The notes under the pieces were generated by a model, which made no database searches, was not told the origin of the DNA, and saw only the letters and a list, made by a program, of their open reading frames with translations. From the IMG/VR virus record IMGVR_UViG_3300031998_000059, positions 7,894 through 71,893 of that record: DNA of 64,000 bases; one strand, written 5' to 3'. Position 1 is the stretch's first letter; each line of letters starts with the position of its first letter. Source of the stretch: a virus (Duplodnaviria > Caudoviricetes). Below are positions 1 through 64,000 of this stretch, in pieces. The position numbers and the translations under genes were made by a program.

Positions 1-1
1 C

Positions 2-178
2 GGCAGTACTGCTGATGCCATCACCGACTTTGCGGAGGTCTTTGCCGGAAAGAAGACCATGAGGGCTGCTCTGGCAAACGTGAGGAACATGGAGCGTGAA
101 CTCATAGAGGAAAGGAAGAAACTGATAAACAAGAAGATACTTGACAACTTGAAAGATAAGGAGGAAAGCAATGTTTAA
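2..178 (+). CDS. 3' end of hypothetical protein (partial)
   Basis: Open frame from the window edge to TAA at 176-178, overlapping the next ATG. Confidence 0.5.
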   Translation, partial: GSTADAITDFAEVFAGKKTMRAALANVRNMERELIEERKKLINKKILDNLKDKEESNV

Positions 179-482
179 GACGATTTACATCAGCCTGCCA
201 GTATCAGGCTACAATATCTCTGAACGCTACAACCGGGCCGAGAAGATTAAGGAAAGACTGCTTGCAGACGGATGGGCGGTCATGAGTCCTATAGGCAAGA
301 GCGGTGTGCCAGACGATGCACCGAGGGAGGTCCACATGAGAGATGATCTGAAGCTGTTGCTAAAATGCGATGCCATCTACCTTGACAATGGATGGAGCGA
401 GGCGGCAGGGTGCATATTGGAGTTTAATGTCGCACTGCAATGCGGCATGGAGATAATCAACGGAGAGAATGAAGATGGATAA
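171..482 (+). CDS. DUF4406 family protein (nucleoside deoxyribosyltransferase-like fold)
   Basis: IYISLPVSG...MRDDLKLLLKCDAIYLDNGW...GCILEF pattern. Confidence 0.75.
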   Translation: MFKTIYISLPVSGYNISERYNRAEKIKERLLADGWAVMSPIGKSGVPDDAPREVHMRDDLKLLLKCDAIYLDNGWSEAAGCILEFNVALQCGMEIINGENEDG

Positions 483-763
483 GGAACAAATCAGGATGAA
501 TTACGAGAAGGCCGTGGAAGACTACACACGGGCTATAGATGATTTTAGAAAAAACAAAATACTATTCTGACATGGAAGAGGAATACAAGGACAAGGCGCT
601 GTACTACTGGTGCGGCAGGGAAGCCGACAAGGTGGACTTCCTGACAAGGAGCGAGAGGAAGCTGTATGTGGCGGCTCTCTACAATGCAGAGATGTGGGCA
701 AGGGCGCACCCCTGCCCCGTGCTTGAGAAGCCGCTAAGTGAGATGCTACAGGAAAAAAGTTGA
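475..763 (+). pseudogene. Hypothetical protein possibly split by a frameshift at A6 (549-554)
   Basis: ORF 475-570 and ORF 539-763 join in frame if one A is removed. Confidence 0.35.
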
Positions 764-815
764 CCGTTTCCCCGCCAAGCGGCCAAAACCCGTTGTATGT
801 TAGCTTTTTAATGTT

Positions 816-823
816 TACCTTTG
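816..823 (+). promoter_or_regulatory. Bacteroidetes -7 promoter box upstream of lysis genes
   Basis: TACCTTTG matches TAnnTTTG. Confidence 0.55.
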
Positions 824-867
824 CATCCGAAGAGAGCACAAACAATTAAAATGGAACATATCTAACG

Positions 868-1233
868 ATGAATGAATTTGTTTTACCTATCATCACACTG
901 CTGGCTGGCGGTGGATTCGGGTGGCTTATTACAATCAATGCCACCAAACGCAAGGCCGAGGCGGATGCCTTCAAGGATGTCCAAGACATCTATCAGCAGA
1001 CCATCGAAGACCAGAAGACAATCTATCTGGACCTGAGAAAATACACGGAAGAATTAAGGGCAGATCGTGACGACATCAAGAAAGACCGTGACGAGATGCG
1101 CAAGCGTAACTCTGAGCTTGAAACCAAAGTTAGGGAATTGCAGGATTCTGTCGATGAACTCAGACGAGAAGTTGCCGAACTCAGGGGTGAATCAAAAATC
1201 AAGGAGGTGGAAGATGCTGAAGATATTGACTGA
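868..1233 (+). CDS. Holin-like protein (N-terminal TM plus coiled coil)
   Basis: Single hydrophobic N-terminal helix, heptad C-terminus, directly before the endolysin. Confidence 0.55.
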   Translation: MNEFVLPIITLLAGGGFGWLITINATKRKAEADAFKDVQDIYQQTIEDQKTIYLDLRKYTEELRADRDDIKKDRDEMRKRNSELETKVRELQDSVDELRREVAELRGESKIKEVEDAEDID

Positions 1234-1675
1234 ACGTAAATGGCCGAGAACAGACTATACGGTCGGCATCATGTACATCAACGGTGAGAGATTCTGTGAG
1301 ACCTTGGAGGACAAGGATAGGGGATTGACCACTGCCATGTCGCTTTCCGAGATCAAGAAGAAGAAAGTGTATATGCAGACTGCCATCCCCAAGGGCAAGT
1401 ATATCGTCACGATGGATTATTCACCCAAGTTCGGGCGCAAATTGCCACATGTGATGTACCTTGACTCGAATGGGAAGCTCGTTGAGGTGCCAGGATTCAC
1501 GGGCATCAGGATTCACAGCGGTAACACCGCCAAGGATACCGCTGGTTGTATTCTCGTTGGAAGAAATACCAAGGTTGGTATGCTCACTGATAGCAGGAAC
1601 TACAGCGACAAACTCAATGCCATCATCCAGCAGTACATCAATGCAGGAGAAAAGGTGGTGCTTGAAGTGCGGTGA
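1214..1675 (+). CDS. DUF5675-family endolysin
   Basis: YTVG.MYING..FCETLED, TAIPKGKY, GIRIHSGNTAKDTAGCILVG; start reassigned to ATG 1214. Confidence 0.75.
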   Translation: MLKILTERKWPRTDYTVGIMYINGERFCETLEDKDRGLTTAMSLSEIKKKKVYMQTAIPKGKYIVTMDYSPKFGRKLPHVMYLDSNGKLVEVPGFTGIRIHSGNTAKDTAGCILVGRNTKVGMLTDSRNYSDKLNAIIQQYINAGEKVVLEVR

Positions 1676-1904
1676 TTTATCGCCGACGGTTTTAATCGTT
1701 CTTTGACTTATTGGATTACCGATTGTTTTTTACATTTTTTAAGGCTATAATAACAAGTTTTTGTTAAATGTCTTTTTCTTTTTGAAAATTATGCCTATGT
1801 TTGCAAGTGCTAAAATGACTATGGCAAAAATGGATAAACATATCAACCATACTAAACTCCATAGGAGTGCAAATCCTTTTGAGAAGAAATCGGGCAATAA
1901 TCCT

Positions 1905-2099
1905 ATGAGAAGATTTGCCTTTTTCACCTTGTTTGTACCAAAGAACCCGTTTATGTTCGGTTTCGGTAGTATATTTAATATCAGTGGTAGGTATGTTAGA
2001 ATGAATGGTTATCTGGACGGCTCTGACCTGTCTGACATTGGAAATGACTGGAAAGCTGTAGGGTCTGATTTCTACCAACCTTTATTACGTAGATTCTAA
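1905..2099 (+). CDS. Small hypothetical protein, partner of DUF2335
   Basis: Low GC; DWKAVGSD C-terminus; promoter TATGTTTG at about 1797; start uncertain. Confidence 0.5.
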   Translation: MRRFAFFTLFVPKNPFMFGFGSIFNISGRYVRMNGYLDGSDLSDIGNDWKAVGSDFYQPLLRRF

Positions 2100-2100
2100 T

Positions 2101-2577
2101 ATGGCTAATGAAAGGAAGCTGTCAAGAAAAGAAAATGTCGATATAACAGCAAAGGATTCGACGGAAATAAAAGACTTGAACGAATATCTCAAGGAACTTC
2201 CCGAACATAAGAGGAAAATTGTTCTTGATATATTTGCTATGGAAAACAAATCATTCAGCGGTCCATTGCCACCTCCAGAATTATTCAAACTGTATGAAGA
2301 TGCTCTTCCTGGTGCAAGCGAAAGAATATTGTCTATGGCAGAGCGTCAGCAGGCTCACAGGATTAGCACGGAGAATACGATTGTGAAGGATAATTTTGGC
2401 CTTGGGAAGAGAGGGCAAATCATAGGGGCATTGCTTGCATTCTCCTGTCTTGCATCAGCCACAGCACTTGGTCTATTTGGGCATGTATGGCTTGCGGGAT
2501 TACTTGGAGGCGGAACCATGATAGAAATACTTGTCGTATATGTTCTAAATAGGGAACCATCAAGGAAAGAGAAATAA
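2101..2577 (+). CDS. DUF2335 membrane protein
   Basis: FSGPLPPPELFKLYEDALPGASERILSMAERQQAHR plus two C-terminal TM helices. Confidence 0.8.
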   Translation: MANERKLSRKENVDITAKDSTEIKDLNEYLKELPEHKRKIVLDIFAMENKSFSGPLPPPELFKLYEDALPGASERILSMAERQQAHRISTENTIVKDNFGLGKRGQIIGALLAFSCLASATALGLFGHVWLAGLLGGGTMIEILVVYVLNREPSRKEK

Positions 2578-2600
2578 GTCTATATAGATATATATAGTGT

Positions 2601-2685
2601 AAAATAAAGCGGTAATCCAGCTACGGACTACCGCTTTTTGTTTCCTCCCGTTTCTCCGTTTATCGGAAAAGACGATGCAAAGATA
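2601..2685 (-). ncRNA. Candidate small RNA (own promoter plus terminator)
   Basis: TATCTTTG on the minus strand at 2678-2685; hairpin AAAGCGGTA..TACCGCTTT at 2606-2637; no ORF between them. Confidence 0.45.
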
Positions 2686-2715
2686 ATATATATTAATGGT
2701 TAATACAAGAAGATT

Positions 2716-3099
2716 ATGATAATTGTAAAGAATAAAATCATTCCTTTTGGAGGATTCGATGCAATGACGCTCGGACCATTCGTGTTCACACGGAAAGATA
2801 AAGATAAGGTGGATGCTGTATTGTTAAACCACGAATCAATCCATTGGGAGCAGCAGAAGGAACTGCTTATTCTGCCGTTCTTCCTGCTCTACGGCTTGCT
2901 GTATGTGGTAGAACTAATACACTGCCTATTCGCCAAGAAACGAGGTCAGAACCCTAATCCCAACGGAATAAGACGGACTATCTGGAAACGAGCCTATCGT
3001 TCAATCATCTTTGAACGGGAAGCCTACGGGAATCAGGAGAATATGAACTACCTCAAGGAACGCAAGTTCTGGGGCTTTCTCAAATACGCATTCCAATGA
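2716..3099 (+). CDS. Membrane-associated HExxH protein
   Basis: LLNHESIHWEQQKELL followed by a TM helix. Confidence 0.6.
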   Translation: MIIVKNKIIPFGGFDAMTLGPFVFTRKDKDKVDAVLLNHESIHWEQQKELLILPFFLLYGLLYVVELIHCLFAKKRGQNPNPNGIRRTIWKRAYRSIIFEREAYGNQENMNYLKERKFWGFLKYAFQ

Positions 3100-3635
3100 A
3101 AGACGAGGATTACAAGGAATATTGCCGCAAGGCTTCAAGGCAGGCCATCAAGTCCATCTTCACGCTTATAGGAATCATGCTTGTCATAAGCCTGATTATC
3201 CTGCTCGGAGGGTGCAGGTCAATCAAGTATGTACCCGTTGTGCATGAGGTGCATGATACTTTGACGCAGCACGTACACGACACCCTTAAGGTGACGGAAA
3301 AGACGGAGGTACAGGTTTTCGTGTCGGTCAAGGATTCAACCGTACAGGTGCAGAATGACAAGGGCGAAACCATTAAGGAGGAGCATTGGCACAATATCGA
3401 CCATTACCACTTTGAGAGCGACAGCACAGCCCACTACAAGGCGCTCTACGACTCCATAAGAACCGTTAAGGTCGAAAAGGAGCCAGTTATCCAAGTGGTG
3501 GAAAAAGACCTCACCAAGTGGCAGCAACGCTTCCTCACGATAGGCAAGGTATCAAGTGGCATATACGGAGGCTTGCTCATCGCCACCGTTGTGTGGATAA
3601 TATACAGAATAAGACGGAAAAAGATTGTTAAATAA
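3096..3635 (+). CDS. Unimolecular spanin-like lipoprotein
   Basis: Lipobox LGGC, beta-rich middle, C-terminal TM helix; in the lysis cluster. Confidence 0.55.
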   Translation: MKDEDYKEYCRKASRQAIKSIFTLIGIMLVISLIILLGGCRSIKYVPVVHEVHDTLTQHVHDTLKVTEKTEVQVFVSVKDSTVQVQNDKGETIKEEHWHNIDHYHFESDSTAHYKALYDSIRTVKVEKEPVIQVVEKDLTKWQQRFLTIGKVSSGIYGGLLIATVVWIIYRIRRKKIVK

Positions 3636-3693
3636 AGCAACGCAGATAATGTATTTAGAGATGTGTTTTTCATGATATTAGATTTAAGGGATT

Positions 3694-3847
3694 CCCACCT
3701 GCCTGTGAAGGTCGGTGGGTTTTTGAGAAGAGTCTTTTTCATTATACTAATTATTATTCTTTTTATCTCGAACCTCTGGCTTGTGAAGGTCGGAGGTTTT
3801 TTATCTATATGAAGTGTGATTGCGGAATGGGGTCGTGAAACACGACC
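3694..3847 (+). terminator. Cluster of three hairpins (two GUGA-loop terminators)
   Basis: cccacc..GTGA..ggtggg-TTTTT; aacctc..GTGA..gaggtt-TTTT; ggtcgtg-aaa-cacgacc. Confidence 0.6.
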
Positions 3848-3864
3848 TCATAGATTGATGTTTT

Positions 3865-4398
3865 TTATAGCTTCAAAGAATGCAATTCAGAATGACAGTT
3901 CTTGCAAAGCACCGCCACTTCCTTTGTCGTATATTCCCAAGCCATTGCGTTATCCCTATAATGAAGATGATGCACCTGTAAGCATTCGTTGCTACCGCAT
4001 ACCTCACATCTCTTCCCTCTTACAGCGAATACAAAAGTCCTGAATGCTTTCCACCTCGGATCATTCAATTGCCTTGTGTAGTTTATGTATTCCTTTTTAT
4101 TCGCATCGTCTTTCTTTATCCTGCCCAATCTTCTCTTCCATTCTGATTTCTTTTTCTTCAGTTCGGAAGCAGCTTCCTTTTTAGCTTCCCTCTTCTTCAT
4201 GGAAACCCAGTTTGAGTTTATCGAAACGACAACAGACTCTATGCTTTCAACATCTTTCCCTTTCAAGGTTTTCCATCCATTGGCGTTGTACCTGTCATAA
4301 ACCATACTGGCAGGCATAGTCAGCCCCATCGTTTTAATACACTCCTCCACCATCTCTATGGTAGGCCGCTTGCCTATTTCTTTGCCCTTGTACTTCAT
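3865..4398 (-). CDS. HNH endonuclease with N-terminal helical domain
   Basis: CEVCG..LQVHH..Y....W......VLCKNCHSELH. Confidence 0.85.
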   Translation of the reverse strand: MKYKGKEIGKRPTIEMVEECIKTMGLTMPASMVYDRYNANGWKTLKGKDVESIESVVVSINSNWVSMKKREAKKEAASELKKKKSEWKRRLGRIKKDDANKKEYINYTRQLNDPRWKAFRTFVFAVRGKRCEVCGSNECLQVHHLHYRDNAMAWEYTTKEVAVLCKNCHSELHSLKL

Positions 4399-4424
4399 AA
4401 AACACGCCGTTCACTTTTTACCAC

Positions 4425-5168
4425 CTAATTAATACCAACCAACATCCCTCCCTTTTCCGTGAGGGTATAGGTGTTGGCACCTACGATATACCCGTAGTCC
4501 CATGTGGTGAATGTGAAGCCTTCCACCTCACGGAAGCATACGCCCGGCATGTAGTAGTAGCGGTAGTTCGTCTTTTTCAGACAAAGGCCCAACGAGATCG
4601 CCGTTTTCACGATCCTCTGTGCGGTCCGCTCGCAGAACCCCGTCACCTTGCTTATATATCTGTAGGATATTCCGTTCTCCTTGTAGATGAAGCCGCCGGA
4701 AGCGTCCGTGTGAGCGCAACGGTTGCAGTACTTCCTTGCCTCCTTGTAGTCTTTCAGGCTGCTCGGATGCTCGGTTTGTCGAACCATTCGCTTTGCGTGT
4801 TCCTTTCTGGCTTGTATTATAAGGAAAATCATTGCCCTCAGTGAGTCATATACGGATTTGAACGAAGAGAAGTCTATCCCGTCAAGGTTGAAGTTGCGGT
4901 GTCTGCTCTTGGCGCAAATCTTTCTCAGCACAAGCACATCGTTGTTCCTGCCTTGCCTACAGACAAACCCCATAGATTCGAGCCTCGGTAGGTATTTCCT
5001 CACGGTGCTTGGGGAGATGTGTGCGAGCCTTGATATGCGGTTGATGGAGCAGTGACGGATGCAAGAGAGCCTGCCTGTCTCGTGTTTCAGGTAGAGGAGA
5101 AGTGCCAAGGGCTTGATGTCCGCTTTTGAGCCTCTCTGACTGAGTATTATGTACTTCTTTACATCCAT
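4425..5168 (-). CDS. Double winged-HTH DNA-binding protein (replication/regulator-like)
   Basis: SINRISRLAHISPSTVRKYLPRLESMGFV and SYRYISKVTGFCERTAQRIVKTA. Confidence 0.6.
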   Translation of the reverse strand: MDVKKYIILSQRGSKADIKPLALLLYLKHETGRLSCIRHCSINRISRLAHISPSTVRKYLPRLESMGFVCRQGRNNDVLVLRKICAKSRHRNFNLDGIDFSSFKSVYDSLRAMIFLIIQARKEHAKRMVRQTEHPSSLKDYKEARKYCNRCAHTDASGGFIYKENGISYRYISKVTGFCERTAQRIVKTAISLGLCLKKTNYRYYYMPGVCFREVEGFTFTTWDYGYIVGANTYTLTEKGGMLVGIN

Positions 5169-5492
5169 GTGTTTGTGTTGTTATAAAAAAAATTAGAGCT
5201 TCCCCCAACATAGATGAAAATTGCCATAGATATCAAAGAGCAGGGAAGCCCTAATTATAATATTCGCCCTTCACAGGACTGGAATATACAAGATGTTTAT
5301 GGCATTTCATCTATATGGTACGACAAAATTACAACGTTTTTGTTCTACTACCAAATATTTTCCAAAAATTTTTACGAATTATTTTCATGGGGGAAAGGCA
5401 AGGGTTTGGCCACCTGCGCCTACAGGGGTTTTGCAAGCGTAGCCCCTGCCCCCTTTGTATCATACGCTTGCACCATTTAATACGTTTGCACT

Positions 5493-6503
5493 ATGAATTA
5501 TTCAGCTGTCATGGCGTCATATCCGACGCTCACCGGTCAGCCGATGGCCGGTTTCCGCACCTATCTTGAAAACTCGGTTAATAACCCGTTTGTATTGAAT
5601 CTCCGCGACTGCACGCTTATGGAATGTATCGAGGAGTGTATCAGGGCAAAGTCACGGATGCACCCCAACTATCGTGTATCTCTCGGATGCCTATTACATA
5701 ACCTCAAAGCGATTGAGGAATCTTATGGCGTTACGCTTATGCCCGTGCAGGTTACTGACATCTTCTGGAGTTACTTCATCTCCTTTTGTCAGAGCCGAGG
5801 ACTAAGGCTGTCAACCATCGAGACAATGGCTTGGCAGGTACGCTCCATACTCACTTGGGCAACTAAGTACCAGGCGTTGGTTTCTCCAAGCTACACTGAC
5901 TTCTGCATCCCCCGTTCACAGACAAATCTAATTGCACTAACGGCAGACGAAGTGAGCCGCATAGCATATTTTGATATTGACAGATACTACGCAGACAGGA
6001 GAAAGGACGTGAGAAACACCATGCACAGAGTGCGTGACATGTTCGTTTTGAGTTGCAACCTGTACCAACGTCACAGCGACATGGTGCGGATAGCTCCATC
6101 ATGTTTCGAGCGCAACATCTTCAGGATATGCCAGCAAAAAACAGGGAATCTTGCCGTGGTCAACATAGACAAATACTCCATTGAGCCGAAGACCACATAC
6201 AGATTGTTGGAGAAGTACAACTACGAGGCACCTTACAAGGCCATGATCGGAAATTATAACCACTATCTGCACACGCTTATGTGCGACATCGGACTGACGG
6301 ATATAATAAGAATGGAAGAGCGTGTGAACGGTGTTATGAAAGTCAAGGAGATACCGAAGTGGAAGCTGATATCTTCGCACACCGCCCGCCGCACGGCCAT
6401 CACCGTCAACGTGCTTCGTGGGCATAACATCCACGCCATTAAGCGTTGCTCTGGCCACACAGACCTGCGTATATTCGACAATTACGTGAGGGATGAGGAT
6501 TAG
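5493..6503 (+). CDS. Tyrosine recombinase 1
   Basis: Catalytic R(HSD), K, HTARR, GH and Y all present. Confidence 0.9.
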   Translation: MNYSAVMASYPTLTGQPMAGFRTYLENSVNNPFVLNLRDCTLMECIEECIRAKSRMHPNYRVSLGCLLHNLKAIEESYGVTLMPVQVTDIFWSYFISFCQSRGLRLSTIETMAWQVRSILTWATKYQALVSPSYTDFCIPRSQTNLIALTADEVSRIAYFDIDRYYADRRKDVRNTMHRVRDMFVLSCNLYQRHSDMVRIAPSCFERNIFRICQQKTGNLAVVNIDKYSIEPKTTYRLLEKYNYEAPYKAMIGNYNHYLHTLMCDIGLTDIIRMEERVNGVMKVKEIPKWKLISSHTARRTAITVNVLRGHNIHAIKRCSGHTDLRIFDNYVRDED

Positions 6504-6505
6504 CC

Positions 6506-6545
6506 TGCAAACGGAACAAACGAAATGCAAACGAAATTGCAAACA
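6506..6545 (+). repeat. Four tandem (TG)CAAACG motifs after the recombinase gene
   Basis: tgcaaacg, acaaacg, tgcaaacg, tgcaaaca; related copies at 5432, 5465 and 5483. Confidence 0.6.
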
Positions 6546-6550
6546 GCAGA

Positions 6551-6578
6551 GGGCAGCCCGTAGTGACTGCCCTTTTTT
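6551..6578. terminator. Intrinsic terminator between converging genes
   Basis: gggcag/ctgccc stem plus T6. Confidence 0.7.
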
Positions 6579-6590
6579 ATGCCCTATAGT

Positions 6591-7202
6591 TTACGCCAGT
6601 TCCCAATACTCCTTGTCGGTAGGCACGGCATCGGTCTCCACCTTGGACTGATACAACACGTCTTCGTAGAACACGATGGAGTTTGCCTCATAGGTCGTGC
6701 CTGGCACATACTCACCCTTGTACAGGTGGTTGTAGTACACCGAGTGCGTGAGCAGGGCCTCTATCTGGTTGTGCAGATGCTCCAGCTTCTCTTCCACACG
6801 TCCGTACTGGCTGTTCTCGAACACTATCTGGTACAGCCCGTCAAGCACGAAAGAGCCTACGGGTATGTTGGCCTCCTCCACACTATCGACTATCCAGAAT
6901 GCGAGGTCCTTGGAGTAGGTCCTCCAGTCCTTCCCCTCATACACGCCGCTGATGTCTATGCGGTAGCTTCCGAGCTTCATCTTCATCCCGTCGAAATCCA
7001 CCCTGATGGTGTCCGCACCGACTATCTCCCAACCCTCGGCGTATTCCATCACGTCCTTGGCTGCGTAGCCGTTCCTGCGCATCTTCACGGACAGGCTTGA
7101 GCATTCGCTGAGGTCGAACTCGTCAGCACCGTCTATCTTCAGTTCATACAGGATAGCGAAGTCGTTCCCTCTCACTATCCTCAGTTCATTGTCACTTTCC
7201 AT
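6591..7202 (-). CDS. BppU-like N-terminal domain tail protein with CBM5/12-like C-terminus
   Basis: LRIVRGNDF...DL....L.V.M pattern; Y.PG..Y...SIV.Y..VLY.S.....VP....YW. Confidence 0.6.
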   Translation of the reverse strand: MESDNELRIVRGNDFAILYELKIDGADEFDLSECSSLSVKMRRNGYAAKDVMEYAEGWEIVGADTIRVDFDGMKMKLGSYRIDISGVYEGKDWRTYSKDLAFWIVDSVEEANIPVGSFVLDGLYQIVFENSQYGRVEEKLEHLHNQIEALLTHSVYYNHLYKGEYVPGTTYEANSIVFYEDVLYQSKVETDAVPTDKEYWELA

Positions 7203-7215
7203 TGCATTCCTTTTA

Positions 7216-7377
7216 TTATCGGTTAAAGACAAGGCACACTATCACCAGCAAGGCGAACAGTGCGAGAAGGAACGTGGCTGTCATGCAGCCAAGCTCCTCC
7301 TGCCGCTGCTCCATGATCTCCCTCTCTGTCATGGCGATTCGGAACCTTATCCGTTCCACATCTTCTTCCATAGCCAT
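7216..7377 (-). CDS. Small membrane protein
   Basis: Charged N-terminus plus C-terminal TM helix. Confidence 0.45.
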   Translation of the reverse strand: MAMEEDVERIRFRIAMTEREIMEQRQEELGCMTATFLLALFALLVIVCLVFNR

Positions 7378-7529
7378 ACTGCCGTAGGGACTGCGGCTGC
7401 GCCTGCAAGCACGAGGCATAAGGCATAGAACCAGTAGCCCTGCGAGGCGCACAGGCATGTGGCTGCAATCAGCCCGAAGGCTATCAGCGCCAGCACCAGG
7501 AAGTATCCTATACTCTTCAAATTCTTCAT
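7347..7529 (-). CDS. Small two-TM membrane protein
   Basis: Two hydrophobic helices; AAAGGAG upstream. Confidence 0.55.
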   Translation of the reverse strand: MKNLKSIGYFLVLALIAFGLIAATCLCASQGYWFYALCLVLAGAAAVPTAVWLWKKMWNG

Positions 7530-7568
7530 CTTTTCTCCTTTCTTTTTTTTTAAAACAATCTCAATCAG

Positions 7569-7874
7569 TTAGGGGTGAATTTGCCTATCATTTACATTAT
7601 CATTTACACTATCAATTAGGGGCGTTTTTTCTGAAATTTCCTCTATTGTTATAATATTCATAATACATCCTTTAGGGATAGTAATCAAAGAGCAGCATTG
7701 TTCAGGATTATCTCCATAGTTTTGGGCAATGGCTATGAACTCATCCGTTTCCTTGATTATTACTCCAAAAGACACAATATGTACTGGTTCTATGTCTTCA
7801 GGCAAATCACTCATAAGCACCCAAGTAGTATTAGATGTCGTACTATCTATCCACTCTATTTTTACTGCTCTCAT
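7569..7874 (-). CDS. Hypothetical protein
   Basis: VKIEWIDS..W..SFG.II.E....I.IAQ; low GC; SD-like signal. Confidence 0.7.
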   Translation of the reverse strand: MRAVKIEWIDSTTSNTTWVLMSDLPEDIEPVHIVSFGVIIKETDEFIAIAQNYGDNPEQCCSLITIPKGCIMNIITIEEISEKTPLIDSVNDNVNDRQIHP

Positions 7875-7877
7875 ATC

Positions 7878-8109
7878 AATCTCCTTTCTTAGTTAGGGAC
7901 GAAAATAACTTTGTAGGCTTTTTCTAATTCTCTTACATAAGCCCATTTGGTTGTACCATTAAGGATTTTTCCTCTACCAATTCTTGCATAGCCACCATCC
8001 TCTAAACAAAGAATCTCGCTACCATCATTCTCTGGTAAAGTTCTCCTTGCATCATGCCAAATATTTTCGACAGACTTAATCTCCATATAATCTCCTTTCT
8101 TAGTTAGGG
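7878..8109. repeat. Exact 21-bp direct repeat AATCTCCTTTCTTAGTTAGGG
   Basis: Copies at 7878-7898 and 8089-8109. Confidence 0.9.
7889..8086 (-). CDS. Hypothetical protein
   Basis: IWHDARRTLPE motif; flanked by 21-bp direct repeats. Confidence 0.65.
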   Translation of the reverse strand: MEIKSVENIWHDARRTLPENDGSEILCLEDGGYARIGRGKILNGTTKWAYVRELEKAYKVIFVPN

Positions 8110-8119
8110 GCGCACTTGA

Positions 8120-8974
8120 TTAATCATTAGCAGGAATAGCCGAATCCAAATCACCAACTGAACTATAGAAAGTAAAATCACCATTCTCGTCACACAGGCA
8201 GCAGCACTGGGAGGTTGATTCGCCATCATCAATAGTGACACTTGTACCATTAACATAGAACTGTGCTGCCCATTTAGCTGCTCTTCTTGTCTTAATGGCA
8301 TTGAGAGCATCCCGTGTGCTTCCGTAAATATTGCCACAATTGGCAACATAGATGCGTATGTAGCTATACTGACTGTAATTCCCCTTGCAGGGCTGGTCAA
8401 CCTTAATGTAATTTGCAATGTCTGATATATCCCCGATTATATTCTGCTTGTTAAGACTAAGGGAATTGTAATGTGGAAGGAAATCAAACAGTTCATCAAC
8501 TGACACAGCCCTATCTGGGTCATTGTAGCCAAGCTGGTTAAGGAACTTAGTTGTATATTCCGAGTCAGTAGATGGTGTGGCAACTGCATTTTTAGACGTG
8601 TGGAACAATACATTGTCAAAAGAGAGCAATGTATTTGTCGACCCCATGTTAAGATGTAACCATTCAACATCTTCCACCAGTATCTTTGTGCAAGTGGCAG
8701 GTACGTTTATCTCCACGAAAACATCACTGGAATCCCTGCTAATCATATACTCATACAAAGTGTCATTACCAAATTGGTAAGTTGTAACAGGAGTGATTTC
8801 AACATTGCTTTGAGCTGTCAATGCTCCGTTGTAAGAGATAATCCTTGCTTTGGACATGCCATCAAACATATACAGGCGCAAGGCAAAAGATGTTTCCTTT
8901 GTCACCAATTCCCAGTATTTCAGGTTAAGGGAACTGTCTATGAATCCGTTAACTTTAAATATAGTCGCTTCCAT
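8120..8974 (-). CDS. Hypothetical tail-associated protein (low GC)
   Basis: 284-aa ORF directly downstream of the tail fibre. Confidence 0.65.
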   Translation of the reverse strand: MEATIFKVNGFIDSSLNLKYWELVTKETSFALRLYMFDGMSKARIISYNGALTAQSNVEITPVTTYQFGNDTLYEYMISRDSSDVFVEINVPATCTKILVEDVEWLHLNMGSTNTLLSFDNVLFHTSKNAVATPSTDSEYTTKFLNQLGYNDPDRAVSVDELFDFLPHYNSLSLNKQNIIGDISDIANYIKVDQPCKGNYSQYSYIRIYVANCGNIYGSTRDALNAIKTRRAAKWAAQFYVNGTSVTIDDGESTSQCCCLCDENGDFTFYSSVGDLDSAIPAND

Positions 8975-8980
8975 ATCTAT

Positions 8981-11900
8981 TTAATAATTTAAAATTTCAT
9001 TATCTTTTTTTATCAGTTTACTATCTTCTCCGATTCTGCGTGTAATATCAGCACCAATCCTTGTAAGGTGTACTTGCTTGTTGTCCTGGTCAATAGTAAG
9101 ACCCGTAATGACATCCATGTACTTGCTGTCATCCTTAGCCCTTATGGTGTCTCTGTTGGTGGTGTTCTGTACAATACCAGCAAGGAATACAACGCATTTC
9201 TGCGAGTAATCCTCTTTCTCGGAGTATAACATGCCATCATTATGGGTGTGTCCAGCGATAAACAGCACATCACCAGAATTGCTGAATGTGTAATTGAATG
9301 ATACAGGCTCTACATCAGATACATCATCATAGACATTTCGTGATGTGCATTCTGTCTTAACACTGACAGATGTACCTTTTTGATAAGCGTTGACTATATC
9401 AGATACAACTGACGGGTTTGTGCTTTGCTGATACCCGTCAAAAGAACCGCCTGTCAAGACTCTGTAAGGGTCACTGAAACGGCAGTCCTCAACTCCATAG
9501 TCATCATTGCCATATATACCAAGCAGGTTGTAATGACAAGCAATAATGCAAGTATAACCCAAAGAGCCAGCTTCATCCAAAGTGTCACACAGCCACTCAA
9601 GCTGCTCCTGTGAGAACCACATGGGGAATCTCAGAGCCTTGTATCTCGGCCAATACAGGTTATTGCTTGAATAACCATGAGGATTGAGTGCTGGAACTTC
9701 AACATCTTGAACCGCCTCAAATGAATATTTGGTATAACCGTTAGCATTTACCTTATCCCCAGTCTGATAACTTCCTGCATCAATATACTGGTAGTTGGCA
9801 TCATACTCAATAGCTTTCCAATAGGTCTCATCGAAATCTACTGGCCTTTCAAAAGGATACATCATGACAAGCCTTATTTTCCTTGATGCAAAGTCGTGGT
9901 AGTAATAGCATTTCCCAGCTTCATATTCCCCAGATTTGATGTAGCCTTTATTTATCAATGGCAGTACAAACTGATTGTACATATCATCATTTTCACGGCA
10001 GTAGTTCACGGTGTTTTGTGATGTTCCAACCTCATGATTACCTACAGCAATATATGCAGGCTTGTCAAGTTTCTTTATCTCGCTATTGAGGAAATCGTCA
10101 TTATCCTCCCCTGGGTCAACATAGTTTGTCATATCCCCAAGATGTATGCAGCAGTCAATAGTGCTGAAATCCCTGCCAGCAAGCCTCCAGTTACGGAATG
10201 ATATATTGTTGAGATGGGTGTCAGTCACAACAAGTGCCTGAAACCTTTTGCCTCCAGTAGCAGTAAAGTAGGCATCATTCATCAGGATTCCGTCTTTTTC
10301 AATGTTCCTTTCATACACATCAGACAGGGTGTCTTTCACAGGTGTTATGTCTGTCAGTTTCTTTATGGACGAGAAATCCCACACACCGCTGACAATGTTG
10401 TCATCCTTGTCAACACCTATGATTATATTGTCCACTTCATCCAGATAGGCAAGCTTGAAATGCTCGTTCTGCACCATTCTTGCCTGTGGTACACCATTGA
10501 TTGCATTCACATCAAGACCAAGCAGGAGTTTCAGCTTTTCAGGGTCAGTATAGCCAATGACATTCCCAATTGCATCAAGTAATGCAAACTGGATATTATT
10601 ATTATCAACGGCGTTGTTTTGGAGCTTGCCGATAATGGCACTGACAGCCTTGTTCTGTATAGGGTTGTCACTGCCATCATCCAGACTGCTGTCTGTAAAT
10701 TCATCCACACCCTCTTTCAGGGTGTCATAATGCTTGAAACAACGTGTTGTATAGCTTGTAGCGTTAAAAAGCAGGTAAGTACAGCCCTCTGGTATCTCCA
10801 GCCTATAATATTGGTTAACATTAGGCAATGAGATTATCTCTGTACCACTCACAAAAGGTATTGCACCTGATTTTGCATAAGCGTCAGAAGTGGCAAAGGC
10901 AGCACGGCATGAGCTGTTATTGGGGTATAAGAAATAAACATCCCCCTCGCTTACAGGCAAGGCGGCATGTTTGTATGAACTGCTTGTACCGAAATTACCA
11001 TCGGCACCAAGAGTGTATGTCAACAGAGGATAGTCTTTAATCTCGGTATTGGCTCCAATAAGTTCTTTAGCAACTTCATATATTTTCTTGTGTATTCCTC
11101 CGCTTGTTACAAGATTGTCACTATCAGCAATCGGTTCTTCATCCTCTATCTCCTCTATTTTGTCATAGTGTCTGAAACATCTTGTACCGTAACTTCCACC
11201 AGCATTGAAAAGCAGGTAAGTGCAGCCTTCTGGAATTGTATATTTGTAATATTGGCCTGCATTTTGCATAAGCATAACACTTGTTCCTGCTACAAATGGA
11301 ACATCAGCACCAGACGAAGAGGCATCAGATGTTGCAAATGCCACTTTAATCTCATCTGCTAAACCAATCAAGTAATAGACTTCCCCTACTGCAACAGGCA
11401 AGACAGCGTGTTTATATGATGTAGATGTTCCGAATTTACCTTGCGCATTAATTGCATAGTTTTTTAAAGTAAAGTCTTTTATCTCATCAGCTATACCAAG
11501 TAAGTCCAGGCCTAACTGATTGATTTCTTCACGGACACCACCGCTTGTCACAGGAGCCTGACTACCTTCCGTAGGCACATCATCAAGGGTGATGATTCTT
11601 GCCTGATACTGAGTACCATCATAATAGACTTCCAATACCTGACCAGCTACCCAAGTGTTCGTGGCACTTGCTGCCGCACCGTTCAAATAAATATCCTTCG
11701 CTCCCGTGGAGTTGATATTAAGCGTTGGGGCACTGTTTGTGTTGCCGTATTGGAACTTGATTTTAATCGCACCGCCGTTGTTCAGCACAAAGCCTGTAGC
11801 GGCCACGGTCTTTGCCTTGGTGGATGCTCCCGTGGCGCACTCGTAGTAGCCGATCATCGGTTTCGTTTCCGCATCGTCAAGGCGGATGTTGGCCTTGCTC

Positions 11901-12451
11901 CATGCGCTCCCGTCCCACGTGAAGATACCGAAGCATCCGTCGGGTACGGTGTAGCTGGTGCCGAAGTTGGTGTAGGTGCCTTCGGGTACAAGGTAGCACA
12001 CCTTCACGTTGGAGCTTGGTGTGGAGATGATGCTCTCAGGAGTGGCTGTCCCTGCGAACACGCACCCTGCCGAAATCTTCTCCCCAAGCACACGCCCCAT
12101 GTTGGCAGAGAGTGCGCTTGTGATGCTCGAACTGTTGAGGTTGTTCACCACGTCAAATTGCGCCGTGGTGTAGTATTGCTCTCCAGTGTCGGTCCACACC
12201 ACACTGCTGCCTGATGTCACAGCCCGATAGACCTCTGGTGTACCGCTTACATCCACCACGGCTATCATGCCTTCCCTCGGTGTTGGATAGGCCGCCTGGA
12301 GCGCCGCTACGGATTGGAAGAATCCGCACATGTTCGTAGCATATCCTATAGCCTGCAATATGCCCTGATATGCTATCTCGAAGTTGGAGTTAATCACCCC
12401 AACCGCTTGGCCGAATGTGCCGTTGTTAGGCACGATGTTGAAATTGCTCAT
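8981..12451 (-). CDS. Tail fibre/spike with C-terminal calcineurin-like metallophosphoesterase
   Basis: DTH, GDMTN, GNHE and GHTH motifs; duplicated about 130-aa domain; position after the tail hub. Confidence 0.75.
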   Translation of the reverse strand: MSNFNIVPNNGTFGQAVGVINSNFEIAYQGILQAIGYATNMCGFFQSVAALQAAYPTPREGMIAVVDVSGTPEVYRAVTSGSSVVWTDTGEQYYTTAQFDVVNNLNSSSITSALSANMGRVLGEKISAGCVFAGTATPESIISTPSSNVKVCYLVPEGTYTNFGTSYTVPDGCFGIFTWDGSAWSKANIRLDDAETKPMIGYYECATGASTKAKTVAATGFVLNNGGAIKIKFQYGNTNSAPTLNINSTGAKDIYLNGAAASATNTWVAGQVLEVYYDGTQYQARIITLDDVPTEGSQAPVTSGGVREEINQLGLDLLGIADEIKDFTLKNYAINAQGKFGTSTSYKHAVLPVAVGEVYYLIGLADEIKVAFATSDASSSGADVPFVAGTSVMLMQNAGQYYKYTIPEGCTYLLFNAGGSYGTRCFRHYDKIEEIEDEEPIADSDNLVTSGGIHKKIYEVAKELIGANTEIKDYPLLTYTLGADGNFGTSSSYKHAALPVSEGDVYFLYPNNSSCRAAFATSDAYAKSGAIPFVSGTEIISLPNVNQYYRLEIPEGCTYLLFNATSYTTRCFKHYDTLKEGVDEFTDSSLDDGSDNPIQNKAVSAIIGKLQNNAVDNNNIQFALLDAIGNVIGYTDPEKLKLLLGLDVNAINGVPQARMVQNEHFKLAYLDEVDNIIIGVDKDDNIVSGVWDFSSIKKLTDITPVKDTLSDVYERNIEKDGILMNDAYFTATGGKRFQALVVTDTHLNNISFRNWRLAGRDFSTIDCCIHLGDMTNYVDPGEDNDDFLNSEIKKLDKPAYIAVGNHEVGTSQNTVNYCRENDDMYNQFVLPLINKGYIKSGEYEAGKCYYYHDFASRKIRLVMMYPFERPVDFDETYWKAIEYDANYQYIDAGSYQTGDKVNANGYTKYSFEAVQDVEVPALNPHGYSSNNLYWPRYKALRFPMWFSQEQLEWLCDTLDEAGSLGYTCIIACHYNLLGIYGNDDYGVEDCRFSDPYRVLTGGSFDGYQQSTNPSVVSDIVNAYQKGTSVSVKTECTSRNVYDDVSDVEPVSFNYTFSNSGDVLFIAGHTHNDGMLYSEKEDYSQKCVVFLAGIVQNTTNRDTIRAKDDSKYMDVITGLTIDQDNKQVHLTRIGADITRRIGEDSKLIKKDNEILNY

Positions 12452-12479
12452 ATTCTCTTTCCTTTAATTGTTATCCTGT

Positions 12480-15400
12480 TCAGCTTGACGGAGCAGCCGA
12501 TATGCCCGTTATAATTCCGTTGGTCACCGTGACAACCTTCCCGTCCTTGTCGGTGAATGTGCCTGTTGCGCCGTTGGTGGCCGACACGCTACCCGAAATA
12601 TTGTTGGCTGAGAGGTCGCCTGTTATGGTGGCATCACCAGTTATTGTGGCATCGCCTGTCACACTCAAATCCCCTCCTATAGAGGCATCCGAATCTAAGA
12701 CAAGCTCGTTTGCCAACACCTTTCCAGTCGAACCGCTACCTACCACAGACAGATTACCGAGATAGATATCAAGATTGCCATATATCTTAGAATCACCTTC
12801 GACATACAAAGCACCTGCATCATCTAAATCGATTATCTCAACTGCGTAAACGTCATGCGCCCTTGTCTGGGTACCACCTCTTACAATGAAGTGTATATGC
12901 TCGTTTACAAAAGAGATTCCACTTGGCGTTATAGAGAAGCCTGGTTTTCCAAGGTCAACACCGAACCCGTCGGAACTGATGTTCAGCAAACCTATCTTCC
13001 CACCCTTGGCATAGATATACCCCCTCAGAATGATGTCGTTGAGGATGGCCCTGCCGCCGTGCGTCACCACGAACTTCGCCATGTTGGCCACCTCCGCGTC
13101 GGATGCCTGATAGGTGGGGTCGTTCACATACTTGCCAATCGTGTAGAAAGCCTGCTCCAGCGAGCCGCCGCCCCATACGAAAGGTGAGTTGTCGTCCATG
13201 TACCTGCCGCTCATGCCGCCCGTCTCCCTCACCATCTGCCAGCTGTTGGCGTTCAGCGAGTCGTTGCGCCAAAGACCCACCTTGATGAGCTGGGTCAAGA
13301 CAAGACCTCCGAGTATCTCCGTGCTTGCCTCGGTGATGGCCCGATAGACATAATCCCTGTCGTTCCACTCGGCAAGGGTCTTGTCATTGTCCTTCACACT
13401 CGGCTTCCACTCACGGTGTATCGTGCCACGGGTGAGCATCACATCACCCACCAAGCCCGTACCGCTGAATGCCACCGCCGACGATGCGAGGTCCTGCGTC
13501 ACCTCTATGGAGTATTCATGCCGCTTGGCCTCGTTCTCCACGGCTATGGTCGTACCGCCGAAAGCCACCGTCAGGTTCTGCGGCTCTGCGTAGAACGACA
13601 GCATGTACCATCCTGCGGTCACATCCTCGACAGTCTGCGAGAGCGAACCCGCACCAAGCCTCACTATCCTGCCCGTGACGGTGTTCTGCGAATCCTCCAC
13701 CATCACGCTCGACGTGCTCCAGTATCTCAGCGGGTCGGAATAGATGGGCGTGTCCGCATCCATCTGCATCGACGAAGCCGAAGCCTCGCTCTCATACTCT
13801 CCCGTGAATCCGCTGTTCATGAGCAGGTTCCCCTCCTCCGTGCCCAGCTCGTTCACGGGTCGCCCGTCGGCAAGCGTGGAGCCTGCTATCAGCTTCAGCA
13901 CGCCCGTGAGGAAGTTGTCGCCCGGTCTCAGCTGGTCGAGCACCTTGCCCGTCAATGAGAAGTCGTTGATGCCTCCGAGCAATCGGATATAGGGCGATGC
14001 GTCACCTGCACCGGCTATCACGATGGCGTTCTGCCTGTCGGGTCTGTCTGTGCCACGGTAGCCCAATTGCACCATGTCATCCCCTGCCATAGGAGCGTCG
14101 CTGCCCTCATCGCAGACTGACGATGAAATGTCTATGTAGTGCCTTTGCTCGTCACCGCTTGCCGTGTGCGAACCCGTCACAGCCGCCCACAGATAATGGT
14201 TGCCCACCTGTCCGTTGGACTGCTTGGAGAGGTTGAAGGTGTTCACGAATGCCTGGTCACCCTCCATCCACAGGTTATGCACTTCGTTCCCGTCAGAGTC
14301 CTTGGCCATGAAGTAGCAGCGCCATCCGCCCTCTATCTCCTCCACGCTCTCTATCTTGCAACTCGCAGGTGTGAGCATCTGCTGTCCGCCGATGTGGTGC
14401 ACGTCCTGAATCTCAACCTCCGTGGCCGTGAACTTCTTGCGAACGTTCATGTAGTCGCTCTCCACATGCACGTCACCATCGGCATCAATCCACATCTTGC
14501 CGCCGAATCCGAACAGGCCTTGCAGGAAATCCCTGCCCACCTGGAACCCCTTGAGCGAGGTCAGCAGGCCCTGGGCGGTGTCGTCCTTCTGCTTGGAGAG
14601 GTAGCGCCTGTCACCGATCTGCTTCACGGTCTCCTCGTCGATTCCGATTATACCGCTCGCCACATTTCCCTTCACGTTCTCAATGCGCTTCTCAAGGGCA
14701 TCGAACTTGCTCTCCACCTTCTCGTTCCTCAAAACGACCTCGTATTGGGGAATCAGACTGTCACCCTCACGGATGGTCAGACGGTCAATGAATATGCCTT
14801 CGCTGATGTTGAGGTCACTGTCCGATATACGCATCATCATACCCTCATAGATGGTGTCATACACCTTGTCACCGCTCTCGCCTGCATCAATTGCGTCGTC
14901 ATGGCGCTTGGCCCTGATGTTGTCTATCTTAGGCTCAACGGTTATCAGTCCGTGGTCCAAACCCGCAAGCGTTTCGTTGGAGGCTGCAAGAAGCCTCTGA
15001 GAAGCGGCGTCTATGTACAGGTCGGGCATCTCGATGTTCAGCAGCACGAACCTGTCGCCTGCCGATATGTTGTAGTCCCTGTAGGGGAAATACCTGTTGA
15101 GTGAACTGTCAAGGGTGCGTTGGCAAGTCACAATGTACTTGTTGCCGCTCTTCTCCACGGCGCTTATCTTGAACTCACGGCCACCGCACTTGCCATCCTC
15201 CATCTCTATAGCGGCATCGTCACCCGAAAGGTAGTCGTTGATGTCGAAGCCTATGTCCTTCAAAGTGATGGTGAACTCAGACACCATGCCGCTGTCGTCC
15301 GACACAGGAGGCAGTCCGTCATCGTTTATCTGTGTGGCACCCACAACCTCGTCAAGGTTGCCGTTGTCACCCGGGTCAAGGTCTATGGTAGCGCCCGCAG

Positions 15401-16676
15401 CCCTCGCCTCGTCAGCGGTCATGCCCTCCATCGTGGGGAATATCTCCTCGGTGTCGCCGCTTCCGTCAAACAGCACCGAACCTTCACGAACTCCGTACAA
15501 CGATATGTTGTCGCTGTCTATATACGGGTCGGTGGTTGTTTCGGGATAGCCCGGCAACATAAGCCTCGTCTCACCGAACACTTCGGGGATGCCGGGCTGC
15601 ATCACCTTGTATGCGTCAGGCCACTTGTCCTTGTCGATGCCTGTGGAGAAATACACCTTGTTGTACGTGCCGCTTCCGAGCTGGGTGAGGAAAGCCTGAA
15701 GGTCTGTCTGACTCACCCCCTCGTAGCTGCCCACGGTAATCACGCTGTAACCTACCCACGATGGGTTTGCCGAGAATATGCCGGGCACCCAAAGGCTCCT
15801 GTCAAGGCTGACCTTGGTCTTGTACTGCACCTCCGAGTTGAGCACCTTGACCGTGAAGCAGTTGTTGAACTCAAGGGTGGTGTGTATGTCCGCACCCGTC
15901 TCATAAGGACCGAGAACCTCGGTAATCGGGGCATAAACGCTGATGTACTTGTTGCGGTAGTAGTTCTGCGGCATGTTCTTCGTAGAACCCATCGCACGGA
16001 GCCTCGTCACTATAGTCCTTGACGTGTCGGCTATCCTTGCAATGGACTTCAGGCCGTTGCCCTTGCCGTATTCGAACAGGCCGCCAAGCACACCCGTCTC
16101 GGCACCTATCTCTATGTGCCTGCCCTTCACCGTGAACGTGGTCTTGAACTTCTCGCTCACCAGCGCAAGGGCGTTCCAGCAGGAGTACTTGTCAACGTCG
16201 ATGTTTATCCTCTTCACGTCCACGTTTTCCGTATGCACCGTGATGGTCCATTTCCTGTCACCCGTATAAAGCCTGTTCAGGTTGGCCTGTATGCGCTCTG
16301 TAAGCGCCGTGATGGTCTCGCAGTAGAAGCTGAAGGTGGGCAGTGAGGAGAAATGCACCTGGTTGTCGTACATCACATAGTCGAGGAAGTCGCAGTACAC
16401 CAGTTCTGGCTGTAGGGAGTTGAACCGTATGTTCTCATACACGAACCCCTCCCCGTGCGTGTTCGGTCTCGCCTGTTTCAACACCGATGTGTCGTAGTCG
16501 ATGGCGAACCTCTCGTTCCTGTATGTGATGTAGTCGCCGACGGAAAATTCAATGGGAGACGGGGAGTTCACGGTGGCCGTAATGAAACGCTCGCCCATGA
16601 ACTCGCCGCTGTATTCCAACTTCTTGACAGACGCTTTCACCTGCCCGTCATTTCCGTATATGTTCCATTCTCCCAT
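12480..16676 (-). CDS. Tail hub / minor tail protein
   Basis: Bacteroidetes phage tail N-terminus (LEYSGEFMGERFI); TRLRAMGSTKNMP; follows the tape measure. Confidence 0.8.
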   Translation of the reverse strand: MGEWNIYGNDGQVKASVKKLEYSGEFMGERFITATVNSPSPIEFSVGDYITYRNERFAIDYDTSVLKQARPNTHGEGFVYENIRFNSLQPELVYCDFLDYVMYDNQVHFSSLPTFSFYCETITALTERIQANLNRLYTGDRKWTITVHTENVDVKRINIDVDKYSCWNALALVSEKFKTTFTVKGRHIEIGAETGVLGGLFEYGKGNGLKSIARIADTSRTIVTRLRAMGSTKNMPQNYYRNKYISVYAPITEVLGPYETGADIHTTLEFNNCFTVKVLNSEVQYKTKVSLDRSLWVPGIFSANPSWVGYSVITVGSYEGVSQTDLQAFLTQLGSGTYNKVYFSTGIDKDKWPDAYKVMQPGIPEVFGETRLMLPGYPETTTDPYIDSDNISLYGVREGSVLFDGSGDTEEIFPTMEGMTADEARAAGATIDLDPGDNGNLDEVVGATQINDDGLPPVSDDSGMVSEFTITLKDIGFDINDYLSGDDAAIEMEDGKCGGREFKISAVEKSGNKYIVTCQRTLDSSLNRYFPYRDYNISAGDRFVLLNIEMPDLYIDAASQRLLAASNETLAGLDHGLITVEPKIDNIRAKRHDDAIDAGESGDKVYDTIYEGMMMRISDSDLNISEGIFIDRLTIREGDSLIPQYEVVLRNEKVESKFDALEKRIENVKGNVASGIIGIDEETVKQIGDRRYLSKQKDDTAQGLLTSLKGFQVGRDFLQGLFGFGGKMWIDADGDVHVESDYMNVRKKFTATEVEIQDVHHIGGQQMLTPASCKIESVEEIEGGWRCYFMAKDSDGNEVHNLWMEGDQAFVNTFNLSKQSNGQVGNHYLWAAVTGSHTASGDEQRHYIDISSSVCDEGSDAPMAGDDMVQLGYRGTDRPDRQNAIVIAGAGDASPYIRLLGGINDFSLTGKVLDQLRPGDNFLTGVLKLIAGSTLADGRPVNELGTEEGNLLMNSGFTGEYESEASASSMQMDADTPIYSDPLRYWSTSSVMVEDSQNTVTGRIVRLGAGSLSQTVEDVTAGWYMLSFYAEPQNLTVAFGGTTIAVENEAKRHEYSIEVTQDLASSAVAFSGTGLVGDVMLTRGTIHREWKPSVKDNDKTLAEWNDRDYVYRAITEASTEILGGLVLTQLIKVGLWRNDSLNANSWQMVRETGGMSGRYMDDNSPFVWGGGSLEQAFYTIGKYVNDPTYQASDAEVANMAKFVVTHGGRAILNDIILRGYIYAKGGKIGLLNISSDGFGVDLGKPGFSITPSGISFVNEHIHFIVRGGTQTRAHDVYAVEIIDLDDAGALYVEGDSKIYGNLDIYLGNLSVVGSGSTGKVLANELVLDSDASIGGDLSVTGDATITGDATITGDLSANNISGSVSATNGATGTFTDKDGKVVTVTNGIITGISAAPSS

Positions 16677-16705
16677 CTCAGTGCTTATTTTGGGTATGTG
16701 TTGGT

Positions 16706-16769
16706 AAAAAAAAGAGCCGACAGCAGTTTCCCGCTATCAGCTCTTCGGCTTTTAGTCAGTGCAAAAATA
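16706..16769 (-). promoter_or_regulatory. Promoter plus leader attenuator A
   Basis: TATTTTTG, AAAGCCGAAGAGC, GAAA hairpin, GCTC, U8. Confidence 0.65.
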
Positions 16770-16805
16770 GATAATTTATTCAAATCTACAAAAAGAAACG
16801 CAAAA

Positions 16806-19800
16806 TTATGCCACATGAAATGAATATACACCATCAACCGTGCGTCTCAGTATCGTGAATATGTCCGAAATCGAACTTGTGTTATCGGCTGTCTGCGCCG
16901 TATTCCTTGCAATCACTTCAAGCTGCTGCAACTGCGCCTGCGCGATAGGGCTTTCATCTGCACCCATACTCCTTTCAATCAGTTCACGTATCGCACTCAT
17001 GTCAGCCCTTACGGCATTCACATAACTTGCAAGGAGGTTGCTTGTAGCCTCGGTTGTTCCTTTCTGACTTGCGGACAATGTTTTGCTTGCCGTATCTGAG
17101 GACGATGTTATCCCAAGCGCCCTCATGGCATTTGCCACAACATCATATATTGTCTTTCCGCTGTTCACCTTGTCCTGCAAATCGGCAAGCGCCTCTGCGA
17201 GCTCTACCGCTTCATTGGCGCTTATCTCGATGCCCTCCTCTGAGTTTGTACTGGTAATGCCAAACAAAAGTTCATTCAGACCGCTCATGGCCGGCTTGAC
17301 AACATTTATCTTCAATATATCATCCACCACACCTTCCATGATGTCAGCAACCGTATCCTTGAAAGCCACTGCTGCATCCTCGCCTTTGGCAAACGCCTTA
17401 GTGATGGAAGATGCTATCTGATCTGCCCAACTGTCTATGTTGATACCATACCTTGAATCGGCGAGTTCACGATAGAAATCAGCAATCTGCTGGTTCATCT
17501 CCTTTATCTGCTGGTCATAGTCGGTCAGTTTAGACGCATCGCTTTTCTTTTTCCTTTCTTCAAGCTCACGCTGCCTCTCCAGTTCCTGACGTTGTTTCAC
17601 AAGGTTGGCCATCAGCTCTGAAGACTGCTCCTTGGTCACCTTGGTAAGCTGTCTCTCGATTATCCATACCAGATTCCTGTACTCGTTCTGTAGCTTCTTC
17701 ACCTCATTGGCAGATTTCTGTATTCTCTCATCAAGATTGTCGTCATGTGCGGTAAACAAACCTCCAATCCAAGAGAACAACTCCCCAACTCCAGCGATTA
17801 TAGCACCTGTCTCGCCATTAGTCGCATAAGCCTTGGCAATGTTGCTGATGGAATCAAACCCTTTCTGCAAATAGTCGGTCAATTCAGACAATCCCCCAAG
17901 TCCTGCCGCATCAAGCACATCGCTCAGTTTCCCTGCCAAATCCTCGGCTATATCCGCACAGGAGGCAAGTGTAAGCGAAAATTCCGCCCATGCCTCCGTC
18001 TTATCCTCCACGCTCGCATCATCGCTTCTAATCGTGTTCATAAGTTTCTCCCATGAAACCTTGAACAGGCTGAACGGATTCTTGTCCCTCCATGCGTCAA
18101 AGAGTTTCTCGCCCTGCTCTCTCAACTCCCCGAACTTGGAAATGGTAATCTTCACATCATGCTTCTCACCATCAGAGTCAATGTAGGATGATATGACACT
18201 CTTCTTGTCGTCAGACTGCACGCCATTGGCTATCAGTTCATCCAACTGTCTGATACCTTCCTTGATGGAAGCAATGGAACGCTTTGCAGTGTCGCCGAAT
18301 ATCTGATCATATACAGGCAGTGTGGCGAACAGTTCCGTTTTCAGCTTGGTTATCTCATCTGTTGCCTGTGCTATCTGAGCGGTATGGTCAGCACCACTCA
18401 CATCTGCCCTCCATTCGGCTATCTGACTCTCAAGTCTTGCAATCTTTTGCTCATTGGTCATGATGGCCTGCATGGCATTCCCTGCCTCTTTCAGGCTTTC
18501 AGTCCAGTTGTTGCCTATATGCTCCACGATTTCCTGATACAGTTTCAATGCAGGGGTGTCCTCCCCGAACAGGCTTTCAGCCAAGCTGCGCGTCATGTTC
18601 CAGTCTTTCACAGGAGAGCCGACGATTTCTTCCAGTTTATCTCTCAGCCCTTCGGCATAGCTGTCCCAAATCTGACCGTTCTTGAAAGCGTTGCTCGCAA
18701 ACTCCTTGTCGCCCGTCTGCTCAAACAAGGTCTTGTAGAGATTGAACTTCCCGCTCTCCTGCTTGATGTAGTCTTCCATCTCCTTCACGGCAAGTTTCAA
18801 CTGCTCCTTGGCAAGTTTCTCTGCTTCCTTACGTGCTTTCTCTGCTTCCTTTTCCGCATTGGTTTCCGCTTTGGTGGTTACTTTGGCACCACCGAGTGCG
18901 TTATAATAGATGTTCTCGGTTGCAGCAAGTTCATCCTGAAGCCCTGGCAACACCTCTTGTGCGGCAACGGAAGTCTTGTTCAAATCTTCAATCTGCCCTT
19001 GCAGGTCTTTGAGATGCGACTTTATCCTGCTGAAATAATCATCCCTTGTCTCTCCTTCATTCGGAAGAAGGTTCTTGAAAGAACCAGCCAAAGCAGAAGA
19101 ATCCTTGTACCAACGCTCCTGTTGTATAGTTGTAATTTTATCATCGTATTCTTTTAGACTATTATAATACTCCTCTGCAAGTCTTTCCTCTTCCTTCAGC
19201 GCATCAATCTCAGCCTGTCTTGCCTCAGTGCCTATTCCGGCAAAATTGTAAAGAGGATTAAGCCAACTGAACGCACCAGTGAAGTTTGTTGGCATTGTGA
19301 ACTCGTTTTCCGCAACCCTTCTCTTCCACCAAGCTTCGTTTAATCTATTCTGTGCCTGTTGCAATGCTTTTTTCCTCGCCTCCTCGTTAACTCTCTTCAA
19401 CGATTCTTCAAGCGTCATATTCAAGGCTACTTCCTTGCTTATGTCATTGAAATATTCTGGGTATAGCTTGTGTAGATTTTCGTATGCCGAAAGTCTTGCC
19501 TCCATCGACTTTGTTGTGTCGGTCATGGTCTTTGCATAGCTTTGTGCGGCTTTCTGCTCCCTCTCAAGCAAATCATGTTCTTTCTGTATTTCCTCATTAA
19601 AGTCCTGTTGCACTTCTTCCAACGTCCTTGTACTTTCATGAAGCAGGAGGTATGCACTTGCGAGTGCAGCAAGAGCAGCAACACCGATTGCAACCCAGTT
19701 CCATTTCATGGCAGCATTGAGGGCATGTTGGGCTACTATCTGCGCTCTTGTCGCCACCGTAAGGCTTTGTATTGCATTACGGGCCATCAGTAAGCGCGAC

Positions 19801-21263
19801 ACTTCGTTCATCCAAATCGAAGCATTCTGATACACAGACAATGCGACAAGCGCAGCTTTATAAGTGCCTATACCTGCGGCAAGCGCAAGGATAACGGACA
19901 CAAGTTTCTCTCCGCTCAATGCCATCTTTGTAAGCCATTCGGCGGTAACCTTGAGCGCATCACCAATCTGGCCTTCTGCCATATCTCCGTACATGATGGA
20001 GAATGCGTCACGCAGGTTCTTCCATTTTGCTGCTACGGTATCGGCAATCTTGTCCTGCAAGTTATAAAACTTACCTCCCTCATCAGTAAGCCTGCGTATC
20101 TGCTCTATCACATCTTCGTAGCTTACCTTGTGTTCGCTGATACGTTTCTGAACCTGCGCTGTGGTAACCATCGTACCTTCCAGTTCAGAGTAGTACTCAG
20201 ACAGCATCTTCAGCATAGGGATATTGTTCATGGCAAACTGGCGAAGTGTATAGCCCGTGAGGTATGTCTGGCTTTTCACATGGCCAAGGGCAAGGGTAAG
20301 CCTTGAAATGTCCTGCCCAGCACCTGCCGAAATGTCTGCTAAACGCTTTATCATGTCATACAGCTCGTTGTATTCGAAACCGTAGGCGGCAAGCTGCTTG
20401 GTGTACTGGTCAAGTTCAACCACTCCAAAAGGCGACCTTACTGCCATTTCCTTTATCTGCTCAAACAGCACGTTGGCCTTGGCGGTATCACCAAGTATGG
20501 CACCCATGCTCACACGCTGCTTTTCCAACTGGCCACCTATCTCAATCACATTTTCAAGAAACTCCCGAAGCATGTGTACGGAATACAGCGAGGTAAACGC
20601 ATCTTTCAAGTCGGCGCTTACTCTTATTCCATTCAGCAACTCCCCGTTCAGGCGAATATGCGAAGCGGTTCTTTCTTTTGTAGCTTTGCTGTTCTCCTTG
20701 GCGGCTTCTGTTGCTGCCTTTGTAGCCTTTCTACTCTCACTTATTGCAAGAGACATTTCCCTCTGCTCTATACCAGCAACCTTTCGTTGTCTTGTCAACT
20801 CAGAAAGAACAGCGTTTTCCCTTTTCAGTGCATCTTGTAACTGTTTTGCCTGTGCAGATGTTTTTCCATAAGTCTTGGAAACACTGTCAAGTTCTTTCTT
20901 GTAGTCTGCTATGTTAGCCTTGCACATTAGAATATCCCTGTCAAGACTGATTATCTGCGCCTTGATACCAGATACACCTTGCAAGCTGCCAAGGTCAAGA
21001 CCAACAACAGCCTGTCCTGACTTACCTACAGATGTCAATGCGGACTGCACGGCCTGTCTTGCCGCGTTAGCATCCGCTTCTATCTTCACCTGGAAACTCT
21101 CTTTGGATATTGCATTCCGAAGGTTGTTTATCATGGTTTCATACGAAGACTTGTCGTAGTCAATAGACAACTTCGTGAGCAGATTCCTCTTTATATCTTC
21201 CGCTTGTTTTTCGGTTTCGTTTTTCAGCTTTACACTGAACTCAAGTGTGCCAAGATTTGCCAT
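16806..21263 (-). CDS. Tape measure protein
   Basis: About 1485 aa, helical; SPFGVVELDQYTKQLAAYG tape-measure domain; start reassigned to 21263. Confidence 0.9.
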   Translation of the reverse strand: MANLGTLEFSVKLKNETEKQAEDIKRNLLTKLSIDYDKSSYETMINNLRNAISKESFQVKIEADANAARQAVQSALTSVGKSGQAVVGLDLGSLQGVSGIKAQIISLDRDILMCKANIADYKKELDSVSKTYGKTSAQAKQLQDALKRENAVLSELTRQRKVAGIEQREMSLAISESRKATKAATEAAKENSKATKERTASHIRLNGELLNGIRVSADLKDAFTSLYSVHMLREFLENVIEIGGQLEKQRVSMGAILGDTAKANVLFEQIKEMAVRSPFGVVELDQYTKQLAAYGFEYNELYDMIKRLADISAGAGQDISRLTLALGHVKSQTYLTGYTLRQFAMNNIPMLKMLSEYYSELEGTMVTTAQVQKRISEHKVSYEDVIEQIRRLTDEGGKFYNLQDKIADTVAAKWKNLRDAFSIMYGDMAEGQIGDALKVTAEWLTKMALSGEKLVSVILALAAGIGTYKAALVALSVYQNASIWMNEVSRLLMARNAIQSLTVATRAQIVAQHALNAAMKWNWVAIGVAALAALASAYLLLHESTRTLEEVQQDFNEEIQKEHDLLEREQKAAQSYAKTMTDTTKSMEARLSAYENLHKLYPEYFNDISKEVALNMTLEESLKRVNEEARKKALQQAQNRLNEAWWKRRVAENEFTMPTNFTGAFSWLNPLYNFAGIGTEARQAEIDALKEEERLAEEYYNSLKEYDDKITTIQQERWYKDSSALAGSFKNLLPNEGETRDDYFSRIKSHLKDLQGQIEDLNKTSVAAQEVLPGLQDELAATENIYYNALGGAKVTTKAETNAEKEAEKARKEAEKLAKEQLKLAVKEMEDYIKQESGKFNLYKTLFEQTGDKEFASNAFKNGQIWDSYAEGLRDKLEEIVGSPVKDWNMTRSLAESLFGEDTPALKLYQEIVEHIGNNWTESLKEAGNAMQAIMTNEQKIARLESQIAEWRADVSGADHTAQIAQATDEITKLKTELFATLPVYDQIFGDTAKRSIASIKEGIRQLDELIANGVQSDDKKSVISSYIDSDGEKHDVKITISKFGELREQGEKLFDAWRDKNPFSLFKVSWEKLMNTIRSDDASVEDKTEAWAEFSLTLASCADIAEDLAGKLSDVLDAAGLGGLSELTDYLQKGFDSISNIAKAYATNGETGAIIAGVGELFSWIGGLFTAHDDNLDERIQKSANEVKKLQNEYRNLVWIIERQLTKVTKEQSSELMANLVKQRQELERQRELEERKKKSDASKLTDYDQQIKEMNQQIADFYRELADSRYGINIDSWADQIASSITKAFAKGEDAAVAFKDTVADIMEGVVDDILKINVVKPAMSGLNELLFGITSTNSEEGIEISANEAVELAEALADLQDKVNSGKTIYDVVANAMRALGITSSSDTASKTLSASQKGTTEATSNLLASYVNAVRADMSAIRELIERSMGADESPIAQAQLQQLEVIARNTAQTADNTSSISDIFTILRRTVDGVYSFHVA

Positions 21264-21288
21264 AATTCTACATGTGATTGTGTTATAC

Positions 21289-21344
21289 AAAAAAAAGAGC
21301 CGAGGTTTCACCCAAGGCTCTTGGCTTTATCTTCTGCAAAGATA
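21289..21344 (-). promoter_or_regulatory. Promoter plus leader attenuator B
   Basis: TATCTTTG, AAAGCCAAGAGC, GAAA hairpin, GCTC, U8. Confidence 0.65.
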
Positions 21345-21552
21345 TATATTATTTCCCTATCTCCAAAGATTTTAGTGATTTATGAACTCCAAAAGGGTGA
21401 GATTCCCCACCCTACCAATACTGAGCCTATCCGCTCACAACAGATGTACGAACCTGCTGAAAACGAAATCACTGCATCCGTCCACCGCACACAGGAAAAC
21501 GGCAAGGGGTGCAGTGCCCATATTAGTTTTCAACTTCTTCTTCATGTTTGTT

Positions 21553-21828
21553 TCAGACTCTTTTCATGCACTTCGAGAGGATATATATCACTGCATCGGT
21601 GGTGAAGTTGGCAAGAATGTCTGAGGAGAAATCCGTCCACCAACTCTGCCTGTTCACCTTCTGAGCCACACGGGAAATCTGGTCACGCTGCTCCCCGAGC
21701 ATAGCCATGACCTCCCTGTGCCTTTGTTCTTCCAAGGCACGGCTGGCAAGTACACGTTTCTCGTCCTCGGGAAGCTTGTCATACGCCTCCCTCAGAGCTT
21801 TAAGCCTTATGTAGTCAACGTAGGTCAT
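21553..21828 (-). CDS. Hypothetical protein (cluster gene 10)
   Basis: Coupled ORF; W..DF.S.ILAN motif. Confidence 0.7.
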   Translation of the reverse strand: MTYVDYIRLKALREAYDKLPEDEKRVLASRALEEQRHREVMAMLGEQRDQISRVAQKVNRQSWWTDFSSDILANFTTDAVIYILSKCMKRV

Positions 21829-22307
21829 ACATGGAAGTATGCCCTGATGTTGAATTTGGCATCCTTGTCCGTGAGCTTGTCAACCGCCAATTCGTAAACC
21901 ACCTTGAACAGGTCGCTTCCATCAACGTATCTCGACAAGGTTTCCGACGAGTCGGACATGATCATGTTCATGGTGGTGTACAAGGCACAGCGGTTATAGC
22001 AAGGCTCACGCTCCAAATCGTAGCCGTTCTGTTCCATAGTCTGTTTCCATTGCTCACGGCTCCAAGGTGCTTTCGGATTCATTCCTGAGACTATCTTCTC
22101 GGCCTCCTTTGGCGTAAGATAGTTCTTCCATCGTATGCTTTCGAGCTTGTCTATCATCTCCTGTGCAATGTCAGGCTTGTTGGCAATCATCCAATCCATC
22201 ATCTCCTTGTGTACGTTGCCGAAGATGCGCATGAAAGACACGTCATTGGAGTTTGCCATCATGTTGTAGAGTGCATAGAACTCTTTTTTCATTTCTTCCG
22301 TTGTCAT
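21825..22307 (-). CDS. Hypothetical helical protein (cluster gene 9)
   Basis: NYLTPKEAEKIV..M.P..PW; YN.CALY.TMNMI.SD. Confidence 0.75.
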   Translation of the reverse strand: MTTEEMKKEFYALYNMMANSNDVSFMRIFGNVHKEMMDWMIANKPDIAQEMIDKLESIRWKNYLTPKEAEKIVSGMNPKAPWSREQWKQTMEQNGYDLEREPCYNRCALYTTMNMIMSDSSETLSRYVDGSDLFKVVYELAVDKLTDKDAKFNIRAYFHV

Positions 22308-22441
22308 CTCTTTCTTTTTTTAGTTGGTTTGACTTTTTCGGGCAAAACTTTGTCCTGTGCTGCCCTGCATTTCGGACACGGTGCTTTTGGCACACTACGC
22401 TCCGTCAGGGGTTGTATCATCTGTTGAGTAAATCTTTCCAT
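22304..22441 (-). CDS. Small CxxC basic protein (cluster gene 8)
   Basis: CPKC plus Lys/Arg tail; overlaps the upstream gene. Confidence 0.4.
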   Translation of the reverse strand: MERFTQQMIQPLTERSVPKAPCPKCRAAQDKVLPEKVKPTKKRKR

Positions 22442-22715
22442 ATATCCTGTTATATAAAGTGTCAATATATCCCATACCAAGCTCCAACCATACGGCAAGG
22501 TAGGCATTAAAGAATGACACCGCAAACAATACCGTCAGCCTCTCTCCGCAATAACACAGATAGAAGAAGGTACACCAAAAAGAGAAGCACTTGCAGCAGT
22601 CCATTATAGGCAGCTTAAACCCGATGTGTTCCTCAATAGCACCGACAAGCCCCAAGTGGTTAGCCGCAGTGCAGGCAAAAAGTATCATTGCGATGTCATT
22701 CCAACTCATACTCAT
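22395..22715 (-). CDS. Membrane protein with CCKC motif (cluster gene 7)
   Basis: ATGA-coupled start at 22715; DCCKCFSFW; TM segments. Confidence 0.7.
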   Translation of the reverse strand: MSMSWNDIAMILFACTAANHLGLVGAIEEHIGFKLPIMDCCKCFSFWCTFFYLCYCGERLTVLFAVSFFNAYLAVWLELGMGYIDTLYNRIYGKIYSTDDTTPDGA

Positions 22716-23200
22716 GCCGCAGGTGTCACGTTGATGCTCGTGGTTATGGCAATCTGGTTGGTACAGGTCTTGGTGCTTTGGCAACATCCACACTGACCAT
22801 CGTACTGATACACCGTTATAGGCTTGGGAGAGGCGGCCACCGTACCGATGGCAAGCACAGGCGATGTAGCATCTGAGCAAGGCAAGCACAGTCGCTTGCT
22901 CACATATTCAGTCCGAGGCTCACAACTTTTGCAAGGCTTGTATGTCACCGTACCAGCTATCTGGCACTCTTGGCAAAGCACACCGTTACCAAGATCGACA
23001 GGCGTCCCTATAGGGGTGGCCGTAAGACTGGAGGTAACGGGGTGTACAGGGTCTGCAAGCAGCATGTTGCGGTTTCCGCAAGTATAGTGCGTCAAACCTA
23101 TTATATAAGTGGCGTTGGCTTCAGTACCACCAGGTGCAGGGGTCAGGAAGTCCAGCACATCCGCACCGTTTTTGCAATTACAATTATCTAAACATCCCAT
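22712..23200 (-). CDS. Cys/Thr-rich beta protein (cluster gene 6)
   Basis: Many Cys, including CNC, CQEC, CKSC and CGCC. Confidence 0.75.
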   Translation of the reverse strand: MGCLDNCNCKNGADVLDFLTPAPGGTEANATYIIGLTHYTCGNRNMLLADPVHPVTSSLTATPIGTPVDLGNGVLCQECQIAGTVTYKPCKSCEPRTEYVSKRLCLPCSDATSPVLAIGTVAASPKPITVYQYDGQCGCCQSTKTCTNQIAITTSINVTPAA

Positions 23201-23211
23201 AATGATTACTT

Positions 23212-23490
23212 TTATTCTGTTAAACTGTCTTGGGGGTCTATTTCTTCTTCACCGCCCCCTTCCTGTGATTCGCTTGCACAAAGCACTACAGCCGCAGGAT
23301 TGAACACCTGTTCATCGTTGCCGGCCTTTGCTTTCAGTTCTTCCACAATGCCAACTATACTTTCGACAACGGTTTTGATTCCCATCACCGTCCTCATCAT
23401 GTTGTAAGTGTGCTGACATGCGCAGTACTGGCGTTGCGACACTGAGCATTTCATGCAGTCGCCCGTGCATTGAAACTGATTCTGTTCCAT
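23212..23490 (-). CDS. Cys-motif coiled-coil protein (cluster gene 5)
   Basis: CTGDCMKC...QYCAC. Confidence 0.7.
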   Translation of the reverse strand: MEQNQFQCTGDCMKCSVSQRQYCACQHTYNMMRTVMGIKTVVESIVGIVEELKAKAGNDEQVFNPAAVVLCASESQEGGGEEEIDPQDSLTE

Positions 23491-23491
23491 A

Positions 23492-23698
23492 CTAACTGAA
23501 ATAGTTTATTATCTGGCTCTTCACAAAAGGATTGGCTTGCCAGCTTCCGACTGCCTTGGATATTTTCTCTCCTGTCACGGCTCGCCCGTGTTTGGCATGT
23601 TCACTGATGAACCCCTTTATGGCCGTTTCAGCCTTTCTCGCCTCTTCCTCGCTGTCAGCGTAGATGTTGAACTTTATCTCAAACCCTTTCATATACAC
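23492..23698 (-). CDS. Hypothetical protein (cluster gene 4)
   Basis: F.IKFNIYADSEEEA; coupled to neighbours. Confidence 0.7.
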   Translation of the reverse strand: MYMKGFEIKFNIYADSEEEARKAETAIKGFISEHAKHGRAVTGEKISKAVGSWQANPFVKSQIINYFS

Positions 23699-24060
23699 TA
23701 TTCGTTAATTGGTGGAAGCGGAGAGGTGTCAGTGGGGACCACTGGAGGTAGCTCACCTTTGTTTTGAATCACAGCCCTGATGAACTCATAACCTTGCGCT
23801 ATCTCTTCCCTGTTCTCCTTTATCCACGAGAACACACCGTTGAAAGTTGCCTTGGTATTGTCTATCCATGTAGGCTGTACAGGGTCAAAGTCGGGAAGTT
23901 CAAGGTTTCTTGCGTAGAAGTCGAACATTTCTTGCGCCTTGTTTATGTCGCCCTTGTTCAGAAACATTGCAACCTGCAAAAGCTGTGCCTTGCTTGTGGG
24001 CACAAAGTTCTTTATAAACTCCATCTTCGCTTTCCTTTCCTTAGTGTTGAACCAAAACAT
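23698..24060 (-). CDS. Hypothetical protein (cluster gene 3)
   Basis: PTSKAQLLQVAM...AQEMFDFY; Pro-rich end. Confidence 0.7.
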   Translation of the reverse strand: MFWFNTKERKAKMEFIKNFVPTSKAQLLQVAMFLNKGDINKAQEMFDFYARNLELPDFDPVQPTWIDNTKATFNGVFSWIKENREEIAQGYEFIRAVIQNKGELPPVVPTDTSPLPPINE

Positions 24061-24118
24061 TTTAATCAGATTTATAGGAAACAAGGCTACGGAGTTATCC
24101 GTAACCTTGCATGATCAT

Positions 24119-24670
24119 TTAGCCATTGCATCCGCATCCACCTGCAGGGCATGGGCATGGAGTCGCATCACGATACAATGCCACACGCTGAGGATTCTCG
24201 GAGTATCGGCCTGTCATGAGACCTGTCATCACCTGTTGGGTGGCAACTTGTGAAGCGGCCAACTCGGCCTGCTGCTGTGCGGTCAGCTGACCCTGCTGGC
24301 TTCCGCTCACGGTGTCAGTAATGGTCTGGTTCAAGGTCACATCGCCCGAAATACGCTCCTGACGCTCTGCGGAAAGCAGGCTTGTCAACTGGTCAAGCTG
24401 ACGCTGGGTAGCATTGTTCTGCAAGGCGGCAATTTCCTTGGCAGCTACAGCCACTTCCTTGGCCTGGTTAGCCTTGGCATTGCCATACATAGGACCGAAA
24501 ATCCATGCGCCGATGGCTGCGGCAGTACCTACGGTACCAAGCACCAAACCTGCCACACCGATTCCGCTTGTGTGGCTCTTGGCTGTCATGTGGTCCAATT
24601 TCACCTGCTCATAGGGAGTAAGGCTGTGGTTCTCCATAGCCTTCATAGATAAGTAGTCATTGAGTTCCAT
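24119..24670 (-). CDS. TM plus coiled-coil protein ending CPCPAGGCGCNG (cluster gene 2)
   Basis: GIGVAGLVLGTVGTAAAIGAW helix; Cys-rich C-terminus. Confidence 0.75.
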   Translation of the reverse strand: MELNDYLSMKAMENHSLTPYEQVKLDHMTAKSHTSGIGVAGLVLGTVGTAAAIGAWIFGPMYGNAKANQAKEVAVAAKEIAALQNNATQRQLDQLTSLLSAERQERISGDVTLNQTITDTVSGSQQGQLTAQQQAELAASQVATQQVMTGLMTGRYSENPQRVALYRDATPCPCPAGGCGCNG

Positions 24671-24773
24671 ATAAAACGATTTTTTGTTGTTAATAAATTG
24701 TTTCCTCGTCGTGCGCACCGACAACCACAAATTTACCAACATGAAATTCATTGGATAAACAATGGAACACACT

Positions 24774-25016
24774 TCAACTGCACGTTATCTTGCAGTCCTT
24801 CTTCATCCTTCTAACTATCTGATACACCTTTCTCTCGCACATCCCGTACCTCTCCGAAAGGGTAGCGATGATGTATGTGGTTTTCTCTCCGAGATTCAAC
24901 ATTCTCAGATAATCCATATACAAGGGCAAGTAGTCATAATCCTTCATTTTAACCCCTGTTTCATGCAGTGTTTTCAAAATTCCACCGCTCAACTGCAATA
25001 ATTCTGCCACTTTCAT
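24774..25016 (-). CDS. Mor-like HTH transcription regulator (cluster gene 1)
   Basis: IIATLSERYGMCERKVYQIVRRM. Confidence 0.65.
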   Translation of the reverse strand: MKVAELLQLSGGILKTLHETGVKMKDYDYLPLYMDYLRMLNLGEKTTYIIATLSERYGMCERKVYQIVRRMKKDCKITCS

Positions 25017-25052
25017 AGTGCAAATAGTATTTATTTGTTATCTTTGCACCCA

Positions 25053-25156
25053 GACACCACTCTTGTATATATACGAAAAATGCCTATCTGGAGTGTTTAA
25101 GGGTATATTCCCCCGACACGCCCCAGGTAGGCATTATATAATAAGCGAGTGGTGTC
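25053..25156 (+). ncRNA. 104-nt long-hairpin small RNA candidate
   Basis: Promoter TATCTTTG at 25039-46; nested inverted repeats; terminator at 25173-25200. Confidence 0.6.
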
Positions 25157-25172
25157 CTTATTCTATAAAAGT

Positions 25173-25200
25173 CGGGGGATTTTTTTATTTCCATCCCCCG
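25173..25200. terminator. Bidirectional terminator
   Basis: cgggggat/atcccccg stem. Confidence 0.6.
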
Positions 25201-25205
25201 ATTTA

Positions 25206-25751
25206 TCAATCAGGTATTCTTTTCCAACTGTTGTTTATGATTTTCGGCGCTTCCATGAAAGTACCAGTCAGCACATCAAGGTGTCTCACGGTTTCAAGGA
25301 GCTGCGAATATTCTGTGCCCGTACACATGACAAACTCTATATCATCGCTCGGTCTGTACGAACGCAGGAAATTGCGCGAGGTGTTCTCGCCATAGTCCTT
25401 GTCAGTGTCAATCAGGCGATATTTCTTCACGGGTACCATTTTGCCGCTGTCGTAGTCCTCAACATAGATTGTGCCGATTCCACTACCTCTCCACAATTTA
25501 CCCCTTACAGGCCTTCTTAATGACAAGTCGGCGTCATACACGCTGATTATCCTCACAAGCGAACGGTTGTAATATATTCCCACCATATAGGAGGTAAACG
25601 TGTTTCCTGTAAGGTTGTGATACTCTTTCTCCCACTCTGCCGTAAGAAGCAGTTTGTAGGCGGCTTCCGTAAGGCTCCCGACTATTGTCTGCCTTATCAA
25701 CGACAACCCTTTGGCAAAGCCCGTGTCAAGTACATCATTGTTACCGCTCAT
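25206..25751 (-). CDS. HK97 gp10-like neck/tail-completion protein
   Basis: YHNLTGNTFTSYMVGIYY motif; structural context. Confidence 0.55.
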   Translation of the reverse strand: MSGNNDVLDTGFAKGLSLIRQTIVGSLTEAAYKLLLTAEWEKEYHNLTGNTFTSYMVGIYYNRSLVRIISVYDADLSLRRPVRGKLWRGSGIGTIYVEDYDSGKMVPVKKYRLIDTDKDYGENTSRNFLRSYRPSDDIEFVMCTGTEYSQLLETVRHLDVLTGTFMEAPKIINNSWKRIPD

Positions 25752-26263
25752 GACAACACAACGTTTGTTATCGGGTCTGTCACACGGAACGTCACCTTGA
25801 AAGTCACAACATTCTCATGGTACAGGTTGCCGTTCTCTTCCTTTGTCATGACTATAGGGTTCTCATCATCAATGGATTTCAGGTAGCAGCCCTGCCTTCC
25901 GATGGTGGAATAGGGAGAATAAATCTTGAGTTCAGCGCCGCTTCCGTTCTCGGTGTCATTGCCGGTAAGCCATTTCTTGAAAGCGGTGATCTGCGTAAGT
26001 GCCAAGTCAAGGTCGAACGGATTCGTCGCCAATTCCTGCCCCTTGTATGCCATGACAAACTCTGCATCATACGCCTCTAACATGGTCTTGGCAGGTATAT
26101 ACACATCTGTACCATGCTCGTCATACCAGTCGTTCTCAGGAAGCTCCTTTACCGATCCTCCTGCCTTGAAAGGCACAGACGCACACACTATACCCCATTG
26201 GGTGAACGAGTTCACCACATTCCCGTCACCCTTCTTGAATTTCAAGCAATGAATATCATCCAT
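25748..26263 (-). CDS. Distal tail (Dit)-like protein
   Basis: KELPENDWYDEHGTDVYIP...V.FKVTFRVTDP. Confidence 0.55.
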   Translation of the reverse strand: MDDIHCLKFKKGDGNVVNSFTQWGIVCASVPFKAGGSVKELPENDWYDEHGTDVYIPAKTMLEAYDAEFVMAYKGQELATNPFDLDLALTQITAFKKWLTGNDTENGSGAELKIYSPYSTIGRQGCYLKSIDDENPIVMTKEENGNLYHENVVTFKVTFRVTDPITNVVLS

Positions 26264-26265
26264 AA

Positions 26266-26541
26266 TCAGTCTATTTTTATACCAACATCTGTTTTTACAC
26301 TCTTACCGAGAATATCTTTTATCGACAGCCCTTTCCCTGCATCCCCGCTTGTCCCGTATCTGGCAATCCATTTATCGTTGGCCTCCATGATACTCGTCTT
26401 GTCCGCAGGTGTATCGTCAAAATCGCCTTTCTTGCGTTTCCTGTTATTCCTTTTTCCGTAGTCATAGTCCACGACACTTACATCAGAAACTATAAGTTCA
26501 AGCTGCGCATTGGTGAGCATCCAGTCCACATAGTACATCAT
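26266..26541 (-). CDS. Tail assembly chaperone, frameshift-extension part
   Basis: Frame stays open upstream to the A9 tract at 26738-46. Confidence 0.6.
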   Translation of the reverse strand: MMYYVDWMLTNAQLELIVSDVSVVDYDYGKRNNRKRKKGDFDDTPADKTSIMEANDKWIARYGTSGDAGKGLSIKDILGKSVKTDVGIKID

Positions 26542-26582
26542 GCCACTTATAGGTATTCCGAACAGCTTCAGCGGACCGGTGT

Positions 26583-27062
26583 CTATTCCGTGTTTTTGGG
26601 CGATTTCCCATCTCTGTCCGTACGTAGTTCTTGAAGGAAACGCTCTGCTTCCTCCTTTGTCTTTTGCTTGTTTGTCGTGTTCAACACGGTTAACAATGTC
26701 ATAGCGCGTAAGTATGCCGGAAGTTCCTCCTGCGCCGTTTTTTTTTGAGCCATCTCAAACAAAGGCATGAGTTCCTCAGAGGTGTACTGCCTTACATAGT
26801 AATACCAACGCCAAACAATCCAGTAGGCAAGATGGCACTTCCAGAACCCGTTAAGTGCAATCAATGCCGCTGCCTGACACAATATCTTACCGTCATTCCC
26901 TTTCCGTGTGAAAAGGTCGGAAATCCAATCATCCGTAGCCGGGTGCATCCACCTCACATTGAATTTCCTGCCTCTTACCATTACCACATCCGCTTTGTTC
27001 CTGACCACACTTAGCAGTTCTTCCTTATCCTCACGTGTGGCATCTTTTATCACTCTGTCCAT
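26583..27062 (-). CDS. Tail assembly chaperone
   Basis: Downstream of the major tail protein; slippery A9 (QKKT). Confidence 0.65.
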   Translation of the reverse strand: MDRVIKDATREDKEELLSVVRNKADVVMVRGRKFNVRWMHPATDDWISDLFTRKGNDGKILCQAAALIALNGFWKCHLAYWIVWRWYYYVRQYTSEELMPLFEMAQKKTAQEELPAYLRAMTLLTVLNTTNKQKTKEEAERFLQELRTDRDGKSPKNTE

Positions 27063-27072
27063 ACATTATATA

Positions 27073-27954
27073 TTATTTGTCAAGTACTTTCTCTATCGCA
27101 TCACTCACCGCACGGGCGTATTTCCTGTAGTCCCATTCGCACTCGTTGTCATTCACGCATACGATACCAGGCTCTTCGGAGCTTATGATGTTCACCACAT
27201 CCTCCACACTCTTCCTCACGCTGGCATAGATGCGCTTCGGGGCATGGTCTATGTAGTTGCCCGACAGGTGGTGCCACCACGGGCAAAGCCACTGGTTGAA
27301 GTTCTTCGGCTCACGGAACGGACTTATGCTGTACGCTATCTCCGTACCCCCGATCCCCCACAGATGCCTCCATGTGCTTCTTAACATCGGTGTTATGCTG
27401 TGCCCTCCTTTCAACCATGTGCCGGTGTAATGCTTTCCGAACTCCTTCGCCACGAAGTTAAGGCCGTTCCTTGCAGCCAGATGGAAGTTGTTCGGCTCTG
27501 TCGGGAAAGCCTTCTCGGTATGGTGCAGACACGGAACACCATCCACAAAGAAATCGTTCTCGGAAAGCGGTGACAGGGGGAACATGTCATCATTCCCGTA
27601 AAGGAATGTCTCGCTTATCCCTGGTATATCTTTCAGGAACATCTCCATCGCACGGCTGTTGAACGTGGGAAGGTACTTTGGCGGCATGAAGTCCCGATGA
27701 TAGGCCACACGCACACCCTCTTCATCCATCCAAGGCCTTTTCTGGCTCTCCCTTGCCAATATTATATATATGGTACGCACGAACGGCATGAACTTCCTCA
27801 CACACCTTACCAGCTGGTGCTCAGTACCCCAACTGCGGTATCTCACAAATTCAAGGAGGTTGTTCTCGTTGTACATCCCGTTGACTTTCCCGAAGTCCTT
27901 GCGCCACAACGGGTCGTCATTGAACACCATCGGAACTACATAGTCTATTGCCAT
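27073..27954 (-). CDS. Stealth-family hexose-1-phosphate transferase
   Basis: IDYVVPMV..DD..W; PTFNSRAMEMFL..IPGISE.FLYGNDDMF (CR1/CR2). Confidence 0.85.
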   Translation of the reverse strand: MAIDYVVPMVFNDDPLWRKDFGKVNGMYNENNLLEFVRYRSWGTEHQLVRCVRKFMPFVRTIYIILARESQKRPWMDEEGVRVAYHRDFMPPKYLPTFNSRAMEMFLKDIPGISETFLYGNDDMFPLSPLSENDFFVDGVPCLHHTEKAFPTEPNNFHLAARNGLNFVAKEFGKHYTGTWLKGGHSITPMLRSTWRHLWGIGGTEIAYSISPFREPKNFNQWLCPWWHHLSGNYIDHAPKRIYASVRKSVEDVVNIISSEEPGIVCVNDNECEWDYRKYARAVSDAIEKVLDK

Positions 27955-27957
27955 AAC

Positions 27958-28818
27958 TTACATATACATTTGCCCGTTCTCATAACAGAACACCGGCTTT
28001 CCCGTCCTCTTGAAAATCTTTTCAGCCTGATCGGCATCGCTCTCGCAGAACAATTGCGCCCAAGCCGCATCCCTATATATCCGCGCTTTGAACTTCGCGG
28101 GACTCATCGTGCCGTTTCTCGCATCCCTGTCAGGTGCGTTGAACATGTGCAACTGCCCGTATTCTATACCGTGTTTCTTCATCCACCCCTCGGTCACGCC
28201 ACGGTACTTTTCAAGGCGATAGGTTACAAACGCACCTATCCTTGTGGTGGGTATGATCATCGGTACTGCATTGGGCAGGTATTCTTCATAAGCCTTGGTG
28301 TCCCTGTCGTCAGGTGGGTTCTTGCAGAGCAGTCCGTCAACATCCCACATACTCACATCGGTCTTCTTCGGCCAGTGGTGCATGATGTTCCATTCATACA
28401 GCCACATCTTCTCGCCTGGCCGCCATATATCGTAGAGCCAGACATCAACGGCATTCTTTGCCTTTCTCCCCTCTGCATAGACACAGCCGTAGAGTATCTC
28501 GTACTTGCCTTCAAGCGGAGCAAGGCGTTCCTTTGTCTTGCGCATTGCGTCACCGCTGTAATACGTATCATCAATTACCAACACCTTACCTGCCTTACCT
28601 GCGTTTGTCATGAAGCGTTGTCTGTTGCCGCACGACATTTCCCTACCTTCAATGAATGCGTCAAGGTCTGCGCAACGCCTGTTCATCAGTTCGGCTATCA
28701 TCAGCGCAGGTATCATTCCTGAACGAGGTACACCAACTATAAGGTCAACATCATACGGGATCTTCCATAGATTCGTACGTATAACGCTCGCCATATCTTC
28801 AAAACTCGTGTATATCAT
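27958..28818 (-). CDS. Phosphoribosyltransferase-HAD phosphatase fusion
   Basis: VGVPRSG, VLVIDDTYYSG (PRPP loop); WDVDGLL (HAD motif I). Confidence 0.8.
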   Translation of the reverse strand: MIYTSFEDMASVIRTNLWKIPYDVDLIVGVPRSGMIPALMIAELMNRRCADLDAFIEGREMSCGNRQRFMTNAGKAGKVLVIDDTYYSGDAMRKTKERLAPLEGKYEILYGCVYAEGRKAKNAVDVWLYDIWRPGEKMWLYEWNIMHHWPKKTDVSMWDVDGLLCKNPPDDRDTKAYEEYLPNAVPMIIPTTRIGAFVTYRLEKYRGVTEGWMKKHGIEYGQLHMFNAPDRDARNGTMSPAKFKARIYRDAAWAQLFCESDADQAEKIFKRTGKPVFCYENGQMYM

Positions 28819-29600
28819 TGCTTGTTATTATTAATAAATGCCTCTTTCTCTGCCGTTCGTTCATTGAAGCGGAAGAAGTAGTCTTTGTACTGCTCCTTGA
28901 ACTTCGCGTATGTAACACCTGCCGCACCTTTCTTCCATTTGTTTGTCACCCATTCCTCAATAGTCTTCGTTGAGAAATGCTTTAAGTATGCCACACTTGT
29001 ATCCTGCGGCTGTCTTTTATTCTGCCCTGTAGGCTCTAATAATGGCGTACAGCACTTTAGTATCGGCTTGCTCGGGACATGGACGCTCTTGACGAATCGA
29101 AGATCTGTAATACCTGTACGGACAATACATTTACCAAGTGTAGATGGATGTACAAGGTACTCGGTGAAACGCTCCATCAAAGGCCTTCCGTCATTCCTCA
29201 CCAATCCGCTGTCCGTCATTATCAACCAAGGTATCATAACAACATGATACTCTTTTGGTATTCTTTGCAAGAAGCTATCAACCGCTCCATGTGATTCTAT
29301 GTCAGGAAGACAAAGGAACTCGTCGAAGTCAAAGAAGGCTATCCAGTCGTATTCCGAAGAAAAACGCGCATAGGCATCGTTATAGGCATTACGCTGCGCC
29401 CGCTCTATATCACGATATGGGACTATCACCACATTACCATTATCTATATAGTCTTGTAGTACCGCCTCAAAGCGTTCCTCTCCACGATGATTGTTATCGT
29501 AGATAATCACTTTATTGAAACCTATCCCAAGATGGTGTTCCACAAACTCACGGGCATAGTCGTTTTCAAGCCGCCCGATAGCCACCAACGCCACCTTCAT
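28815..29600 (-). CDS. GT-A glycosyltransferase (GT2/GT92-like)
   Basis: EFVEHHL.IGF..VIIYDNN; WIAFFDFDEFL. Confidence 0.85.
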   Translation of the reverse strand: MKVALVAIGRLENDYAREFVEHHLGIGFNKVIIYDNNHRGEERFEAVLQDYIDNGNVVIVPYRDIERAQRNAYNDAYARFSSEYDWIAFFDFDEFLCLPDIESHGAVDSFLQRIPKEYHVVMIPWLIMTDSGLVRNDGRPLMERFTEYLVHPSTLGKCIVRTGITDLRFVKSVHVPSKPILKCCTPLLEPTGQNKRQPQDTSVAYLKHFSTKTIEEWVTNKWKKGAAGVTYAKFKEQYKDYFFRFNERTAEKEAFINNNKQ

Positions 29601-29601
29601 A

Positions 29602-30291
29602 CTACTTCCACAAATCCTTATTCTGTCTTAGCCATAGAGACGCATCCTTATTCTTCCAGCTCCCAGCCTTGAAGTGTACGATGTATTCGCCTATGCCGAT
29701 TTCCAGTTTCGGCAGTCCGTGCGATGCGCAGTCTTCGGCAAACCACATTCCTGTGTCATAGCCGATACCTGGAACATCTTTTGTCAAGGCATACATCCTT
29801 TCGGGGTTGAAATATGACACACCGTTGTTGTGCATCATGCGCACGTTGACATAGCAGAGGAAAGGCAACAGCCTGTCATGGCACTCTCCAAGGCGTTTCA
29901 CATTCTTCGCCACCTCTCCGACGTATGCGTATTCGGGATTCCAGAAACAGGTGATGTCTTTCTTTATCAGAACGTCCGAGTCCATCAGCACAAAAGGATT
30001 CTTGCGCTTGTTGACGAACCACTGGATGCTGTAGCAGTGCTTGGCACTTGCCCAATCGTTGGTAGTCTTAACCTTGTCGGGAAATCCTTTCAACCACTCC
30101 CCGAAGTTGATAATCTGCCCCTTCGTGTTGTCAATATATGTGACATTATCAAAGGTATTGACAAAAGGCCTCTTGTCGCTGTTGTCAAACACTATGACCT
30201 GACATCCTTCCGTAGTCTTGTTCAGTGAACGGATAGTGGCGCTCGTCAACTCAGGTGTGTTGTAATGTATTATCACTACATCTTTTTTCAT
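29602..30291 (-). CDS. GT-A glycosyltransferase
   Basis: VIIHYNTPELT; VIVFDNSD; VLMDSDVL (DxD). Confidence 0.8.
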   Translation of the reverse strand: MKKDVVIIHYNTPELTSATIRSLNKTTEGCQVIVFDNSDKRPFVNTFDNVTYIDNTKGQIINFGEWLKGFPDKVKTTNDWASAKHCYSIQWFVNKRKNPFVLMDSDVLIKKDITCFWNPEYAYVGEVAKNVKRLGECHDRLLPFLCYVNVRMMHNNGVSYFNPERMYALTKDVPGIGYDTGMWFAEDCASHGLPKLEIGIGEYIVHFKAGSWKNKDASLWLRQNKDLWK

Positions 30292-30305
30292 AAGCCGTAT
30301 TATAT

Positions 30306-30340
30306 AAAAAAGAGGGGCAAGGCGGATAACCGCCCGCCCC
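30306..30340 (-). terminator. Terminator between the major tail gene and the GT cluster
   Basis: GC-rich hairpin plus U6. Confidence 0.6.
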
Positions 30341-30366
30341 CATTTGCGTATTCAGAAGAGACCCAA

Positions 30367-30936
30367 TCAATTGCTTGAGCTTGAGCCTTCAAGACTCAGA
30401 GGATAGAATGACGCACCGGTGGAATCAGGCATCGGTGTTACAAGCACGTTGTAATAGCCCGTTGAATCATCACCTCCCTCGCCGTTGAAAGAAGCATACA
30501 TCTCAACGTTGGGAAGATATACAAGGGTAGTCTTGTCCTCGCTCTCCATGAGCAGCGCACCGGTCACTTTCTTGACTCCGAGGCCATAGCCGTTACCGGT
30601 GTAGGTCTTGCCTTCAAACTCCACGGAAACAGCTTCCGAGGTCTTCTTCTCCATCAGCAGGTCGTTGATGGTGTCATGAACGCTCGACACCTGGAAGGCG
30701 ATGTTTGAATCACCCTTCGTGGCCTTGCTCGCCCACAGCACACCGTCGGTAAGCTCCACATCGTTCTTGTTAGCGGCACCAGTGTCAAAGGTGACACCAC
30801 CGTTCAGAACGGGAAACTCAATGCCGCCAGTCTGTTCAGCCAAAGGCTTGGTAGCATCAGGGAAGTAATACACCCTGTTCACCTTGTCGAAAATCTTGTG
30901 CAGATTCTCCTTTTTGGTAGATATTGTTACACCCAT
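30367..30936 (-). CDS. Major tail (tube) protein
   Basis: EFPVL.GGVTFDTG; VYLPNVEMYASF; C-terminal GSSSSN. Confidence 0.7.
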   Translation of the reverse strand: MGVTISTKKENLHKIFDKVNRVYYFPDATKPLAEQTGGIEFPVLNGGVTFDTGAANKNDVELTDGVLWASKATKGDSNIAFQVSSVHDTINDLLMEKKTSEAVSVEFEGKTYTGNGYGLGVKKVTGALLMESEDKTTLVYLPNVEMYASFNGEGGDDSTGYYNVLVTPMPDSTGASFYPLSLEGSSSSN

Positions 30937-30953
30937 AATCTTTGTGTTTATGT

Positions 30954-31343
30954 TTAAACCTTAATAACTATATTGAACTGCATCACACACGAATGATACC
31001 CCATACCGTCAGACATGCTGCCAAGAAGAACAGGCTTCTCGTTGCAACTTATCAGATCTGTACTGAACGGAAGCAGTCCGCACACCCCGTCTATCAGCGA
31101 CTCCATTCGCTCCACGCTTTCAACACCGTTGGCAATGTCCTTGGCATAAAGCTGGAACTGCACATAAGCGGTGTTGTGCGTGTCTGCATAGGGCGTGATG
31201 CCTTGCGGCAACCTGATAATGACAAACTTGTCGCTTGTCCCCTTTACCGTCTCACGATTGGTCGTATGCACGTCAGGACATACGGTAAGAACCATGTCCC
31301 TCAATGCACCCAAGACAGCCTTTCTGTTATACCTGTTTGCCAT
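30954..31343 (-). CDS. Tail terminator/completion protein
   Basis: FVIIRLP...YVQFQLYAKD. Confidence 0.6.
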   Translation of the reverse strand: MANRYNRKAVLGALRDMVLTVCPDVHTTNRETVKGTSDKFVIIRLPQGITPYADTHNTAYVQFQLYAKDIANGVESVERMESLIDGVCGLLPFSTDLISCNEKPVLLGSMSDGMGYHSCVMQFNIVIKV

Positions 31344-31347
31344 GGCA

Positions 31348-31851
31348 TCACGTCTTATATTCGTCACAATAGAGGGTTGTCCCAAGACCACCCTTATAAG
31401 TATCGTTCAGCCTCAATGTGCAGGATGGGGCAATCCCCTCATCCGAAGAACTTGATCCATGCGATGCAGAGGGAACACCGTTTGCAACGGCCTTATCCCA
31501 CTCGCCTGCCAAGTCCCTCTCATACACATCGACGAACATCCCTGATTTGGGAACATCGGTGACAGCACCGCATTCCTCACCATAGCGCCCGTCAGGGGCG
31601 GCATCCTCATCACCAGGCAGCTTACCGCCGACCAATGAACCGAGCTGCACCCTGTAGTCGCTTTTCAGAACATGGTCAGACCCGTAGAACGTGCGCACGG
31701 AAGTGTTGCTCTCCTTGCGGCAACGGCCTTGCCAGACCACCTTCTTCAAGGCGGCTATCTCCTGCTCCGTCTCAAAGCCCGTAGGCTCCTGCATCGTATA
31801 TACCGTGCAACGGTGCGGAAATCTCGGAAAGTCCTTTGCAAGCCTGCCCAT
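31348..31851 (-). CDS. Head-closure protein
   Basis: PRFPHRCTVY..VWQGRCRKE; start reassigned; internal GSSSS. Confidence 0.6.
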   Translation of the reverse strand: MGRLAKDFPRFPHRCTVYTMQEPTGFETEQEIAALKKVVWQGRCRKESNTSVRTFYGSDHVLKSDYRVQLGSLVGGKLPGDEDAAPDGRYGEECGAVTDVPKSGMFVDVYERDLAGEWDKAVANGVPSASHGSSSSDEGIAPSCTLRLNDTYKGGLGTTLYCDEYKT

Positions 31852-31855
31852 ATCG

Positions 31856-32224
31856 CTACCAGTTAAGAATGCGTATCCTCGAATTGCCGAGGAGAGGCTC
31901 GTCCCACTTGGAATACAGGTCAAGGTATCTCTTCTTCCATTCGTCGATGTTAGCCTTAGATACCTGCCACCCTCCTTCCGAATGAGACCATCCTCCATCG
32001 GCAACCTTCTCGGTGCCCCCTCCTACAGGAAGGCTCGCAAGCCAATAGTACATCGTACCCTCGGCAAGGTCAGCATCCCTTTCCGACAACTCGGCGTAAG
32101 GCGTATCAGGCTCAATCCTGCGCTTTGCGCACACATACCGTACACCTGAATCCGTAACCAGCTCACAGATGTCTTTCAAAAACTGGCTGACTGTATCGAA
32201 ACCTTCCATAGGAGCATCATTCAT
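31856..32224 (-). CDS. Head-tail connector (DUF6706-like)
   Basis: DLAEG.MYYW....P......K.ADGGWSHSEGG. Confidence 0.65.
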   Translation of the reverse strand: MNDAPMEGFDTVSQFLKDICELVTDSGVRYVCAKRRIEPDTPYAELSERDADLAEGTMYYWLASLPVGGGTEKVADGGWSHSEGGWQVSKANIDEWKKRYLDLYSKWDEPLLGNSRIRILNW

Positions 32225-32231
32225 GGGTTAA

Positions 32232-33467
32232 TCATTCGCTTGAACTTGAGGTTGTGGAGCTTGAGCTTGAACCTGAAGTCTTTGGAGCAATGGTGGAGAT
32301 ATACATGTGCAGGATTGCGCCAGGAACGCAAATCTGGCCCATTTCACCATTCACGTTGATAGAGTGAGAACGAGGAACATCCTCCTGCTCAATCAACAGG
32401 CGTTTGCCCATCGAGTAAGCCACCTTGTCGGCATCATAGCCCATAGACAGAGGCTGCACACCCTGAATGCCACCAAGCTTGCCGGTAGGCACGAAGGCAA
32501 CGTTCTGTGGATCGAAGTTGTCGATTCTCTCCTCCACCAAGTCAGGCTCGCCGAGAGCGTTCACACCAGGCTTGCTCACATAGGCGTAAGTGTCCTGGAT
32601 GGCAATCTCGTCAACCTTGATGATTCTGCGTACAGCGTCCTTCATCACATCATCATCGGTGAAACGGGCGATGTCTGAACGTGCGCTGTCACTTGCGACA
32701 TTGCGGTAAATCCAGTTTGCAAGCACACTGACTACCTTGCTGTGACCGAGGAAGTCATCCCATGTGTCACGGGCGAACTCAGCCTTCAGAGGACCGTTGT
32801 AGTGCAGGTCTCTGCGGATAGCCTTCACACGCTTTGCCAGATAACCCAGAGGGTCTGACTGGCTACCTTCAACGGTATGCTCTGCGTTCTTCCACCACTG
32901 GTATTCGCCTGTCAGCACATCCTTGTTGGCGGAAGGCATGTTGAAACCGATGGTCACGCCCTTGTAACCGCGTGGGTTGTTGGTGGCGCTGATGGTGAAC
33001 TGGCCTGTGGAGACAATCTGATGACGCTGATGGTTCAGCGCATTGTAGAATGACTGGATGAGTCCGTCGGTGCCCTCATCGAGCAATCCGAACATCACTT
33101 CACGCATCTCATCATCCATCACGGCATTGCCGTACTTCTGCACAAGCTGCATCTTCTCACGCAGGATAACGCGGTTCACAGAGTAGAACAGCTTCTGCGT
33201 AGGCACGTTGCCGGTCTTGCCTTCCAACTGGCCGAGAGGCTTCTCGAAACCTTCGGACTCAGGGTCAACATAGGTGGGGAGCACCTGCGCTCCGACCTTT
33301 GCCAGCATCTGCGTCCAAGTGTAGCCGATACTTACGGGGTCGAACTCGAAACCGTCAATGGTGATTGCGTCGAACTTCTCCTCGTAGTGGTCAACAAAGG
33401 TCTGCCAATCCTGACCGTACATGCCAAGATTGATCATGTCTCTTAAAGTAACTGGAATTGTTCTCAT
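32232..33467 (-). CDS. Major capsid protein
   Basis: 411 aa; follows scaffold and decoration genes; Ser-rich C-terminus. Confidence 0.8.
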   Translation of the reverse strand: MRTIPVTLRDMINLGMYGQDWQTFVDHYEEKFDAITIDGFEFDPVSIGYTWTQMLAKVGAQVLPTYVDPESEGFEKPLGQLEGKTGNVPTQKLFYSVNRVILREKMQLVQKYGNAVMDDEMREVMFGLLDEGTDGLIQSFYNALNHQRHQIVSTGQFTISATNNPRGYKGVTIGFNMPSANKDVLTGEYQWWKNAEHTVEGSQSDPLGYLAKRVKAIRRDLHYNGPLKAEFARDTWDDFLGHSKVVSVLANWIYRNVASDSARSDIARFTDDDVMKDAVRRIIKVDEIAIQDTYAYVSKPGVNALGEPDLVEERIDNFDPQNVAFVPTGKLGGIQGVQPLSMGYDADKVAYSMGKRLLIEQEDVPRSHSINVNGEMGQICVPGAILHMYISTIAPKTSGSSSSSTTSSSSE

Positions 33468-33499
33468 ATCCTTGTTCCTTTCTTCTTTACGTTAAACAC

Positions 33500-33970
33500 T
33501 TACACGATTTCGACCTTTGGACCATTCAGCTTGACGGTCATACCCTTGAGGGCGGTTGCAACAGCAGCGGCCTGCTCGGGGGTGTCACCAAGCATATATC
33601 CGTAAATCTCACCTTTCTTAATCACCGTGCAGGTTGCAAAGGTGTCCGCGTTGATAACGGGAACATCCTCCTGCAAGAAACCGATGATTCCAAGAGTATC
33701 AACACCACTGCCAGCGGCGGCAGTTGTGATGTCAGACCATTTCAGTGCTTTGTAATCCTGCTCGTCAGCACCCTGAGTATCATCCTTCACTACTGCCATA
33801 CCGGCGCGGATGATACCTGCACTCACGAAATCGGAAACATTCTTGATTCTGCCGGTACCAGGCCACTGCTCGTAGATTCTGCGCCATACCTTACGGGCAT
33901 GACCCATTGTGAAACTCTGAGCATCGAAGGTGTTACCGGTCTGAAAAACTTGATTCTTCATTTGCTTCAA
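33500..33970 (-). CDS. Head decoration-like protein
   Basis: Position between scaffold and capsid; GFLQEDV...T.TVIKKGEIY. Confidence 0.55.
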   Translation of the reverse strand: MKQMKNQVFQTGNTFDAQSFTMGHARKVWRRIYEQWPGTGRIKNVSDFVSAGIIRAGMAVVKDDTQGADEQDYKALKWSDITTAAAGSGVDTLGIIGFLQEDVPVINADTFATCTVIKKGEIYGYMLGDTPEQAAAVATALKGMTVKLNGPKVEIV

Positions 33971-34001
33971 GTGTTTGTGTTAATAATTCTGTTGATTCGG
34001 C

Positions 34002-34688
34002 TCAGTTCTTCCTGCCCCATCCCTCTTTCTGCGCCTTCTTCTTGAAGGCCTTGTCAAGTTCGGTCTCAGAGCTTGCACCGCCACCACCTGACAAACGGGG
34101 AGGCGCACCGCCGCCACGGCATCTGAGGTATTCGGCATCGTACTTCGCCAGATACTCTTTGGTGAGGTCCTCTACTGTCTTTGTCACATCGAGTTCCACA
34201 CCCTTGAGCGTTTGTTCAAGCACATACTCGTCGGTGGCCTTCTGCCCCTTCATGGCGTTTTTCACCTTTGCAAGGAGTTCCGCCTGCTGCTTGGTCTTGT
34301 CGCTGCTGTCAAGCCTTGATGTCAAGGCGTCTATCTGTGCTTTGAGGTTCTTGACCTCTTCGCTTTCAGGAGAAGGTGTCTTGGCACCCTCTATCAGCTT
34401 CTTGATTTCGGCAAGCTGACCGTCGTTCATGTTCTTGATTGTTTCGGCATCGAACTTGAAGTTTTTCTTCCACTCCTCCGCCTTGCCAGCAAGCAGGAAG
34501 TTGATGTTACCCTGAAAATCCTTGGCAAGATTCACGATTCCCGTGAAATAGGCATCATCCGGCTCCACTCCTTCGCCAAGAGGGGCTACGGAGTTCCTGA
34601 ACTCTACTGCTTTCTGGATGGTTTGCGCGGAAACGTCGGTTTTTCCGAGTCTTTCCTGCACGGTAGAAACGATTTTTTCGATTTCCAT
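34002..34688 (-). CDS. Scaffolding protein
   Basis: Coiled coil, Gly-rich linker, basic end; start reassigned to 34688. Confidence 0.65.
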   Translation of the reverse strand: MEIEKIVSTVQERLGKTDVSAQTIQKAVEFRNSVAPLGEGVEPDDAYFTGIVNLAKDFQGNINFLLAGKAEEWKKNFKFDAETIKNMNDGQLAEIKKLIEGAKTPSPESEEVKNLKAQIDALTSRLDSSDKTKQQAELLAKVKNAMKGQKATDEYVLEQTLKGVELDVTKTVEDLTKEYLAKYDAEYLRCRGGGAPPRLSGGGGASSETELDKAFKKKAQKEGWGRKN

Positions 34689-34708
34689 ATTCCTTGTGTT
34701 TATGTTAT

Positions 34709-34753
34709 AAAAAAAGGGAGCATCGGTGTCTTTCACCAAAGCTCCCAGGCTTT
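34709..34753 (-). promoter_or_regulatory. Leader attenuator C
   Basis: AAAGCCTGGGAGC, GAAA hairpin, GCTCCC, U7. Confidence 0.6.
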
Positions 34754-34766
34754 ATCTGTCATAACA

Positions 34767-34946
34767 TCAGTTGCCAACCACTTCGACCTTTATGTAGGTC
34801 CTGCATCTCCTGCACATACACCTCGACTGGAGGTAACCCCTCACCGACTCTACATCGAACAGTATCTGCCCGCATTTCGGGCATTTGGCGAAATTCGTGC
34901 TTTTCGCCCCCTGCTCAGAGTCTATTTCAGCGTTTATACGAAGCAT
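34767..34946 (-). CDS. Com-like zinc-ribbon protein
   Basis: KCPKCGQILF...SRCMCRRCRT. Confidence 0.65.
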   Translation of the reverse strand: MLRINAEIDSEQGAKSTNFAKCPKCGQILFDVESVRGYLQSRCMCRRCRTYIKVEVVGN

Positions 34947-34965
34947 AAGTGGTACTGGTTTCAGC

Positions 34966-35056
34966 GCAAAGGTATGTATTTTCATACAATTTACAAACAT
35001 AAACAGGGAAATTTTTCCATAAAATTGGATATTTTTGTATAAAATCACTATTTTTG
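34966..35056. promoter_or_regulatory. Divergent late promoters
   Basis: TACCTTTG (minus, 34966-73) and TATTTTTG (plus, 35049-56). Confidence 0.6.
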
Positions 35057-35124
35057 CACCAATAATTGGAACAAAAAGAGCTTTTTCAAGCCGTGTGGAA
35101 GAATTTTCATGCGGCTTTTTTGGT

Positions 35125-36834
35125 ATGACACAGACACAGGATATAGACTTCAGCCTTGTCAGGGAGCGCGGAGCAGAGTTCACGGACTTCCTGAGAGATT
35201 CGGGTTTCCTGCTCATGGACGAGTCGGAAGTGGAACCTTTGCGCAAAACGGCCATAGAGAAGGGGAGCGACAGGTTCATCGTGGCGCAGGCAGGAGGGCA
35301 GAACAACATGCTCATGTCAGAGGCAGACATCACCATCGGTGGAGGATCGCGCGGCGGCTCGAAGACGTTCTCCCTGCTCATGGACGCCCTGTACAACGTC
35401 ACAGACAGCAATTTCAGGGCGATCATACTCAGAAAGGAACTTGACGACCTTGCAGACATAGCGGACACCTCAAGCCAGCTGTTCCAGGAATACGGGTCAT
35501 ACAACCGCTCGAAGAACGATATGACGTGGAACTTCAACAGCGGAGGGTGGCTGAAATTCTCGTACCACAACGACGACTACCAGAGCTTCCATGACCGTAT
35601 GCAGGGTAAACAATACGCATACATCGGTGTCGATGAGGTGACACAGATGGCTTACAACAAGTTCAAGTACATCATGTCGTCAAACCGAAACGCATTCCAC
35701 CTGCGAAGCCGTTTCTTCGGCACATGCAACCCCGACCCTGACTCATGGGTGGCGAAGTTCATATCATGGTGGATAGGCGAGGACGGACTTCCGATAAAGG
35801 AGCGCGACAGCATGATACGGTACTGCTTCATGCCATCCGACTATGTGGAGGATGTGGTCTGGGGCGACACCCGCGGGGAGGTGTTCATGAAATGCGAGGA
35901 TACCATCATGAGGCACTGGAAACCGCAGTTCTCACAATACGGCACACCGGAGGAACTGATGGTGAAGTCCGTGTGCTTCACGGAGGCAAGGCTTGACGAG
36001 AACGTCATGCTCATGTCATCAGACCCGTCATACATTGCCAACCTCGTGAACCAGTCCGAGGAACAGCGTGCGCGTGACCTCGACGGTAACTGGAAGTACA
36101 AGTCGGCAGGTGACGATGTGATAAAGATGGCGCACATGGACAGGTTCTTCGACAACGCTGAACAGCTCGGTAACGGGCAGCGGTACGTGACATGCGACGT
36201 GGCCTTCGAGGGAGGTGACCAGTGTGTGTTCATTCTGTGGGTGGGCAACCATATAGCCGACATATACACATGCAAGAAGGATGCAAGGCAGACCGTGGAG
36301 ATCACCAAGGCGCTTCTTGAAAGGTGGAGGGTGAGACAGGAGAACTTCGCATACGACCTCCTCGGCATAGGACATGTGATGAAGGGGTTCTTCAAGAGCG
36401 CCGTTCCGTTCAACGCGAAGGAGGCGGTGGAGCAGAAATACAAGGGCATGTACTACAACCTCAACGCACAGGCTGCATACATGTTCGCCGACCATATCAA
36501 GGACGGTACGTACAGTATAAACCCCGAACTGCTCGAAGAGAGGTTCACTGGAAAAGGTTACAGCAAGATGAGGCTGCGCGACATACTGAACCAGGAACGC
36601 AGGTGCATACGTTTCCGTGAGGACGATCCGAGCAGGCTTATAAGCAAGGGTGTGGAGATGAAGAACCTTATAGGGCGCTCGCCCGACTTCATGGATGCCA
36701 TGAAGATGAGGGAGATATTCAACATCAGGCAGAGGCACCACACGCCAAGGAACATGGGGCTTATCACGGGCGCTACGCCGCAGATGAGGCAAAGGATGAA
36801 TTTTATGTATAACTATGGGGGACGGAGATGGTAG
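35125..36834 (+). CDS. terL: Terminase large subunit
   Basis: GGGSRGGSKT Walker A; IGVDEVT Walker B; GTCNP; TCDVAFEGGD nuclease; SPDFMDA. Confidence 0.9.
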   Translation: MTQTQDIDFSLVRERGAEFTDFLRDSGFLLMDESEVEPLRKTAIEKGSDRFIVAQAGGQNNMLMSEADITIGGGSRGGSKTFSLLMDALYNVTDSNFRAIILRKELDDLADIADTSSQLFQEYGSYNRSKNDMTWNFNSGGWLKFSYHNDDYQSFHDRMQGKQYAYIGVDEVTQMAYNKFKYIMSSNRNAFHLRSRFFGTCNPDPDSWVAKFISWWIGEDGLPIKERDSMIRYCFMPSDYVEDVVWGDTRGEVFMKCEDTIMRHWKPQFSQYGTPEELMVKSVCFTEARLDENVMLMSSDPSYIANLVNQSEEQRARDLDGNWKYKSAGDDVIKMAHMDRFFDNAEQLGNGQRYVTCDVAFEGGDQCVFILWVGNHIADIYTCKKDARQTVEITKALLERWRVRQENFAYDLLGIGHVMKGFFKSAVPFNAKEAVEQKYKGMYYNLNAQAAYMFADHIKDGTYSINPELLEERFTGKGYSKMRLRDILNQERRCIRFREDDPSRLISKGVEMKNLIGRSPDFMDAMKMREIFNIRQRHHTPRNMGLITGATPQMRQRMNFMYNYGGRRW

Positions 36835-36876
36835 GAAAAACCTACTGTCCTACCTTCGATAAACTCCAGCACGAAT

Positions 36877-38391
36877 ATGAAAATAAAGGAACTATTGACA
36901 AAGAAGCCTTTCTACAGGCTCACAAACGGCAGCGACAAGGCCGCAAAGTACAACAAACCGATGCAGGTTGACAAGATGGTGTATGCGGAAAGGCCGCTGT
37001 TCGGCCAGTGCATGGCACAGGCGGACTACCTCGAAGAGTTCTACCCGTTCTCGCACAGGGTGATGTCCGAGTTCTACTTCCCTGAGTTCTACAACTTCTC
37101 CACGGAGAAGGACGAGAAAGGGGTGGACGTGATAAAATACCACCGTGAGGAGACGTTCCGCATCGGCTCCACGCTCCAGTGCCTCACCACCGTGCAGCAT
37201 CTCGTCCATATGACGGGCAACGACCTGCACTTCGAACTTACCGATGCCAAGGTTGACAGCGAGATAGAGGCTGAGTTCCGAGACATGCAGAAGGGATGGC
37301 TGTCACGCAACGGCGAAGTGGCCCTTTACAACCTCGTAAAGTCAACGGACATGACAGCCGATGCGGCTGTGGTGTTCTACATGCAGGAAGGGAAACTCGG
37401 AATACGCTCGCTCTCATACCTTGACGGTGACACGCTCTACCCCCACTACGACCCTATCAGCGGCAAGGAGAAGATGTTCGCCCGTAAGTTCTACGACTAT
37501 GACGAGGATGGCAACATGATAGTCTGCTGGGTGGAGGTTTGGGACGACGAGTTCCTAACGAGATACAAGCAGAGCCTCACGGGTGTCAAGGGGAAGGTGA
37601 ACCGCGTCATGGAGATATTCGGCCTTGAAGGATTCGAGATAGTATATAGGAAGCGACACGGATTCTCACGGTGCCCCGTAGTGTACTTCAGGGACAAGAA
37701 CAACGGCCCCGTATGGAACATCGTGCAGGCGCTCATTGACGACTACGAGGTGGCGCTTTCCTACCTCGCCAAGAACAGCGCGGGAACGGCACTCCCTGCC
37801 TACAAGCTGAAAGGCGACAACGTTGATGTGGAGGGTGACCCGCTCGGAAGAATCAGGGCGTTCACAATGGACAGGGAGGACGATGTGGAACTGTTGCAGC
37901 CGAAAGGGCTATCGGAGAACTACATCAAGTACATCGAACTGCTGCTGAACGAGATATTCCAGGGAGCGTTCATCGTCAAGCAGCCCGAACTGAAGTCTGG
38001 CGACACGCCGACGGGTACGATGAAGCTCTACTACGCGCCATCGCTCGACAAGGCCACGAACGACGCCAAGGAGTTCAAGCCAGCCATAGACGAGATGGTA
38101 AGCCTGTTCTGCGAGGGATGGGGCATGGAACACGGCAAGATGACGGAATACATGAGGCTGTCAGAGAGGATATTCGCATGGATAATCCCGTTTGTGCATG
38201 AGGACACTGCATCCACCATAGCCAACCTCGTAAGCGCAACGGGAGCTGGAATACTCTCAAAGGAGAGCGCGACGGAGCACAACCCCTACGCCACGAACAA
38301 CGAAGTGGACAGGATCACAAAGGAGACGAAACAGGAACAGCAGGCCGACAGGCTCTTCCAGCTCACAAGCAGGCAGACAAGCGCCACATGA
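36877..38391 (+). CDS. Portal protein
   Basis: 504 aa after terL; SPP1-like CPVVYFR..GP.W and LIDDYE. Confidence 0.8.
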   Translation: MKIKELLTKKPFYRLTNGSDKAAKYNKPMQVDKMVYAERPLFGQCMAQADYLEEFYPFSHRVMSEFYFPEFYNFSTEKDEKGVDVIKYHREETFRIGSTLQCLTTVQHLVHMTGNDLHFELTDAKVDSEIEAEFRDMQKGWLSRNGEVALYNLVKSTDMTADAAVVFYMQEGKLGIRSLSYLDGDTLYPHYDPISGKEKMFARKFYDYDEDGNMIVCWVEVWDDEFLTRYKQSLTGVKGKVNRVMEIFGLEGFEIVYRKRHGFSRCPVVYFRDKNNGPVWNIVQALIDDYEVALSYLAKNSAGTALPAYKLKGDNVDVEGDPLGRIRAFTMDREDDVELLQPKGLSENYIKYIELLLNEIFQGAFIVKQPELKSGDTPTGTMKLYYAPSLDKATNDAKEFKPAIDEMVSLFCEGWGMEHGKMTEYMRLSERIFAWIIPFVHEDTASTIANLVSATGAGILSKESATEHNPYATNNEVDRITKETKQEQQADRLFQLTSRQTSAT

Positions 38392-38422
38392 AAAAGAAGG
38401 AGGGTACAAGCCCTCCTTCTTC
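38391..38422. terminator. Bidirectional terminator
   Basis: gaaggaggg/ccctccttc. Confidence 0.75.
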
Positions 38423-38879
38423 ATCTGTGGTCATATACATTCACGTCATGGATACCGTATCCCGAATATTCTACAAGACCCCCGTCATATATGTTCACGC
38501 TCACGATGGCGTTGTCATAAACCGACAGCTTGAGTCCTGAATCATGCCTCACATAGATGTCCACCACAGCGAACCCCCTTATCTCAAGGTCAAGCGATGT
38601 GTCGCCAAGCAGTATGTATGTGCCGCTCTCTTCCGTCACCATCCTCTCATGCTCGCCGCAGAATATCTTCCTTGCAAGCCTCTCTTCCCTGCCGAAATGC
38701 TCCTTGATGAAGTCCAGCGGCGGGAAGTCGTGCTCGATACAGAAGTCCTGGCCGCTGATGAAGAGGTCCATCAGGTCGTCCTTGGAATAGTCGTCACTCC
38801 ACGGATTGTAATAGGCGTCGCACATACCGATGTCGCGCCCCATCCTCTTTATGGTATTGCTAAGTCCAGAATCCTTCAT
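38421..38879 (-). CDS. Hypothetical protein
   Basis: G.DFCIEHDFPPLDFI plus beta-repeat C-terminus. Confidence 0.7.
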   Translation of the reverse strand: MKDSGLSNTIKRMGRDIGMCDAYYNPWSDDYSKDDLMDLFISGQDFCIEHDFPPLDFIKEHFGREERLARKIFCGEHERMVTEESGTYILLGDTSLDLEIRGFAVVDIYVRHDSGLKLSVYDNAIVSVNIYDGGLVEYSGYGIHDVNVYDHR

Positions 38880-39649
38880 AACGCGTTCTTGTCATATACC
38901 CATATAACATAGCATCTGCAATGGTTGTGGTACATGGGGAGGCTCTCCTCATCCCCTATGTCATGATACCCCACATAACCGTCGCACACATCGCAGGGAT
39001 AGCTGCTGCCGCGCTGCACCACATAGCCCACGGCGCTGTCCTTGTGCTCGTGATAGTCGTACCAGCCCCACCCCTCTGCCAAGGCATGGCCGCAGATGTC
39101 GCCGAGCGCCTTGCGTGAGGAAACGGGCACACCCTGCCCGTAGCTTGGTGTGTCAAGGCTGACAGGCACGCGTATCTCACCCCTCGCTTCCATCTCCCTC
39201 GCCTCAACGATGATGGGGTTCCCGAAAGGCTTGTCCCAGTTCTTGGCAACAGTACCGAGGATGAACCCGTCGGTCTTGCCGAGAATCTTGCCTACAATCA
39301 TCAGGAGGGCAACTTCGTCGGCGAACGTGCGCACACGCGTACGCACACGTTCCTTCAACGTACTGCCGTTCCACTCCCTGTTTATGAAGGCCACGATACC
39401 GTCCCTCTCATCGGTATGCTCGTCAACGGCGAGAATCTCGCAGTCCTCGCACATCCTGTCGGTGACGATGTTCACAAGGGCGTCTATAACGTCCTCCGAG
39501 ACACCCTCCGCAAGCATGGAGACAAGCAGCCTCGCCATAGATGCGAGAAGGTCGTCTATGTCACCCTGCATACTCACCTCGTTCTCCATGCGCTGCCTTG
39601 CATACTCCAAGGCCTCCTTCTGCTCACGAAGCCCGTAATACCTACCCAT
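38876..39649 (-). CDS. Head morphogenesis (Mu gpF-like) protein
   Basis: SSYPCDVCD...LPMYHNHCRC. Confidence 0.75.
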   Translation of the reverse strand: MGRYYGLREQKEALEYARQRMENEVSMQGDIDDLLASMARLLVSMLAEGVSEDVIDALVNIVTDRMCEDCEILAVDEHTDERDGIVAFINREWNGSTLKERVRTRVRTFADEVALLMIVGKILGKTDGFILGTVAKNWDKPFGNPIIVEAREMEARGEIRVPVSLDTPSYGQGVPVSSRKALGDICGHALAEGWGWYDYHEHKDSAVGYVVQRGSSYPCDVCDGYVGYHDIGDEESLPMYHNHCRCYVIWVYDKNAL

Positions 39650-40022
39650 TGTTTATCTCCTCCGCAAGCCGTTCCACCTCTGCGGCGTTACTGAGCATCA
39701 CCTCATCGTCCTCAGAGGCTATCTCAGGTATGCCGGCATCCTTGATCTCCTTCTGGATGGCCGCAACGATGTCACGGTATGTGTCCACCGAGTGCATCGA
39801 ATACGTCACGGCGAACATCACCGTGCAGAAGGAGTCAAGAGCCTCCTCGTTGTCAAGCACCTCCTTCAACATCATGTACATCACGCTGTCAAAGCGGTAC
39901 TCCAGCTTCCAGTCACCGTTCACGGTAGTGATACCGATGTAGGTCATGTCATTGCGCTCCTCTCCGTATATCACGAAGTTACGCAGTCTCTTCAGTGTCT
40001 TTGTCTTCATTTGTCCCATCAT
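39642..40022 (-). CDS. Hypothetical protein
   Basis: Coupled ORF. Confidence 0.65.
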   Translation of the reverse strand: MMGQMKTKTLKRLRNFVIYGEERNDMTYIGITTVNGDWKLEYRFDSVMYMMLKEVLDNEEALDSFCTVMFAVTYSMHSVDTYRDIVAAIQKEIKDAGIPEIASEDDEVMLSNAAEVERLAEEINNG

Positions 40023-41967
40023 TTAGTGTTATGTCTTCAAGAAACCCCTTGCCGCCCTTGGAGTATGCACCCCTCGAACCGTTGCAGGACTTCACGTTGG
40101 TCATGTCGAAACCGAACTCCTTGTGCGCCCTCTCATAGGCCTCCATCTGCGTCATGGTGTCGTCAACGACTATCCAGCCGCCTATCTGAGGCTCGTCATT
40201 GCCGTATTTCCTGTAGGGGAGGTTGTTGTACTGCATCGCCTGGTTGAAGAGGTAACGCTCGTACTTGAGCATCCTCTGCTGCTCCCTGTGGCGCGACTTC
40301 TCCTCGTCAGAACCTATCACGTGCATCTCGTGCAGCTTCTCAAGGCATCCCTTCACATCATACATCATCCTCTCCCTGTTCGACTTCATGAGGCCCTCGA
40401 ACCACCCCTTGCCCCTCGCCTTGCTGATTACAGAGCTGCTCACACCGGCAATCCTGGCAAGTGAGACCATCGAGGTGGCCCACAGCACACCGTCAACCGT
40501 CATGGTGCATGACCTCGGACTCACCTCCTTGATCTTGCGTACAAGCTGGCCGTTGTCGTTGAACATGCTCGCACGAAGCTTGTTGATGAACCGCTTGCTG
40601 TAGAGCTTGAAGCACGTCTCCCCCTGAACGGACACCTTCTTGTAGCCCGATATGACAAGCTCCTTGGAGAATATCACCTTCGACACTATCTCCTTGAGGT
40701 TGGCGTTGCACCAGTCGATGTACTTCTCATAGAGCTTCTTCAGGGGCATAGTCCTCGTTGCCTCCACCTCGATGTTCTCAAACGCCGGAAGCCAGCCGTT
40801 CATGCGCATGAAGGTCACAGGGGCCGAGAACTGGGCCACACCCTCCTTCATCGTAGTCTCGCTGTCGGTTATCTGAGGTATCTTGTACCCGGCTGCGGCA
40901 AGCTTGTCACGCCCGTCGAGAATCCAGTTCATGATGCCGGCATACTCGCTGCGCATCTCATACGCCAAGTGCGGGTTCTGCCTCTCCTTGGGTATGGTCA
41001 CGTTGAAGGGGATTATCGTGATGCGCCTCGTCATTCCGTACGACTTGTCACGTATCGTCGGCATCCTGTTGGCATTCGCCATGATGAGCGGGATGTTCCT
41101 CACCTCGCACCTGTCCTGATACAGCTTCCTCCCATACACAGGCTCACCGCTTATCATCGCCTTCAGACGGTCGCTGTTGGTGTCGAACTCACCCGCCTGT
41201 ATCTCCGAACAATAGTTAAGGCGCTTGCCGTTTATCAGCATGATGGTCTGGTCACCGACCGCACCCGTATGGCACAGGTCCTTCAGACCCGACTTGCTCA
41301 CGTTCTCGTCACCCAAAACACCCCTCACCGTCTCCTGCACAACACTCTTGCCGTTCGCACCCGTCCCAAGCAGTATGAGCATCGTCTCTATCCGCTGTTC
41401 GTACCTGTTCACGAAAACAGCCCCTAAGAACATCTGCAACACTTCTTGCAAAGCCTTGTCGGGCAACACGCTGTCAAGGAAATTATGCCAGATATATATC
41501 CTCTTCCCAGGCTCGTAGTCGTAGTTCACACGGGTTATCTGGACGAACTTCTTGTCGAACTTGTGCTGCTTCCTCGTCGTCACATCCAACACACAATTAC
41601 CGAACACTATCACGGAATTGTCCAGCAACAGCTTCTTGCTCATCACAACCGAATAGCAGTGATGCTTGTACCTGTCGTCAAACACCGAGTCTTCATCAGG
41701 CAATATGACTTTGAAGGAGATGATCTGATAAACAGCATTGTAGAAATCGTTCGTGTCTATAGGCTCGTATATCTCACCCGTGAAGAAATATATCTGACCA
41801 TTCAACGTTCCAAGACTGCTCTTCATGATGCTCCTGTAGAACAACTTCTTCATCTTGCCGAAACGCTTCGAAGGCCACTTCGCCTTCGCCACATCATCTA
41901 ACGACTTGCAACCGTCAGAAACCATGATAGACCATAATTCATCGACTAAGCGCGCTATTTTGTTCAT
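39979..41967 (-). CDS. D5/P4-family SF3 helicase with C-terminal HTH
   Basis: D5_N region; LGTGANGKS Walker A; GKRLNYCSE; RRITIIPF. Confidence 0.85.
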   Translation of the reverse strand: MNKIARLVDELWSIMVSDGCKSLDDVAKAKWPSKRFGKMKKLFYRSIMKSSLGTLNGQIYFFTGEIYEPIDTNDFYNAVYQIISFKVILPDEDSVFDDRYKHHCYSVVMSKKLLLDNSVIVFGNCVLDVTTRKQHKFDKKFVQITRVNYDYEPGKRIYIWHNFLDSVLPDKALQEVLQMFLGAVFVNRYEQRIETMLILLGTGANGKSVVQETVRGVLGDENVSKSGLKDLCHTGAVGDQTIMLINGKRLNYCSEIQAGEFDTNSDRLKAMISGEPVYGRKLYQDRCEVRNIPLIMANANRMPTIRDKSYGMTRRITIIPFNVTIPKERQNPHLAYEMRSEYAGIMNWILDGRDKLAAAGYKIPQITDSETTMKEGVAQFSAPVTFMRMNGWLPAFENIEVEATRTMPLKKLYEKYIDWCNANLKEIVSKVIFSKELVISGYKKVSVQGETCFKLYSKRFINKLRASMFNDNGQLVRKIKEVSPRSCTMTVDGVLWATSMVSLARIAGVSSSVISKARGKGWFEGLMKSNRERMMYDVKGCLEKLHEMHVIGSDEEKSRHREQQRMLKYERYLFNQAMQYNNLPYRKYGNDEPQIGGWIVVDDTMTQMEAYERAHKEFGFDMTNVKSCNGSRGAYSKGGKGFLEDITLNDGTNEDKDTEETA

Positions 41968-42014
41968 AATCAGCGTTTTAAGTGTTTGTAGATGAAAAGA
42001 AGAAAAAATTTCTG

Positions 42015-42400
42015 TCTTTTCTTATATATATATTTCTTTCTTTTCTTTTATTTATTTTCTTTTCTTTCTAACTCCCTAACTCACAACATCTTAACGACCT
42101 CAAATTTACCACAACCAACCACAACTCACCTCAACATCTCTACGCAAATTTTTCGGACTTTCTTCAAACCCTCACAACAACTTCAACTCCGCAAAATTAA
42201 CCATTCCCAAACAATATTCCAAATTTTACTTTAATTTATAAACCTATCTACAACAAAAACAACATCACAACCCAAATCAAAACGACAAAAAAAATAAAAA
42301 AATTTTCAGAAAAAATAAAAATATCGAGGGGGAATGAAAGTGCCTTTCTGCATAGGTAGCAGGGGGGGCGGTGGTGTCTTCCTGCACCACCGGCCACCGA
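42015..42400. other. G-depleted tract and skew switch; candidate packaging or terminus site
   Basis: 6 G in 240 nt (42061-42300), then G-runs and an 8-bp inverted repeat. Confidence 0.45.
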
Positions 42401-42429
42401 TGCAGGAACTTTATTTTATACCTATAAAA

Positions 42430-43026
42430 TTAAGCATCTGAGGCATTTTCTTTTACTTTGTCCTGAAATTCTTTGAATAAGGCCATTATTTTACACGTTC
42501 TACAGTGTGAAATGTAAGGAAGATAAAACTTTCTCCGCTCCTCATCCGCTTTGATCTCATCTTGTTTCATCCTTTGAAGGTCGGCAATACTCATTAAGAT
42601 GTCCTTTTTATCTTTTCCGGTGGCCGATTCAGCTAATAGCGAAAGCTCCGCTATGATATACGATTTGTCAGTATATTTTTTTCCTCTCTCACTATTCAAA
42701 TAATTTTCCTTTTCTTCTTCCTGCTTTTTCTTCTCGTTGTTTATTTCGTTTTGGATAGTGCTTTTTGCCTCCTGGTTTACGGTGTGCAGGTGTTTGGAGC
42801 TTTTTATTTTTTGGATCAGTATTTTTAACCCTGGGTTATTGTCTAAGAGTTCTTGGGCTTTGTTGTTTGCCTGGTCTGCTGTCAGATGCCTTGTTCCTCT
42901 ATGATACAGGAAATAGTAAGCTTCCGCCCTGTCTGTTCCTGTAGCAAGGAGCCTTGCAAAAATAACCTCTCTGGGGTCGATGTTGTATTTTCTTGCTGTT
43001 GTCTGGGTGCTGTTTGTAAGTTCCAT
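42430..43026 (-). CDS. Terminase small subunit-like protein
   Basis: FARLLATG.DRAEAY HTH; coiled coil; promoter TACCTTTG at 43062-69. Confidence 0.55.
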   Translation of the reverse strand: MELTNSTQTTARKYNIDPREVIFARLLATGTDRAEAYYFLYHRGTRHLTADQANNKAQELLDNNPGLKILIQKIKSSKHLHTVNQEAKSTIQNEINNEKKKQEEEKENYLNSERGKKYTDKSYIIAELSLLAESATGKDKKDILMSIADLQRMKQDEIKADEERRKFYLPYISHCRTCKIMALFKEFQDKVKENASDA

Positions 43027-43223
43027 ATTTTTTTGTTTATATTTTAGTGTTGTTTAGTTTACAAAGGTAGTTTTTTATTTTGATAGTTCAAAATATTTGT
43101 TGTTCCTGTTGCCTGGTGGTGTGTTGCTGCCTGGTTGTTCCATGGTGTTTTTGCTGGTAATTTCTGAGAGTGATTTTTTTTGAAAAAAAGTGCGATTTTC
43201 TATAAAAATAATTGCCTTTTTAT

Positions 43224-43254
43224 TTTGATATATCAAATATTTGTTGTAATTTTG
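43224..43254 (+). promoter_or_regulatory. Early promoter
   Basis: TTTG-19 nt-TAATTTTG. Confidence 0.7.
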
Positions 43255-43322
43255 TAGGTGAAGAGAGGGAGATATTTAAACCCCTTGGTTAATGCAATTT
43301 ATTTACTTAAAAATTTATCATT

Positions 43323-43622
43323 ATGGGAGCTTACGAATTTAAAAACGTTAAAGTGGTTGAGTTTGTTAATACTGTGACCCCTGAAGAGGAACCGGGCAAA
43401 GAATATGTTTGCCTTACAAATGGGGAGATCTGTTTGTGTCGTGAATTTAGAAACGGCAAAGAAGTTTCTTTTTATATTGCCATAGTAGAGAAAAGTTTCA
43501 AGAACTTGCAGGAACTTTTTAACGCTGGTTATAATTTCGGATGTGCTTATATTAAAACCTCCTTAGACGCTGTAAGAGTAGAAATAGATATCCGCAGTAT
43601 TACGGCGATAGAGTTTGAATAA
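43323..43622 (+). CDS. Early hypothetical protein
   Basis: ORF after the promoter. Confidence 0.65.
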   Translation: MGAYEFKNVKVVEFVNTVTPEEEPGKEYVCLTNGEICLCREFRNGKEVSFYIAIVEKSFKNLQELFNAGYNFGCAYIKTSLDAVRVEIDIRSITAIEFE

Positions 43623-43676
43623 GAAATATTCTACATTCCCAGCCAAAATAATTTTAACCCTATAAAAATAGCTATT

Positions 43677-43967
43677 ATGAGACATTATTTAACAGTTTAC
43701 AAAAGCAGTGTTTGCATCCCGTTGTTATCTTCCAACGGTGTTACGGCTACAGATAAGGCAACTTTTGCCGCTGTATCAATTGACATTCAGGCCAGGGCGA
43801 AAGGTGTTAATATTACCTATCTCCCAGGCGAAAAAGTTTCTTTTACCTGCATTCACAAATATATTGTAAAAGTACCTGCGAAAGCGTTAAAAGATTTAGA
43901 ATCGTTTAAGGCGTGGAATTATGAAAGAATAGACAAATATTTTAAAAAAGATGTAATCAAGCAATAA
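43677..43967 (+). CDS. Early hypothetical protein
   Basis: ORF followed by a terminator. Confidence 0.6.
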   Translation: MRHYLTVYKSSVCIPLLSSNGVTATDKATFAAVSIDIQARAKGVNITYLPGEKVSFTCIHKYIVKVPAKALKDLESFKAWNYERIDKYFKKDVIKQ

Positions 43968-43968
43968 T

Positions 43969-44065
43969 AAAAAGCCTGCTACCTTCCCAGGCGGCAGGCC
44001 AAACAAATGCAATTTACTTACTACCTTTGGCAGATCGCCAAAAATAGAAAAGCGATGCAAAGGTA
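43969..44065 (-). ncRNA. Candidate antisense small RNA
   Basis: TACCTTTG (minus) at 44058-65; terminator gcctgc/gcaggc plus U5. Confidence 0.35.
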
Positions 44066-44109
44066 GGTATTAAAAAGAAGATAAACAAATTAATTTAATA
44101 CTTGCTATT

Positions 44110-44490
44110 ATGAAAACGAATGAAAAGATTTTCCAAGAGATTAGAGAAACGGGCGTTATTACTGAAAGTAACATCCGGTTGTTAAAGAACAGATCAAACA
44201 GAGAGGGCAAAAACCTTTTTGATTACTCCCTACTTGAACAGATCAACGGAGGAAACGGAATCCCGGTAACAGAAGAGCAGGGGCTAAAGGGTCTTGCATG
44301 GTTGTTTAAGTTCATGAAAAGAGGAATTTACGGCAATAGAGAGATAGAAATAATAAAGAATGCATCTTGCAATGATTTCCTTTTTGTTGGCTTTTATGAT
44401 TCTGGCAGCTTTTATAGAAACTATTTACCGACCTACAAATTAAATGGTATGCAATACGTTCCAATGGCAGAACCCTATATAATTGGTTAA
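44110..44490 (+). CDS. Early hypothetical protein
   Basis: 126-aa ORF with AT-rich leader. Confidence 0.7.
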   Translation: MKTNEKIFQEIRETGVITESNIRLLKNRSNREGKNLFDYSLLEQINGGNGIPVTEEQGLKGLAWLFKFMKRGIYGNREIEIIKNASCNDFLFVGFYDSGSFYRNYLPTYKLNGMQYVPMAEPYIIG

Positions 44491-44492
44491 TC

Positions 44493-44591
44493 ATGGGATC
44501 ACTATTTATAATATTTGCGGTGGCCGTTGCGATAGTGGCGGCGCCGCTTCCTGAAAGTTTAAAAAATGATTTATCGGACGAATTAAAATAA
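44493..44591 (+). CDS. 32-aa hydrophobic peptide
   Basis: MGSLFIIFAVAVAIVAAPLP... Confidence 0.4.
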   Translation: MGSLFIIFAVAVAIVAAPLPESLKNDLSDELK

Positions 44592-44607
44592 TAGGAGGAA
44601 ATAAAAA

Positions 44608-44805
44608 ATGAGACGTAACAAATATTTTTGCGATGCTTTGAAGAATGCAGGAATAGACATAAAAAAAGATTACTTTTCTTTAACATCTTCCGAAATTTCA
44701 ACAGTTGAAGAGATCAGGAAAGCGTTTAAATATTCTGGCAAAAATTGCATTGGCAGATCACCGAATAGATAATTTTATTATGCTGCCCAAAGAGGGAATA
44801 AATAA
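44608..44805 (+). CDS. Small hypothetical protein, possibly with a premature TAA at 44770
   Basis: GGAGG RBS; frame continues FYYAAQRGNK after the stop. Confidence 0.5.
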
Positions 44806-44837
44806 AAAGAGTCATTAACATTAAAAAATATCAGATC

Positions 44838-45071
44838 ATGGGATCATTGGAAAGTAAAATATATGGGTTCATTGAAGATAACAACATAGCAACCAGTGAA
44901 GAAATTAACTTAGTTACTTCCGTTGCCGGTTATACTGTCGAAACGTTAAACGCTATCATCTACGCAAGAACGGGTTACCATGACGAGGAACAGTGCCTTA
45001 CATGTGAGCCAGATAATTATCATGATGTAAACGGCGATTTCTCAGAAGAGGAAGAAGAGGAAGAAATCTAA
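44838..45071 (+). CDS. Acidic-tail hypothetical protein
   Basis: IIYARTGYHD; poly-Glu end. Confidence 0.7.
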   Translation: MGSLESKIYGFIEDNNIATSEEINLVTSVAGYTVETLNAIIYARTGYHDEEQCLTCEPDNYHDVNGDFSEEEEEEEI

Positions 45072-45121
45072 TTATTAACCAGCTCCAGGGCGCAAAGCCC
45101 TGGGGCGCAAAAAACAAGAAC

Positions 45122-45292
45122 ATGAAAGAAAATTATACGCATTATTATGTAGTTTCGCCCTATGAGCCAATGACGGAAAAAGATTTTCTTTCAAGGCAAA
45201 GCGAATTTGCAAAGGAGGGCCGCAAAGTGTTGGCCATTATATTTAACTGCAAAGATTATAAAGACTTTAGGATCAAATATTTTGGCGAATAA
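45122..45292 (+). CDS. 56-aa hypothetical protein
   Basis: Below the ORF-track cutoff; read manually. Confidence 0.5.
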   Translation: MKENYTHYYVVSPYEPMTEKDFLSRQSEFAKEGRKVLAIIFNCKDYKDFRIKYFGE

Positions 45293-45316
45293 CTAACAGG
45301 CAAATTTTTCTTAGTT

Positions 45317-45562
45317 ATGAAAAAATATTTTGTTAACTATCAAAAAAACATAGATATGAAAAGCGAAGAGTTAACTATCAAATATAATAGGAGTAAAAGA
45401 ACATACACCATTAGAAAGTATGTCAACGGCAAACTGTTTGCCAAATATCGCAGCTTGCCACAATCTCAAAATGCCTGGTCAGAAGATTTGACAGAGGGCG
45501 ACATAAGGGCGTTTTTAAAGGGTTCAGATTATTATCTGGTAAAACGGAAAGGAGGCGTTTAA
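45317..45562 (+). CDS. Hypothetical protein
   Basis: TYTIRKYVNGKLFAKYRS. Confidence 0.65.
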   Translation: MKKYFVNYQKNIDMKSEELTIKYNRSKRTYTIRKYVNGKLFAKYRSLPQSQNAWSEDLTEGDIRAFLKGSDYYLVKRKGGV

Positions 45563-45712
45563 ATGCTTGGTTTGTGGGTTTGGATCATCGTTCTAACTTA
45601 TTTGGGGCTTTTCATTCTGCCCTGGTGGTTCTTTGTTGGAGTAATAATAATAGCAGTAATCAAATTTTATCATGACAACGGAAATGGAAGAAATAACAAA
45701 ACGCTGGTATGA
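45563..45712 (+). CDS. 49-aa membrane peptide
   Basis: Trp-rich hydrophobic ORF with GGAGG RBS. Confidence 0.5.
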   Translation: MLGLWVWIIVLTYLGLFILPWWFFVGVIIIAVIKFYHDNGNGRNNKTLV

Positions 45713-47318
45713 TGCCAGGAAGATAAACGGCCAGAATACAGCTGTAACACTGCCGGACGGTGCAGTTTTGCAAGGTCGTTACATACTTTGCGATTGTGGC
45801 AGCTTTACACCCTCCCATGATGCCCTAAACGGCTTTTGTCTTTCGCCTGGGTTTCCTGTGGATAATGGGCAAAGCGTCAATGATCGTGACTACATGAGGG
45901 ACAAAGATGCGCAACGTATAACCAGGGAGATTGCACAGGATTATGACGCAAGGGCGATCACTTCACCGATAACAGTATCGAAACATGGCGTTGTGTTGTC
46001 AGGTAATGGCCGCACAATGGCAGGCGTTTTGGCCGCAAAGAACGGAACGGACGGGAAATATATCGCCTACCTGCAACAGTATGCAGGTAACTACGGCCTA
46101 CTATGCGAAGATGTAATGAGTTTCGAGCATCCAAGAATCGTCGTTGAACTGTGCGAAGACATGGAGTATAGCGCACAGACATTCGCCAGATTCAATGCGC
46201 AGGATATAAAAACAATGTCCAAGACAGAAGAGGCGGTAAAACTCGGAAAGCTCGTTAATGATGCCCTATTCAACCGCATTGTGTCTGTGATAGCAGGATA
46301 TGACACACTATCGGAACTCTATGCAGATATGCGCACATCCATGCAGCTGCTTAATGAGTTGGAGGAATGCGGCGTGATCAACAAGATGCAGAAAGCGGCG
46401 ATGATTGACGGATCATGCCTGAGTGTACACGGGAAAGACCTTATCGAGAATATTCTCGTAGGCAAGGCCTTTTGCCTGATGCCTGATGCAGTGCGAATGA
46501 TAACAAGTATTAAGACATTGCGCCGTAGTGTCGTTTGCGGCTTGTCTGAGGCCGTTTTGTCCGTTTCCTTGGGCAATGGCTACGACCTGAAAAACGAGCT
46601 ATCTGCGGCAGTAAAATTGGCCTACGATGCAAGGAACGCAGGATATAAGGACGGTGAAAAGGTAAGCATCTACGCAAGACAAATGACGATGTTCGGCGAC
46701 AACGAAAGTGTTTCGGACTATCGCAACAAGCCGGTGTTACTTTTGGCCGATGCCCTGAATGACCGCAAAGAAACGTATCTGCGAAAGATTCTTGCCGTGT
46801 ACAATTCCCATGCCAAGGAATCGGCGGCAGGGCAGACAAGTATGTTTGGCGAAAGCCCGCTTATGGCCAAAGGTGACATTATGCAGGACGTTGTAAGGCT
46901 GTTTTCCGATACAGATAAAGAAGAGCAAGCAAGCGAATTAAAAAACGCACTGAACGCAAGGAAAGACGATGCTTTGGCCATTGTGTGCGCACCTTTGACA
47001 GTCGGCAATTATGCAAACGTTGATCTTGGTGGTGGTGTTATCGCAATAGGCAGGATAACGAAAAAAACACCGTCCGGGTATTTCTTGGACTTTGGCGGTC
47101 ACTCTCCTGCATTCTTTGCAAAGCGCAGGGTATCAGGAACACCCGAAAGAAAGGTGATACTCCCCACCTGGGCAGCTGCCGGCAAAGCAATCAGACATGG
47201 TGACATTATCCAAGTAATTGAGGATATTGCGGACGGGCAGATCATTCTGAGGTGGGTAAATGGAGGATATTTTGACATAGATATTAATATGGCCGTGCTT
47301 TCATGGCAGGCCGCATAA
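45672..47318 (+). CDS. DdrB-like ParB-domain (polyvalent-type) protein
   Basis: PSHD; QSVNDRDY; VVLSGNGRTMA. Confidence 0.7.
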   Translation: MTTEMEEITKRWYDARKINGQNTAVTLPDGAVLQGRYILCDCGSFTPSHDALNGFCLSPGFPVDNGQSVNDRDYMRDKDAQRITREIAQDYDARAITSPITVSKHGVVLSGNGRTMAGVLAAKNGTDGKYIAYLQQYAGNYGLLCEDVMSFEHPRIVVELCEDMEYSAQTFARFNAQDIKTMSKTEEAVKLGKLVNDALFNRIVSVIAGYDTLSELYADMRTSMQLLNELEECGVINKMQKAAMIDGSCLSVHGKDLIENILVGKAFCLMPDAVRMITSIKTLRRSVVCGLSEAVLSVSLGNGYDLKNELSAAVKLAYDARNAGYKDGEKVSIYARQMTMFGDNESVSDYRNKPVLLLADALNDRKETYLRKILAVYNSHAKESAAGQTSMFGESPLMAKGDIMQDVVRLFSDTDKEEQASELKNALNARKDDALAIVCAPLTVGNYANVDLGGGVIAIGRITKKTPSGYFLDFGGHSPAFFAKRRVSGTPERKVILPTWAAAGKAIRHGDIIQVIEDIADGQIILRWVNGGYFDIDINMAVLSWQAA

Positions 47319-47329
47319 CAAGAAAGATT

Positions 47330-47497
47330 ATGAAAAAGGACAGAATAATCCATGTGTACAATTGGGACACACGGGAATTGGAGAACGATGTGAACATCAC
47401 AGCAACAGTAAAAGAGCTTACAGCGTACATGGCAGGAATGCAAGAGGCATATACGCGGCTTGGGAAGAATTACAGGCTAACTTGGGAAAATGCTTAA
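47330..47497 (+). CDS. Hypothetical protein
   Basis: Coupled small ORF. Confidence 0.55.
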   Translation: MKKDRIIHVYNWDTRELENDVNITATVKELTAYMAGMQEAYTRLGKNYRLTWENA

Positions 47498-47693
47498 TAT
47501 CATGAAAGGGTACACGTTAATCAGCACAGGCAGGAATGACAACGGTACATTCTGCCAGAATTGCGGAAGATTCATCTTCAACTATGCGATGATCCGCAGC
47601 CGTGCATGGGGCACGCAAATAAGGGTCGGGCTTGAATGCAAGGACAATCTTTGCGGCAAATACGAGCCGAAACAACTGAGTATTAACTTTTAA
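47490..47693 (+). CDS. Small zinc-finger protein
   Basis: CQNCG...VGLEC. Confidence 0.6.
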   Translation: MLNIMKGYTLISTGRNDNGTFCQNCGRFIFNYAMIRSRAWGTQIRVGLECKDNLCGKYEPKQLSINF

Positions 47694-47703
47694 ATATCAG
47701 GAT

Positions 47704-47922
47704 ATGGAAAAGGGCAATATCGAACTGAATGCGGCAGGAATGCCAAGGAAGAAACGCAAGGACGGGGAATACATCTATCGACCCGGCAGGCCAAAGACTA
47801 AGAGCAGACGCACTATCTTCTGCGTGGATGCGGACTTGGAAACATGGCTATACTCTCATGGGAAACTATCAACTTACATCAACGGACTTATCCGGCAGGA
47901 TATGGAACTTAACAAGCAATGA
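47704..47922 (+). CDS. Small DNA-binding protein (AT-hook/RHH-like)
   Basis: RPGRPK; STYINGLIRQDM. Confidence 0.55.
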   Translation: MEKGNIELNAAGMPRKKRKDGEYIYRPGRPKTKSRRTIFCVDADLETWLYSHGKLSTYINGLIRQDMELNKQ

Positions 47923-48293
47923 CTATGGCAGCAACAGTAAAGGCCGAATCTGAGGTTTTCGGCACGGTATATACGGATATTGAACGTATGCAGGAACTAA
48001 GGGAAACACTTGCATCAGGCTATCGCAACAAGGACAGACAAGCTGTCGCAAATGCCGCAATGAACATACGGGAATATGTAAATGAAGGACTTGACGACAG
48101 CGACGATGATAATTGGGAGTCGGTTGTTGACTACACCGGCTATGATCCGATGAGCCTTGCAAGGCAATACATCATCCGCGTGTACCAGGACAGATACTTG
48201 GATGATGATCATAACCAGCAATATATCAATACCGGCCTGAAACCATACATGAGGAATTGGGGAAGGGAACCTATACAATTATCACTATTCTAA
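47919..48293 (+). CDS. Hypothetical protein
   Basis: ATGA-coupled ORF. Confidence 0.65.
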   Translation: MTMAATVKAESEVFGTVYTDIERMQELRETLASGYRNKDRQAVANAAMNIREYVNEGLDDSDDDNWESVVDYTGYDPMSLARQYIIRVYQDRYLDDDHNQQYINTGLKPYMRNWGREPIQLSLF

Positions 48294-48304
48294 CATTGAG
48301 CATC

Positions 48305-49153
48305 ATGAAAGAGTTACAACAGGCGTTTTTGGAGAAATACCCCAAGAACGGGAAGATAGCGGAGAAATGGACTATCGCCACAGGCACACCGTTTGCCTGG
48401 GAGAGCCTTTCAAGGGCGAATATGGCTACATACGCATCATGGCTTTGCGACAACATGGCGCAATCGTCAGCACGCCAGTATTGCGCCAAACTCAAAGCGG
48501 TGATAGAGATATATGCGGAAGAGGTGGAACTGCCGAAGGAATGGAGGAAGTATCTCACAGTTAAGGATGATGAGAGCCAGCACATCTACCTTACCGAGAG
48601 TGAGATCAAGGACATCATCGCATACAAGGCCAAGAATATCACCGAAGCTACGGTGCAGCAGCAGTTCATATTGGGATGCCTCACAGGTGCCCGTCACAGC
48701 GACTACAGCCGCTTCACAGAGGCGAATATCAACGAGGTGGGCAATTTGGTCTATGTATCGAAAAAGACGCATGTAAGGGCAGAATTGCCGCTTGCACCAG
48801 TGGCAAGGGAAATCCTGTTCGGGAAGGATCATGACTATGCAGGTGCACACCTGAATGAGGTGAGCGACCCTACATTCAATGATGTGATACGCACTATCTG
48901 CGCAAGGTGCGGAATACGCAAGCAGATACAGCTATACCGCAAGGGGAAGTTTTGGGAAGGCCAGAAATACGAAGCAGTTTCATCGCATACCAGCCGCAGA
49001 TCGTTCTGCACGAATATATATCTGAGGTGTCATGACCTTCTTCTCGTTTCAAAACTGGCAGGCCATAAATCGCCAGACATGACATTCAGATACATTTGCT
49101 GTGGTTTGGAATCATTGACAGATAAAGCTATGCGATATTTCAGGGAATTTTAA
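48305..49153 (+). CDS. Tyrosine recombinase 2 (short, no arm-binding domain)
   Basis: TGARHSD, SKKT, HTSRR, AGH, RY. Confidence 0.9.
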   Translation: MKELQQAFLEKYPKNGKIAEKWTIATGTPFAWESLSRANMATYASWLCDNMAQSSARQYCAKLKAVIEIYAEEVELPKEWRKYLTVKDDESQHIYLTESEIKDIIAYKAKNITEATVQQQFILGCLTGARHSDYSRFTEANINEVGNLVYVSKKTHVRAELPLAPVAREILFGKDHDYAGAHLNEVSDPTFNDVIRTICARCGIRKQIQLYRKGKFWEGQKYEAVSSHTSRRSFCTNIYLRCHDLLLVSKLAGHKSPDMTFRYICCGLESLTDKAMRYFREF

Positions 49154-49165
49154 AGGGGGCTTTTT

Positions 49166-50332
49166 TTATTTTGCCCCCTTTTTCTTCAGCTTCTTCTCCA
49201 AATCGGCGAATGCGCTATCTACGGAGGTGTTCAGTACCTTGGCATAGACTTTCGTAGTGCGTATATCCGCATGTCCGAGTATCTTCGCAACAACCTCCAT
49301 CTGTATCCCGTTGTTCAGGGCGATTATGGCAAAAGTGTGCCTGCCTGAGTGCGAAGAAATCTTCTTGTTGATTCCTGCTGAGGCACAGGCAATCTTGAGA
49401 TAGTTGTTGTATTCCTGATTTGTCATTATCGGCAGTTTGTATCCGTATCTCCTCAGTATCGCAATGGCAGGCTTCATGAGGACTATGTAAAAAGCCTCAT
49501 CGCTCTTCACACGTCGGCTTGTGATGATGTATTTCCCGTTTATCTGCTCTACATCCCGTTCAAAGTCAAAAGTCGCCATATCGGCATAGGCAAGGCCGGT
49601 ATAACATTGGAAAACGAAAAGGTCACGAGCTTTCGCCACAGGCGCTATGTCGATTTTAGATGTTGCCAGTTTGCGCAGTTCCTCTTCGGTGAGAAATACG
49701 CGCAGCTTGTTCTTCCCTCTGTCCATCTTGACACCTATGAACGGGTCCTTGTCAATCAATCCCCTGTCTATCGCCTGGTTGACATATGTCTTGAGATTCT
49801 TTATATAATTGTAAACCGTAGTTTGCATTCTTGAACCAGTCTGCACATAATCGTAAAAATCAAGGATATTCGCTTTGGTAAGGTCAGAGAAATACTTTAT
49901 CTTTCCGTATTCCTTCAAAGTATCAAGAAGCACTCTATGGTGTTTCCTTGTACCTGCACCGATGTCAGGGCGATTCTCCACCCTGTCTTCAAGGAAATCG
50001 AGGAAAGACACCTCTTCTTTGCTTTCAACTGAAAACAGCCTCTCTATATCGGCGAAGGATATAGGCTTTTCCTGCTCATAGCATTTCCTGATATAGTCGT
50101 TCACCTTCCGCATCATGGCATTAAGCATGTCATTCAACTCCACTGATTGAGAGGAGTTCACCACATGGCTTGTTTCGTTCCATTGATTGTTATAAAGTTT
50201 GACACCAGTGGAGTAATAATGCCTTTTCCGGTTCAGCGTCACTACGATCTGCACCAAACCCTTGATTTCTCTTGTAGATTTCTTCTTTACATCAAAAACC
50301 AGTCTTGCTGTAGGTATATTGTTCATTTTCAT
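49166..50332 (-). CDS. int: Prophage integrase (arm-binding, SAM-like and catalytic domains)
   Basis: Bacteroidetes-type N-terminus; GLAYAD, HSGRHT, LGH, YA. Confidence 0.92.
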   Translation of the reverse strand: MKMNNIPTARLVFDVKKKSTREIKGLVQIVVTLNRKRHYYSTGVKLYNNQWNETSHVVNSSQSVELNDMLNAMMRKVNDYIRKCYEQEKPISFADIERLFSVESKEEVSFLDFLEDRVENRPDIGAGTRKHHRVLLDTLKEYGKIKYFSDLTKANILDFYDYVQTGSRMQTTVYNYIKNLKTYVNQAIDRGLIDKDPFIGVKMDRGKNKLRVFLTEEELRKLATSKIDIAPVAKARDLFVFQCYTGLAYADMATFDFERDVEQINGKYIITSRRVKSDEAFYIVLMKPAIAILRRYGYKLPIMTNQEYNNYLKIACASAGINKKISSHSGRHTFAIIALNNGIQMEVVAKILGHADIRTTKVYAKVLNTSVDSAFADLEKKLKKKGAK

Positions 50333-50347
50333 GATGATTTTAAATTT

Positions 50348-50575
50348 GGTAACACGGTTATCTGATTAAGGTAGCACGAAGGTAACACAAACATGCTACA
50401 ATTTGCGGTTATTTACAACTATTTGGCGGTTTGAAAACCTTCAAAAACCTATATAAATCAAAGAAGTGGCTGATTTTCAACCACTTCCGAAGTGATTCCG
50501 CTGCGATTCTATTTGATGAATATTTCATTATGATTATCATATATTTTATTTTTCGATTTTTCTGCTTGGTAACAC
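50348..50575. mobile_element. attP: GGTAACAC arm sites flanking a tRNA 3'-end core
   Basis: Arm motifs at 50348, 50370, 50381 and 50568; core GTGATTCCGCTGCGATTC at 50492-50509. Confidence 0.7.
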
Positions 50576-50581
50576 AAAATT

Positions 50582-50941
50582 CTACTTTTTCTGGTATCGC
50601 CATTTCCCCCACTCCATCAACATATCGTTCTCGCTGAACTTCACGTTTTCGCTGAAACCTCCATCCAATACAAGCGTAGAACCGTTGAATGTGTATGTTC
50701 CTGAAGTCTTAGCAGAAGCATCCGTCTTGTAGGTACCATCGGCATTGAACTGATAGTAGTAACTGGTCACAAAGTAGTTCCAGAAGTCCTGTTCGGCATC
50801 ATAGAATGCAACGCGTTCCCACCTGCCTACTATTTTATTGCCGATTTTCACCGCATCTGTTGGAGAATCATCGGAAGATGAACAACCAACAAAGATGCCG
50901 GCTATAGCAACAAGCGCAATGAAAAAAATCCTTCTTCCCAT
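50582..50941 (-). CDS. Lipocalin-like lipoprotein (superinfection-exclusion candidate)
   Basis: Lipobox FVGC; IVGRWE; co-transcribed with the repressor. Confidence 0.65.
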   Translation of the reverse strand: MGRRIFFIALVAIAGIFVGCSSSDDSPTDAVKIGNKIVGRWERVAFYDAEQDFWNYFVTSYYYQFNADGTYKTDASAKTSGTYTFNGSTLVLDGGFSENVKFSENDMLMEWGKWRYQKK

Positions 50942-50962
50942 ATATAATACCTTATTTAGTTA

Positions 50963-51589
50963 TTAGAACATCTTTGTTGAACCGATCACCTTAAATACAG
51001 CTAATATTTCTTCTTTAGGTATGGTCTGATTTGGGCAGTCCTTATTATCCGCAATCAGAGTGTAGCTATCGCCATTATCCCATGTGCGCTTGATTGTACG
51101 CAGTCCGCTTTTCATTACAATGGCGTAGATCTCGTTGTTTACCAGATACCTGAAATCATCTATCTTCTTTAATGCAACCGCATCGCCATTGCAGATAGTC
51201 GGCTGCATCGAAAGACCAGTGGCCCTGCACCATAAGTCACATTTGTTGTACGGCTCAAAGTTTACATAGAAATCTGCGTTTTTTGTATTTTGCTCAAACG
51301 GCAATCCGTAACCCATCTCAAACGGGACATCATAAAAAGGCTTCCCATCATAACTTGACTTTATTGGTTCAGTATTTATTAGCATATCACCCTTACCTGT
51401 CAGAAGCCATACCTCATTCAGGTCAGGTGCAGCATGAAGAATCTTCTTTAATTGTAAAGCTCTTGGTGAGTCTTTTAAGTTTGTAATATATCCATTAGAT
51501 ATACCAGCCATACTTTCAAACTTATTCCTGCCAACACCCTTGTAAGACAAATACCCTATAAGCCTTTCTTTTACTGATAGTTCCATCAT
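50963..51589 (-). CDS. CI-like repressor (HTH plus S24 peptidase)
   Basis: PDLNEVWLLTGKGDM; GLSMQP; TIKR. Confidence 0.9.
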   Translation of the reverse strand: MMELSVKERLIGYLSYKGVGRNKFESMAGISNGYITNLKDSPRALQLKKILHAAPDLNEVWLLTGKGDMLINTEPIKSSYDGKPFYDVPFEMGYGLPFEQNTKNADFYVNFEPYNKCDLWCRATGLSMQPTICNGDAVALKKIDDFRYLVNNEIYAIVMKSGLRTIKRTWDNGDSYTLIADNKDCPNQTIPKEEILAVFKVIGSTKMF

Positions 51590-51623
51590 TTCTCTATTTA
51601 GAATGATTATTAATATCGCTTTC

Positions 51624-51671
51624 AGTGAAGATTTTTCATTAAAAAATTTGTTTTAACGAATTTTCTTCACT
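51624..51671. promoter_or_regulatory. Pair of inverted 17-bp operators
   Basis: AGTGAAGATTTTTCATT (51624-40) and AACGAATTTTCTTCACT (51655-71). Confidence 0.6.
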
Positions 51672-51753
51672 AATTTTGCATCGGTTAAACAAACAAAAAG
51701 GGTAGCGGACTACGATTTACACCGTAGCCTTCACAAATTCCACTACAAAGATA
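51647..51753. promoter_or_regulatory. Convergent lytic and repressor promoters
   Basis: TTTG-20 nt-TAATTTTG (plus, 51671-78); TATCTTTG (minus, 51746-53). Confidence 0.6.
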
Positions 51754-51816
51754 TAGGTTAAAATCTAATCCGCAAACCTTTTTGTTATATTTTACAACAT
51801 AATTAAACAAAAAAAT

Positions 51817-52044
51817 ATGAACGTAACAAGCGAGGACATCAAGAACATCAAGCCGGGAACAATCAAACCATTCCCTTGCGACAACGCCAAAGGCATGATG
51901 AGTGCCTGCTCCCTGGTAACTTGGATGAAACGTGTCGGTATGCCTGAAGGTGTTGTTGATTATGAAACCCAGAAATTCTTCGACACCAACATTCTGTTAA
52001 TCCGTGCCATGAGAGAGGGTGACATCAAAGTATTGAATCAATAA
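51817..52044 (+). CDS. First lytic gene, small hypothetical protein (Cro position)
   Basis: Divergent from the repressor. Confidence 0.65.
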   Translation: MNVTSEDIKNIKPGTIKPFPCDNAKGMMSACSLVTWMKRVGMPEGVVDYETQKFFDTNILLIRAMREGDIKVLNQ

Positions 52045-52056
52045 GCACCATATCCC

Positions 52057-52278
52057 ATGAAACGCAGCGAAGCAAGGATGATAGCAGAGGAACTCTACAA
52101 GCTGATGAAAGAGGACGGGCATGTGGAAGAGAGATGGTTGAGCAGGGAGGAAGCGGCTCAATACCTTGGCGTGTCCTTATCGTGGATGGAGCATAACGAC
52201 AGGGGACTGCCAAGACGCAAGATTGCAGGCTCTTATAAGTACCCATTATCAGGATTGAACAGATTCATGAACAATTAA
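52057..52278 (+). CDS. Excisionase-like HTH protein
   Basis: WLSREEAAQYLGVS. Confidence 0.75.
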   Translation: MKRSEARMIAEELYKLMKEDGHVEERWLSREEAAQYLGVSLSWMEHNDRGLPRRKIAGSYKYPLSGLNRFMNN

Positions 52279-52289
52279 TAAAGAATATT

Positions 52290-52505
52290 ATGGAAATCAA
52301 AACCAAATTCAACATTGATGACAAGGTGTTTATCCTTGACTCCGACAACACCTCAATCAAGGAGGTGGCAGTAAAAATGATTCATGTGTCAGACGTTGGT
52401 GTAAGCTATAGTGTTGTTGATACAGACTACACTGTTGTCCGCGAGTATCAGGCATTCGCCTCGAAGGAGGAACTTCTTGAGAAGCTGAAAGAATCATTGG
52501 ATTAG
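52290..52505 (+). CDS. Hypothetical protein
   Basis: MEIKTKFNIDDKVF family pattern. Confidence 0.7.
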   Translation: MEIKTKFNIDDKVFILDSDNTSIKEVAVKMIHVSDVGVSYSVVDTDYTVVREYQAFASKEELLEKLKESLD

Positions 52506-52509
52506 TTCA

Positions 52510-52870
52510 CGCTGGGAATCCGACCAATACCCTTCCCGCACTGGCCAATGAGCCTATCCCTTGACGGAGGTGCGGGAACCAAGATGATACGAGAGTTGAG
52601 CGCACTTTGACTTGCTGATAACAATCTGAATATCCTGCATGGCGGACTTAGCACACTGGTGCCGTGACGGTCTGCACGGATGCAGGATGGCCGATATAAG
52701 AGAACTTACACCGAAACATGTAGTCCGCAAAGAATCCTCAGTTAAGCAGTAAGCAAACGGGTTTGGGGTCCGTACGCTACGGTTAAGGTGTCGATATAGG
52801 ATGGCCTCGGTGGTCTGTAAGCCGCCCGTAACCCTTGACATCGGAACAGGGGAGGCCGCGAACAATAAGT
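52510..52870 (+). ncRNA. Structured non-coding tract
   Basis: About 360 nt without a credible ORF; several 6-9 bp helices. Confidence 0.4.
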
Positions 52871-52978
52871 AAGCTTATTAATTAGAGTTGTATTTGTATG
52901 CGTTACGATTTTTCCCCTGCCCGTCTGCGAAGATAGGCAGGTTTCTACGAGAATTAATAACTAAAAACGATATATACT

Positions 52979-53173
52979 ATGAACAGGGTAAAATTATACG
53001 CCACAATGCTTGTGGCATCGTTTGTAATGATGTGCCTAAGCGCACCTTACATGAACTGGGTATTCGTCGTGTCATTCGTGGGTCTGATGCTCTCATGCTA
53101 CCTCATCCATCGTGACAGAAAGCTTCTTGACGGTGACATTGATGAACTTTTTGGAAGGGATAGCGATTTTTAA
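52979..53173 (+). CDS. Small two-TM membrane protein
   Basis: Two hydrophobic helices. Confidence 0.55.
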   Translation: MNRVKLYATMLVASFVMMCLSAPYMNWVFVVSFVGLMLSCYLIHRDRKLLDGDIDELFGRDSDF

Positions 53174-53347
53174 GTCAATATACTTCAAAGCATAATTTAA
53201 ATGGTTAGTAATTAAGTTTTGTCGTGTTTTATTTTTGTCTGTCCTCCCTTGTCTGTGAAGATAGGGGAGGATTTTTACGATGGTAAATACATTTAAATCT
53301 CATTTTTGTTTGGCCCTGTAGTCCGTGAGGATAACGCAGGGCAATAA

Positions 53348-53456
53348 GCCCCAAAAAGACCAGTAAATGGAGCAGCTGGCAAGGACAGTCTCACCAACCT
53401 TACGAGGTTGTGTCTTAAATGTTTCATGAGCGCAGGTTCGACTCCTGCTTGGGGCG
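53348..53456 (+). ncRNA. tRNA-like RNA 1 (acceptor stem and T-arm only)
   Basis: GCCCCAA/TTGGGGC; GCAGG-TTCGACT-CCTGC. Confidence 0.65.
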
Positions 53457-53457
53457 C

Positions 53458-53628
53458 ATGGATAACGAGGAATACAAGAAGAAACTGACACGTACCGTAT
53501 GGCACGCATTGGGCTACTACTGCTGTGCAAGGTTGCGCGGATGGGACGGCAAGGCGCAACTGGAGAGATACACACGCCTAAGAGACGCGCTTGACAGGTG
53601 CAAGGAAAAAGGGAGCGAAAGCCTGTAA
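53458..53628 (+). CDS. 56-aa hypothetical protein between the tRNA-like RNAs
   Basis: MDNEEYKKKL...; ATG 2 nt after element 1. Confidence 0.45.
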   Translation: MDNEEYKKKLTRTVWHALGYYCCARLRGWDGKAQLERYTRLRDALDRCKEKGSESL

Positions 53629-53797
53629 GGGGTTAAGGAGTCAAGGCCTGAAAAGGCCGCATTCCGAAGTTTGGTTGCGCCCCAGGAGCAACAGGCTGAA
53701 TATGGGTACAACACGGGTAAAAAGATAAATCCGACCGCCCGTGCTACGCAGGGAATACTTGGCATGAGCGTGGGTTCGATTCCCACCGCTCCCACCA
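53611..53797 (+). ncRNA. tRNA-like RNA 2 (acceptor stem, T-arm, encoded CCA)
   Basis: GGGAGCG/CGCTCCC-A-CCA; GTGGG-TTCGATT-CCCAC. Confidence 0.7.
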
Positions 53798-54013
53798 TTC
53801 CTGATTTTTGCCATTTTGGGCTTTTGGGCCAATGGGATTCTATTCATGTTAGCCGCCAAAGCCGAACCGGGGTTACGCTATATGCACCGTATGGAACTGG
53901 GCGGCAGTCGTGGAATTTTCATGATGTGGAATTTTACAATTCTTTTGCCAGCCCTCATGCTGCGACAGCACGGGGCTGTTTTCCTTCTGATTAACCAATC
54001 AAAAATACATATT

Positions 54014-54457
54014 ATGAGCAAGATTATCGGAATAGACCCAGGCAGCGGTGGCGGACTTGCCGTGACCGTTGACGGTCAACTCTTGGAGCTTACCTCCATG
54101 CCTGAGACAGATCATGACGTGAATAGCTTCTTCCTCCGCCATGAGGATGCCGACTGCGCCTATCTGGAGCAGGTGCATTCCATGCCAGGGCAGGGAGTGG
54201 CATCGACATTCAAGTTCGGCATGAACTACGGATTCCTACGTGCCATGCTCACGGCGCACGGCATCAGATGGATAGACGTGACACCTCCCAAATGGCAGTC
54301 GGCACTGGGCATCAGGGCCATCAAGGACGAGCCTAAGACAGCGCATAAGAACAGGTTGAAAGGCCGTGCGCAGCAGCTATTCCCCAAGTGGAAAATTACG
54401 CTAAAGACCGCTGATGCGGCGCTGATAGCGTACTATGGACATAGTATAAACCATTAG
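54014..54457 (+). CDS. RuvC-like Holliday junction resolvase
   Basis: IIGIDPG; YLEQV; FKFG.NYG; W..AL; ADAALIA. Confidence 0.85.
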   Translation: MSKIIGIDPGSGGGLAVTVDGQLLELTSMPETDHDVNSFFLRHEDADCAYLEQVHSMPGQGVASTFKFGMNYGFLRAMLTAHGIRWIDVTPPKWQSALGIRAIKDEPKTAHKNRLKGRAQQLFPKWKITLKTADAALIAYYGHSINH

Positions 54458-54616
54458 TTATGTCAATATGATTAAAGAGCCGCCATTAGACTATTTAGAA
54501 AAAGAACTTCGCAAATCTTCTGAGAAAAGATTACAAAAGCGGAATTATGAGAAAAACCAAATTGATACCCTTTTTGCCAAACGTTGGAGGGAGCTTACTA
54601 AAAAATAATTTATAGC

Positions 54617-55288
54617 ATGGATAAAATATTAACTTATTATCAGACTACAGATTACGATAAATTTCGTTTTTTGGAAACCAACCGTACTGTTGGCTCATCT
54701 AAGAACTTAAAAAAAAGTATAGAAACAATTGACCTGACTCCTTATGTGCCAATTTTGGTAACTCCAGATTTCTATATTATTGATGGTCAGAACAGATTTG
54801 AAATCTGTAGATTAAAGAGAATGCCAATTTATTACATCATATGCGATAAAGATGAAGAGGTTGCCATGATTGCATTAAACACAGCATCAAAGCCCTGGAG
54901 AAACGAAGAATGGGTTCAATATTATGCAAAGAAAGGATATATCCAGTATATCAAACTGTTACAGATGATGGGTGACCTTAAACTCAATATTTCAAACGCA
55001 ATTCTTCTGTTCAGCCAGGGGGCAACAAATTCTGAGATGCTCAAGAAAGGGAAACTTATTGATAAAAGTGAACTTGTAGAACCTATAGTAAAATTTGTTG
55101 ATGAAACAGTACTCCCTAACGATATAAAAAAGCAACGTTCATTCACGAATGGGCTGATGATATTCTTTCAACGCTATTATAAATCGGACAATAAGAGGAT
55201 TAAGAAACTATCAAAAAAGATACATGCTATAATTAAGTTTGCACGAACGGAAGATTATGTAAATATGTTCGAAAATCTATCAAGATAA
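54617..55288 (+). CDS. ParB-like N-terminal domain protein (low GC)
   Basis: PILV...YIIDGQNRFE. Confidence 0.75.
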   Translation: MDKILTYYQTTDYDKFRFLETNRTVGSSKNLKKSIETIDLTPYVPILVTPDFYIIDGQNRFEICRLKRMPIYYIICDKDEEVAMIALNTASKPWRNEEWVQYYAKKGYIQYIKLLQMMGDLKLNISNAILLFSQGATNSEMLKKGKLIDKSELVEPIVKFVDETVLPNDIKKQRSFTNGLMIFFQRYYKSDNKRIKKLSKKIHAIIKFARTEDYVNMFENLSR

Positions 55289-55307
55289 TGTTTAATACGT
55301 TTTAAAT

Positions 55308-56150
55308 ATGAGTAACGAAGTGACTACTACGGGACAGCAGTCCCTCAAATCGCTCATGGAGAGCGGTGCTGTGATGAAGAAGCTCAACGACGTGCTCGGC
55401 TCTGAGAAGAAGGCCGCATCGTTTGTGAGCAGTGTGATAAGCGTGGCGAGCGGCAACTCAATGCTGCGCAACGCCAACCCAATGACGGTGCTTGGCTCGG
55501 CTATGGTGGCGGCAACGCTCGACCTGCCTGTGATACCAACCCTCGGACTTGCCTACATAGTGCCCTACAAGGGACAGGCGCAGTTCCAGCTGGGATACAA
55601 AGGCCTGATTGAACTTGCCGAACGCAGCGGACAGTTCAAGAACATCATCGACGAGGTGGTGTATGAAGGTCAACTTGTGAAGAAGAACCGCTTCACAGGT
55701 GAGTATGAGTTCGACGAGGACGCCAAGACATCGGACAAGGTGATAGGCTACATGGCGAGGATAGACCTTGTGAACGGATTCTCAAAGACCATCTTCTGGA
55801 CCATAGAGGATGTGGAGGCGCACGCGAGGAAGTTCTCACAGGCATTCAGGAGCGGGTTCAATTCGCCATGGAAGACCGATTTCGACGCTATGGCAAAGAA
55901 GACCGTACTGAAGGCATTGTTCAGCAAGTACGCACCAAAGAGCGTGGCCATACAGCAGGCCATCAAGTTCGACCAGGCAGTGGTGAAGCCCACAGCCGAG
56001 AACATAGACGATGCAGACCTTGTGATCGACGCATTCGATGCCGAGTATGCCGACAACGAGCCTGCAATGGAGGTCAACACGCAGGAAGTGAACCCGTCGG
56101 CCACTTTGTTCGGTGATGAGAAAGAGAAACAATATAAAAAATCGAAATGA
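55308..56150 (+). CDS. recT: RecT/ERF-like single-strand annealing protein
   Basis: LGLAYIVPYK.QAQFQLGYKGLIELA.RSGQ; W..DFDAMAKKTVLK. Confidence 0.9.
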   Translation: MSNEVTTTGQQSLKSLMESGAVMKKLNDVLGSEKKAASFVSSVISVASGNSMLRNANPMTVLGSAMVAATLDLPVIPTLGLAYIVPYKGQAQFQLGYKGLIELAERSGQFKNIIDEVVYEGQLVKKNRFTGEYEFDEDAKTSDKVIGYMARIDLVNGFSKTIFWTIEDVEAHARKFSQAFRSGFNSPWKTDFDAMAKKTVLKALFSKYAPKSVAIQQAIKFDQAVVKPTAENIDDADLVIDAFDAEYADNEPAMEVNTQEVNPSATLFGDEKEKQYKKSK

Positions 56151-56151
56151 C

Positions 56152-56925
56152 ATGAGCAACGAACTACAGCGTACCAGAGAATGGCATCTACAGCGCAAGG
56201 GGCACATCACGTCGTCCCAGATAGCCGTTCTCCTCGGCAACCATAAGGAGCCGATGACGGAAGAGGAAATCGCAGCAGCGCGAAAGGAAAACCCAAAATC
56301 GAGGGTGACAACAAAGGAGGTGCCATTCTCCCAAGGCAGTTTCACCTATCTGGACAACAAGATAGCCGAGTACTACATGACGGATGATGCCTACATGGAG
56401 TATCTGGAGATGTTCAACTATGAGAACAGGGCCATGCAGTGGGGCACATTCTGGGAAGAGAAGGCAAGGGAGCAGTACAGCCTTGAGATGGGATGCGAGG
56501 TGGAGGACGCGCCGTTCATCGAACTGAAAGGATTCGAGGGGATAGCAGGAGGCTCTCCTGACGGTATCACATTCGGCGGTAACGGTATCATAGAGATAAA
56601 ATGCCCCGCCAACCCGTCGATACACCTCAGACACTACCTCTACGAGAAGCCGGAAGACCTGAAGGAGGACAACATGGACTACTACGCACAATGCCAGTAC
56701 AACATGCTCTGCATGTCGTCAGTAGGCACCGAATGCTCGTTCTGCGACTTCGTGAGCTACGACCCGAGGACATCGGAATCGAAGCAGCTGAAGATACTGC
56801 GCATACCTGCCGACAAGGAGGTGCAGGGCGAACTGCTCGCACGGACAATCCTTGCCAAGGAATACTACCGTGAACAGATGGAGAAGATAGACAACGTTAA
56901 TTCAAAGATACTGAACTATGAGTGA
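56152..56925 (+). CDS. YqaJ-like exonuclease
   Basis: WHLQRKGHITSS; GGSPDG; IEIKCP; YYAQCQ. Confidence 0.88.
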   Translation: MSNELQRTREWHLQRKGHITSSQIAVLLGNHKEPMTEEEIAAARKENPKSRVTTKEVPFSQGSFTYLDNKIAEYYMTDDAYMEYLEMFNYENRAMQWGTFWEEKAREQYSLEMGCEVEDAPFIELKGFEGIAGGSPDGITFGGNGIIEIKCPANPSIHLRHYLYEKPEDLKEDNMDYYAQCQYNMLCMSSVGTECSFCDFVSYDPRTSESKQLKILRIPADKEVQGELLARTILAKEYYREQMEKIDNVNSKILNYE

Positions 56926-57253
56926 CCTGTACGGACAGATAAACCTCACCAAGCTCGGAGAGATAGTGAGGAACAATCCCGAACTTGTGAAGGAAGTGAC
57001 CTTCAAGGACGGGCGCAAGGAGAAGATGATAAACATCAACGTCTATGAGAAGGAAAAGGACCAGTGGGGCAACACCGCCTACCTCAAGGTAGCATGCAAG
57101 CCTGAGAACCGGAAGATGGACAAGAGTGCCTACTACCTTTGCGACTTGAAGGAGGCTCCAAATCCCAATGCCAACCACACGGGAGGCACAGCCTACAAGA
57201 AGCGTGAAGACTATGTGCCTGAACAGAAGAAATCGGACGACCTGCCGTTCTGA
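56918..57253 (+). CDS. SSB-like protein
   Basis: Beta-rich; acidic DDLPF tail. Confidence 0.6.
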   Translation: MSDLYGQINLTKLGEIVRNNPELVKEVTFKDGRKEKMININVYEKEKDQWGNTAYLKVACKPENRKMDKSAYYLCDLKEAPNPNANHTGGTAYKKREDYVPEQKKSDDLPF

Positions 57254-57258
57254 ATGCC

Positions 57259-57606
57259 ATGAAGTCAATCAGCGACAGCGACTACGACACCATCGTGAGG
57301 TGCCTGGGTGACTATATCAGGACACCTGACGACGGGTCGAACAGGTCGTTCAACATGAGAAGGAAGGCGAAACTGATACTCCGTAAATTCACGAGCAAGA
57401 ATGGCGAACTACGTAAAACTAAGGAAAGACATACCAGAGTGGCTGTGGCAAGACCCAGTGAAATGGAGGTGGTACACAGACCTGCTTTTCATGGCAGAAA
57501 CGAAGGACTCGGACACCGCAACGAGAGGACAGGTGATGCTGACGATGAATCAGCTTGCAAGGAGGTGGGAAACGAACGTGATGAACGTGTCGAGGTTCTT
57601 GCATAG
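57259..57606 (+). CDS. Hypothetical protein (only the N-terminal about 50 aa is credible)
   Basis: Long overlap with the next gene. Confidence 0.4.
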   Translation: MKSISDSDYDTIVRCLGDYIRTPDDGSNRSFNMRRKAKLILRKFTSKNGELRKTKERHTRVAVARPSEMEVVHRPAFHGRNEGLGHRNERTGDADDESACKEVGNERDERVEVLA

Positions 57607-58150
57607 GCTCGATGAAGACAATCTGATACTACTCACAGAAAGCAGTGAGGAAAACAACGGAATGTTACAGAAGGTGTTACAGAAAGTGTTACAGATAAAC
57701 ATTATAGAAATCAACGAGAATCGAGAGCAGGTGTTACAGCGTGTGTTATGGAAGGTGTTACGGAAGAACAAAGAAATGTCCCCCACACCCCCTAAAAGAA
57801 ATATTTATATTAAGAACCTCACTACAGATAATCCATTATCTACGGATAATAAATTATCCTCCGATAATAAATTATCTTACGTTCGTCAAGAAAGCGCACA
57901 CACTTCGCCCGAACATGAAAATTCGCCCTATAAACTCTTCGTCACATGGATAAGTGACAACGCCCCATACTGCTACGGGCACATGGATATGATAACCGAA
58001 GTGGAGTACTACCGACTAAAGGACAAATACACGTCGCAGCAGATCACCGAGGTCATATCTCAGTTGGAGAACCGCGTGGACCTGCGTAAGAAATATTCAA
58101 ACCTCTACCGTACAACACTCAACTGGCTGAAACGAGAACATGGATACTGA
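57401..58150 (+). CDS. Replication initiator (lambda O/DnaD-like)
   Basis: N-terminal wHTH; internal iterons; precedes dnaB. Confidence 0.7.
   Translation: MANYVKLRKDIPEWLWQDPVKWRWYTDLLFMAETKDSDTATRGQVMLTMNQLARRWETNVMNVSRFLHRLDEDNLILLTESSEENNGMLQKVLQKVLQINIIEINENREQVLQRVLWKVLRKNKEMSPTPPKRNIYIKNLTTDNPLSTDNKLSSDNKLSYVRQESAHTSPEHENSPYKLFVTWISDNAPYCYGHMDMITEVEYYRLKDKYTSQQITEVISQLENRVDLRKKYSNLYRTTLNWLKREHGY
57663..57876. repeat. Iteron-like repeats, probable origin
   Basis: TGTTA(C/T)(A/G)G x6 at 12-bp period; GATAAT-NN-ATTATC x3 at 18-bp period. Confidence 0.7.
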
Positions 58151-59534
58151 ACAACTGCTATACAATGAAGATACCGAACGTCTGGTTATCGGCACACTCA
58201 TCGCAAGCCGCGACGCATATCCGCAGGTGAAGGAACTGCTCAACGAGGACTGCTTCACCGTGAGCCAGTACAAGCGCCTGTTCCGTTGCGTGAGGGAACT
58301 GAGCGAGAAGGACATGCAGGTTGACATGTTCACCGTGATGGCACAGGCCAAGCGTGACGGGTGGCAGATAAGCCACGTTGACATGATACGGATAACCGAC
58401 TACAGGACGTTCTCCATAGAGGTACACGCCGCCGAGCTTCACGACCTGTGGGTGAGACGCAGCCTGATACTCATGGCAGACACGCTCAAAGAACGCATCT
58501 GCGACCTCTCTGCCGACCCATTCACACTGCTGACGGACTGGGGCAAGCAGACGGAGAGATTCTACCGCACAGACGAAAAGGGAGTGTCGGAGTTTGTGGA
58601 TGTGCTCAGGGGGCTGAGGGATATAGTCAATGCCAACAGCGCAGGTGATAAGGCCGTGACGGGAACACCTACGGGATTCGGCCAACTCGACATGGCCACA
58701 TCGGGACTGCACGGGTCTGACCTCACCGTCATAGCCGCAGAGTCAGGGCAGGGAAAGACGAGCATGGCGCTCAACATAGCCGTCAACGCAGCCATGAACG
58801 GTGACAAGATTGCCATATACTCTATGGAGATGCCCAAGGAGCAGCTTGCGGCAAGGATAGTGTCACCCATGAGCGGTGTGTCTGCATCGAGAATACTCTA
58901 CAAGCCACTGAGCACGGAAGAGCGTGAGAGCTTCGACAACGCACTGGGCAAAGCTTCAAACGCAGCCATATACTTCGACGACAGGAGCACATCGGACATA
59001 TCGGGCATCATATCATCCATCCGCTACCTGCACACCAAGTACGGGATAAACGGTGCGATGATAGACTACCTGCAACTGCTGTCGATCAACAGCCGCTCCT
59101 ACGAGCGTGAGGAACAGGCGCTCGGTGAGTATGCCCGAAGGTTGAAGAACATAGCCAAGGAACTCGGAATATGGATAGTGGCGTTGAGCCAGTTGAGCCG
59201 TGACAAGTCGAACCCCGCACCCAACGTGAACAGGTTGAGGGGGAGCGGACAGATACACGAGGCGGCCGACAACGTGATACTGATCTACCGACCCGACGCG
59301 TACAACATCACCATGCTTCCTGCACCTTTCGACAGGTACAACAGCGCAGGCAGGGCGGTGATCACCATCAGCAAGGGCCGTAACGTAGGGCAGCACGCCT
59401 TCATGGTGGGGTTCGATGCGGCGCACACCCGATTCTACGACCTCAACGAAGAGGAAGCCCCGCCACCGCCTGCCGACCCTGCACCGCCTGAGATACGCAG
59501 ACAGATAGAGAGAGATAACGATTTGCCTTTTTAA
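58140..59534 (+). CDS. dnaB: DnaB-like replicative helicase
   Basis: AAESGQGKTS; IDYLQL; ALSQLSR; LRGSGQIHEAAD; KGRN. Confidence 0.93.
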   Translation: MDTEQLLYNEDTERLVIGTLIASRDAYPQVKELLNEDCFTVSQYKRLFRCVRELSEKDMQVDMFTVMAQAKRDGWQISHVDMIRITDYRTFSIEVHAAELHDLWVRRSLILMADTLKERICDLSADPFTLLTDWGKQTERFYRTDEKGVSEFVDVLRGLRDIVNANSAGDKAVTGTPTGFGQLDMATSGLHGSDLTVIAAESGQGKTSMALNIAVNAAMNGDKIAIYSMEMPKEQLAARIVSPMSGVSASRILYKPLSTEERESFDNALGKASNAAIYFDDRSTSDISGIISSIRYLHTKYGINGAMIDYLQLLSINSRSYEREEQALGEYARRLKNIAKELGIWIVALSQLSRDKSNPAPNVNRLRGSGQIHEAADNVILIYRPDAYNITMLPAPFDRYNSAGRAVITISKGRNVGQHAFMVGFDAAHTRFYDLNEEEAPPPPADPAPPEIRRQIERDNDLPF

Positions 59535-59540
59535 AGCATT

Positions 59541-59798
59541 ATGGAAGAGAAGATACTACTCGAAGTGAGCAAGCGGCAGGACTGCTTCCACTTCAACACG
59601 GATATAGACGGAACCCCAGGCAATGCCGACTGGATTCCCGTGGGTGTGACCACATGGGGCACAGCGTACAAGTTCTGTAGATACATCTACGGAGAGTTCA
59701 ACAACCACTTGCCTGATATTGAAACCGTGAAAGAGAAATGGAAGTCATATAACGAAATGGTAACGATAGAAAGACAATGGATAAGGAAAAACTCATGA
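59541..59798 (+). CDS. Hypothetical protein
   Basis: ORF track. Confidence 0.65.
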   Translation: MEEKILLEVSKRQDCFHFNTDIDGTPGNADWIPVGVTTWGTAYKFCRYIYGEFNNHLPDIETVKEKWKSYNEMVTIERQWIRKNS

Positions 59799-60097
59799 GG
59801 GAATACTACGAGAACTACGAAAACGTCCAAGGATTGGGCCTCGGAGAGCTTCTCCTGTTTGGTGGAATGGAGCCCTTTATTGAAGGCGATGCAAGGCAGT
59901 TGCGTATATTGAACGCCGTATCTGACATCTGCGGGAGTTTCCAGGTCAGCACCCGTGACTTCGTGAAGCTGATTACTTATGGGGACTTCAAGAAGAGGCG
60001 CGGCATAAGCGAGGTGATGGCACTCGGTCTGAGGCTGTTCATCCTCTTCGAATGCGGTGTGGATTGGATTTCTTCTGATAACGTTAAAAGATTATGA
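59777..60097 (+). CDS. Hypothetical protein
   Basis: Overlap-coupled ORF. Confidence 0.6.
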   Translation: MDKEKLMREYYENYENVQGLGLGELLLFGGMEPFIEGDARQLRILNAVSDICGSFQVSTRDFVKLITYGDFKKRRGISEVMALGLRLFILFECGVDWISSDNVKRL

Positions 60098-60900
60098 CAA
60101 TGAAATACACCAAAGACAACCCGTTACGGGTAGTGACCCTTTTCAGTGGCTACGATAGCCAATGCCTTGCACTCAACAAGCTGAAAGCGGTATATCCGCA
60201 ATTTGACTATGAACTTGTTGCATGGTGCGAAATTGACAAAGATGCAATCGCTGCGCATAACTCCATATATCCGCAGTGGGAAAACAGAAACCTCGGTGAC
60301 ATATCAAAGACCAATGTTAATGATATACCCGACTGCGACCTAATGACATGGAGTTTCCCATGCACAGACATATCGTCTGCGGGGCGTCAGGCAGGGTTGT
60401 CAAAGGACAGCGGAACACGTTCAAGCCTTGCTTGGGAGGCGATAAGGTTGTTTCGTGCGAAGCGACCGAAATATCTTCTGATGGAAAACGTGAAAGCACT
60501 TGTTCAAAGAAAGTTTATCGGGGATTTCAAGACAATACTGCTTGAGCTTGAAGGCATGGGTTATGCCAATTTCTCGCAAGTTCTTGACGCTTCAAAATAT
60601 GGTGTAGCGCAACACAGAGAAAGAGTATTCTGCGTATCAATTCTCCGTGACCCGAAAAAACCTGAACCTTCTTTCCACTTCCCCAAGCCCTTTCCGCTTG
60701 AAAAGCGGTTGAAGGACTATCTGGAAGAGAATGCGGACGAAAAGTACTACCTCTCTGATAAGATGCTGGAGTACTTCAATCGTGTGGATGCGGAGGATTC
60801 GCTTGATGGGGAGGATACCTCGTCAGGAAACGGAACGGTGCCTGGGAATAGAGTGGATGATAATATTTTCATGGATGAAGAGGATGATATGGTCGATTAA
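60094..60900 (+). CDS. C5 cytosine methyltransferase, N-terminal catalytic part (motifs I-VIII)
   Basis: LFSGYD, SFPCTD, ENVKAL, QHRERVF. Confidence 0.9.
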   Translation: MTMKYTKDNPLRVVTLFSGYDSQCLALNKLKAVYPQFDYELVAWCEIDKDAIAAHNSIYPQWENRNLGDISKTNVNDIPDCDLMTWSFPCTDISSAGRQAGLSKDSGTRSSLAWEAIRLFRAKRPKYLLMENVKALVQRKFIGDFKTILLELEGMGYANFSQVLDASKYGVAQHRERVFCVSILRDPKKPEPSFHFPKPFPLEKRLKDYLEENADEKYYLSDKMLEYFNRVDAEDSLDGEDTSSGNGTVPGNRVDDNIFMDEEDDMVD

Positions 60901-61051
60901 AGGCTTCTACAAACGTGGGGGTGGAAGATTGTACCGCATCTACGCACCAACAATCTGCGCCACCGACTACAAGGAACCTCCATTGGTGATAGAGATAGAT
61001 GATACAGATGACAATCAACACGGAGCCGGATGGAACGTACAGGACGATTAA
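60875..61051 (+). CDS. TRD-like mini-ORF
   Basis: IYAPTICATDYKEPPLVIE. Confidence 0.65.
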   Translation: MKRMIWSIKGFYKRGGGRLYRIYAPTICATDYKEPPLVIEIDDTDDNQHGAGWNVQDD

Positions 61052-61265
61052 ATCCCAATATTTCAAGAACAGCCTCGCCAACTTCATCAGGGGCGGAACA
61101 TTCGGGGCGACCGCCGTCGCGGTGCTTGATAGTGGGGAGGATATACAGGAGCCAGCAGAACGGAATGGTGTACGACCCGATGGGGCTTGCGCCATGCCTG
61201 TGTGCGGGGCTCATAGTGGTGTGGAACCGAGAATAATAGAGTATGAAGATAATAATAGTGGGTAA
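60999..61265 (+). CDS. TRD-like mini-ORF
   Basis: TEPDGTYRTIKSQYFKNSLANF. Confidence 0.65.
   Translation: MIQMTINTEPDGTYRTIKSQYFKNSLANFIRGGTFGATAVAVLDSGEDIQEPAERNGVRPDGACAMPVCGAHSGVEPRIIEYEDNNSG
61126..61236 (+). CDS. TRD-like mini-ORF (TTG start; tail shifted at G4)
   Basis: QNGMVYDPMGLAPCLCAG. Confidence 0.55.
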   Translation: MIVGRIYRSQQNGMVYDPMGLAPCLCAGLIVVWNRE

Positions 61266-61422
61266 TGTCGGTGTGCGCCAGCGCGATAGGGTTTATGACA
61301 GGAACGGCATTTCTCCCTGTATCGGTGGTGTTAGCTGTGAGGGAGGTTACAATAACCAGCCGAAAATCATAGAGTATGGCAACGAGGAAGACAGGTGGTA
61401 TCAGAATGAAGAAGCTGATTGA
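61243..61422 (+). CDS. TRD-like mini-ORF
   Basis: QRDRVYDRNGISPCI...NQPKIIEY. Confidence 0.65.
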   Translation: MKIIIVGNVGVRQRDRVYDRNGISPCIGGVSCEGGYNNQPKIIEYGNEEDRWYQNEEAD

Positions 61423-61576
61423 GAGCGGCAAGCTCACCCGTAGGGGGGGGCAGTGTATAGACCTCTATAATATGGCAGTGTTGGATGGCATTCACATAAC
61501 CATCACAGCGAGGTATGATGACGGAAATAAATGGGTGACCGTGTATGAAGAGGATAAGAATCAGGCATTCGAATGA
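61376..61576 (+). CDS. TRD-like mini-ORF
   Basis: GQCIDLYN....GIHITITARYD. Confidence 0.65.
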   Translation: MATRKTGGIRMKKLIESGKLTRRGGQCIDLYNMAVLDGIHITITARYDDGNKWVTVYEEDKNQAFE

Positions 61577-61766
61577 TGTGGACTTGGGAATGACGTTTTC
61601 CGCAAGTCTCAGAGGGGGTATAAGGGGCTATGATGATGCAATGGCCCTGGAGACGTGCAGCAACGATTTCTTTCCTACAATCAAGTTCCTGTCCGGTTTT
61701 ACGGTAATAGTGGAGGTGGAAGATGGAAATGACAGGTGCAATGATAATGGCCATGAGGGGTCGTAG
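61545..61766 (+). CDS. TRD-like mini-ORF
   Basis: Same junction pattern as its neighbours. Confidence 0.55.
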   Translation: MKRIRIRHSNDVDLGMTFSASLRGGIRGYDDAMALETCSNDFFPTIKFLSGFTVIVEVEDGNDRCNDNGHEGS

Positions 61767-62451
61767 TCCGGACAGCCCTTCTGACAGGGTGGTGCAAGGC
61801 AAAGGAAGAAACCATCAGAGGTGTGAGTTTGGTAGGGATGTCTCAAATACCTTGACAAGCGTGGTAAAGGATAACTTTGTTGTAGAGTTGTATGGAGAAG
61901 AATGGGACGGTGGGGATATAGTCTCCCATCATAGTTCATCGGAACAAAAGATGTGTATGAAGGAATCGGGGAGCAGAGTGTTGCAGATAGGAAACATCAG
62001 GCGAAAGAGTGGGGATTTTTCAAACCCACAAGCAGGACGGATATATTCCGCTGAAGGTGTCGCTCCGACTCTGAACACCTGTGGTGGTGGTTGGAGAGAA
62101 CCTAAGATAACGGTGATTCAATATCCTCATGGATACAACAACGGATTCGAGTATAAGGATGGTGTTTGTCCAACTATAACAATATCAAACTGGGAAAGTA
62201 ATAATTTTATAAAAATGGAAGAAAAGAACAAAATCAATCTGCCACCAGAGTTGGAGGGCAAGAAATTCAGAATCCGTAAGCTCACCCCAAGGGAGTGCTT
62301 CAGACTGATGGGTGTGGCCGATGCGGACATTGATAAGATACAGGCATATCCGTTTGAGAACCTGATTGATCATCCGGCATACAGCAAGGAAGAAAAGGCG
62401 GTTGGAATGACCGACAAGGAGCTTTCCGACAGATTTTATGAGAAGAAATGA
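61723..62451 (+). CDS. TRD modules plus C5-MTase motif IX (motif X not seen)
   Basis: SNTLTSVVKDN; GRIYSAEGVAPTLNT; RKLTPRECFRLMG. Confidence 0.8.
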   Translation: MEMTGAMIMAMRGRSPDSPSDRVVQGKGRNHQRCEFGRDVSNTLTSVVKDNFVVELYGEEWDGGDIVSHHSSSEQKMCMKESGSRVLQIGNIRRKSGDFSNPQAGRIYSAEGVAPTLNTCGGGWREPKITVIQYPHGYNNGFEYKDGVCPTITISNWESNNFIKMEEKNKINLPPELEGKKFRIRKLTPRECFRLMGVADADIDKIQAYPFENLIDHPAYSKEEKAVGMTDKELSDRFYEKK

Positions 62452-63067
62452 AGGACTGGACGGGAAACAGGAAAAGCGTGTTTGCCACTCTTGGTGCAAG
62501 CAACCATAGCAAGCAGGAGAGGGAAAGCCTCGATTACTACGCAACAGAATCAAGAGCCATAGACCTGCTTGCGGCCAAATTCACAATCCCGCACAAGGTA
62601 TGGGAGTGTGCTTGCGGAGGCGGTAGTCTTAGCGACAGGCTGAAAGAGTTGGGGCATGAGGTCATATCGACTGACATCATCGACAGGGGTTATGGAGGCT
62701 TTGACGGAATATGCGACTTTCTCAGTCCGATGTTCCATCCGCAGATAGACGGTGACTTCTGCATCCTTACGAATCCGCCCTACAAGTTCGTGACGGAGTT
62801 CGTGCTCACTGCATTGGATATACTCCCATCAGGCGGCTATGCGTGTTTCTTCCTCAAGACCACCGCATTGGAGAGCCGTGGGCGCTATGAGAACATCTTC
62901 AGAAATACCCCCCCCACTATATTTTCCAGTTCATTGACAGAATCCTGTGCGCCAAGAACGGAGAGTTTGAGGATGCGAGGAAGAACCTCGGTGCAGGGGC
63001 GCAGGCATACGCCTGGATGGTATGGGAGAAAGGCTACAAAGGTAAGACGATATTGAATTGGATATGA
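62448..63067 (+). pseudogene. Amino (N6A/N4C) methyltransferase, frameshifted at C8
   Basis: ECACGGG, NPPY; C-terminus YAWMVWEKGYKG lies in the shifted frame. Confidence 0.8.
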
Positions 63068-63080
63068 AATATTATGATTT

Positions 63081-63245
63081 ATGAACGAAGAGCAATACAT
63101 CAGAGACAAGATCGAGGCGCTGGAGCAACGCCTCAGTGACCTGCTCAAGAACGAGCGCACATTCCCCCTGCTCATAGCCAACGTGCGGAGGGAGATAGAG
63201 AATGAGAGACGGAGGCTGGAGAGACTTAAACGGAAGAAATCATGA
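63081..63245 (+). CDS. 54-aa coiled-coil protein
   Basis: Read manually; ATGA-coupled to the next gene. Confidence 0.5.
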   Translation: MNEEQYIRDKIEALEQRLSDLLKNERTFPLLIANVRREIENERRRLERLKRKKS

Positions 63246-63442
63246 TACGGGAATCAAGTGACGGTTGGCGTGACCTCGGATGGGCCAACGGATGGGAGGA
63301 AGGCGGTGAGGAGTACCGCATCTACCATGAGATTTACGAGAAAGGATACAAAGTGACGATGCAGAGTCTGTGCCCAAGTGGCAGCAGGGACGAGTTCGTC
63401 TGCGAGGAGGCGAAGGTGAGATGGCGTTGTGACGGGAGTTAA
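63242..63442 (+). CDS. Hypothetical protein
   Basis: ORF track. Confidence 0.55.
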   Translation: MIRESSDGWRDLGWANGWEEGGEEYRIYHEIYEKGYKVTMQSLCPSGSRDEFVCEEAKVRWRCDGS

Positions 63443-63463
63443 GAAACAATAAAAACATATATT

Positions 63464-64000
63464 ATGGAAAACGTAATCAAAGGAATCAAGGGCTTCGACA
63501 ATGATTTGAAATGTCGTGGCTTTCAGTATGAGGTAGGCAAGGCCTATACGATGGATGGAGAGGTGAGCATATGTAAAAATGGTTTCCATGCCATACCTGA
63601 CGATGTAAGTCCTCTGGAAGTGTTCGATTATTACCCTCCTGTGACGGGCGGCAATCCGTCACGCTACTGCGAGGTGGAGGTCGGTGGAAAGACTGCAAGG
63701 GATTTGGATAAGGTTGCGGCATCTGAGATAAAGATTGGCGCAGAAATCGGAATCCCAGGACTTGTCAAGGCGCATATCGACTGGGTTAAAAGGAATGTAA
63801 CCAACGAATATAATGCGGAAACAGAAAAGCCGGTCACGGCTGGCGAATATGGTGCTGCCACGGCTGGCAATCGTGGTGCTGCCACGGCTGGCTATGGTGG
63901 TGCTGCCACGGCTGGCTATGGTGGTGCTGCCACGGCTGGCGAATATGGTGCTGCCACGGCTGGCAATGGTGGTGCTGCCACGGCTGGCGAATATGGTGCT
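63464..64000 (+). CDS. DUF7666-like protein with ATAGxxGA repeats (partial)
   Basis: KGFDNDLKCRGFQYEVG...GFHA; runs off the window. Confidence 0.75.
   Translation, partial: MENVIKGIKGFDNDLKCRGFQYEVGKAYTMDGEVSICKNGFHAIPDDVSPLEVFDYYPPVTGGNPSRYCEVEVGGKTARDLDKVAASEIKIGAEIGIPGLVKAHIDWVKRNVTNEYNAETEKPVTAGEYGAATAGNRGAATAGYGGAATAGYGGAATAGEYGAATAGNGGAATAGEYGA
63836..64000 (+). repeat. 24-bp coding tandem repeat, at least 7 units
   Basis: ACGGCTGGC-N6-GGTGCTGCC. Confidence 0.9.

Follow-up and report, generated by a model that had tools for sequence, protein, structure and literature searches.

Predicted virion glycosylation genes and serine tags on structural proteins of Bacteroidales-type phages

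Described systems and how the locus compares

O-glycosylation of virions has been described in mycobacteriophages, among them Che8, Corndog, and Myrna (Freeman et al. 2023, Cell Host Microbe 31:1216, as cited in PMC12619734, PMC10877033, and PMC11256854), where the subunits of capsid and tail tube carry glycans at the C terminus (the same study, as cited in PMC12619734 and PMC10877033). We analyzed a 64,000-nt stretch (the window) of a 72-kb Bacteroidales-type phage (71.9-kb genome) from the gut or rumen, in which four predicted glycan enzymes are encoded among tail genes. As far as the citing articles describe the mycobacteriophage system, the likeness lies in the mode of working: phage-encoded glycosyltransferases would work in the cytoplasm, ahead of assembly or while it proceeds, and a particle-wide coat is predicted here from the genes. 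The enzymes are nonhomologous, and the core pair of the present system, a GT-A glycosyltransferase (GT229) and a Stealth-family hexose-1-phosphate transferase, had no tblastn match in 50,697 GenBank phage records; no isolate of an enzyme-bearing phage is among them. On the same accounts, the hosts differ (Actinobacteria there, Bacteroidales-type gut and rumen bacteria here), the presence of a Stealth enzyme in the core implies phosphodiester chemistry, and the present system, as predicted from sequence, has a recognizable S(n)-[E/D] tag as its proposed acceptor and has its genes inside the tail operon.

The characterized bacterial Stealth enzymes use sugars as acceptors of hexose-1-phosphate; action on proteins is not known for any of them (PMC7729866). 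The phage enzyme shares with Mycobacterium tuberculosis CpsY (PDB 8j2n), GNPTAB, and the Neisseria capsule polymerases the CR2 region, the N-D-D triplet, and the L, P, F, and S of the LPTFNS motif, and like them it is soluble, with a predicted nucleotide-sugar donor. It differs in being phage encoded, in having CR2 as the only region detected by Pfam within 293 aa, in its identity of at most 34% to bacterial homologues, and in its constant pairing with a particular GT-A; as acceptor we propose a glycan linked to protein, or perhaps serine itself. The Klebsiella galactan polymerase WbbM (DUF4422 plus GT8, PDB 6u4b) offers another parallel, since DUF4422-GT229 fusions occur in L004, L005, L015, L025, and other relatives, and the N-terminal domain of these fusions matches WbbM (E = 1e-8). 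The window phage, in contrast, has a separate GT92-like gene in place of DUF4422 and no lipid-linked acceptor machinery, and GT229 falls below the Pfam GT8 cutoff (E = 0.05).

In Gram-positive bacteria, soluble GT-A and GT-B enzymes (GtfA/B and the GT8 enzymes GlyD and GlyE) O-glycosylate disordered Ser-rich segments of serine-rich repeat adhesins in the cytoplasm, and GlyE (5gvw, Z = 13.1) is one of the fold matches tied at the top for GT229. The acceptors proposed here are virion tags of 5 to 33 aa rather than repeats of hundreds of residues, neither a GtfA/B homologue nor accessory Sec export is present, and a Stealth enzyme is. Finally, gPRT+PRP enzymes combine a PRPP-dependent ribofuranosyl transferase with a HAD phosphatase (Kelly et al. 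2022, as cited in PMC11127046), with CriT/CrpP of Haemophilus influenzae Bcs3 as a related PRPP-dependent example (PMC10299916). To the extent that the family is described there, the PRTase-HAD fusion of the window is similar in joining a PRTase-like, PRPP-binding domain to a HAD domain in one cytoplasmic protein encoded among glycan enzymes. No sequence match to solved members of this type was found, and its PRT domain is of the compact canonical type I with a vicinal DD motif, whereas CriT has D...E (PMC10299916).

Enzyme genes and their operon setting

The four enzyme genes are closely spaced on the minus strand, as are all features described below, and lie inside the tail operon between the tube and chaperone genes, just where the sequence-only reading had put them. 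Its assignment of two GT-A glycosyltransferases, a PRTase-HAD fusion, and a Stealth enzyme was upheld by profile, PDB, and fold matches. LoVEphage and 29 other relatives have no gene inserted between the corresponding tube gene and the chaperone homologue or next tail gene. Downstream, the insert is bordered by two genes for tail assembly chaperones (159 and 91 aa; 26266 to 27062), which have 41% and 34% identity to the LoVEphage pair that separates tube from tape measure. The stretch between tube and cluster contains a GC-rich hairpin with a U-run (30305 to 30341), resembling a terminator or attenuator; the 75-nt spacer 3' of the tube gene has a folding energy of -26.4 kcal/mol (z = -2.7), and an equivalent hairpin is found at this position in relatives both with and without the enzymes. 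None of the four enzymes has a transmembrane segment, and no flippase, polyprenyl-phosphate transferase, exporter, or membrane segment was found in the cluster.

GT229 (29602 to 30291) matches no Pfam family but has a predicted fold (AF2 model, pLDDT 94). Its VIA matches are all tied at Z = 13.0 to 13.7 and comprise the WbbM C-terminal domain (residues 280 to 564, top at Z = 13.7), UGGT, ColGalT1, LgtC, GlyE, and glycogenin; from this model we confidently predict a GT-A fold nearest to GT8-type enzymes. D36, N37, and S38 (DNS), D104 and D106 (DxD), and H206 are invariant, and the protein is found in every enzyme-bearing lineage. The Stealth protein (27073 to 27954) was recognized by Stealth_CR2 (E = 1e-24, 87 bits against a cutoff of 39.4), while the other three of the four Stealth regions had no Pfam match; in PDB it matched CpsY (E = 6e-14) and the GNPTAB catalytic domain (E = 2e-9). 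Across 11 phage homologues, the N-D-D triplet and the L-P-x-F-x-S of LPTFNS are invariant, and the T and N nearly so. The closest bacterial homologues, at 25 to 34% identity, are common in genomes of gut Bacteroidales and Clostridia and probably make surface polymers. Among the 80 best Stealth loci from 185,579 species genomes, only one had GT229 nearby, and that one is a phage contig encoding a tagged protein.

The other two enzymes are variable accessories. The GT92-like GT-A glycosyltransferase (28815 to 29600) matches Pfam GT92 (E = 1.4e-16, 61.3 bits against a cutoff of 23) and Glyco_tranf_2_4 (47.8 bits); it is fused to GT229 in L066, and a DUF4422 domain takes its place in most relatives. 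The PRTase-HAD fusion (27958 to 28818) has a predicted type I PRTase fold in residues 1 to 148 (Z = 12.9 to 13) and a HAD fold resembling the T4 Pnkp phosphatase in residues 151 to 286 (Z = 12.8), with DD 83-84 and D159/D161/G162 invariant, and adjoins the Stealth gene also in L004 and L105. These models make it a candidate PRPP-dependent ribofuranosyl transferase with 5-phosphatase; since the PRTase domain retains the canonical DD motif of nucleobase PRTases, a nucleotide-related role is also possible.

Serine tags and their association with the enzymes

The major capsid protein (MCP; 411 aa, 32232 to 33467) matches PHROG 29 major head protein (E = 4.6e-11), and its core is homologous to the LoVEphage/PV4-TP1 major head protein (47.7% identity). 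Its C terminus reads TSGSSSSSTTSSSSE up to the stop codon, or KTSGSSSSSTTSSSSE in a longer form of the same end. In relatives lacking the tail, the MCP stops exactly 2 aa past a conserved ST[VI] motif; tailed MCPs carry an extension of 13 to 33 aa, only where the enzymes are present. In the window, this extension is the 18-aa APKTSGSSSSSTTSSSSE (32235 to 32288), a proposed glycan acceptor tag. The 189-aa tube protein (30367 to 30936), identified by gene position and weak profile leads, is 46% identical to the product of the LoVEphage gene directly before the chaperones and tape measure, and ends LEGSSSSN at the stop codon, with the tag GSSSSN at 30370 to 30387. The third protein is head-tail connector-like (31348 to 31851) and is assigned from gene position and ESM Atlas leads (DUF6093, Phage_HCP). 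Its ORF extends to 32004, but the true start is probably the ATG at 31851, giving 167 aa; homologues in relatives have 107 to 139 aa and begin MGRLA. Compared with these, it has an insertion of about 28 aa, within which GSSSSD (as HGSSSSD; 31441 to 31458) may be an optional third acceptor site. The equivalent loop in L009, L011, and L012 reads SSSSDDSSSSEEE; the loop is missing from all enzyme-less relatives and from some enzyme-bearing ones.

All three Ser-containing segments were thus found where the sequence-only reading had placed them, and the capsid and tube tags share codons as it had described (GGT TCA AGC TCA AGC in the MCP, GGC TCA AGC TCA AGC in the tube). Of its GSSSS motif, the Ser run stood but the Gly is not conserved among relatives, in which the conserved tag is 3 to 9 Ser followed by E or D, often at the protein end; we therefore restate it as S(n)-[E/D]. 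The only grounds for its names "tail tube" and "head closure" are gene position and ESM Atlas leads (Phage_TTP_17 and YomU_Tube for the former). Because SSSS occurs about 27 times in the six-frame translation of the window, a single occurrence is not rare, and the significance of the tags is drawn from comparative data rather than from the window alone.

We compared 43 distinct MCP lineages with known gene order, 13 with GT229 and Stealth and 30 without. Ser-rich C-terminal extensions were present in 13/13 enzyme-bearing and 0/30 enzyme-less lineages, for the MCP and the tube each independently, and no lineage had Ser tails without the glycosyltransferases or the reverse, either of which would have spoken against the sequence-only reading (Fisher 2.7e-11, counting the lineages as independent and ignoring phylogeny). 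Linkage alone would lead to some co-inheritance, as the LoVE-like lineage has the genes for MCP, tube, and enzymes in a segment of about 6 kb. On a tree of tail-trimmed MCPs, the tail state changed at least 7 times and the glycosyltransferase state at least 6 times, yielding 5 (well-supported branches) or 6 (all branches) independent contrasts, all concordant. A seventh contrast comes from another capsid family, in which L101 and L106 encode the enzymes and have a tail in which Asp follows eight Ser, whereas L186 and L187 (79% and 62% MCP identity) have neither. A sign test over these 5 to 7 phylogenetically independent contrasts gave p values of 0.06 to 0.016. The enzyme-plus-tag state was also seen in a third capsid family, and the coupling recurs in capsid families at most 25% identical to the window's MCP. 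In the lineages compared, enzymes and tags are gained and lost together, strictly.

Distant lineages show the same pairing. L017, with an MCP 25% identical to that of the window, has only GT229 and Stealth, yet both its MCP and its tube are tailed. The 124-kb phage L105 has Stealth, PRTase-HAD, and GT229, and an MCP-like protein ending DDSSSSDSSSSD before the stop. A tail protein (p171 homologue) is tagged in L004, L005, and L018, and a 146-aa head protein in L015; these unlinked proteins, like the connector loop, bear the tag in enzyme-bearing phages only. L058 combines a divergent Stealth (35% identity) with different tags: its MCP carries GGGGSTGSGSH, its tube AAGSGS. L021, an enzyme-less lineage within a tailed clade, has an MCP ending APDA, with TAA at the position of the would-be first Ser codon and TCA TCA right behind it, an apparent decay of the tag following enzyme loss.

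Alternative explanations and the proposed coat

The best explanation, to which we assign a probability of about 0.78, is that this four-gene system, expressed late, attaches an O-linked (phospho)glycan to Ser tags of virion proteins in the cytoplasm. It is conceivable that the enzymes instead act on host capsule, LPS, or exopolysaccharide, in superinfection exclusion or receptor masking, and that the Ser tails are unrelated linkers or adhesion tags sharing the module. Serotype-changing phage glycosyltransferases are known (PMC12619734), the bacterial Stealth homologues are widespread and probably make surface polymers, and GT92, DUF4422, and PRTase-HAD types are typical for polysaccharide synthesis. 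We nevertheless regard action on the host surface as quite unlikely, as it leaves unexplained why tags on two to four virion genes come and go with the enzymes (at least 6 events, three capsid families), and the cluster lacks membrane and export functions and follows the tube gene in the late structural operon; in L101, tags persist though the enzymes are 6 to 13 kb from the capsid gene.

The same phage speaks against mere linkage or shared ancestry, in which capsid, tube, and enzymes would form one recombination block with no functional connection. Close spacing in the LoVE-like lineage, the small number of independent contrasts, and the mosaicism of phage modules (L026 has an MCP of the window type but a tube of the L015 type) would favor it. 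However, the tags are small appendages on conserved cores, closely related MCP cores (branch lengths of 0.05 to 0.1) vary in tail state in step with the enzymes, tags recur on nonhomologous or very distant proteins (L017, L101, L105), and the L021 stop codon cuts the tag in place without replacement of the gene; we give linkage very little credence. Ser runs with acidic residues also resemble the sites of acidophilic kinases, so host kinases might phosphorylate S(n)-E, or the tags might recruit enzymes acting on another packaged substrate such as DNA, which is often the target of phage glycosyltransferases (PMC12619734) and on whose bases the PRTase-like domain could act. Neither variant offers a cause for the coupling with Stealth and GT-A. 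The enzyme genes belong to the structural operon instead of the replication module, and no thymidylate-synthase-like hydroxymethylase gene was found in the 71.9-kb genome, whereas control genomes were positive; such models seem highly improbable to us.

Glycosylation of the particle itself could proceed as follows. The structural operon would be transcribed late in infection, and at the hairpin 3' of the tube gene only part of the transcripts would be read into the enzyme genes; such partial read-through would suit enzymes needed in catalytic and not in structural quantity. The capsid protein, the tube protein, and the connector-like protein would present, as appendages to conserved proteins, short Ser runs that are probably disordered and have an acidic residue behind them; on these serines GT229 and Stealth would build an O-linked glycan with a sugar-1-phosphate (phosphodiester) unit. 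Accessories would diversify it: here the GT92-like transferase and the PRPP-dependent PRTase and HAD pair, the latter adding ribofuranose, and in most relatives DUF4422, joined to the core GT-A much as in WbbM. The acceptor role of the tags is something that we infer, as are the order in which the enzymes act, the sugar identities, the polymer length, the glycan chemistry, the priming enzyme, and the biological benefit. The sequence comparisons support the earlier proposal of a phage-made glycan on the particle's own Ser tails, while its "capsule-like phosphoglycan" is drawn by analogy solely from the known activity of Stealth enzymes.

To our knowledge, a phage coating its own particle with glycan has so far been demonstrated for mycobacteriophages only, by unrelated enzymes. 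Since each particle has hundreds of capsid and tube subunits, the system described here would give a dense virion coat, which may shield the phage against antibodies, proteases, or host sensors, contribute to colloidal stability, or promote adherence to mucus or glycans.

Serine tags and glycan enzymes in the tail operon

The source record, a 71,893-base virus rated complete by CheckV, contributes its bases 7894-71893 to the window, and its major capsid protein (MCP) shares 47.7% identity with the MCPs of two phages, LoVEphage of Bacteroides and PV4-TP1 of Phocaeicola. A prophage or lysogenic-conversion setting is not supported; the window belongs to a complete 71.9-kb viral record. The head and tail genes lie on the minus strand. 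A scaffold-like gene (34002-34739) is followed by genes for a small head protein (33500-33970) and the MCP (32232-33467), an adaptor-like gene (31856-32224), a connector-like gene (31348-31851), a 145-aa gene, and a gene for a tail-tube-like protein (30367-30936). The four enzyme genes (27073-30291) come after the tube-like gene, and two genes resembling those for tail assembly chaperones (26266-27062) and further tail genes follow; the tape measure gene is at 16806-21311.

The sequence-only reading had pointed to Ser motifs on three virion proteins encoded beside glycan enzymes in the tail operon, and this observation is borne out: the MCP ends in TSGSSSSSTTSSSSE, the tube protein ends in EGSSSSN, and the connector-like protein carries HGSSSSD inside an insertion of ~28 residues. 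The codon identity reported for the capsid and tube tags is real as well (TCA AGC TCA AGC in both). GSSSS does not hold up as a motif, since the Gly is not conserved; the pattern is a run of Ser with E after it (34 of 50 runs), or with A, G, or T after it inside repeats. A single SSSS is common, with ~27 occurrences in the six-frame translation of the window. The window alone therefore proves nothing, and the case is made by the comparative data.

Within the Ser runs of the tails (window 32235-32288 and 30370-30387, and loci L004 to L105 of the compared phages), TCN and AGY codons alternate, often as TCA AGC or TCA AGT, and TCA is about twice as frequent in the tails as elsewhere in the genes of the window (25% versus 12%). 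The TCA-AGY alternation is found again in distant lineages. This codon pattern could stem from a shared origin, from selection against slippage, or from translation and tRNA use.

Co-occurrence of tags and enzymes among related phages

For comparison, another 97 loci were gathered from IMG/VR and from metagenomes, and each was scored for the MCP C terminus, the tube C terminus, and the genes after the tube gene. LoVEphage has neither tags nor enzymes: its MCP ends in STVTV and its tube protein in KKVSE, and its tube gene is directly followed by the chaperone genes. MCPs without a tail stop exactly 2 residues past a conserved ST[VI] motif, and tailed MCPs extend by 13 to 33 residues. Co-occurrence across relatives, the check put forward together with the proposal of virion glycosylation, was counted over 43 distinct MCP lineages with known gene order. 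The pair of a GT-A glycosyltransferase and a Stealth protein is present in 13 of these and absent from 30; Ser-rich extensions of both MCP and tube occur in 13/13 of the former and 0/30 of the latter. Other virion proteins, too, are tagged only in enzyme-bearing phages. On an MCP tree built after removal of the tails, tails come or go at least 7 times and the enzymes do so at least 6 times; the independent contrasts number 5 on well-supported branches and 6 on all branches, every one of them concordant.

Several loci are informative in their own right. In L021, which is nested in a tagged clade and has lost the enzymes, the MCP ends in APDA; TAA takes the place of the first Ser codon, and TCA TCA GCG comes after it (L021:11180-11215), as would fit a recent truncation of the tag. 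A second type of tag, rich in Gly, Ser, and Thr, is found in L058 (L058:8792-10491), where the MCP ends in STSGGGGSTGSGSH and the tube protein in AAGSGS, and where the Stealth protein (35% identity) and the GT-A enzyme (42%) are divergent; the MCPs of L061 and L064 have ends of this type as well. The L058-type variant suggests a joint evolution of tag and enzyme specificity. Gene order in the window lineage also departs from that of LoVEphage: the homologue of a LoVEphage 176-aa gene (L001:13918-14448), which in that phage sits between the connector-like gene and a 130-aa gene, lies in the region 25206-26263, downstream of the chaperone genes, and adjoins a gene for a 171-aa tail protein. In L004, L005, and L018, but not in the window, this 171-aa protein is Ser-tagged.

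The association extends to distant lineages. The MCP of L017 is only 25% identical to that of the window, and its cluster is minimal, consisting of GT-A and Stealth; its MCP ends in SSSSSSSEGE and its tube protein in SSSSSSGE. In a phage type of ~100 kb (L100 to L103 and L106), the head genes are 6 to 13 kb away from genes for a DUF4422 protein, a GT-A enzyme, and a Stealth protein; the protein encoded after the head protease ends in eight Ser and then Asp, and SDSSSD closes a neighbour of 168 aa. Enzyme-less relatives of this type (L186 and L187) are without tags, which provides a seventh concordant contrast. The 124-kb phage L105 carries Stealth, GT-A, and a fused phosphoribosyltransferase (PRTase)-HAD protein (PRT-HAD) side by side, and its MCP-like protein ends in DDSSSSDSSSSD.

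The genes of L104:1-20699 (ENA ERZ28653768 scaffold_186, 172 kb) translate only with TAG read as Gln; the cluster there holds a GT-A gene of the window type, two DUF4422 genes, a Caps_synth/Gly_transf_sug gene, and a UDP-galactopyranose mutase (GLF) gene, with no Stealth gene within 10 kb. Beside the glycan genes a 186-aa protein has an Asp/Ser-rich C-terminal tail, DSDSSSDSESEDSSSESK, and the same principle may operate with galactofuranose in L104 as a recoded large phage. A membrane or coiled-coil protein with a Cys-rich tail is encoded at 24119-24772 (minus strand) in the window, where it ends in CPCPAGGCGCNG, and at L101:18815-19378, where it ends in CGCPGGCGCNG. The window phage has the neighbours of this gene in common with the ~100-kb type of L101, from which it otherwise differs, and the gene and its neighbours appear to form a mobile cluster of small genes inside tail operons.

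Properties of the four enzymes

The Stealth family, defined by Sperisen et al. in 2005, is represented in Pfam by PF11380 and companion CR models; its members use a nucleotide sugar as the donor of hexose-1-phosphate and so create a phosphodiester (PMC7729866). The protein encoded at 27073-27954 matches Stealth_CR2 (PF11380) with 87.3 bits against a cutoff of 39.4, and the closest solved structures are Mycobacterium tuberculosis CpsY (8j2n, E of 6e-14) and the GNPTAB catalytic domain (7s6n, E of 2e-9). In an alignment with 11 phage homologues, N121, D122, and D123 of the catalytic N-D-D motif are invariant, as are L95, P96, F98, and S100 of the catalytic LPTFNS motif, whose T97 and N99 are conserved in at least 90%. 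The CR1, CR3, and CR4 models gave no match at an E value of 0.01 or lower; conserved blocks (an N-terminal IDYVVPMVF, GHS, and NDN) stand where these regions would be expected, a likeness by position only. Among the best 80 Stealth loci from 185,579 prokaryotic species (one genome each), only one has a homologue of the GT-A enzyme of the window nearby; this one is on a phage contig that had been binned with a Bacteroidales metagenome-assembled genome and that carries a tagged protein. The remaining 79 (25 to 34% identity) are ordinary bacterial-looking loci without the GT-A gene.

This GT-A enzyme, here called GT229 (29602-30291), reached no Pfam cutoff, the GT8 model (PF01501) giving 13.6 bits against a cutoff of 24.3 (E of 0.052); weak precomputed matches to PF01501 exist for a few of its homologues, which number at least 270 unnamed proteins. 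Its model has a GT-A fold (pLDDT of 94), and DNS, a DxD motif (D104 and D106), and H206 are invariant. Fold matches at Z of 12.3 to 13.7 include the C-terminal domain of WbbM, UGGT, LgtC, GlyE, and glycogenin; matches to ColGalT1, LARGE1, and SpsA-type GT2 enzymes at Z of 12 to 13 are tied with those of GT8 type. In most relatives GT229 is fused to DUF4422 (Pfam E of 3.4e-25; WbbM E of 1.2e-8), and in L066 it is fused to a GT92-like domain. The combination of DUF4422 with a GT8-like domain is that of WbbM, the Klebsiella galactan polymerase; unlike WbbM and most relatives, the window has no DUF4422. A search of IMG/VR with back-translated GT229 peptides found nothing, while Stealth and MCP queries gave matches.

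The product of 28815-29600 matches GT92 (PF01697) over residues 17 to 212 (61.3 bits against a cutoff of 23) and, with 47.8 bits, Glyco_tranf_2_4. The PRT-HAD protein (27958-28818) is modelled as two domains (pLDDT of 89). Residues 1 to 148 adopt a type I PRTase fold (Z of 12.9 to 13.0 to XGPRT and HGXPRT), with D83 and D84 of the PRPP loop invariant among homologues and a Pribosyltran score of 24.3 bits, slightly below the cutoff of 26.3. Residues 151 to 286 adopt a HAD phosphatase fold similar to the T4 Pnkp phosphatase (Z of 12.8), with D159, D161, and G162 invariant; PHROG 415 partially matches this domain, and PHROGs returned no function for the tube protein, the connector, or any of the four enzymes. 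The family is large: at least 1,418 proteins belong to it, most of them encoded on short contigs from metagenomes, and those that have a name are called only uncharacterized HAD superfamily proteins. PRPP-dependent ribofuranosyl transferases of bacterial polysaccharides pair PRTase-like with HAD phosphatase chemistry (PMC11127046, PMC10299916), and by its folds PRT-HAD would unite the same two chemistries as these bipartite enzymes (gPRT and HAD PRP). The characterized examples (Bcs3 CriT/CrpP and the T. composti enzyme) were absent from the PDB sequence search and from the fold matches listed for PRT-HAD; such an absence is no proof against kinship. Across relatives the second transferase varies and PRT-HAD is optional, so that the core of the system is GT-A plus Stealth.

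No membrane segment is present in any of the four enzymes. The tube gene is separated from the enzyme genes by a 75-nt spacer with a strong GC-rich hairpin and a U run (30305-30341, minus strand), so that the enzymes are probably expressed late, by read-through, and at a lower level than the tube protein. The signal directly 3' of the tube gene is kept in relatives (spacers of L002 to L028) with or without the enzyme cluster, and its presence in those lacking enzymes argues that the enzymes were inserted downstream of a preexisting terminator or attenuator.

A putative glycan coat on the virion

Most simply, these data would be explained if the cluster enzymes built a glycan in the cytoplasm and the tags were its acceptors. 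That virion proteins are the substrates is supported by the comparative data, and from the enzyme families we infer the chemistry: the tags would receive a glycan including a sugar-1-phosphate unit made by Stealth, and in the window phage the GT92-like enzyme and ribofuranose from PRPP may decorate it further. Physical linkage of head genes and enzyme genes could by itself make tags and enzymes occur together. As a rival explanation this is weak: the tags, being small appendages, differ in state even between closely related cores, are found on several separate genes, and occur also where the enzymes sit far from the head genes. It is conceivable that the enzymes act on the host surface instead, but such a role leaves the tags unexplained, and export or lipid-carrier machinery is absent. 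A service in DNA modification is unlikely, because no thymidylate-synthase-like or hydroxymethylase-type gene was found in the genome and the cluster lies within a late structural operon.

With the tags taken as glycan acceptors, a bolder version is that Stealth moves sugar-1-phosphate straight onto the Ser hydroxyls of the S(n)-[E/D] tags (Ser-O-PO3-sugar), and that GT-A and the accessory enzymes extend this primer to a capsule- or teichoic-acid-like virion polymer; we consider this version rather improbable. Protein phosphoglycosylation is not known outside a few eukaryotes, Dictyostelium and Leishmania among them, in which the acceptors are likewise Ser-rich segments.

To our knowledge, virion glycosylation in tailed phages has been demonstrated so far only in a few mycobacteriophages. 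In some of these, capsid and tail-tube subunits are established to carry glycans at their C termini (Freeman et al. 2023, as cited in PMC12619734, PMC10877033, and PMC11256854). The window shares with them phage-encoded glycosyltransferases and putative C-terminal acceptor segments on capsid and tube. Its enzymes form a different set, not homologous to those of Che8, Corndog, and Myrna, and when 50,697 GenBank phage records were searched by tblastn, neither Stealth nor GT229 had a match at an E value of 1e-3 or lower. The resemblance is thus a functional analogy and not family membership. No isolated phage with the module is among the GenBank phage records, and literature searches for Stealth with phage capsids, glycosylated phage capsids, and LoVEphage glycosylation returned nothing relevant and no publication on the system.

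If the proposal is true, virion glycosylation extends to abundant gut and rumen phages of the Bacteroidales type and to at least three capsid families, with a different chemistry, that of Stealth-made phosphodiester sugars and possibly of ribofuranose and galactofuranose, and with a simple acceptor tag that can be read from sequence. The pairing of tag and enzymes then becomes a rule by which coated phages are predicted directly from metagenomes. The L017 version, with one GT-A enzyme, one Stealth protein, and tags, is small enough for reconstitution and could become a cytoplasmic glycan-display tool for proteins or particles; were Ser phosphoglycosylated directly, a tag of ~5 residues and two small soluble enzymes would amount to a portable, genetically encoded phosphoglycan display. 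For the phages themselves, a dense glycan coat would affect persistence in the gut through interactions with antibodies, proteases, and mucus, as well as how host defence sensors recognize capsid or tube proteins and the pharmacology of phage therapy.

Follow-up and report, generated by a model that had tools for sequence, protein, structure and literature searches.

A rumen phage (Caudoviricetes) encodes a C5 cytosine DNA methyltransferase (MTase) in pieces. Between the open reading frame (ORF) that holds motifs I-VIII (alpha, 60094-60900) and the one that holds motif IX (beta, 61723-62451), target-recognition domain (TRD) modules occupy successive +1 frames, and the question is whether this staircase represents separate genes, the parts of a frameshifted fusion, or decay. 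Coordinates are those of the window, the whole stretch of 64,000 nt analysed here (IMGVR_UViG_3300031998_000059, positions 7,894-71,893). It is reasonably probable that the locus is the operon of a split, cassette-type C5-MTase in which the TRDs are separately translated mini-proteins, and that the window copy has become inactive by recent loss.

Logan contigs from two runs of the source sample, which are re-assemblies and not an independent sample, are identical to the window region with 0 indels, and the frame shifts are thus not assembly errors. In a search of the phage collection for close relatives of the window, one 87-nt match and nothing closer was found, while a metagenome scan with the beta ORF as query gave no match; the top identity of alpha to any homologue is 65%. 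The putative host is probably a bacterium of the Bacteroidota.

Organization of the methyltransferase locus

The features of the locus are collected in Table 1. The alpha ORF carries motif I, motif IV (PC), motif VI (ENV) and motif VIII (QxRxR) of C5 cytosine DNA methyltransferases, and residues F15, G17, P96, C97, E138, N139, V140, Q180, R182 and R184 are invariant in an alignment of the window sequence with 10 alpha ORFs of array loci. An initial annotation had described a split C5-MTase with its catalytic motifs in the ORF ending at 60900, and the PF00145 match of alpha upholds this description. Compared by eye with L084 and L085, the TRD at the alpha tail is partly deleted or replaced.

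Table 1. Features of the split methyltransferase locus, in window coordinates.
Feature	Position	Strand	Evidence or relation
Alpha ORF, 268 aa, C5-MTase motifs I, IV, VI, VIII	60094..60900	+	PF00145 5e-51, profile 2-226
In-frame TRD remnant, alpha tail	60805..60870	+	L084/L085 counterpart holds ..AFTIRTAPG.. core; by-eye comparison
Mini-ORF B, 58 aa, ..PT/AL.ATDYK.P-type TRD	60875..61051	+	+1 to alpha, 26-nt overlap
Mini-ORF C, 88 aa, RTIK.QYF-type TRD	60999..61265	+	+1 step, 53-nt overlap; continues through broken C2
C2, dead cassette, no ATG	61117..61241	+	tblastx vs L006, L009, L011, L073; three-frame translation
Mini-ORF D, 59 aa, classical IVGN..RVYD..GISP..PKII TRD	61243..61422	+	+1 step, 23-nt overlap
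Mini-ORF E, 66 aa, LIESGK..CIDLYN..ITITAR-type TRD	61376..61576	+	+1 step, 47-nt overlap
G8 tract within mini-ORF E, in frame	61443..61450	+	Homopolymer scan
Mini-ORF F, 73 aa, FSA..GG.RG..ALE..SN..PT.K type	61545..61766	+	+1 step, 32-nt overlap
Beta-type ORF, 242 aa, three fused TRDs and motif IX	61723..62451	+	PF00145 match, profile 205-291 only
G1 (part of beta)	61723-~61900	+
G2 (part of beta)	61951-62121	+	ATG 61951
G3 (part of beta)	62122-62214	+
Motif IX part of beta	62215-62451	+	ATG 62215; same frame as G1
Amino-MTase gene, NPPY motif	62448..63067	+	phrog_799 5.7e-39

About ten TRD-like modules had been proposed between motifs VIII and IX, and the translations and homologue matches bear this out. 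The modules (the alpha-tail remnant, B, C, C2, D, E, F, G1, G2 and G3) resemble the TRDs of fused homologues, including the uncharacterised P0017 and P0028, and none contains an in-frame stop. Units C, E, F and G1 are in N-terminal register with stand-alone mini-ORFs of other phages. The start of B agrees with those of same-type mini-ORFs in L009 and L011; C has tblastn and blastp matches in register to fused homologues and to mini-ORFs of L095, L084 and L009; E is 55% identical to a mini-ORF of L006, aligned from residue 1; and the homologues of F (n=35), also aligned from residue 1, are mostly stand-alone proteins of 52-84 aa. An AlphaFold2 model of F, built from an alignment, has a pLDDT of 72 with confidence for residues 1-40 only (three strands), and gave no Foldseek match to the PDB at E <= 0.001. 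The model of P0139, a natural subunit combining F with motifs IX and X, has a pLDDT of 64, near 50 in the TRD part, and is not usable. F is thus classed as a TRD only by where it lies and by its motifs.

An ATG lies one base into the next frame at each of the six junctions (60875, 60999, 61243, 61376, 61545 and 61723), in the contexts GAGT-ATG, GTGT-ATG, GAAG-ATG or ATAG-ATG. The upstream frame continues for 23-53 nt past the new ATG, and in five of the six cases a stop 1-4 codons 5' of it shuts the new frame. Two further starts that had been placed at module edges did not survive. The TTG at 61126 belongs to C2, a broken cassette without an ATG where homologous mini-ORFs carry one, and 61892 opens a 9-codon ORF only, G2, G3 and the motif IX part all sharing the frame of G1. 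Nor do the shifts all run in one direction, as had been thought, since C2, whose homology lies in frame 1 over 61117-61209 and then in frame 0 over 61203-61250, requires a -1 shift near 61203-61209 to finish. The identity of the 14-mer at 61712-25 with that at 1203-16 is confirmed (0.03 expected by chance), and the latter copy, as had been claimed, is part of a real gene overlap: it precedes a gene starting at 1214 (DUF5675, 8e-29), with a +1 step and a 20-nt overlap.

If an array is defined as an alpha ORF, at least four overlapping single-TRD mini-ORFs with their own ATGs, and a motif IX-X ORF, the window contains one with five mini-ORFs (B-F), except that motif X is absent.

Mini-gene arrays in related phages

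Alpha homologues are encoded at approximately 160 loci. A single fused ORF is present at 105 of these, and an array of at least four ORFs at 30 or more. In the arrays of related viral and metagenome contigs, as many as 17 mini-ORFs follow one another; they are 45-75 aa long, and every one has an ATG of its own. At most of their junctions the step is +1 and the overlap 11 or 14 nt (TATGAR..TRA), and the consensus has T at -1 in 44/45, followed by ATG-ARR-...-TRA. In L009, 16 of 17 junctions are +1 steps, 15 of these with 11- or 14-nt overlaps, and the last ORF has no TRD, consisting of a helical domain and motifs IX and X only. The window overlaps exceed the 11- or 14-nt norm; similar acidic tails are found in L097, L157, L106 and L084. 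The staircase is real DNA. It mirrors a junction layout that is conserved: the next ATG falls inside a NAT-G codon pair, which places each unit +1 to the preceding one. The frame staircase in the window follows from this start/stop overlap.

A test set beforehand was whether the staircase is conserved while module content varies, and this is the pattern found. Near-identical phages differ by whole cassettes, with indels exactly at the junction repeats, and the junctions themselves are kept; in L099, L102 and L109, an HNH endonuclease gene takes the place of a cassette. Junction identity is 0.42-0.58 within arrays and 0.37-0.58 between arrays. This array-specific homogenisation is weak, and a claim of concerted evolution was therefore dropped, while that of cassette indels at identical repeats is kept.

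Orthologous cassettes have dN/dS values of 0.14-0.18 (pN 0.16-0.32 vs pS 0.61-0.97), in which dN is biased downward because the pairs were chosen by amino-acid similarity. These rates indicate that the array cassettes of the relatives are under purifying selection. Poly-G/C runs are enriched about 30-fold in the arrays (1.58 per kb within, 0.05 per kb outside), and poly-G tracts are present in many of the arrays of the relatives. The 64-kb window has only two G/C runs of at least 8, one of them the G8 tract in mini-ORF E, and the L084 counterpart of this cassette shifts frame at its Gly-codon run, at the same spot.

Alternative explanations

It may be that the enzyme is split in two parts only, alpha and a TRD-bearing beta as in M.AquI, and that the mini-ORFs between them are a silent store of recombining cassettes or inert leftovers. 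Subunits of the required beta type, with one or more TRDs and motifs IX and X, do exist (P0132, P0135, P0137, P0139 and P0147), and the cassette indels at junction repeats are in keeping with such a store. However, in L009, L006 and L011 neither alpha nor the motif IX-X ORF holds a TRD, which must therefore come from the mini-ORFs. Conserved ATGs and tight stop/start overlaps would be needless in a silent store, and poly-G switches inside single cassettes make sense only with translation. A store of this kind appears unlikely.

The locus could also be an ordinary pseudogene, derived from a once-fused multi-TRD gene by random indels, in which acidic linkers (GAT-G, TAT-G) incidentally gave rise to the ATGs. 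That the window ATGs coincide with the conserved starts of homologous stand-alone mini-ORFs in many diverged phages is difficult to reconcile with this explanation, as are purifying selection on the cassettes and the lack of in-frame stops in every window module. Most homologues are indeed fused, acidic linkers do generate +1 ATGs (for example at 61892, in the in-frame G1/G2 linker), and overlapping ORFs arise automatically from any frameshift. Decay is evident in the window as well, where the TRD at the alpha tail has eroded, C2 has two shifts that compensate each other, the neighbouring MTase contains a frameshift, and motif X has been lost. Yet cleaner staircases serve as the sole C5-MTase in phage genomes rated complete, array pieces being the only PF00145 matches in four phage genomes, of which three are rated 100% complete and one 82%. 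The initial annotation had argued against random decay, and these cleaner, conserved arrays, in which each mini-ORF has its own ATG, lead to the same view; a pseudogene of this sort is quite improbable.

Serial programmed +1 frameshifting, or four-base decoding at TAT-G/GAT-G, would instead produce one giant multispecific methyltransferase. This possibility had been offered beside free TRD micro-proteins, and the comparative data favour separately translated mini-proteins. The step is +1 at 6/6 window junctions, the sequence read as a fusion (..IIE-[TATG]-KIII..) is similar to the contiguous TRDs in P0017 and P0028, and TTT-TGA at the L006 junction ends could slip; but shifting needs no ATG, and one is present at nearly every +1 junction examined. 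The pre-stop codons GAT, ACG and AGT are unable to re-pair after a +1 shift, no shift-prone codon is common to the junctions, and some arrays (L093, L165) use ATGA overlaps with +2 steps. Out-of-frame poly-G tracts, broken cassettes and the HNH gene inside arrays would each terminate a fused protein, and hardly any full-length product would remain after 17 shifts in series. Frameshifting is accordingly a very remote prospect. A quadruplet-decoding tRNA is rejected, as the 64-kb window contains no tRNA gene, and so is an alternative genetic code, as all three stop codons are present in the off-frames.

Loss of motif X

Motif X (..GN[SA][IV]..) is part of the AdoMet pocket in C5-MTases. It is absent from the window: the PF00145 match stops at 291/324, whereas those of relatives reach 322; a motif X regular-expression scan of all six frames gave no match; and with the L009 gamma as query against the genome, the match is confined to the motif IX region. 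Motif IX itself is present in beta (RKLTPRECFRLMG at 62275-62313). The tail of beta shares homology with the insert between motifs IX and X in the gammas of L165, L157 and L059, and it ends before ..QQYK.AGNS. Motif X was cut off by the adjoining amino-methyltransferase gene, the ATG of which overlaps the beta stop (ATGA) and which is itself frameshifted at a C8 tract (62908-62915). The first 12 residues of the amino-MTase ORF (..WTGNRKSVF..) were considered as a motif X remnant, a resemblance that is too weak.

With motif X gone and cassette C2 broken, the window enzyme is probably inactive, through recent loss. The five mini-ORFs and the beta ORF are still intact despite the absence of motif X, and it may be either that the loss is very recent or that inactivity is wrongly inferred. 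A combinatorial, reshufflable methylome had been envisaged for this phage. Cassette content does vary among the relatives, but a working version in the window phage is doubtful, given the missing motif and the dead cassette; the window itself chiefly illustrates the decay of such an operon.

A model for modular target recognition

In the favoured model, the operon would comprise a catalytic alpha subunit (motifs I-VIII), five overlapping mini-genes (B-F), each with one TRD and its own ATG, and a beta subunit with three fused TRDs and motif IX. The mini-genes would be translated separately, probably via coupling across the stop/start overlaps, and their products may dock singly between the alpha and motif IX-X subunits. 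A single core could then methylate many sequences, which would protect the phage from many restriction systems.

A wider proposal, for which the comparison of loci makes an evenly balanced case, is that there are three-part C5-MTases with a TRD-less core (alpha and a motif IX-X subunit). Specificity would be supplied by any one of the free mini-proteins, which are 45-75 aa long and would number up to 17. The translationally coupled array that encodes them would gain and lose cassettes at its junctions, with poly-G switching of single cassettes in some phages. Such an arrangement would be HsdS-like and new for C5 enzymes, and the window would be a recently disabled member. In the literature searched, the coverage of which was incomplete, no description of TRD mini-gene arrays was found, and a lone TRD is not known to complement a C5-MTase core. 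If TRDs do act as free subunits, a small core could gain many specificities via genes of about 150 bp. For phages this would amount to a compact form of anti-restriction, and for targeted 5mC writing it would provide a natural set of modular tools; it would also add a new example of specificity separated from catalysis. Dozens of TRD-to-motif pairs in the arrays could be decoded cassette by cassette.

Comparison with known systems

Multispecific C5-MTases are known from Bacillus phages (M.SPRI, M.Phi3TI, M.Rho11sI and M.H2I; Wilke et al. 1988 EMBO J; Guenthert & Reiners 1987 NAR; both as cited in PMC8936443). Like these enzymes and the fused homologues P0017 and P0028, the window locus combines one core with a series of 40-60-aa TRDs placed in tandem between motifs VIII and IX, and the likely common role is to shield phage DNA against several restriction enzymes. 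In the Bacillus-phage type, however, all TRDs are in one polypeptide and one frame, whereas the window has six frame changes with stops and five separate overlapping ORFs; in its relatives the number reaches 17, and poly-G tracts occur in some.

M.AquI and M.EcoHK31I are two-polypeptide C5-MTases, for which fragment complementation is established (PMC3404938). In these enzymes a motif I-VIII subunit partners a motif IX-X subunit, and the division falls in or near the variable region, as it does between the separate alpha and beta ORFs of the window. The differences are that these enzymes have two fixed subunits and one specificity, while the array model has three kinds of part and an exchangeable TRD library, and that the window beta is without motif X.

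The specificity subunits (HsdS) of Type I restriction-modification systems have phase-variable or shuffling loci (for example PMC7672463, PMC7641763). As is proposed for the arrays, specificity is encoded apart from catalysis and is varied through recombination or repeat tracts. HsdS loci nevertheless belong to an unrelated amino-MTase class, with the HsdS fold and inversions, whereas the arrays described here consist of tandem overlapping mini-genes.

Organization of the array

The window covers the right-hand 64 kb of an IMG/VR virus record that is 71.9 kb long and was obtained from a bovine gut sample. Its split C5 cytosine methyltransferase (C5-MTase) comprises a catalytic front ORF (alpha), a run of mini-ORFs or cassettes (B to F) and a closing ORF (beta). 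Module order and reading frames were determined by three-frame translation and by tblastn and tblastx searches with homologues. The initial annotation described a staircase of target-recognition domain (TRD) modules, each starting one base into the next frame, and six of these junctions are borne out: all six steps are +1, an ATG opens every new unit, the preceding ORF extends 23-53 nt beyond the new ATG, and at five of the six a stop one to four codons upstream of the ATG shuts the new frame. Two further proposed starts are not. At 61126, the C2 module has no ATG and its homology switches frame, so it is a broken cassette, and at 61892 an ATG gives only nine codons. Two runs of the source sample (not an independent sample) gave Logan contigs that recover positions 60000-63200 with zero indels; the shifts survive re-assembly, and the staircase is therefore real DNA.

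Features of the window locus and of related loci (frame, coordinate mod 3)
Feature	Position	Frame	Remarks
Alpha	60094-60900	1	PF00145 positions 2-226 (motifs I-VIII), 5e-51
B	from 60875	2
C	from 60999	0
C2	61117-61241	1, then 0	inside ORF C; switch near 61203-61209
D	from 61243	1
E	from 61376	2
G8 tract	61443		inside E, in frame
F	from 61545	0
Beta (unit G)	61723-62451	1	PF00145 match limited to positions 205-291; G1, G2, G3 and motif IX part in one common frame
G2 ATG	61951
Motif IX part ATG	62215
Motif IX	62275-62313
Amino-MTase	62448-63067		NPPY motif, phrog_799
C8 tract	62908-62915		in amino-MTase
HNH/NUMOD-type ORF	L099:5257-5742		162 aa
Helical N-terminal domain	L009:7097-7420; L006:7305-7620; L011:4523-4830		about 110 aa

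Conservation and junction grammar

The survey took in about 160 loci from viral and metagenome contigs, each with an alpha homologue. Whether homologues form one continuous ORF has a divided answer: 105 loci are single fused ORFs, but at least 30 are chains of at least four ORFs, including arrays cleaner than that of the window. The fused homologues, of 470-707 aa, contain TRDs of the same kinds, all in a single frame and connected by ..EP.. linkers. Judged from these sequences, the staircase is a conserved design and not the random decay that the initial annotation had argued against.

In L009, from a 165-kb phage record rated complete, alpha is followed by 16 mini-ORFs (45-72 aa) and a 182-aa ORF that has a helical N-domain and motifs IX and X, without a TRD. 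Of the 17 junctions in L009, all but one step by +1, and the overlap is 11 or 14 nt in 15 of these. Similar arrays occur in L006, L011/L099/L102/L109, L015 and L088. The consensus of +1 junctions is T-ATG-ARR-MNG-ANT-RA (T at -1 in 44 of 45), which translates as ..Y-E-[ET]-[DE]-stop in the old frame and M-[KR].. in the new one. Other arrays (L093, L165/L073) use an ordinary ATGA overlap, a +2 step. The conserved element is therefore the stop/start overlap with its ATG, and not a specific +1 shift site; the expectation of a conserved staircase with variable modules holds for the overlap and for the cassettes, which vary, but the +1 step is not universal. Four phage genomes, of which three are rated 100% complete and one 82%, have no PF00145 matches other than alpha and the motif IX-X ORF. 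The motif IX-X subunits of the cleanest arrays share a conserved helical N-terminal domain that had no family match here and might be an adaptor holding the TRD minis.

Evidence for cassettes as genes

A search of 1.8 billion proteins gave 35 homologues of mini F, mostly stand-alone proteins of 52-84 aa aligning from residue 1; a few form the N-terminus of 150-240-aa subunits running on into motifs IX-X. In alignments with minis from other arrays, units C, E, F and G1 are in register at the N-terminus. Single-chain structure predictions of F and a homologous protein, P0139, were too uncertain for use. Orthologous cassettes (L006, L088, L011, L009), with the caveat that the pairs were picked by similarity, give dN/dS of 0.14-0.18 where dS is estimable and otherwise pN of 0.16-0.32 against pS of 0.61-0.97. 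L011, L099, L102, L109 and L015 are near-identical, differing by a whole cassette gained or lost precisely where a junction is repeated (..YETD* / MRLIK..). In L099, L102 and L109, an HNH homing-endonuclease gene takes a cassette's place within the array; the L011 counterpart is an RTLKSQYF-type cassette.

G/C runs of at least six occur at 1.58 per kb within arrays versus 0.05 per kb in their flanks. Nearly every cassette in L157, L165/L166, L106 and L097 has a G8-G12 tract, at which many go out of frame or stop; L009, L011 and L006 have almost none. Arrays seem to come in two flavours, switchable and constitutive. The window has one such tract, and L084, of the nearest array subtype, changes frame at the matching spot.

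State of the window copy

Beyond motif IX, the beta tail (..QAYPF..GMTDKELSDRF..) shows homology to the IX-X insert of the L165, L157 and L059 subunits and ends just short of their ..QQYK.AGNS.. motif, at an ATGA overlap with an amino-MTase gene. Motif X is absent from every frame and from elsewhere in the phage genome. Cassette C2 is dead, and by-eye comparison with L084 and L085 suggests erosion of the TRD in the alpha tail. The C5 system of the window is thus probably inactive. Five minis and the beta ORF remain open, so the loss probably occurred recently.

The amino-MTase changes frame at its C8 tract; beyond it, a C-terminus resembling that of its family is read in the -1 frame until the stop at 63067. 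The gene may be subject to phase variation and be in the off state here. Within it, at 62737-62774, a contig from the second run (X2) differs at 7 positions, suggesting that the sample contains more than one strain. Alignments with cultured-phage homologues begin only at residues 13-29. The first 12 residues (62448-62485; ..WTGNRKSVF) bear a faint, unexplained and possibly chance likeness to the lost motif X (..AGNSIVV).

Models for array expression

The initial annotation left a choice between mini-proteins and serial +1 frameshifting. Comparative evidence best supports the reading as an operon of mini-proteins, each of which would have its own translation initiation and act as a TRD in combination with alpha and a motif IX-X subunit. 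The 14-mer GGAGGTGGAAGATG at 1203-16 recurs exactly at 61712-25. As had been proposed, the first copy precedes the start of a real gene, but the match identifies DUF5675 and does not bear out the holin/endolysin naming; this gene starts at 1214 (within 1203-1233), by a +1 step with a 20-nt overlap with an upstream coiled-coil ORF. Such junctions therefore serve as starts in this phage. Serial +1 frameshifting across the junctions is unlikely, because ATG is near-universal there, some arrays have ATGA junctions, the codons preceding the stops could not re-pair once shifted by +1, no tRNA gene lies in the window, and arrays contain out-of-frame cassettes and the HNH gene. Were the minis a store of silent cassettes, their ATGs and tight overlaps would be needless, and enzymes of the L009 type have no other TRD.

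No account of TRD mini-gene arrays turned up in a literature search. New here are the grammar of the junctions (a +1 step overlapping by 11 or 14 nt, or ATGA), the cassette indels at array junctions, the selection estimates for cassettes and the diagnosis of the window copy as lacking motif X.

Beyond their probable translation as separate proteins, we infer that the minis dock on the core and set its specificity. The TRDs of multispecific enzymes are modular. Free TRDs would be consistent with that modularity and with the ability of C5-MTases to withstand splitting. The latter is documented for M.AquI and M.EcoHK31I and by fragment complementation (PMC3404938).
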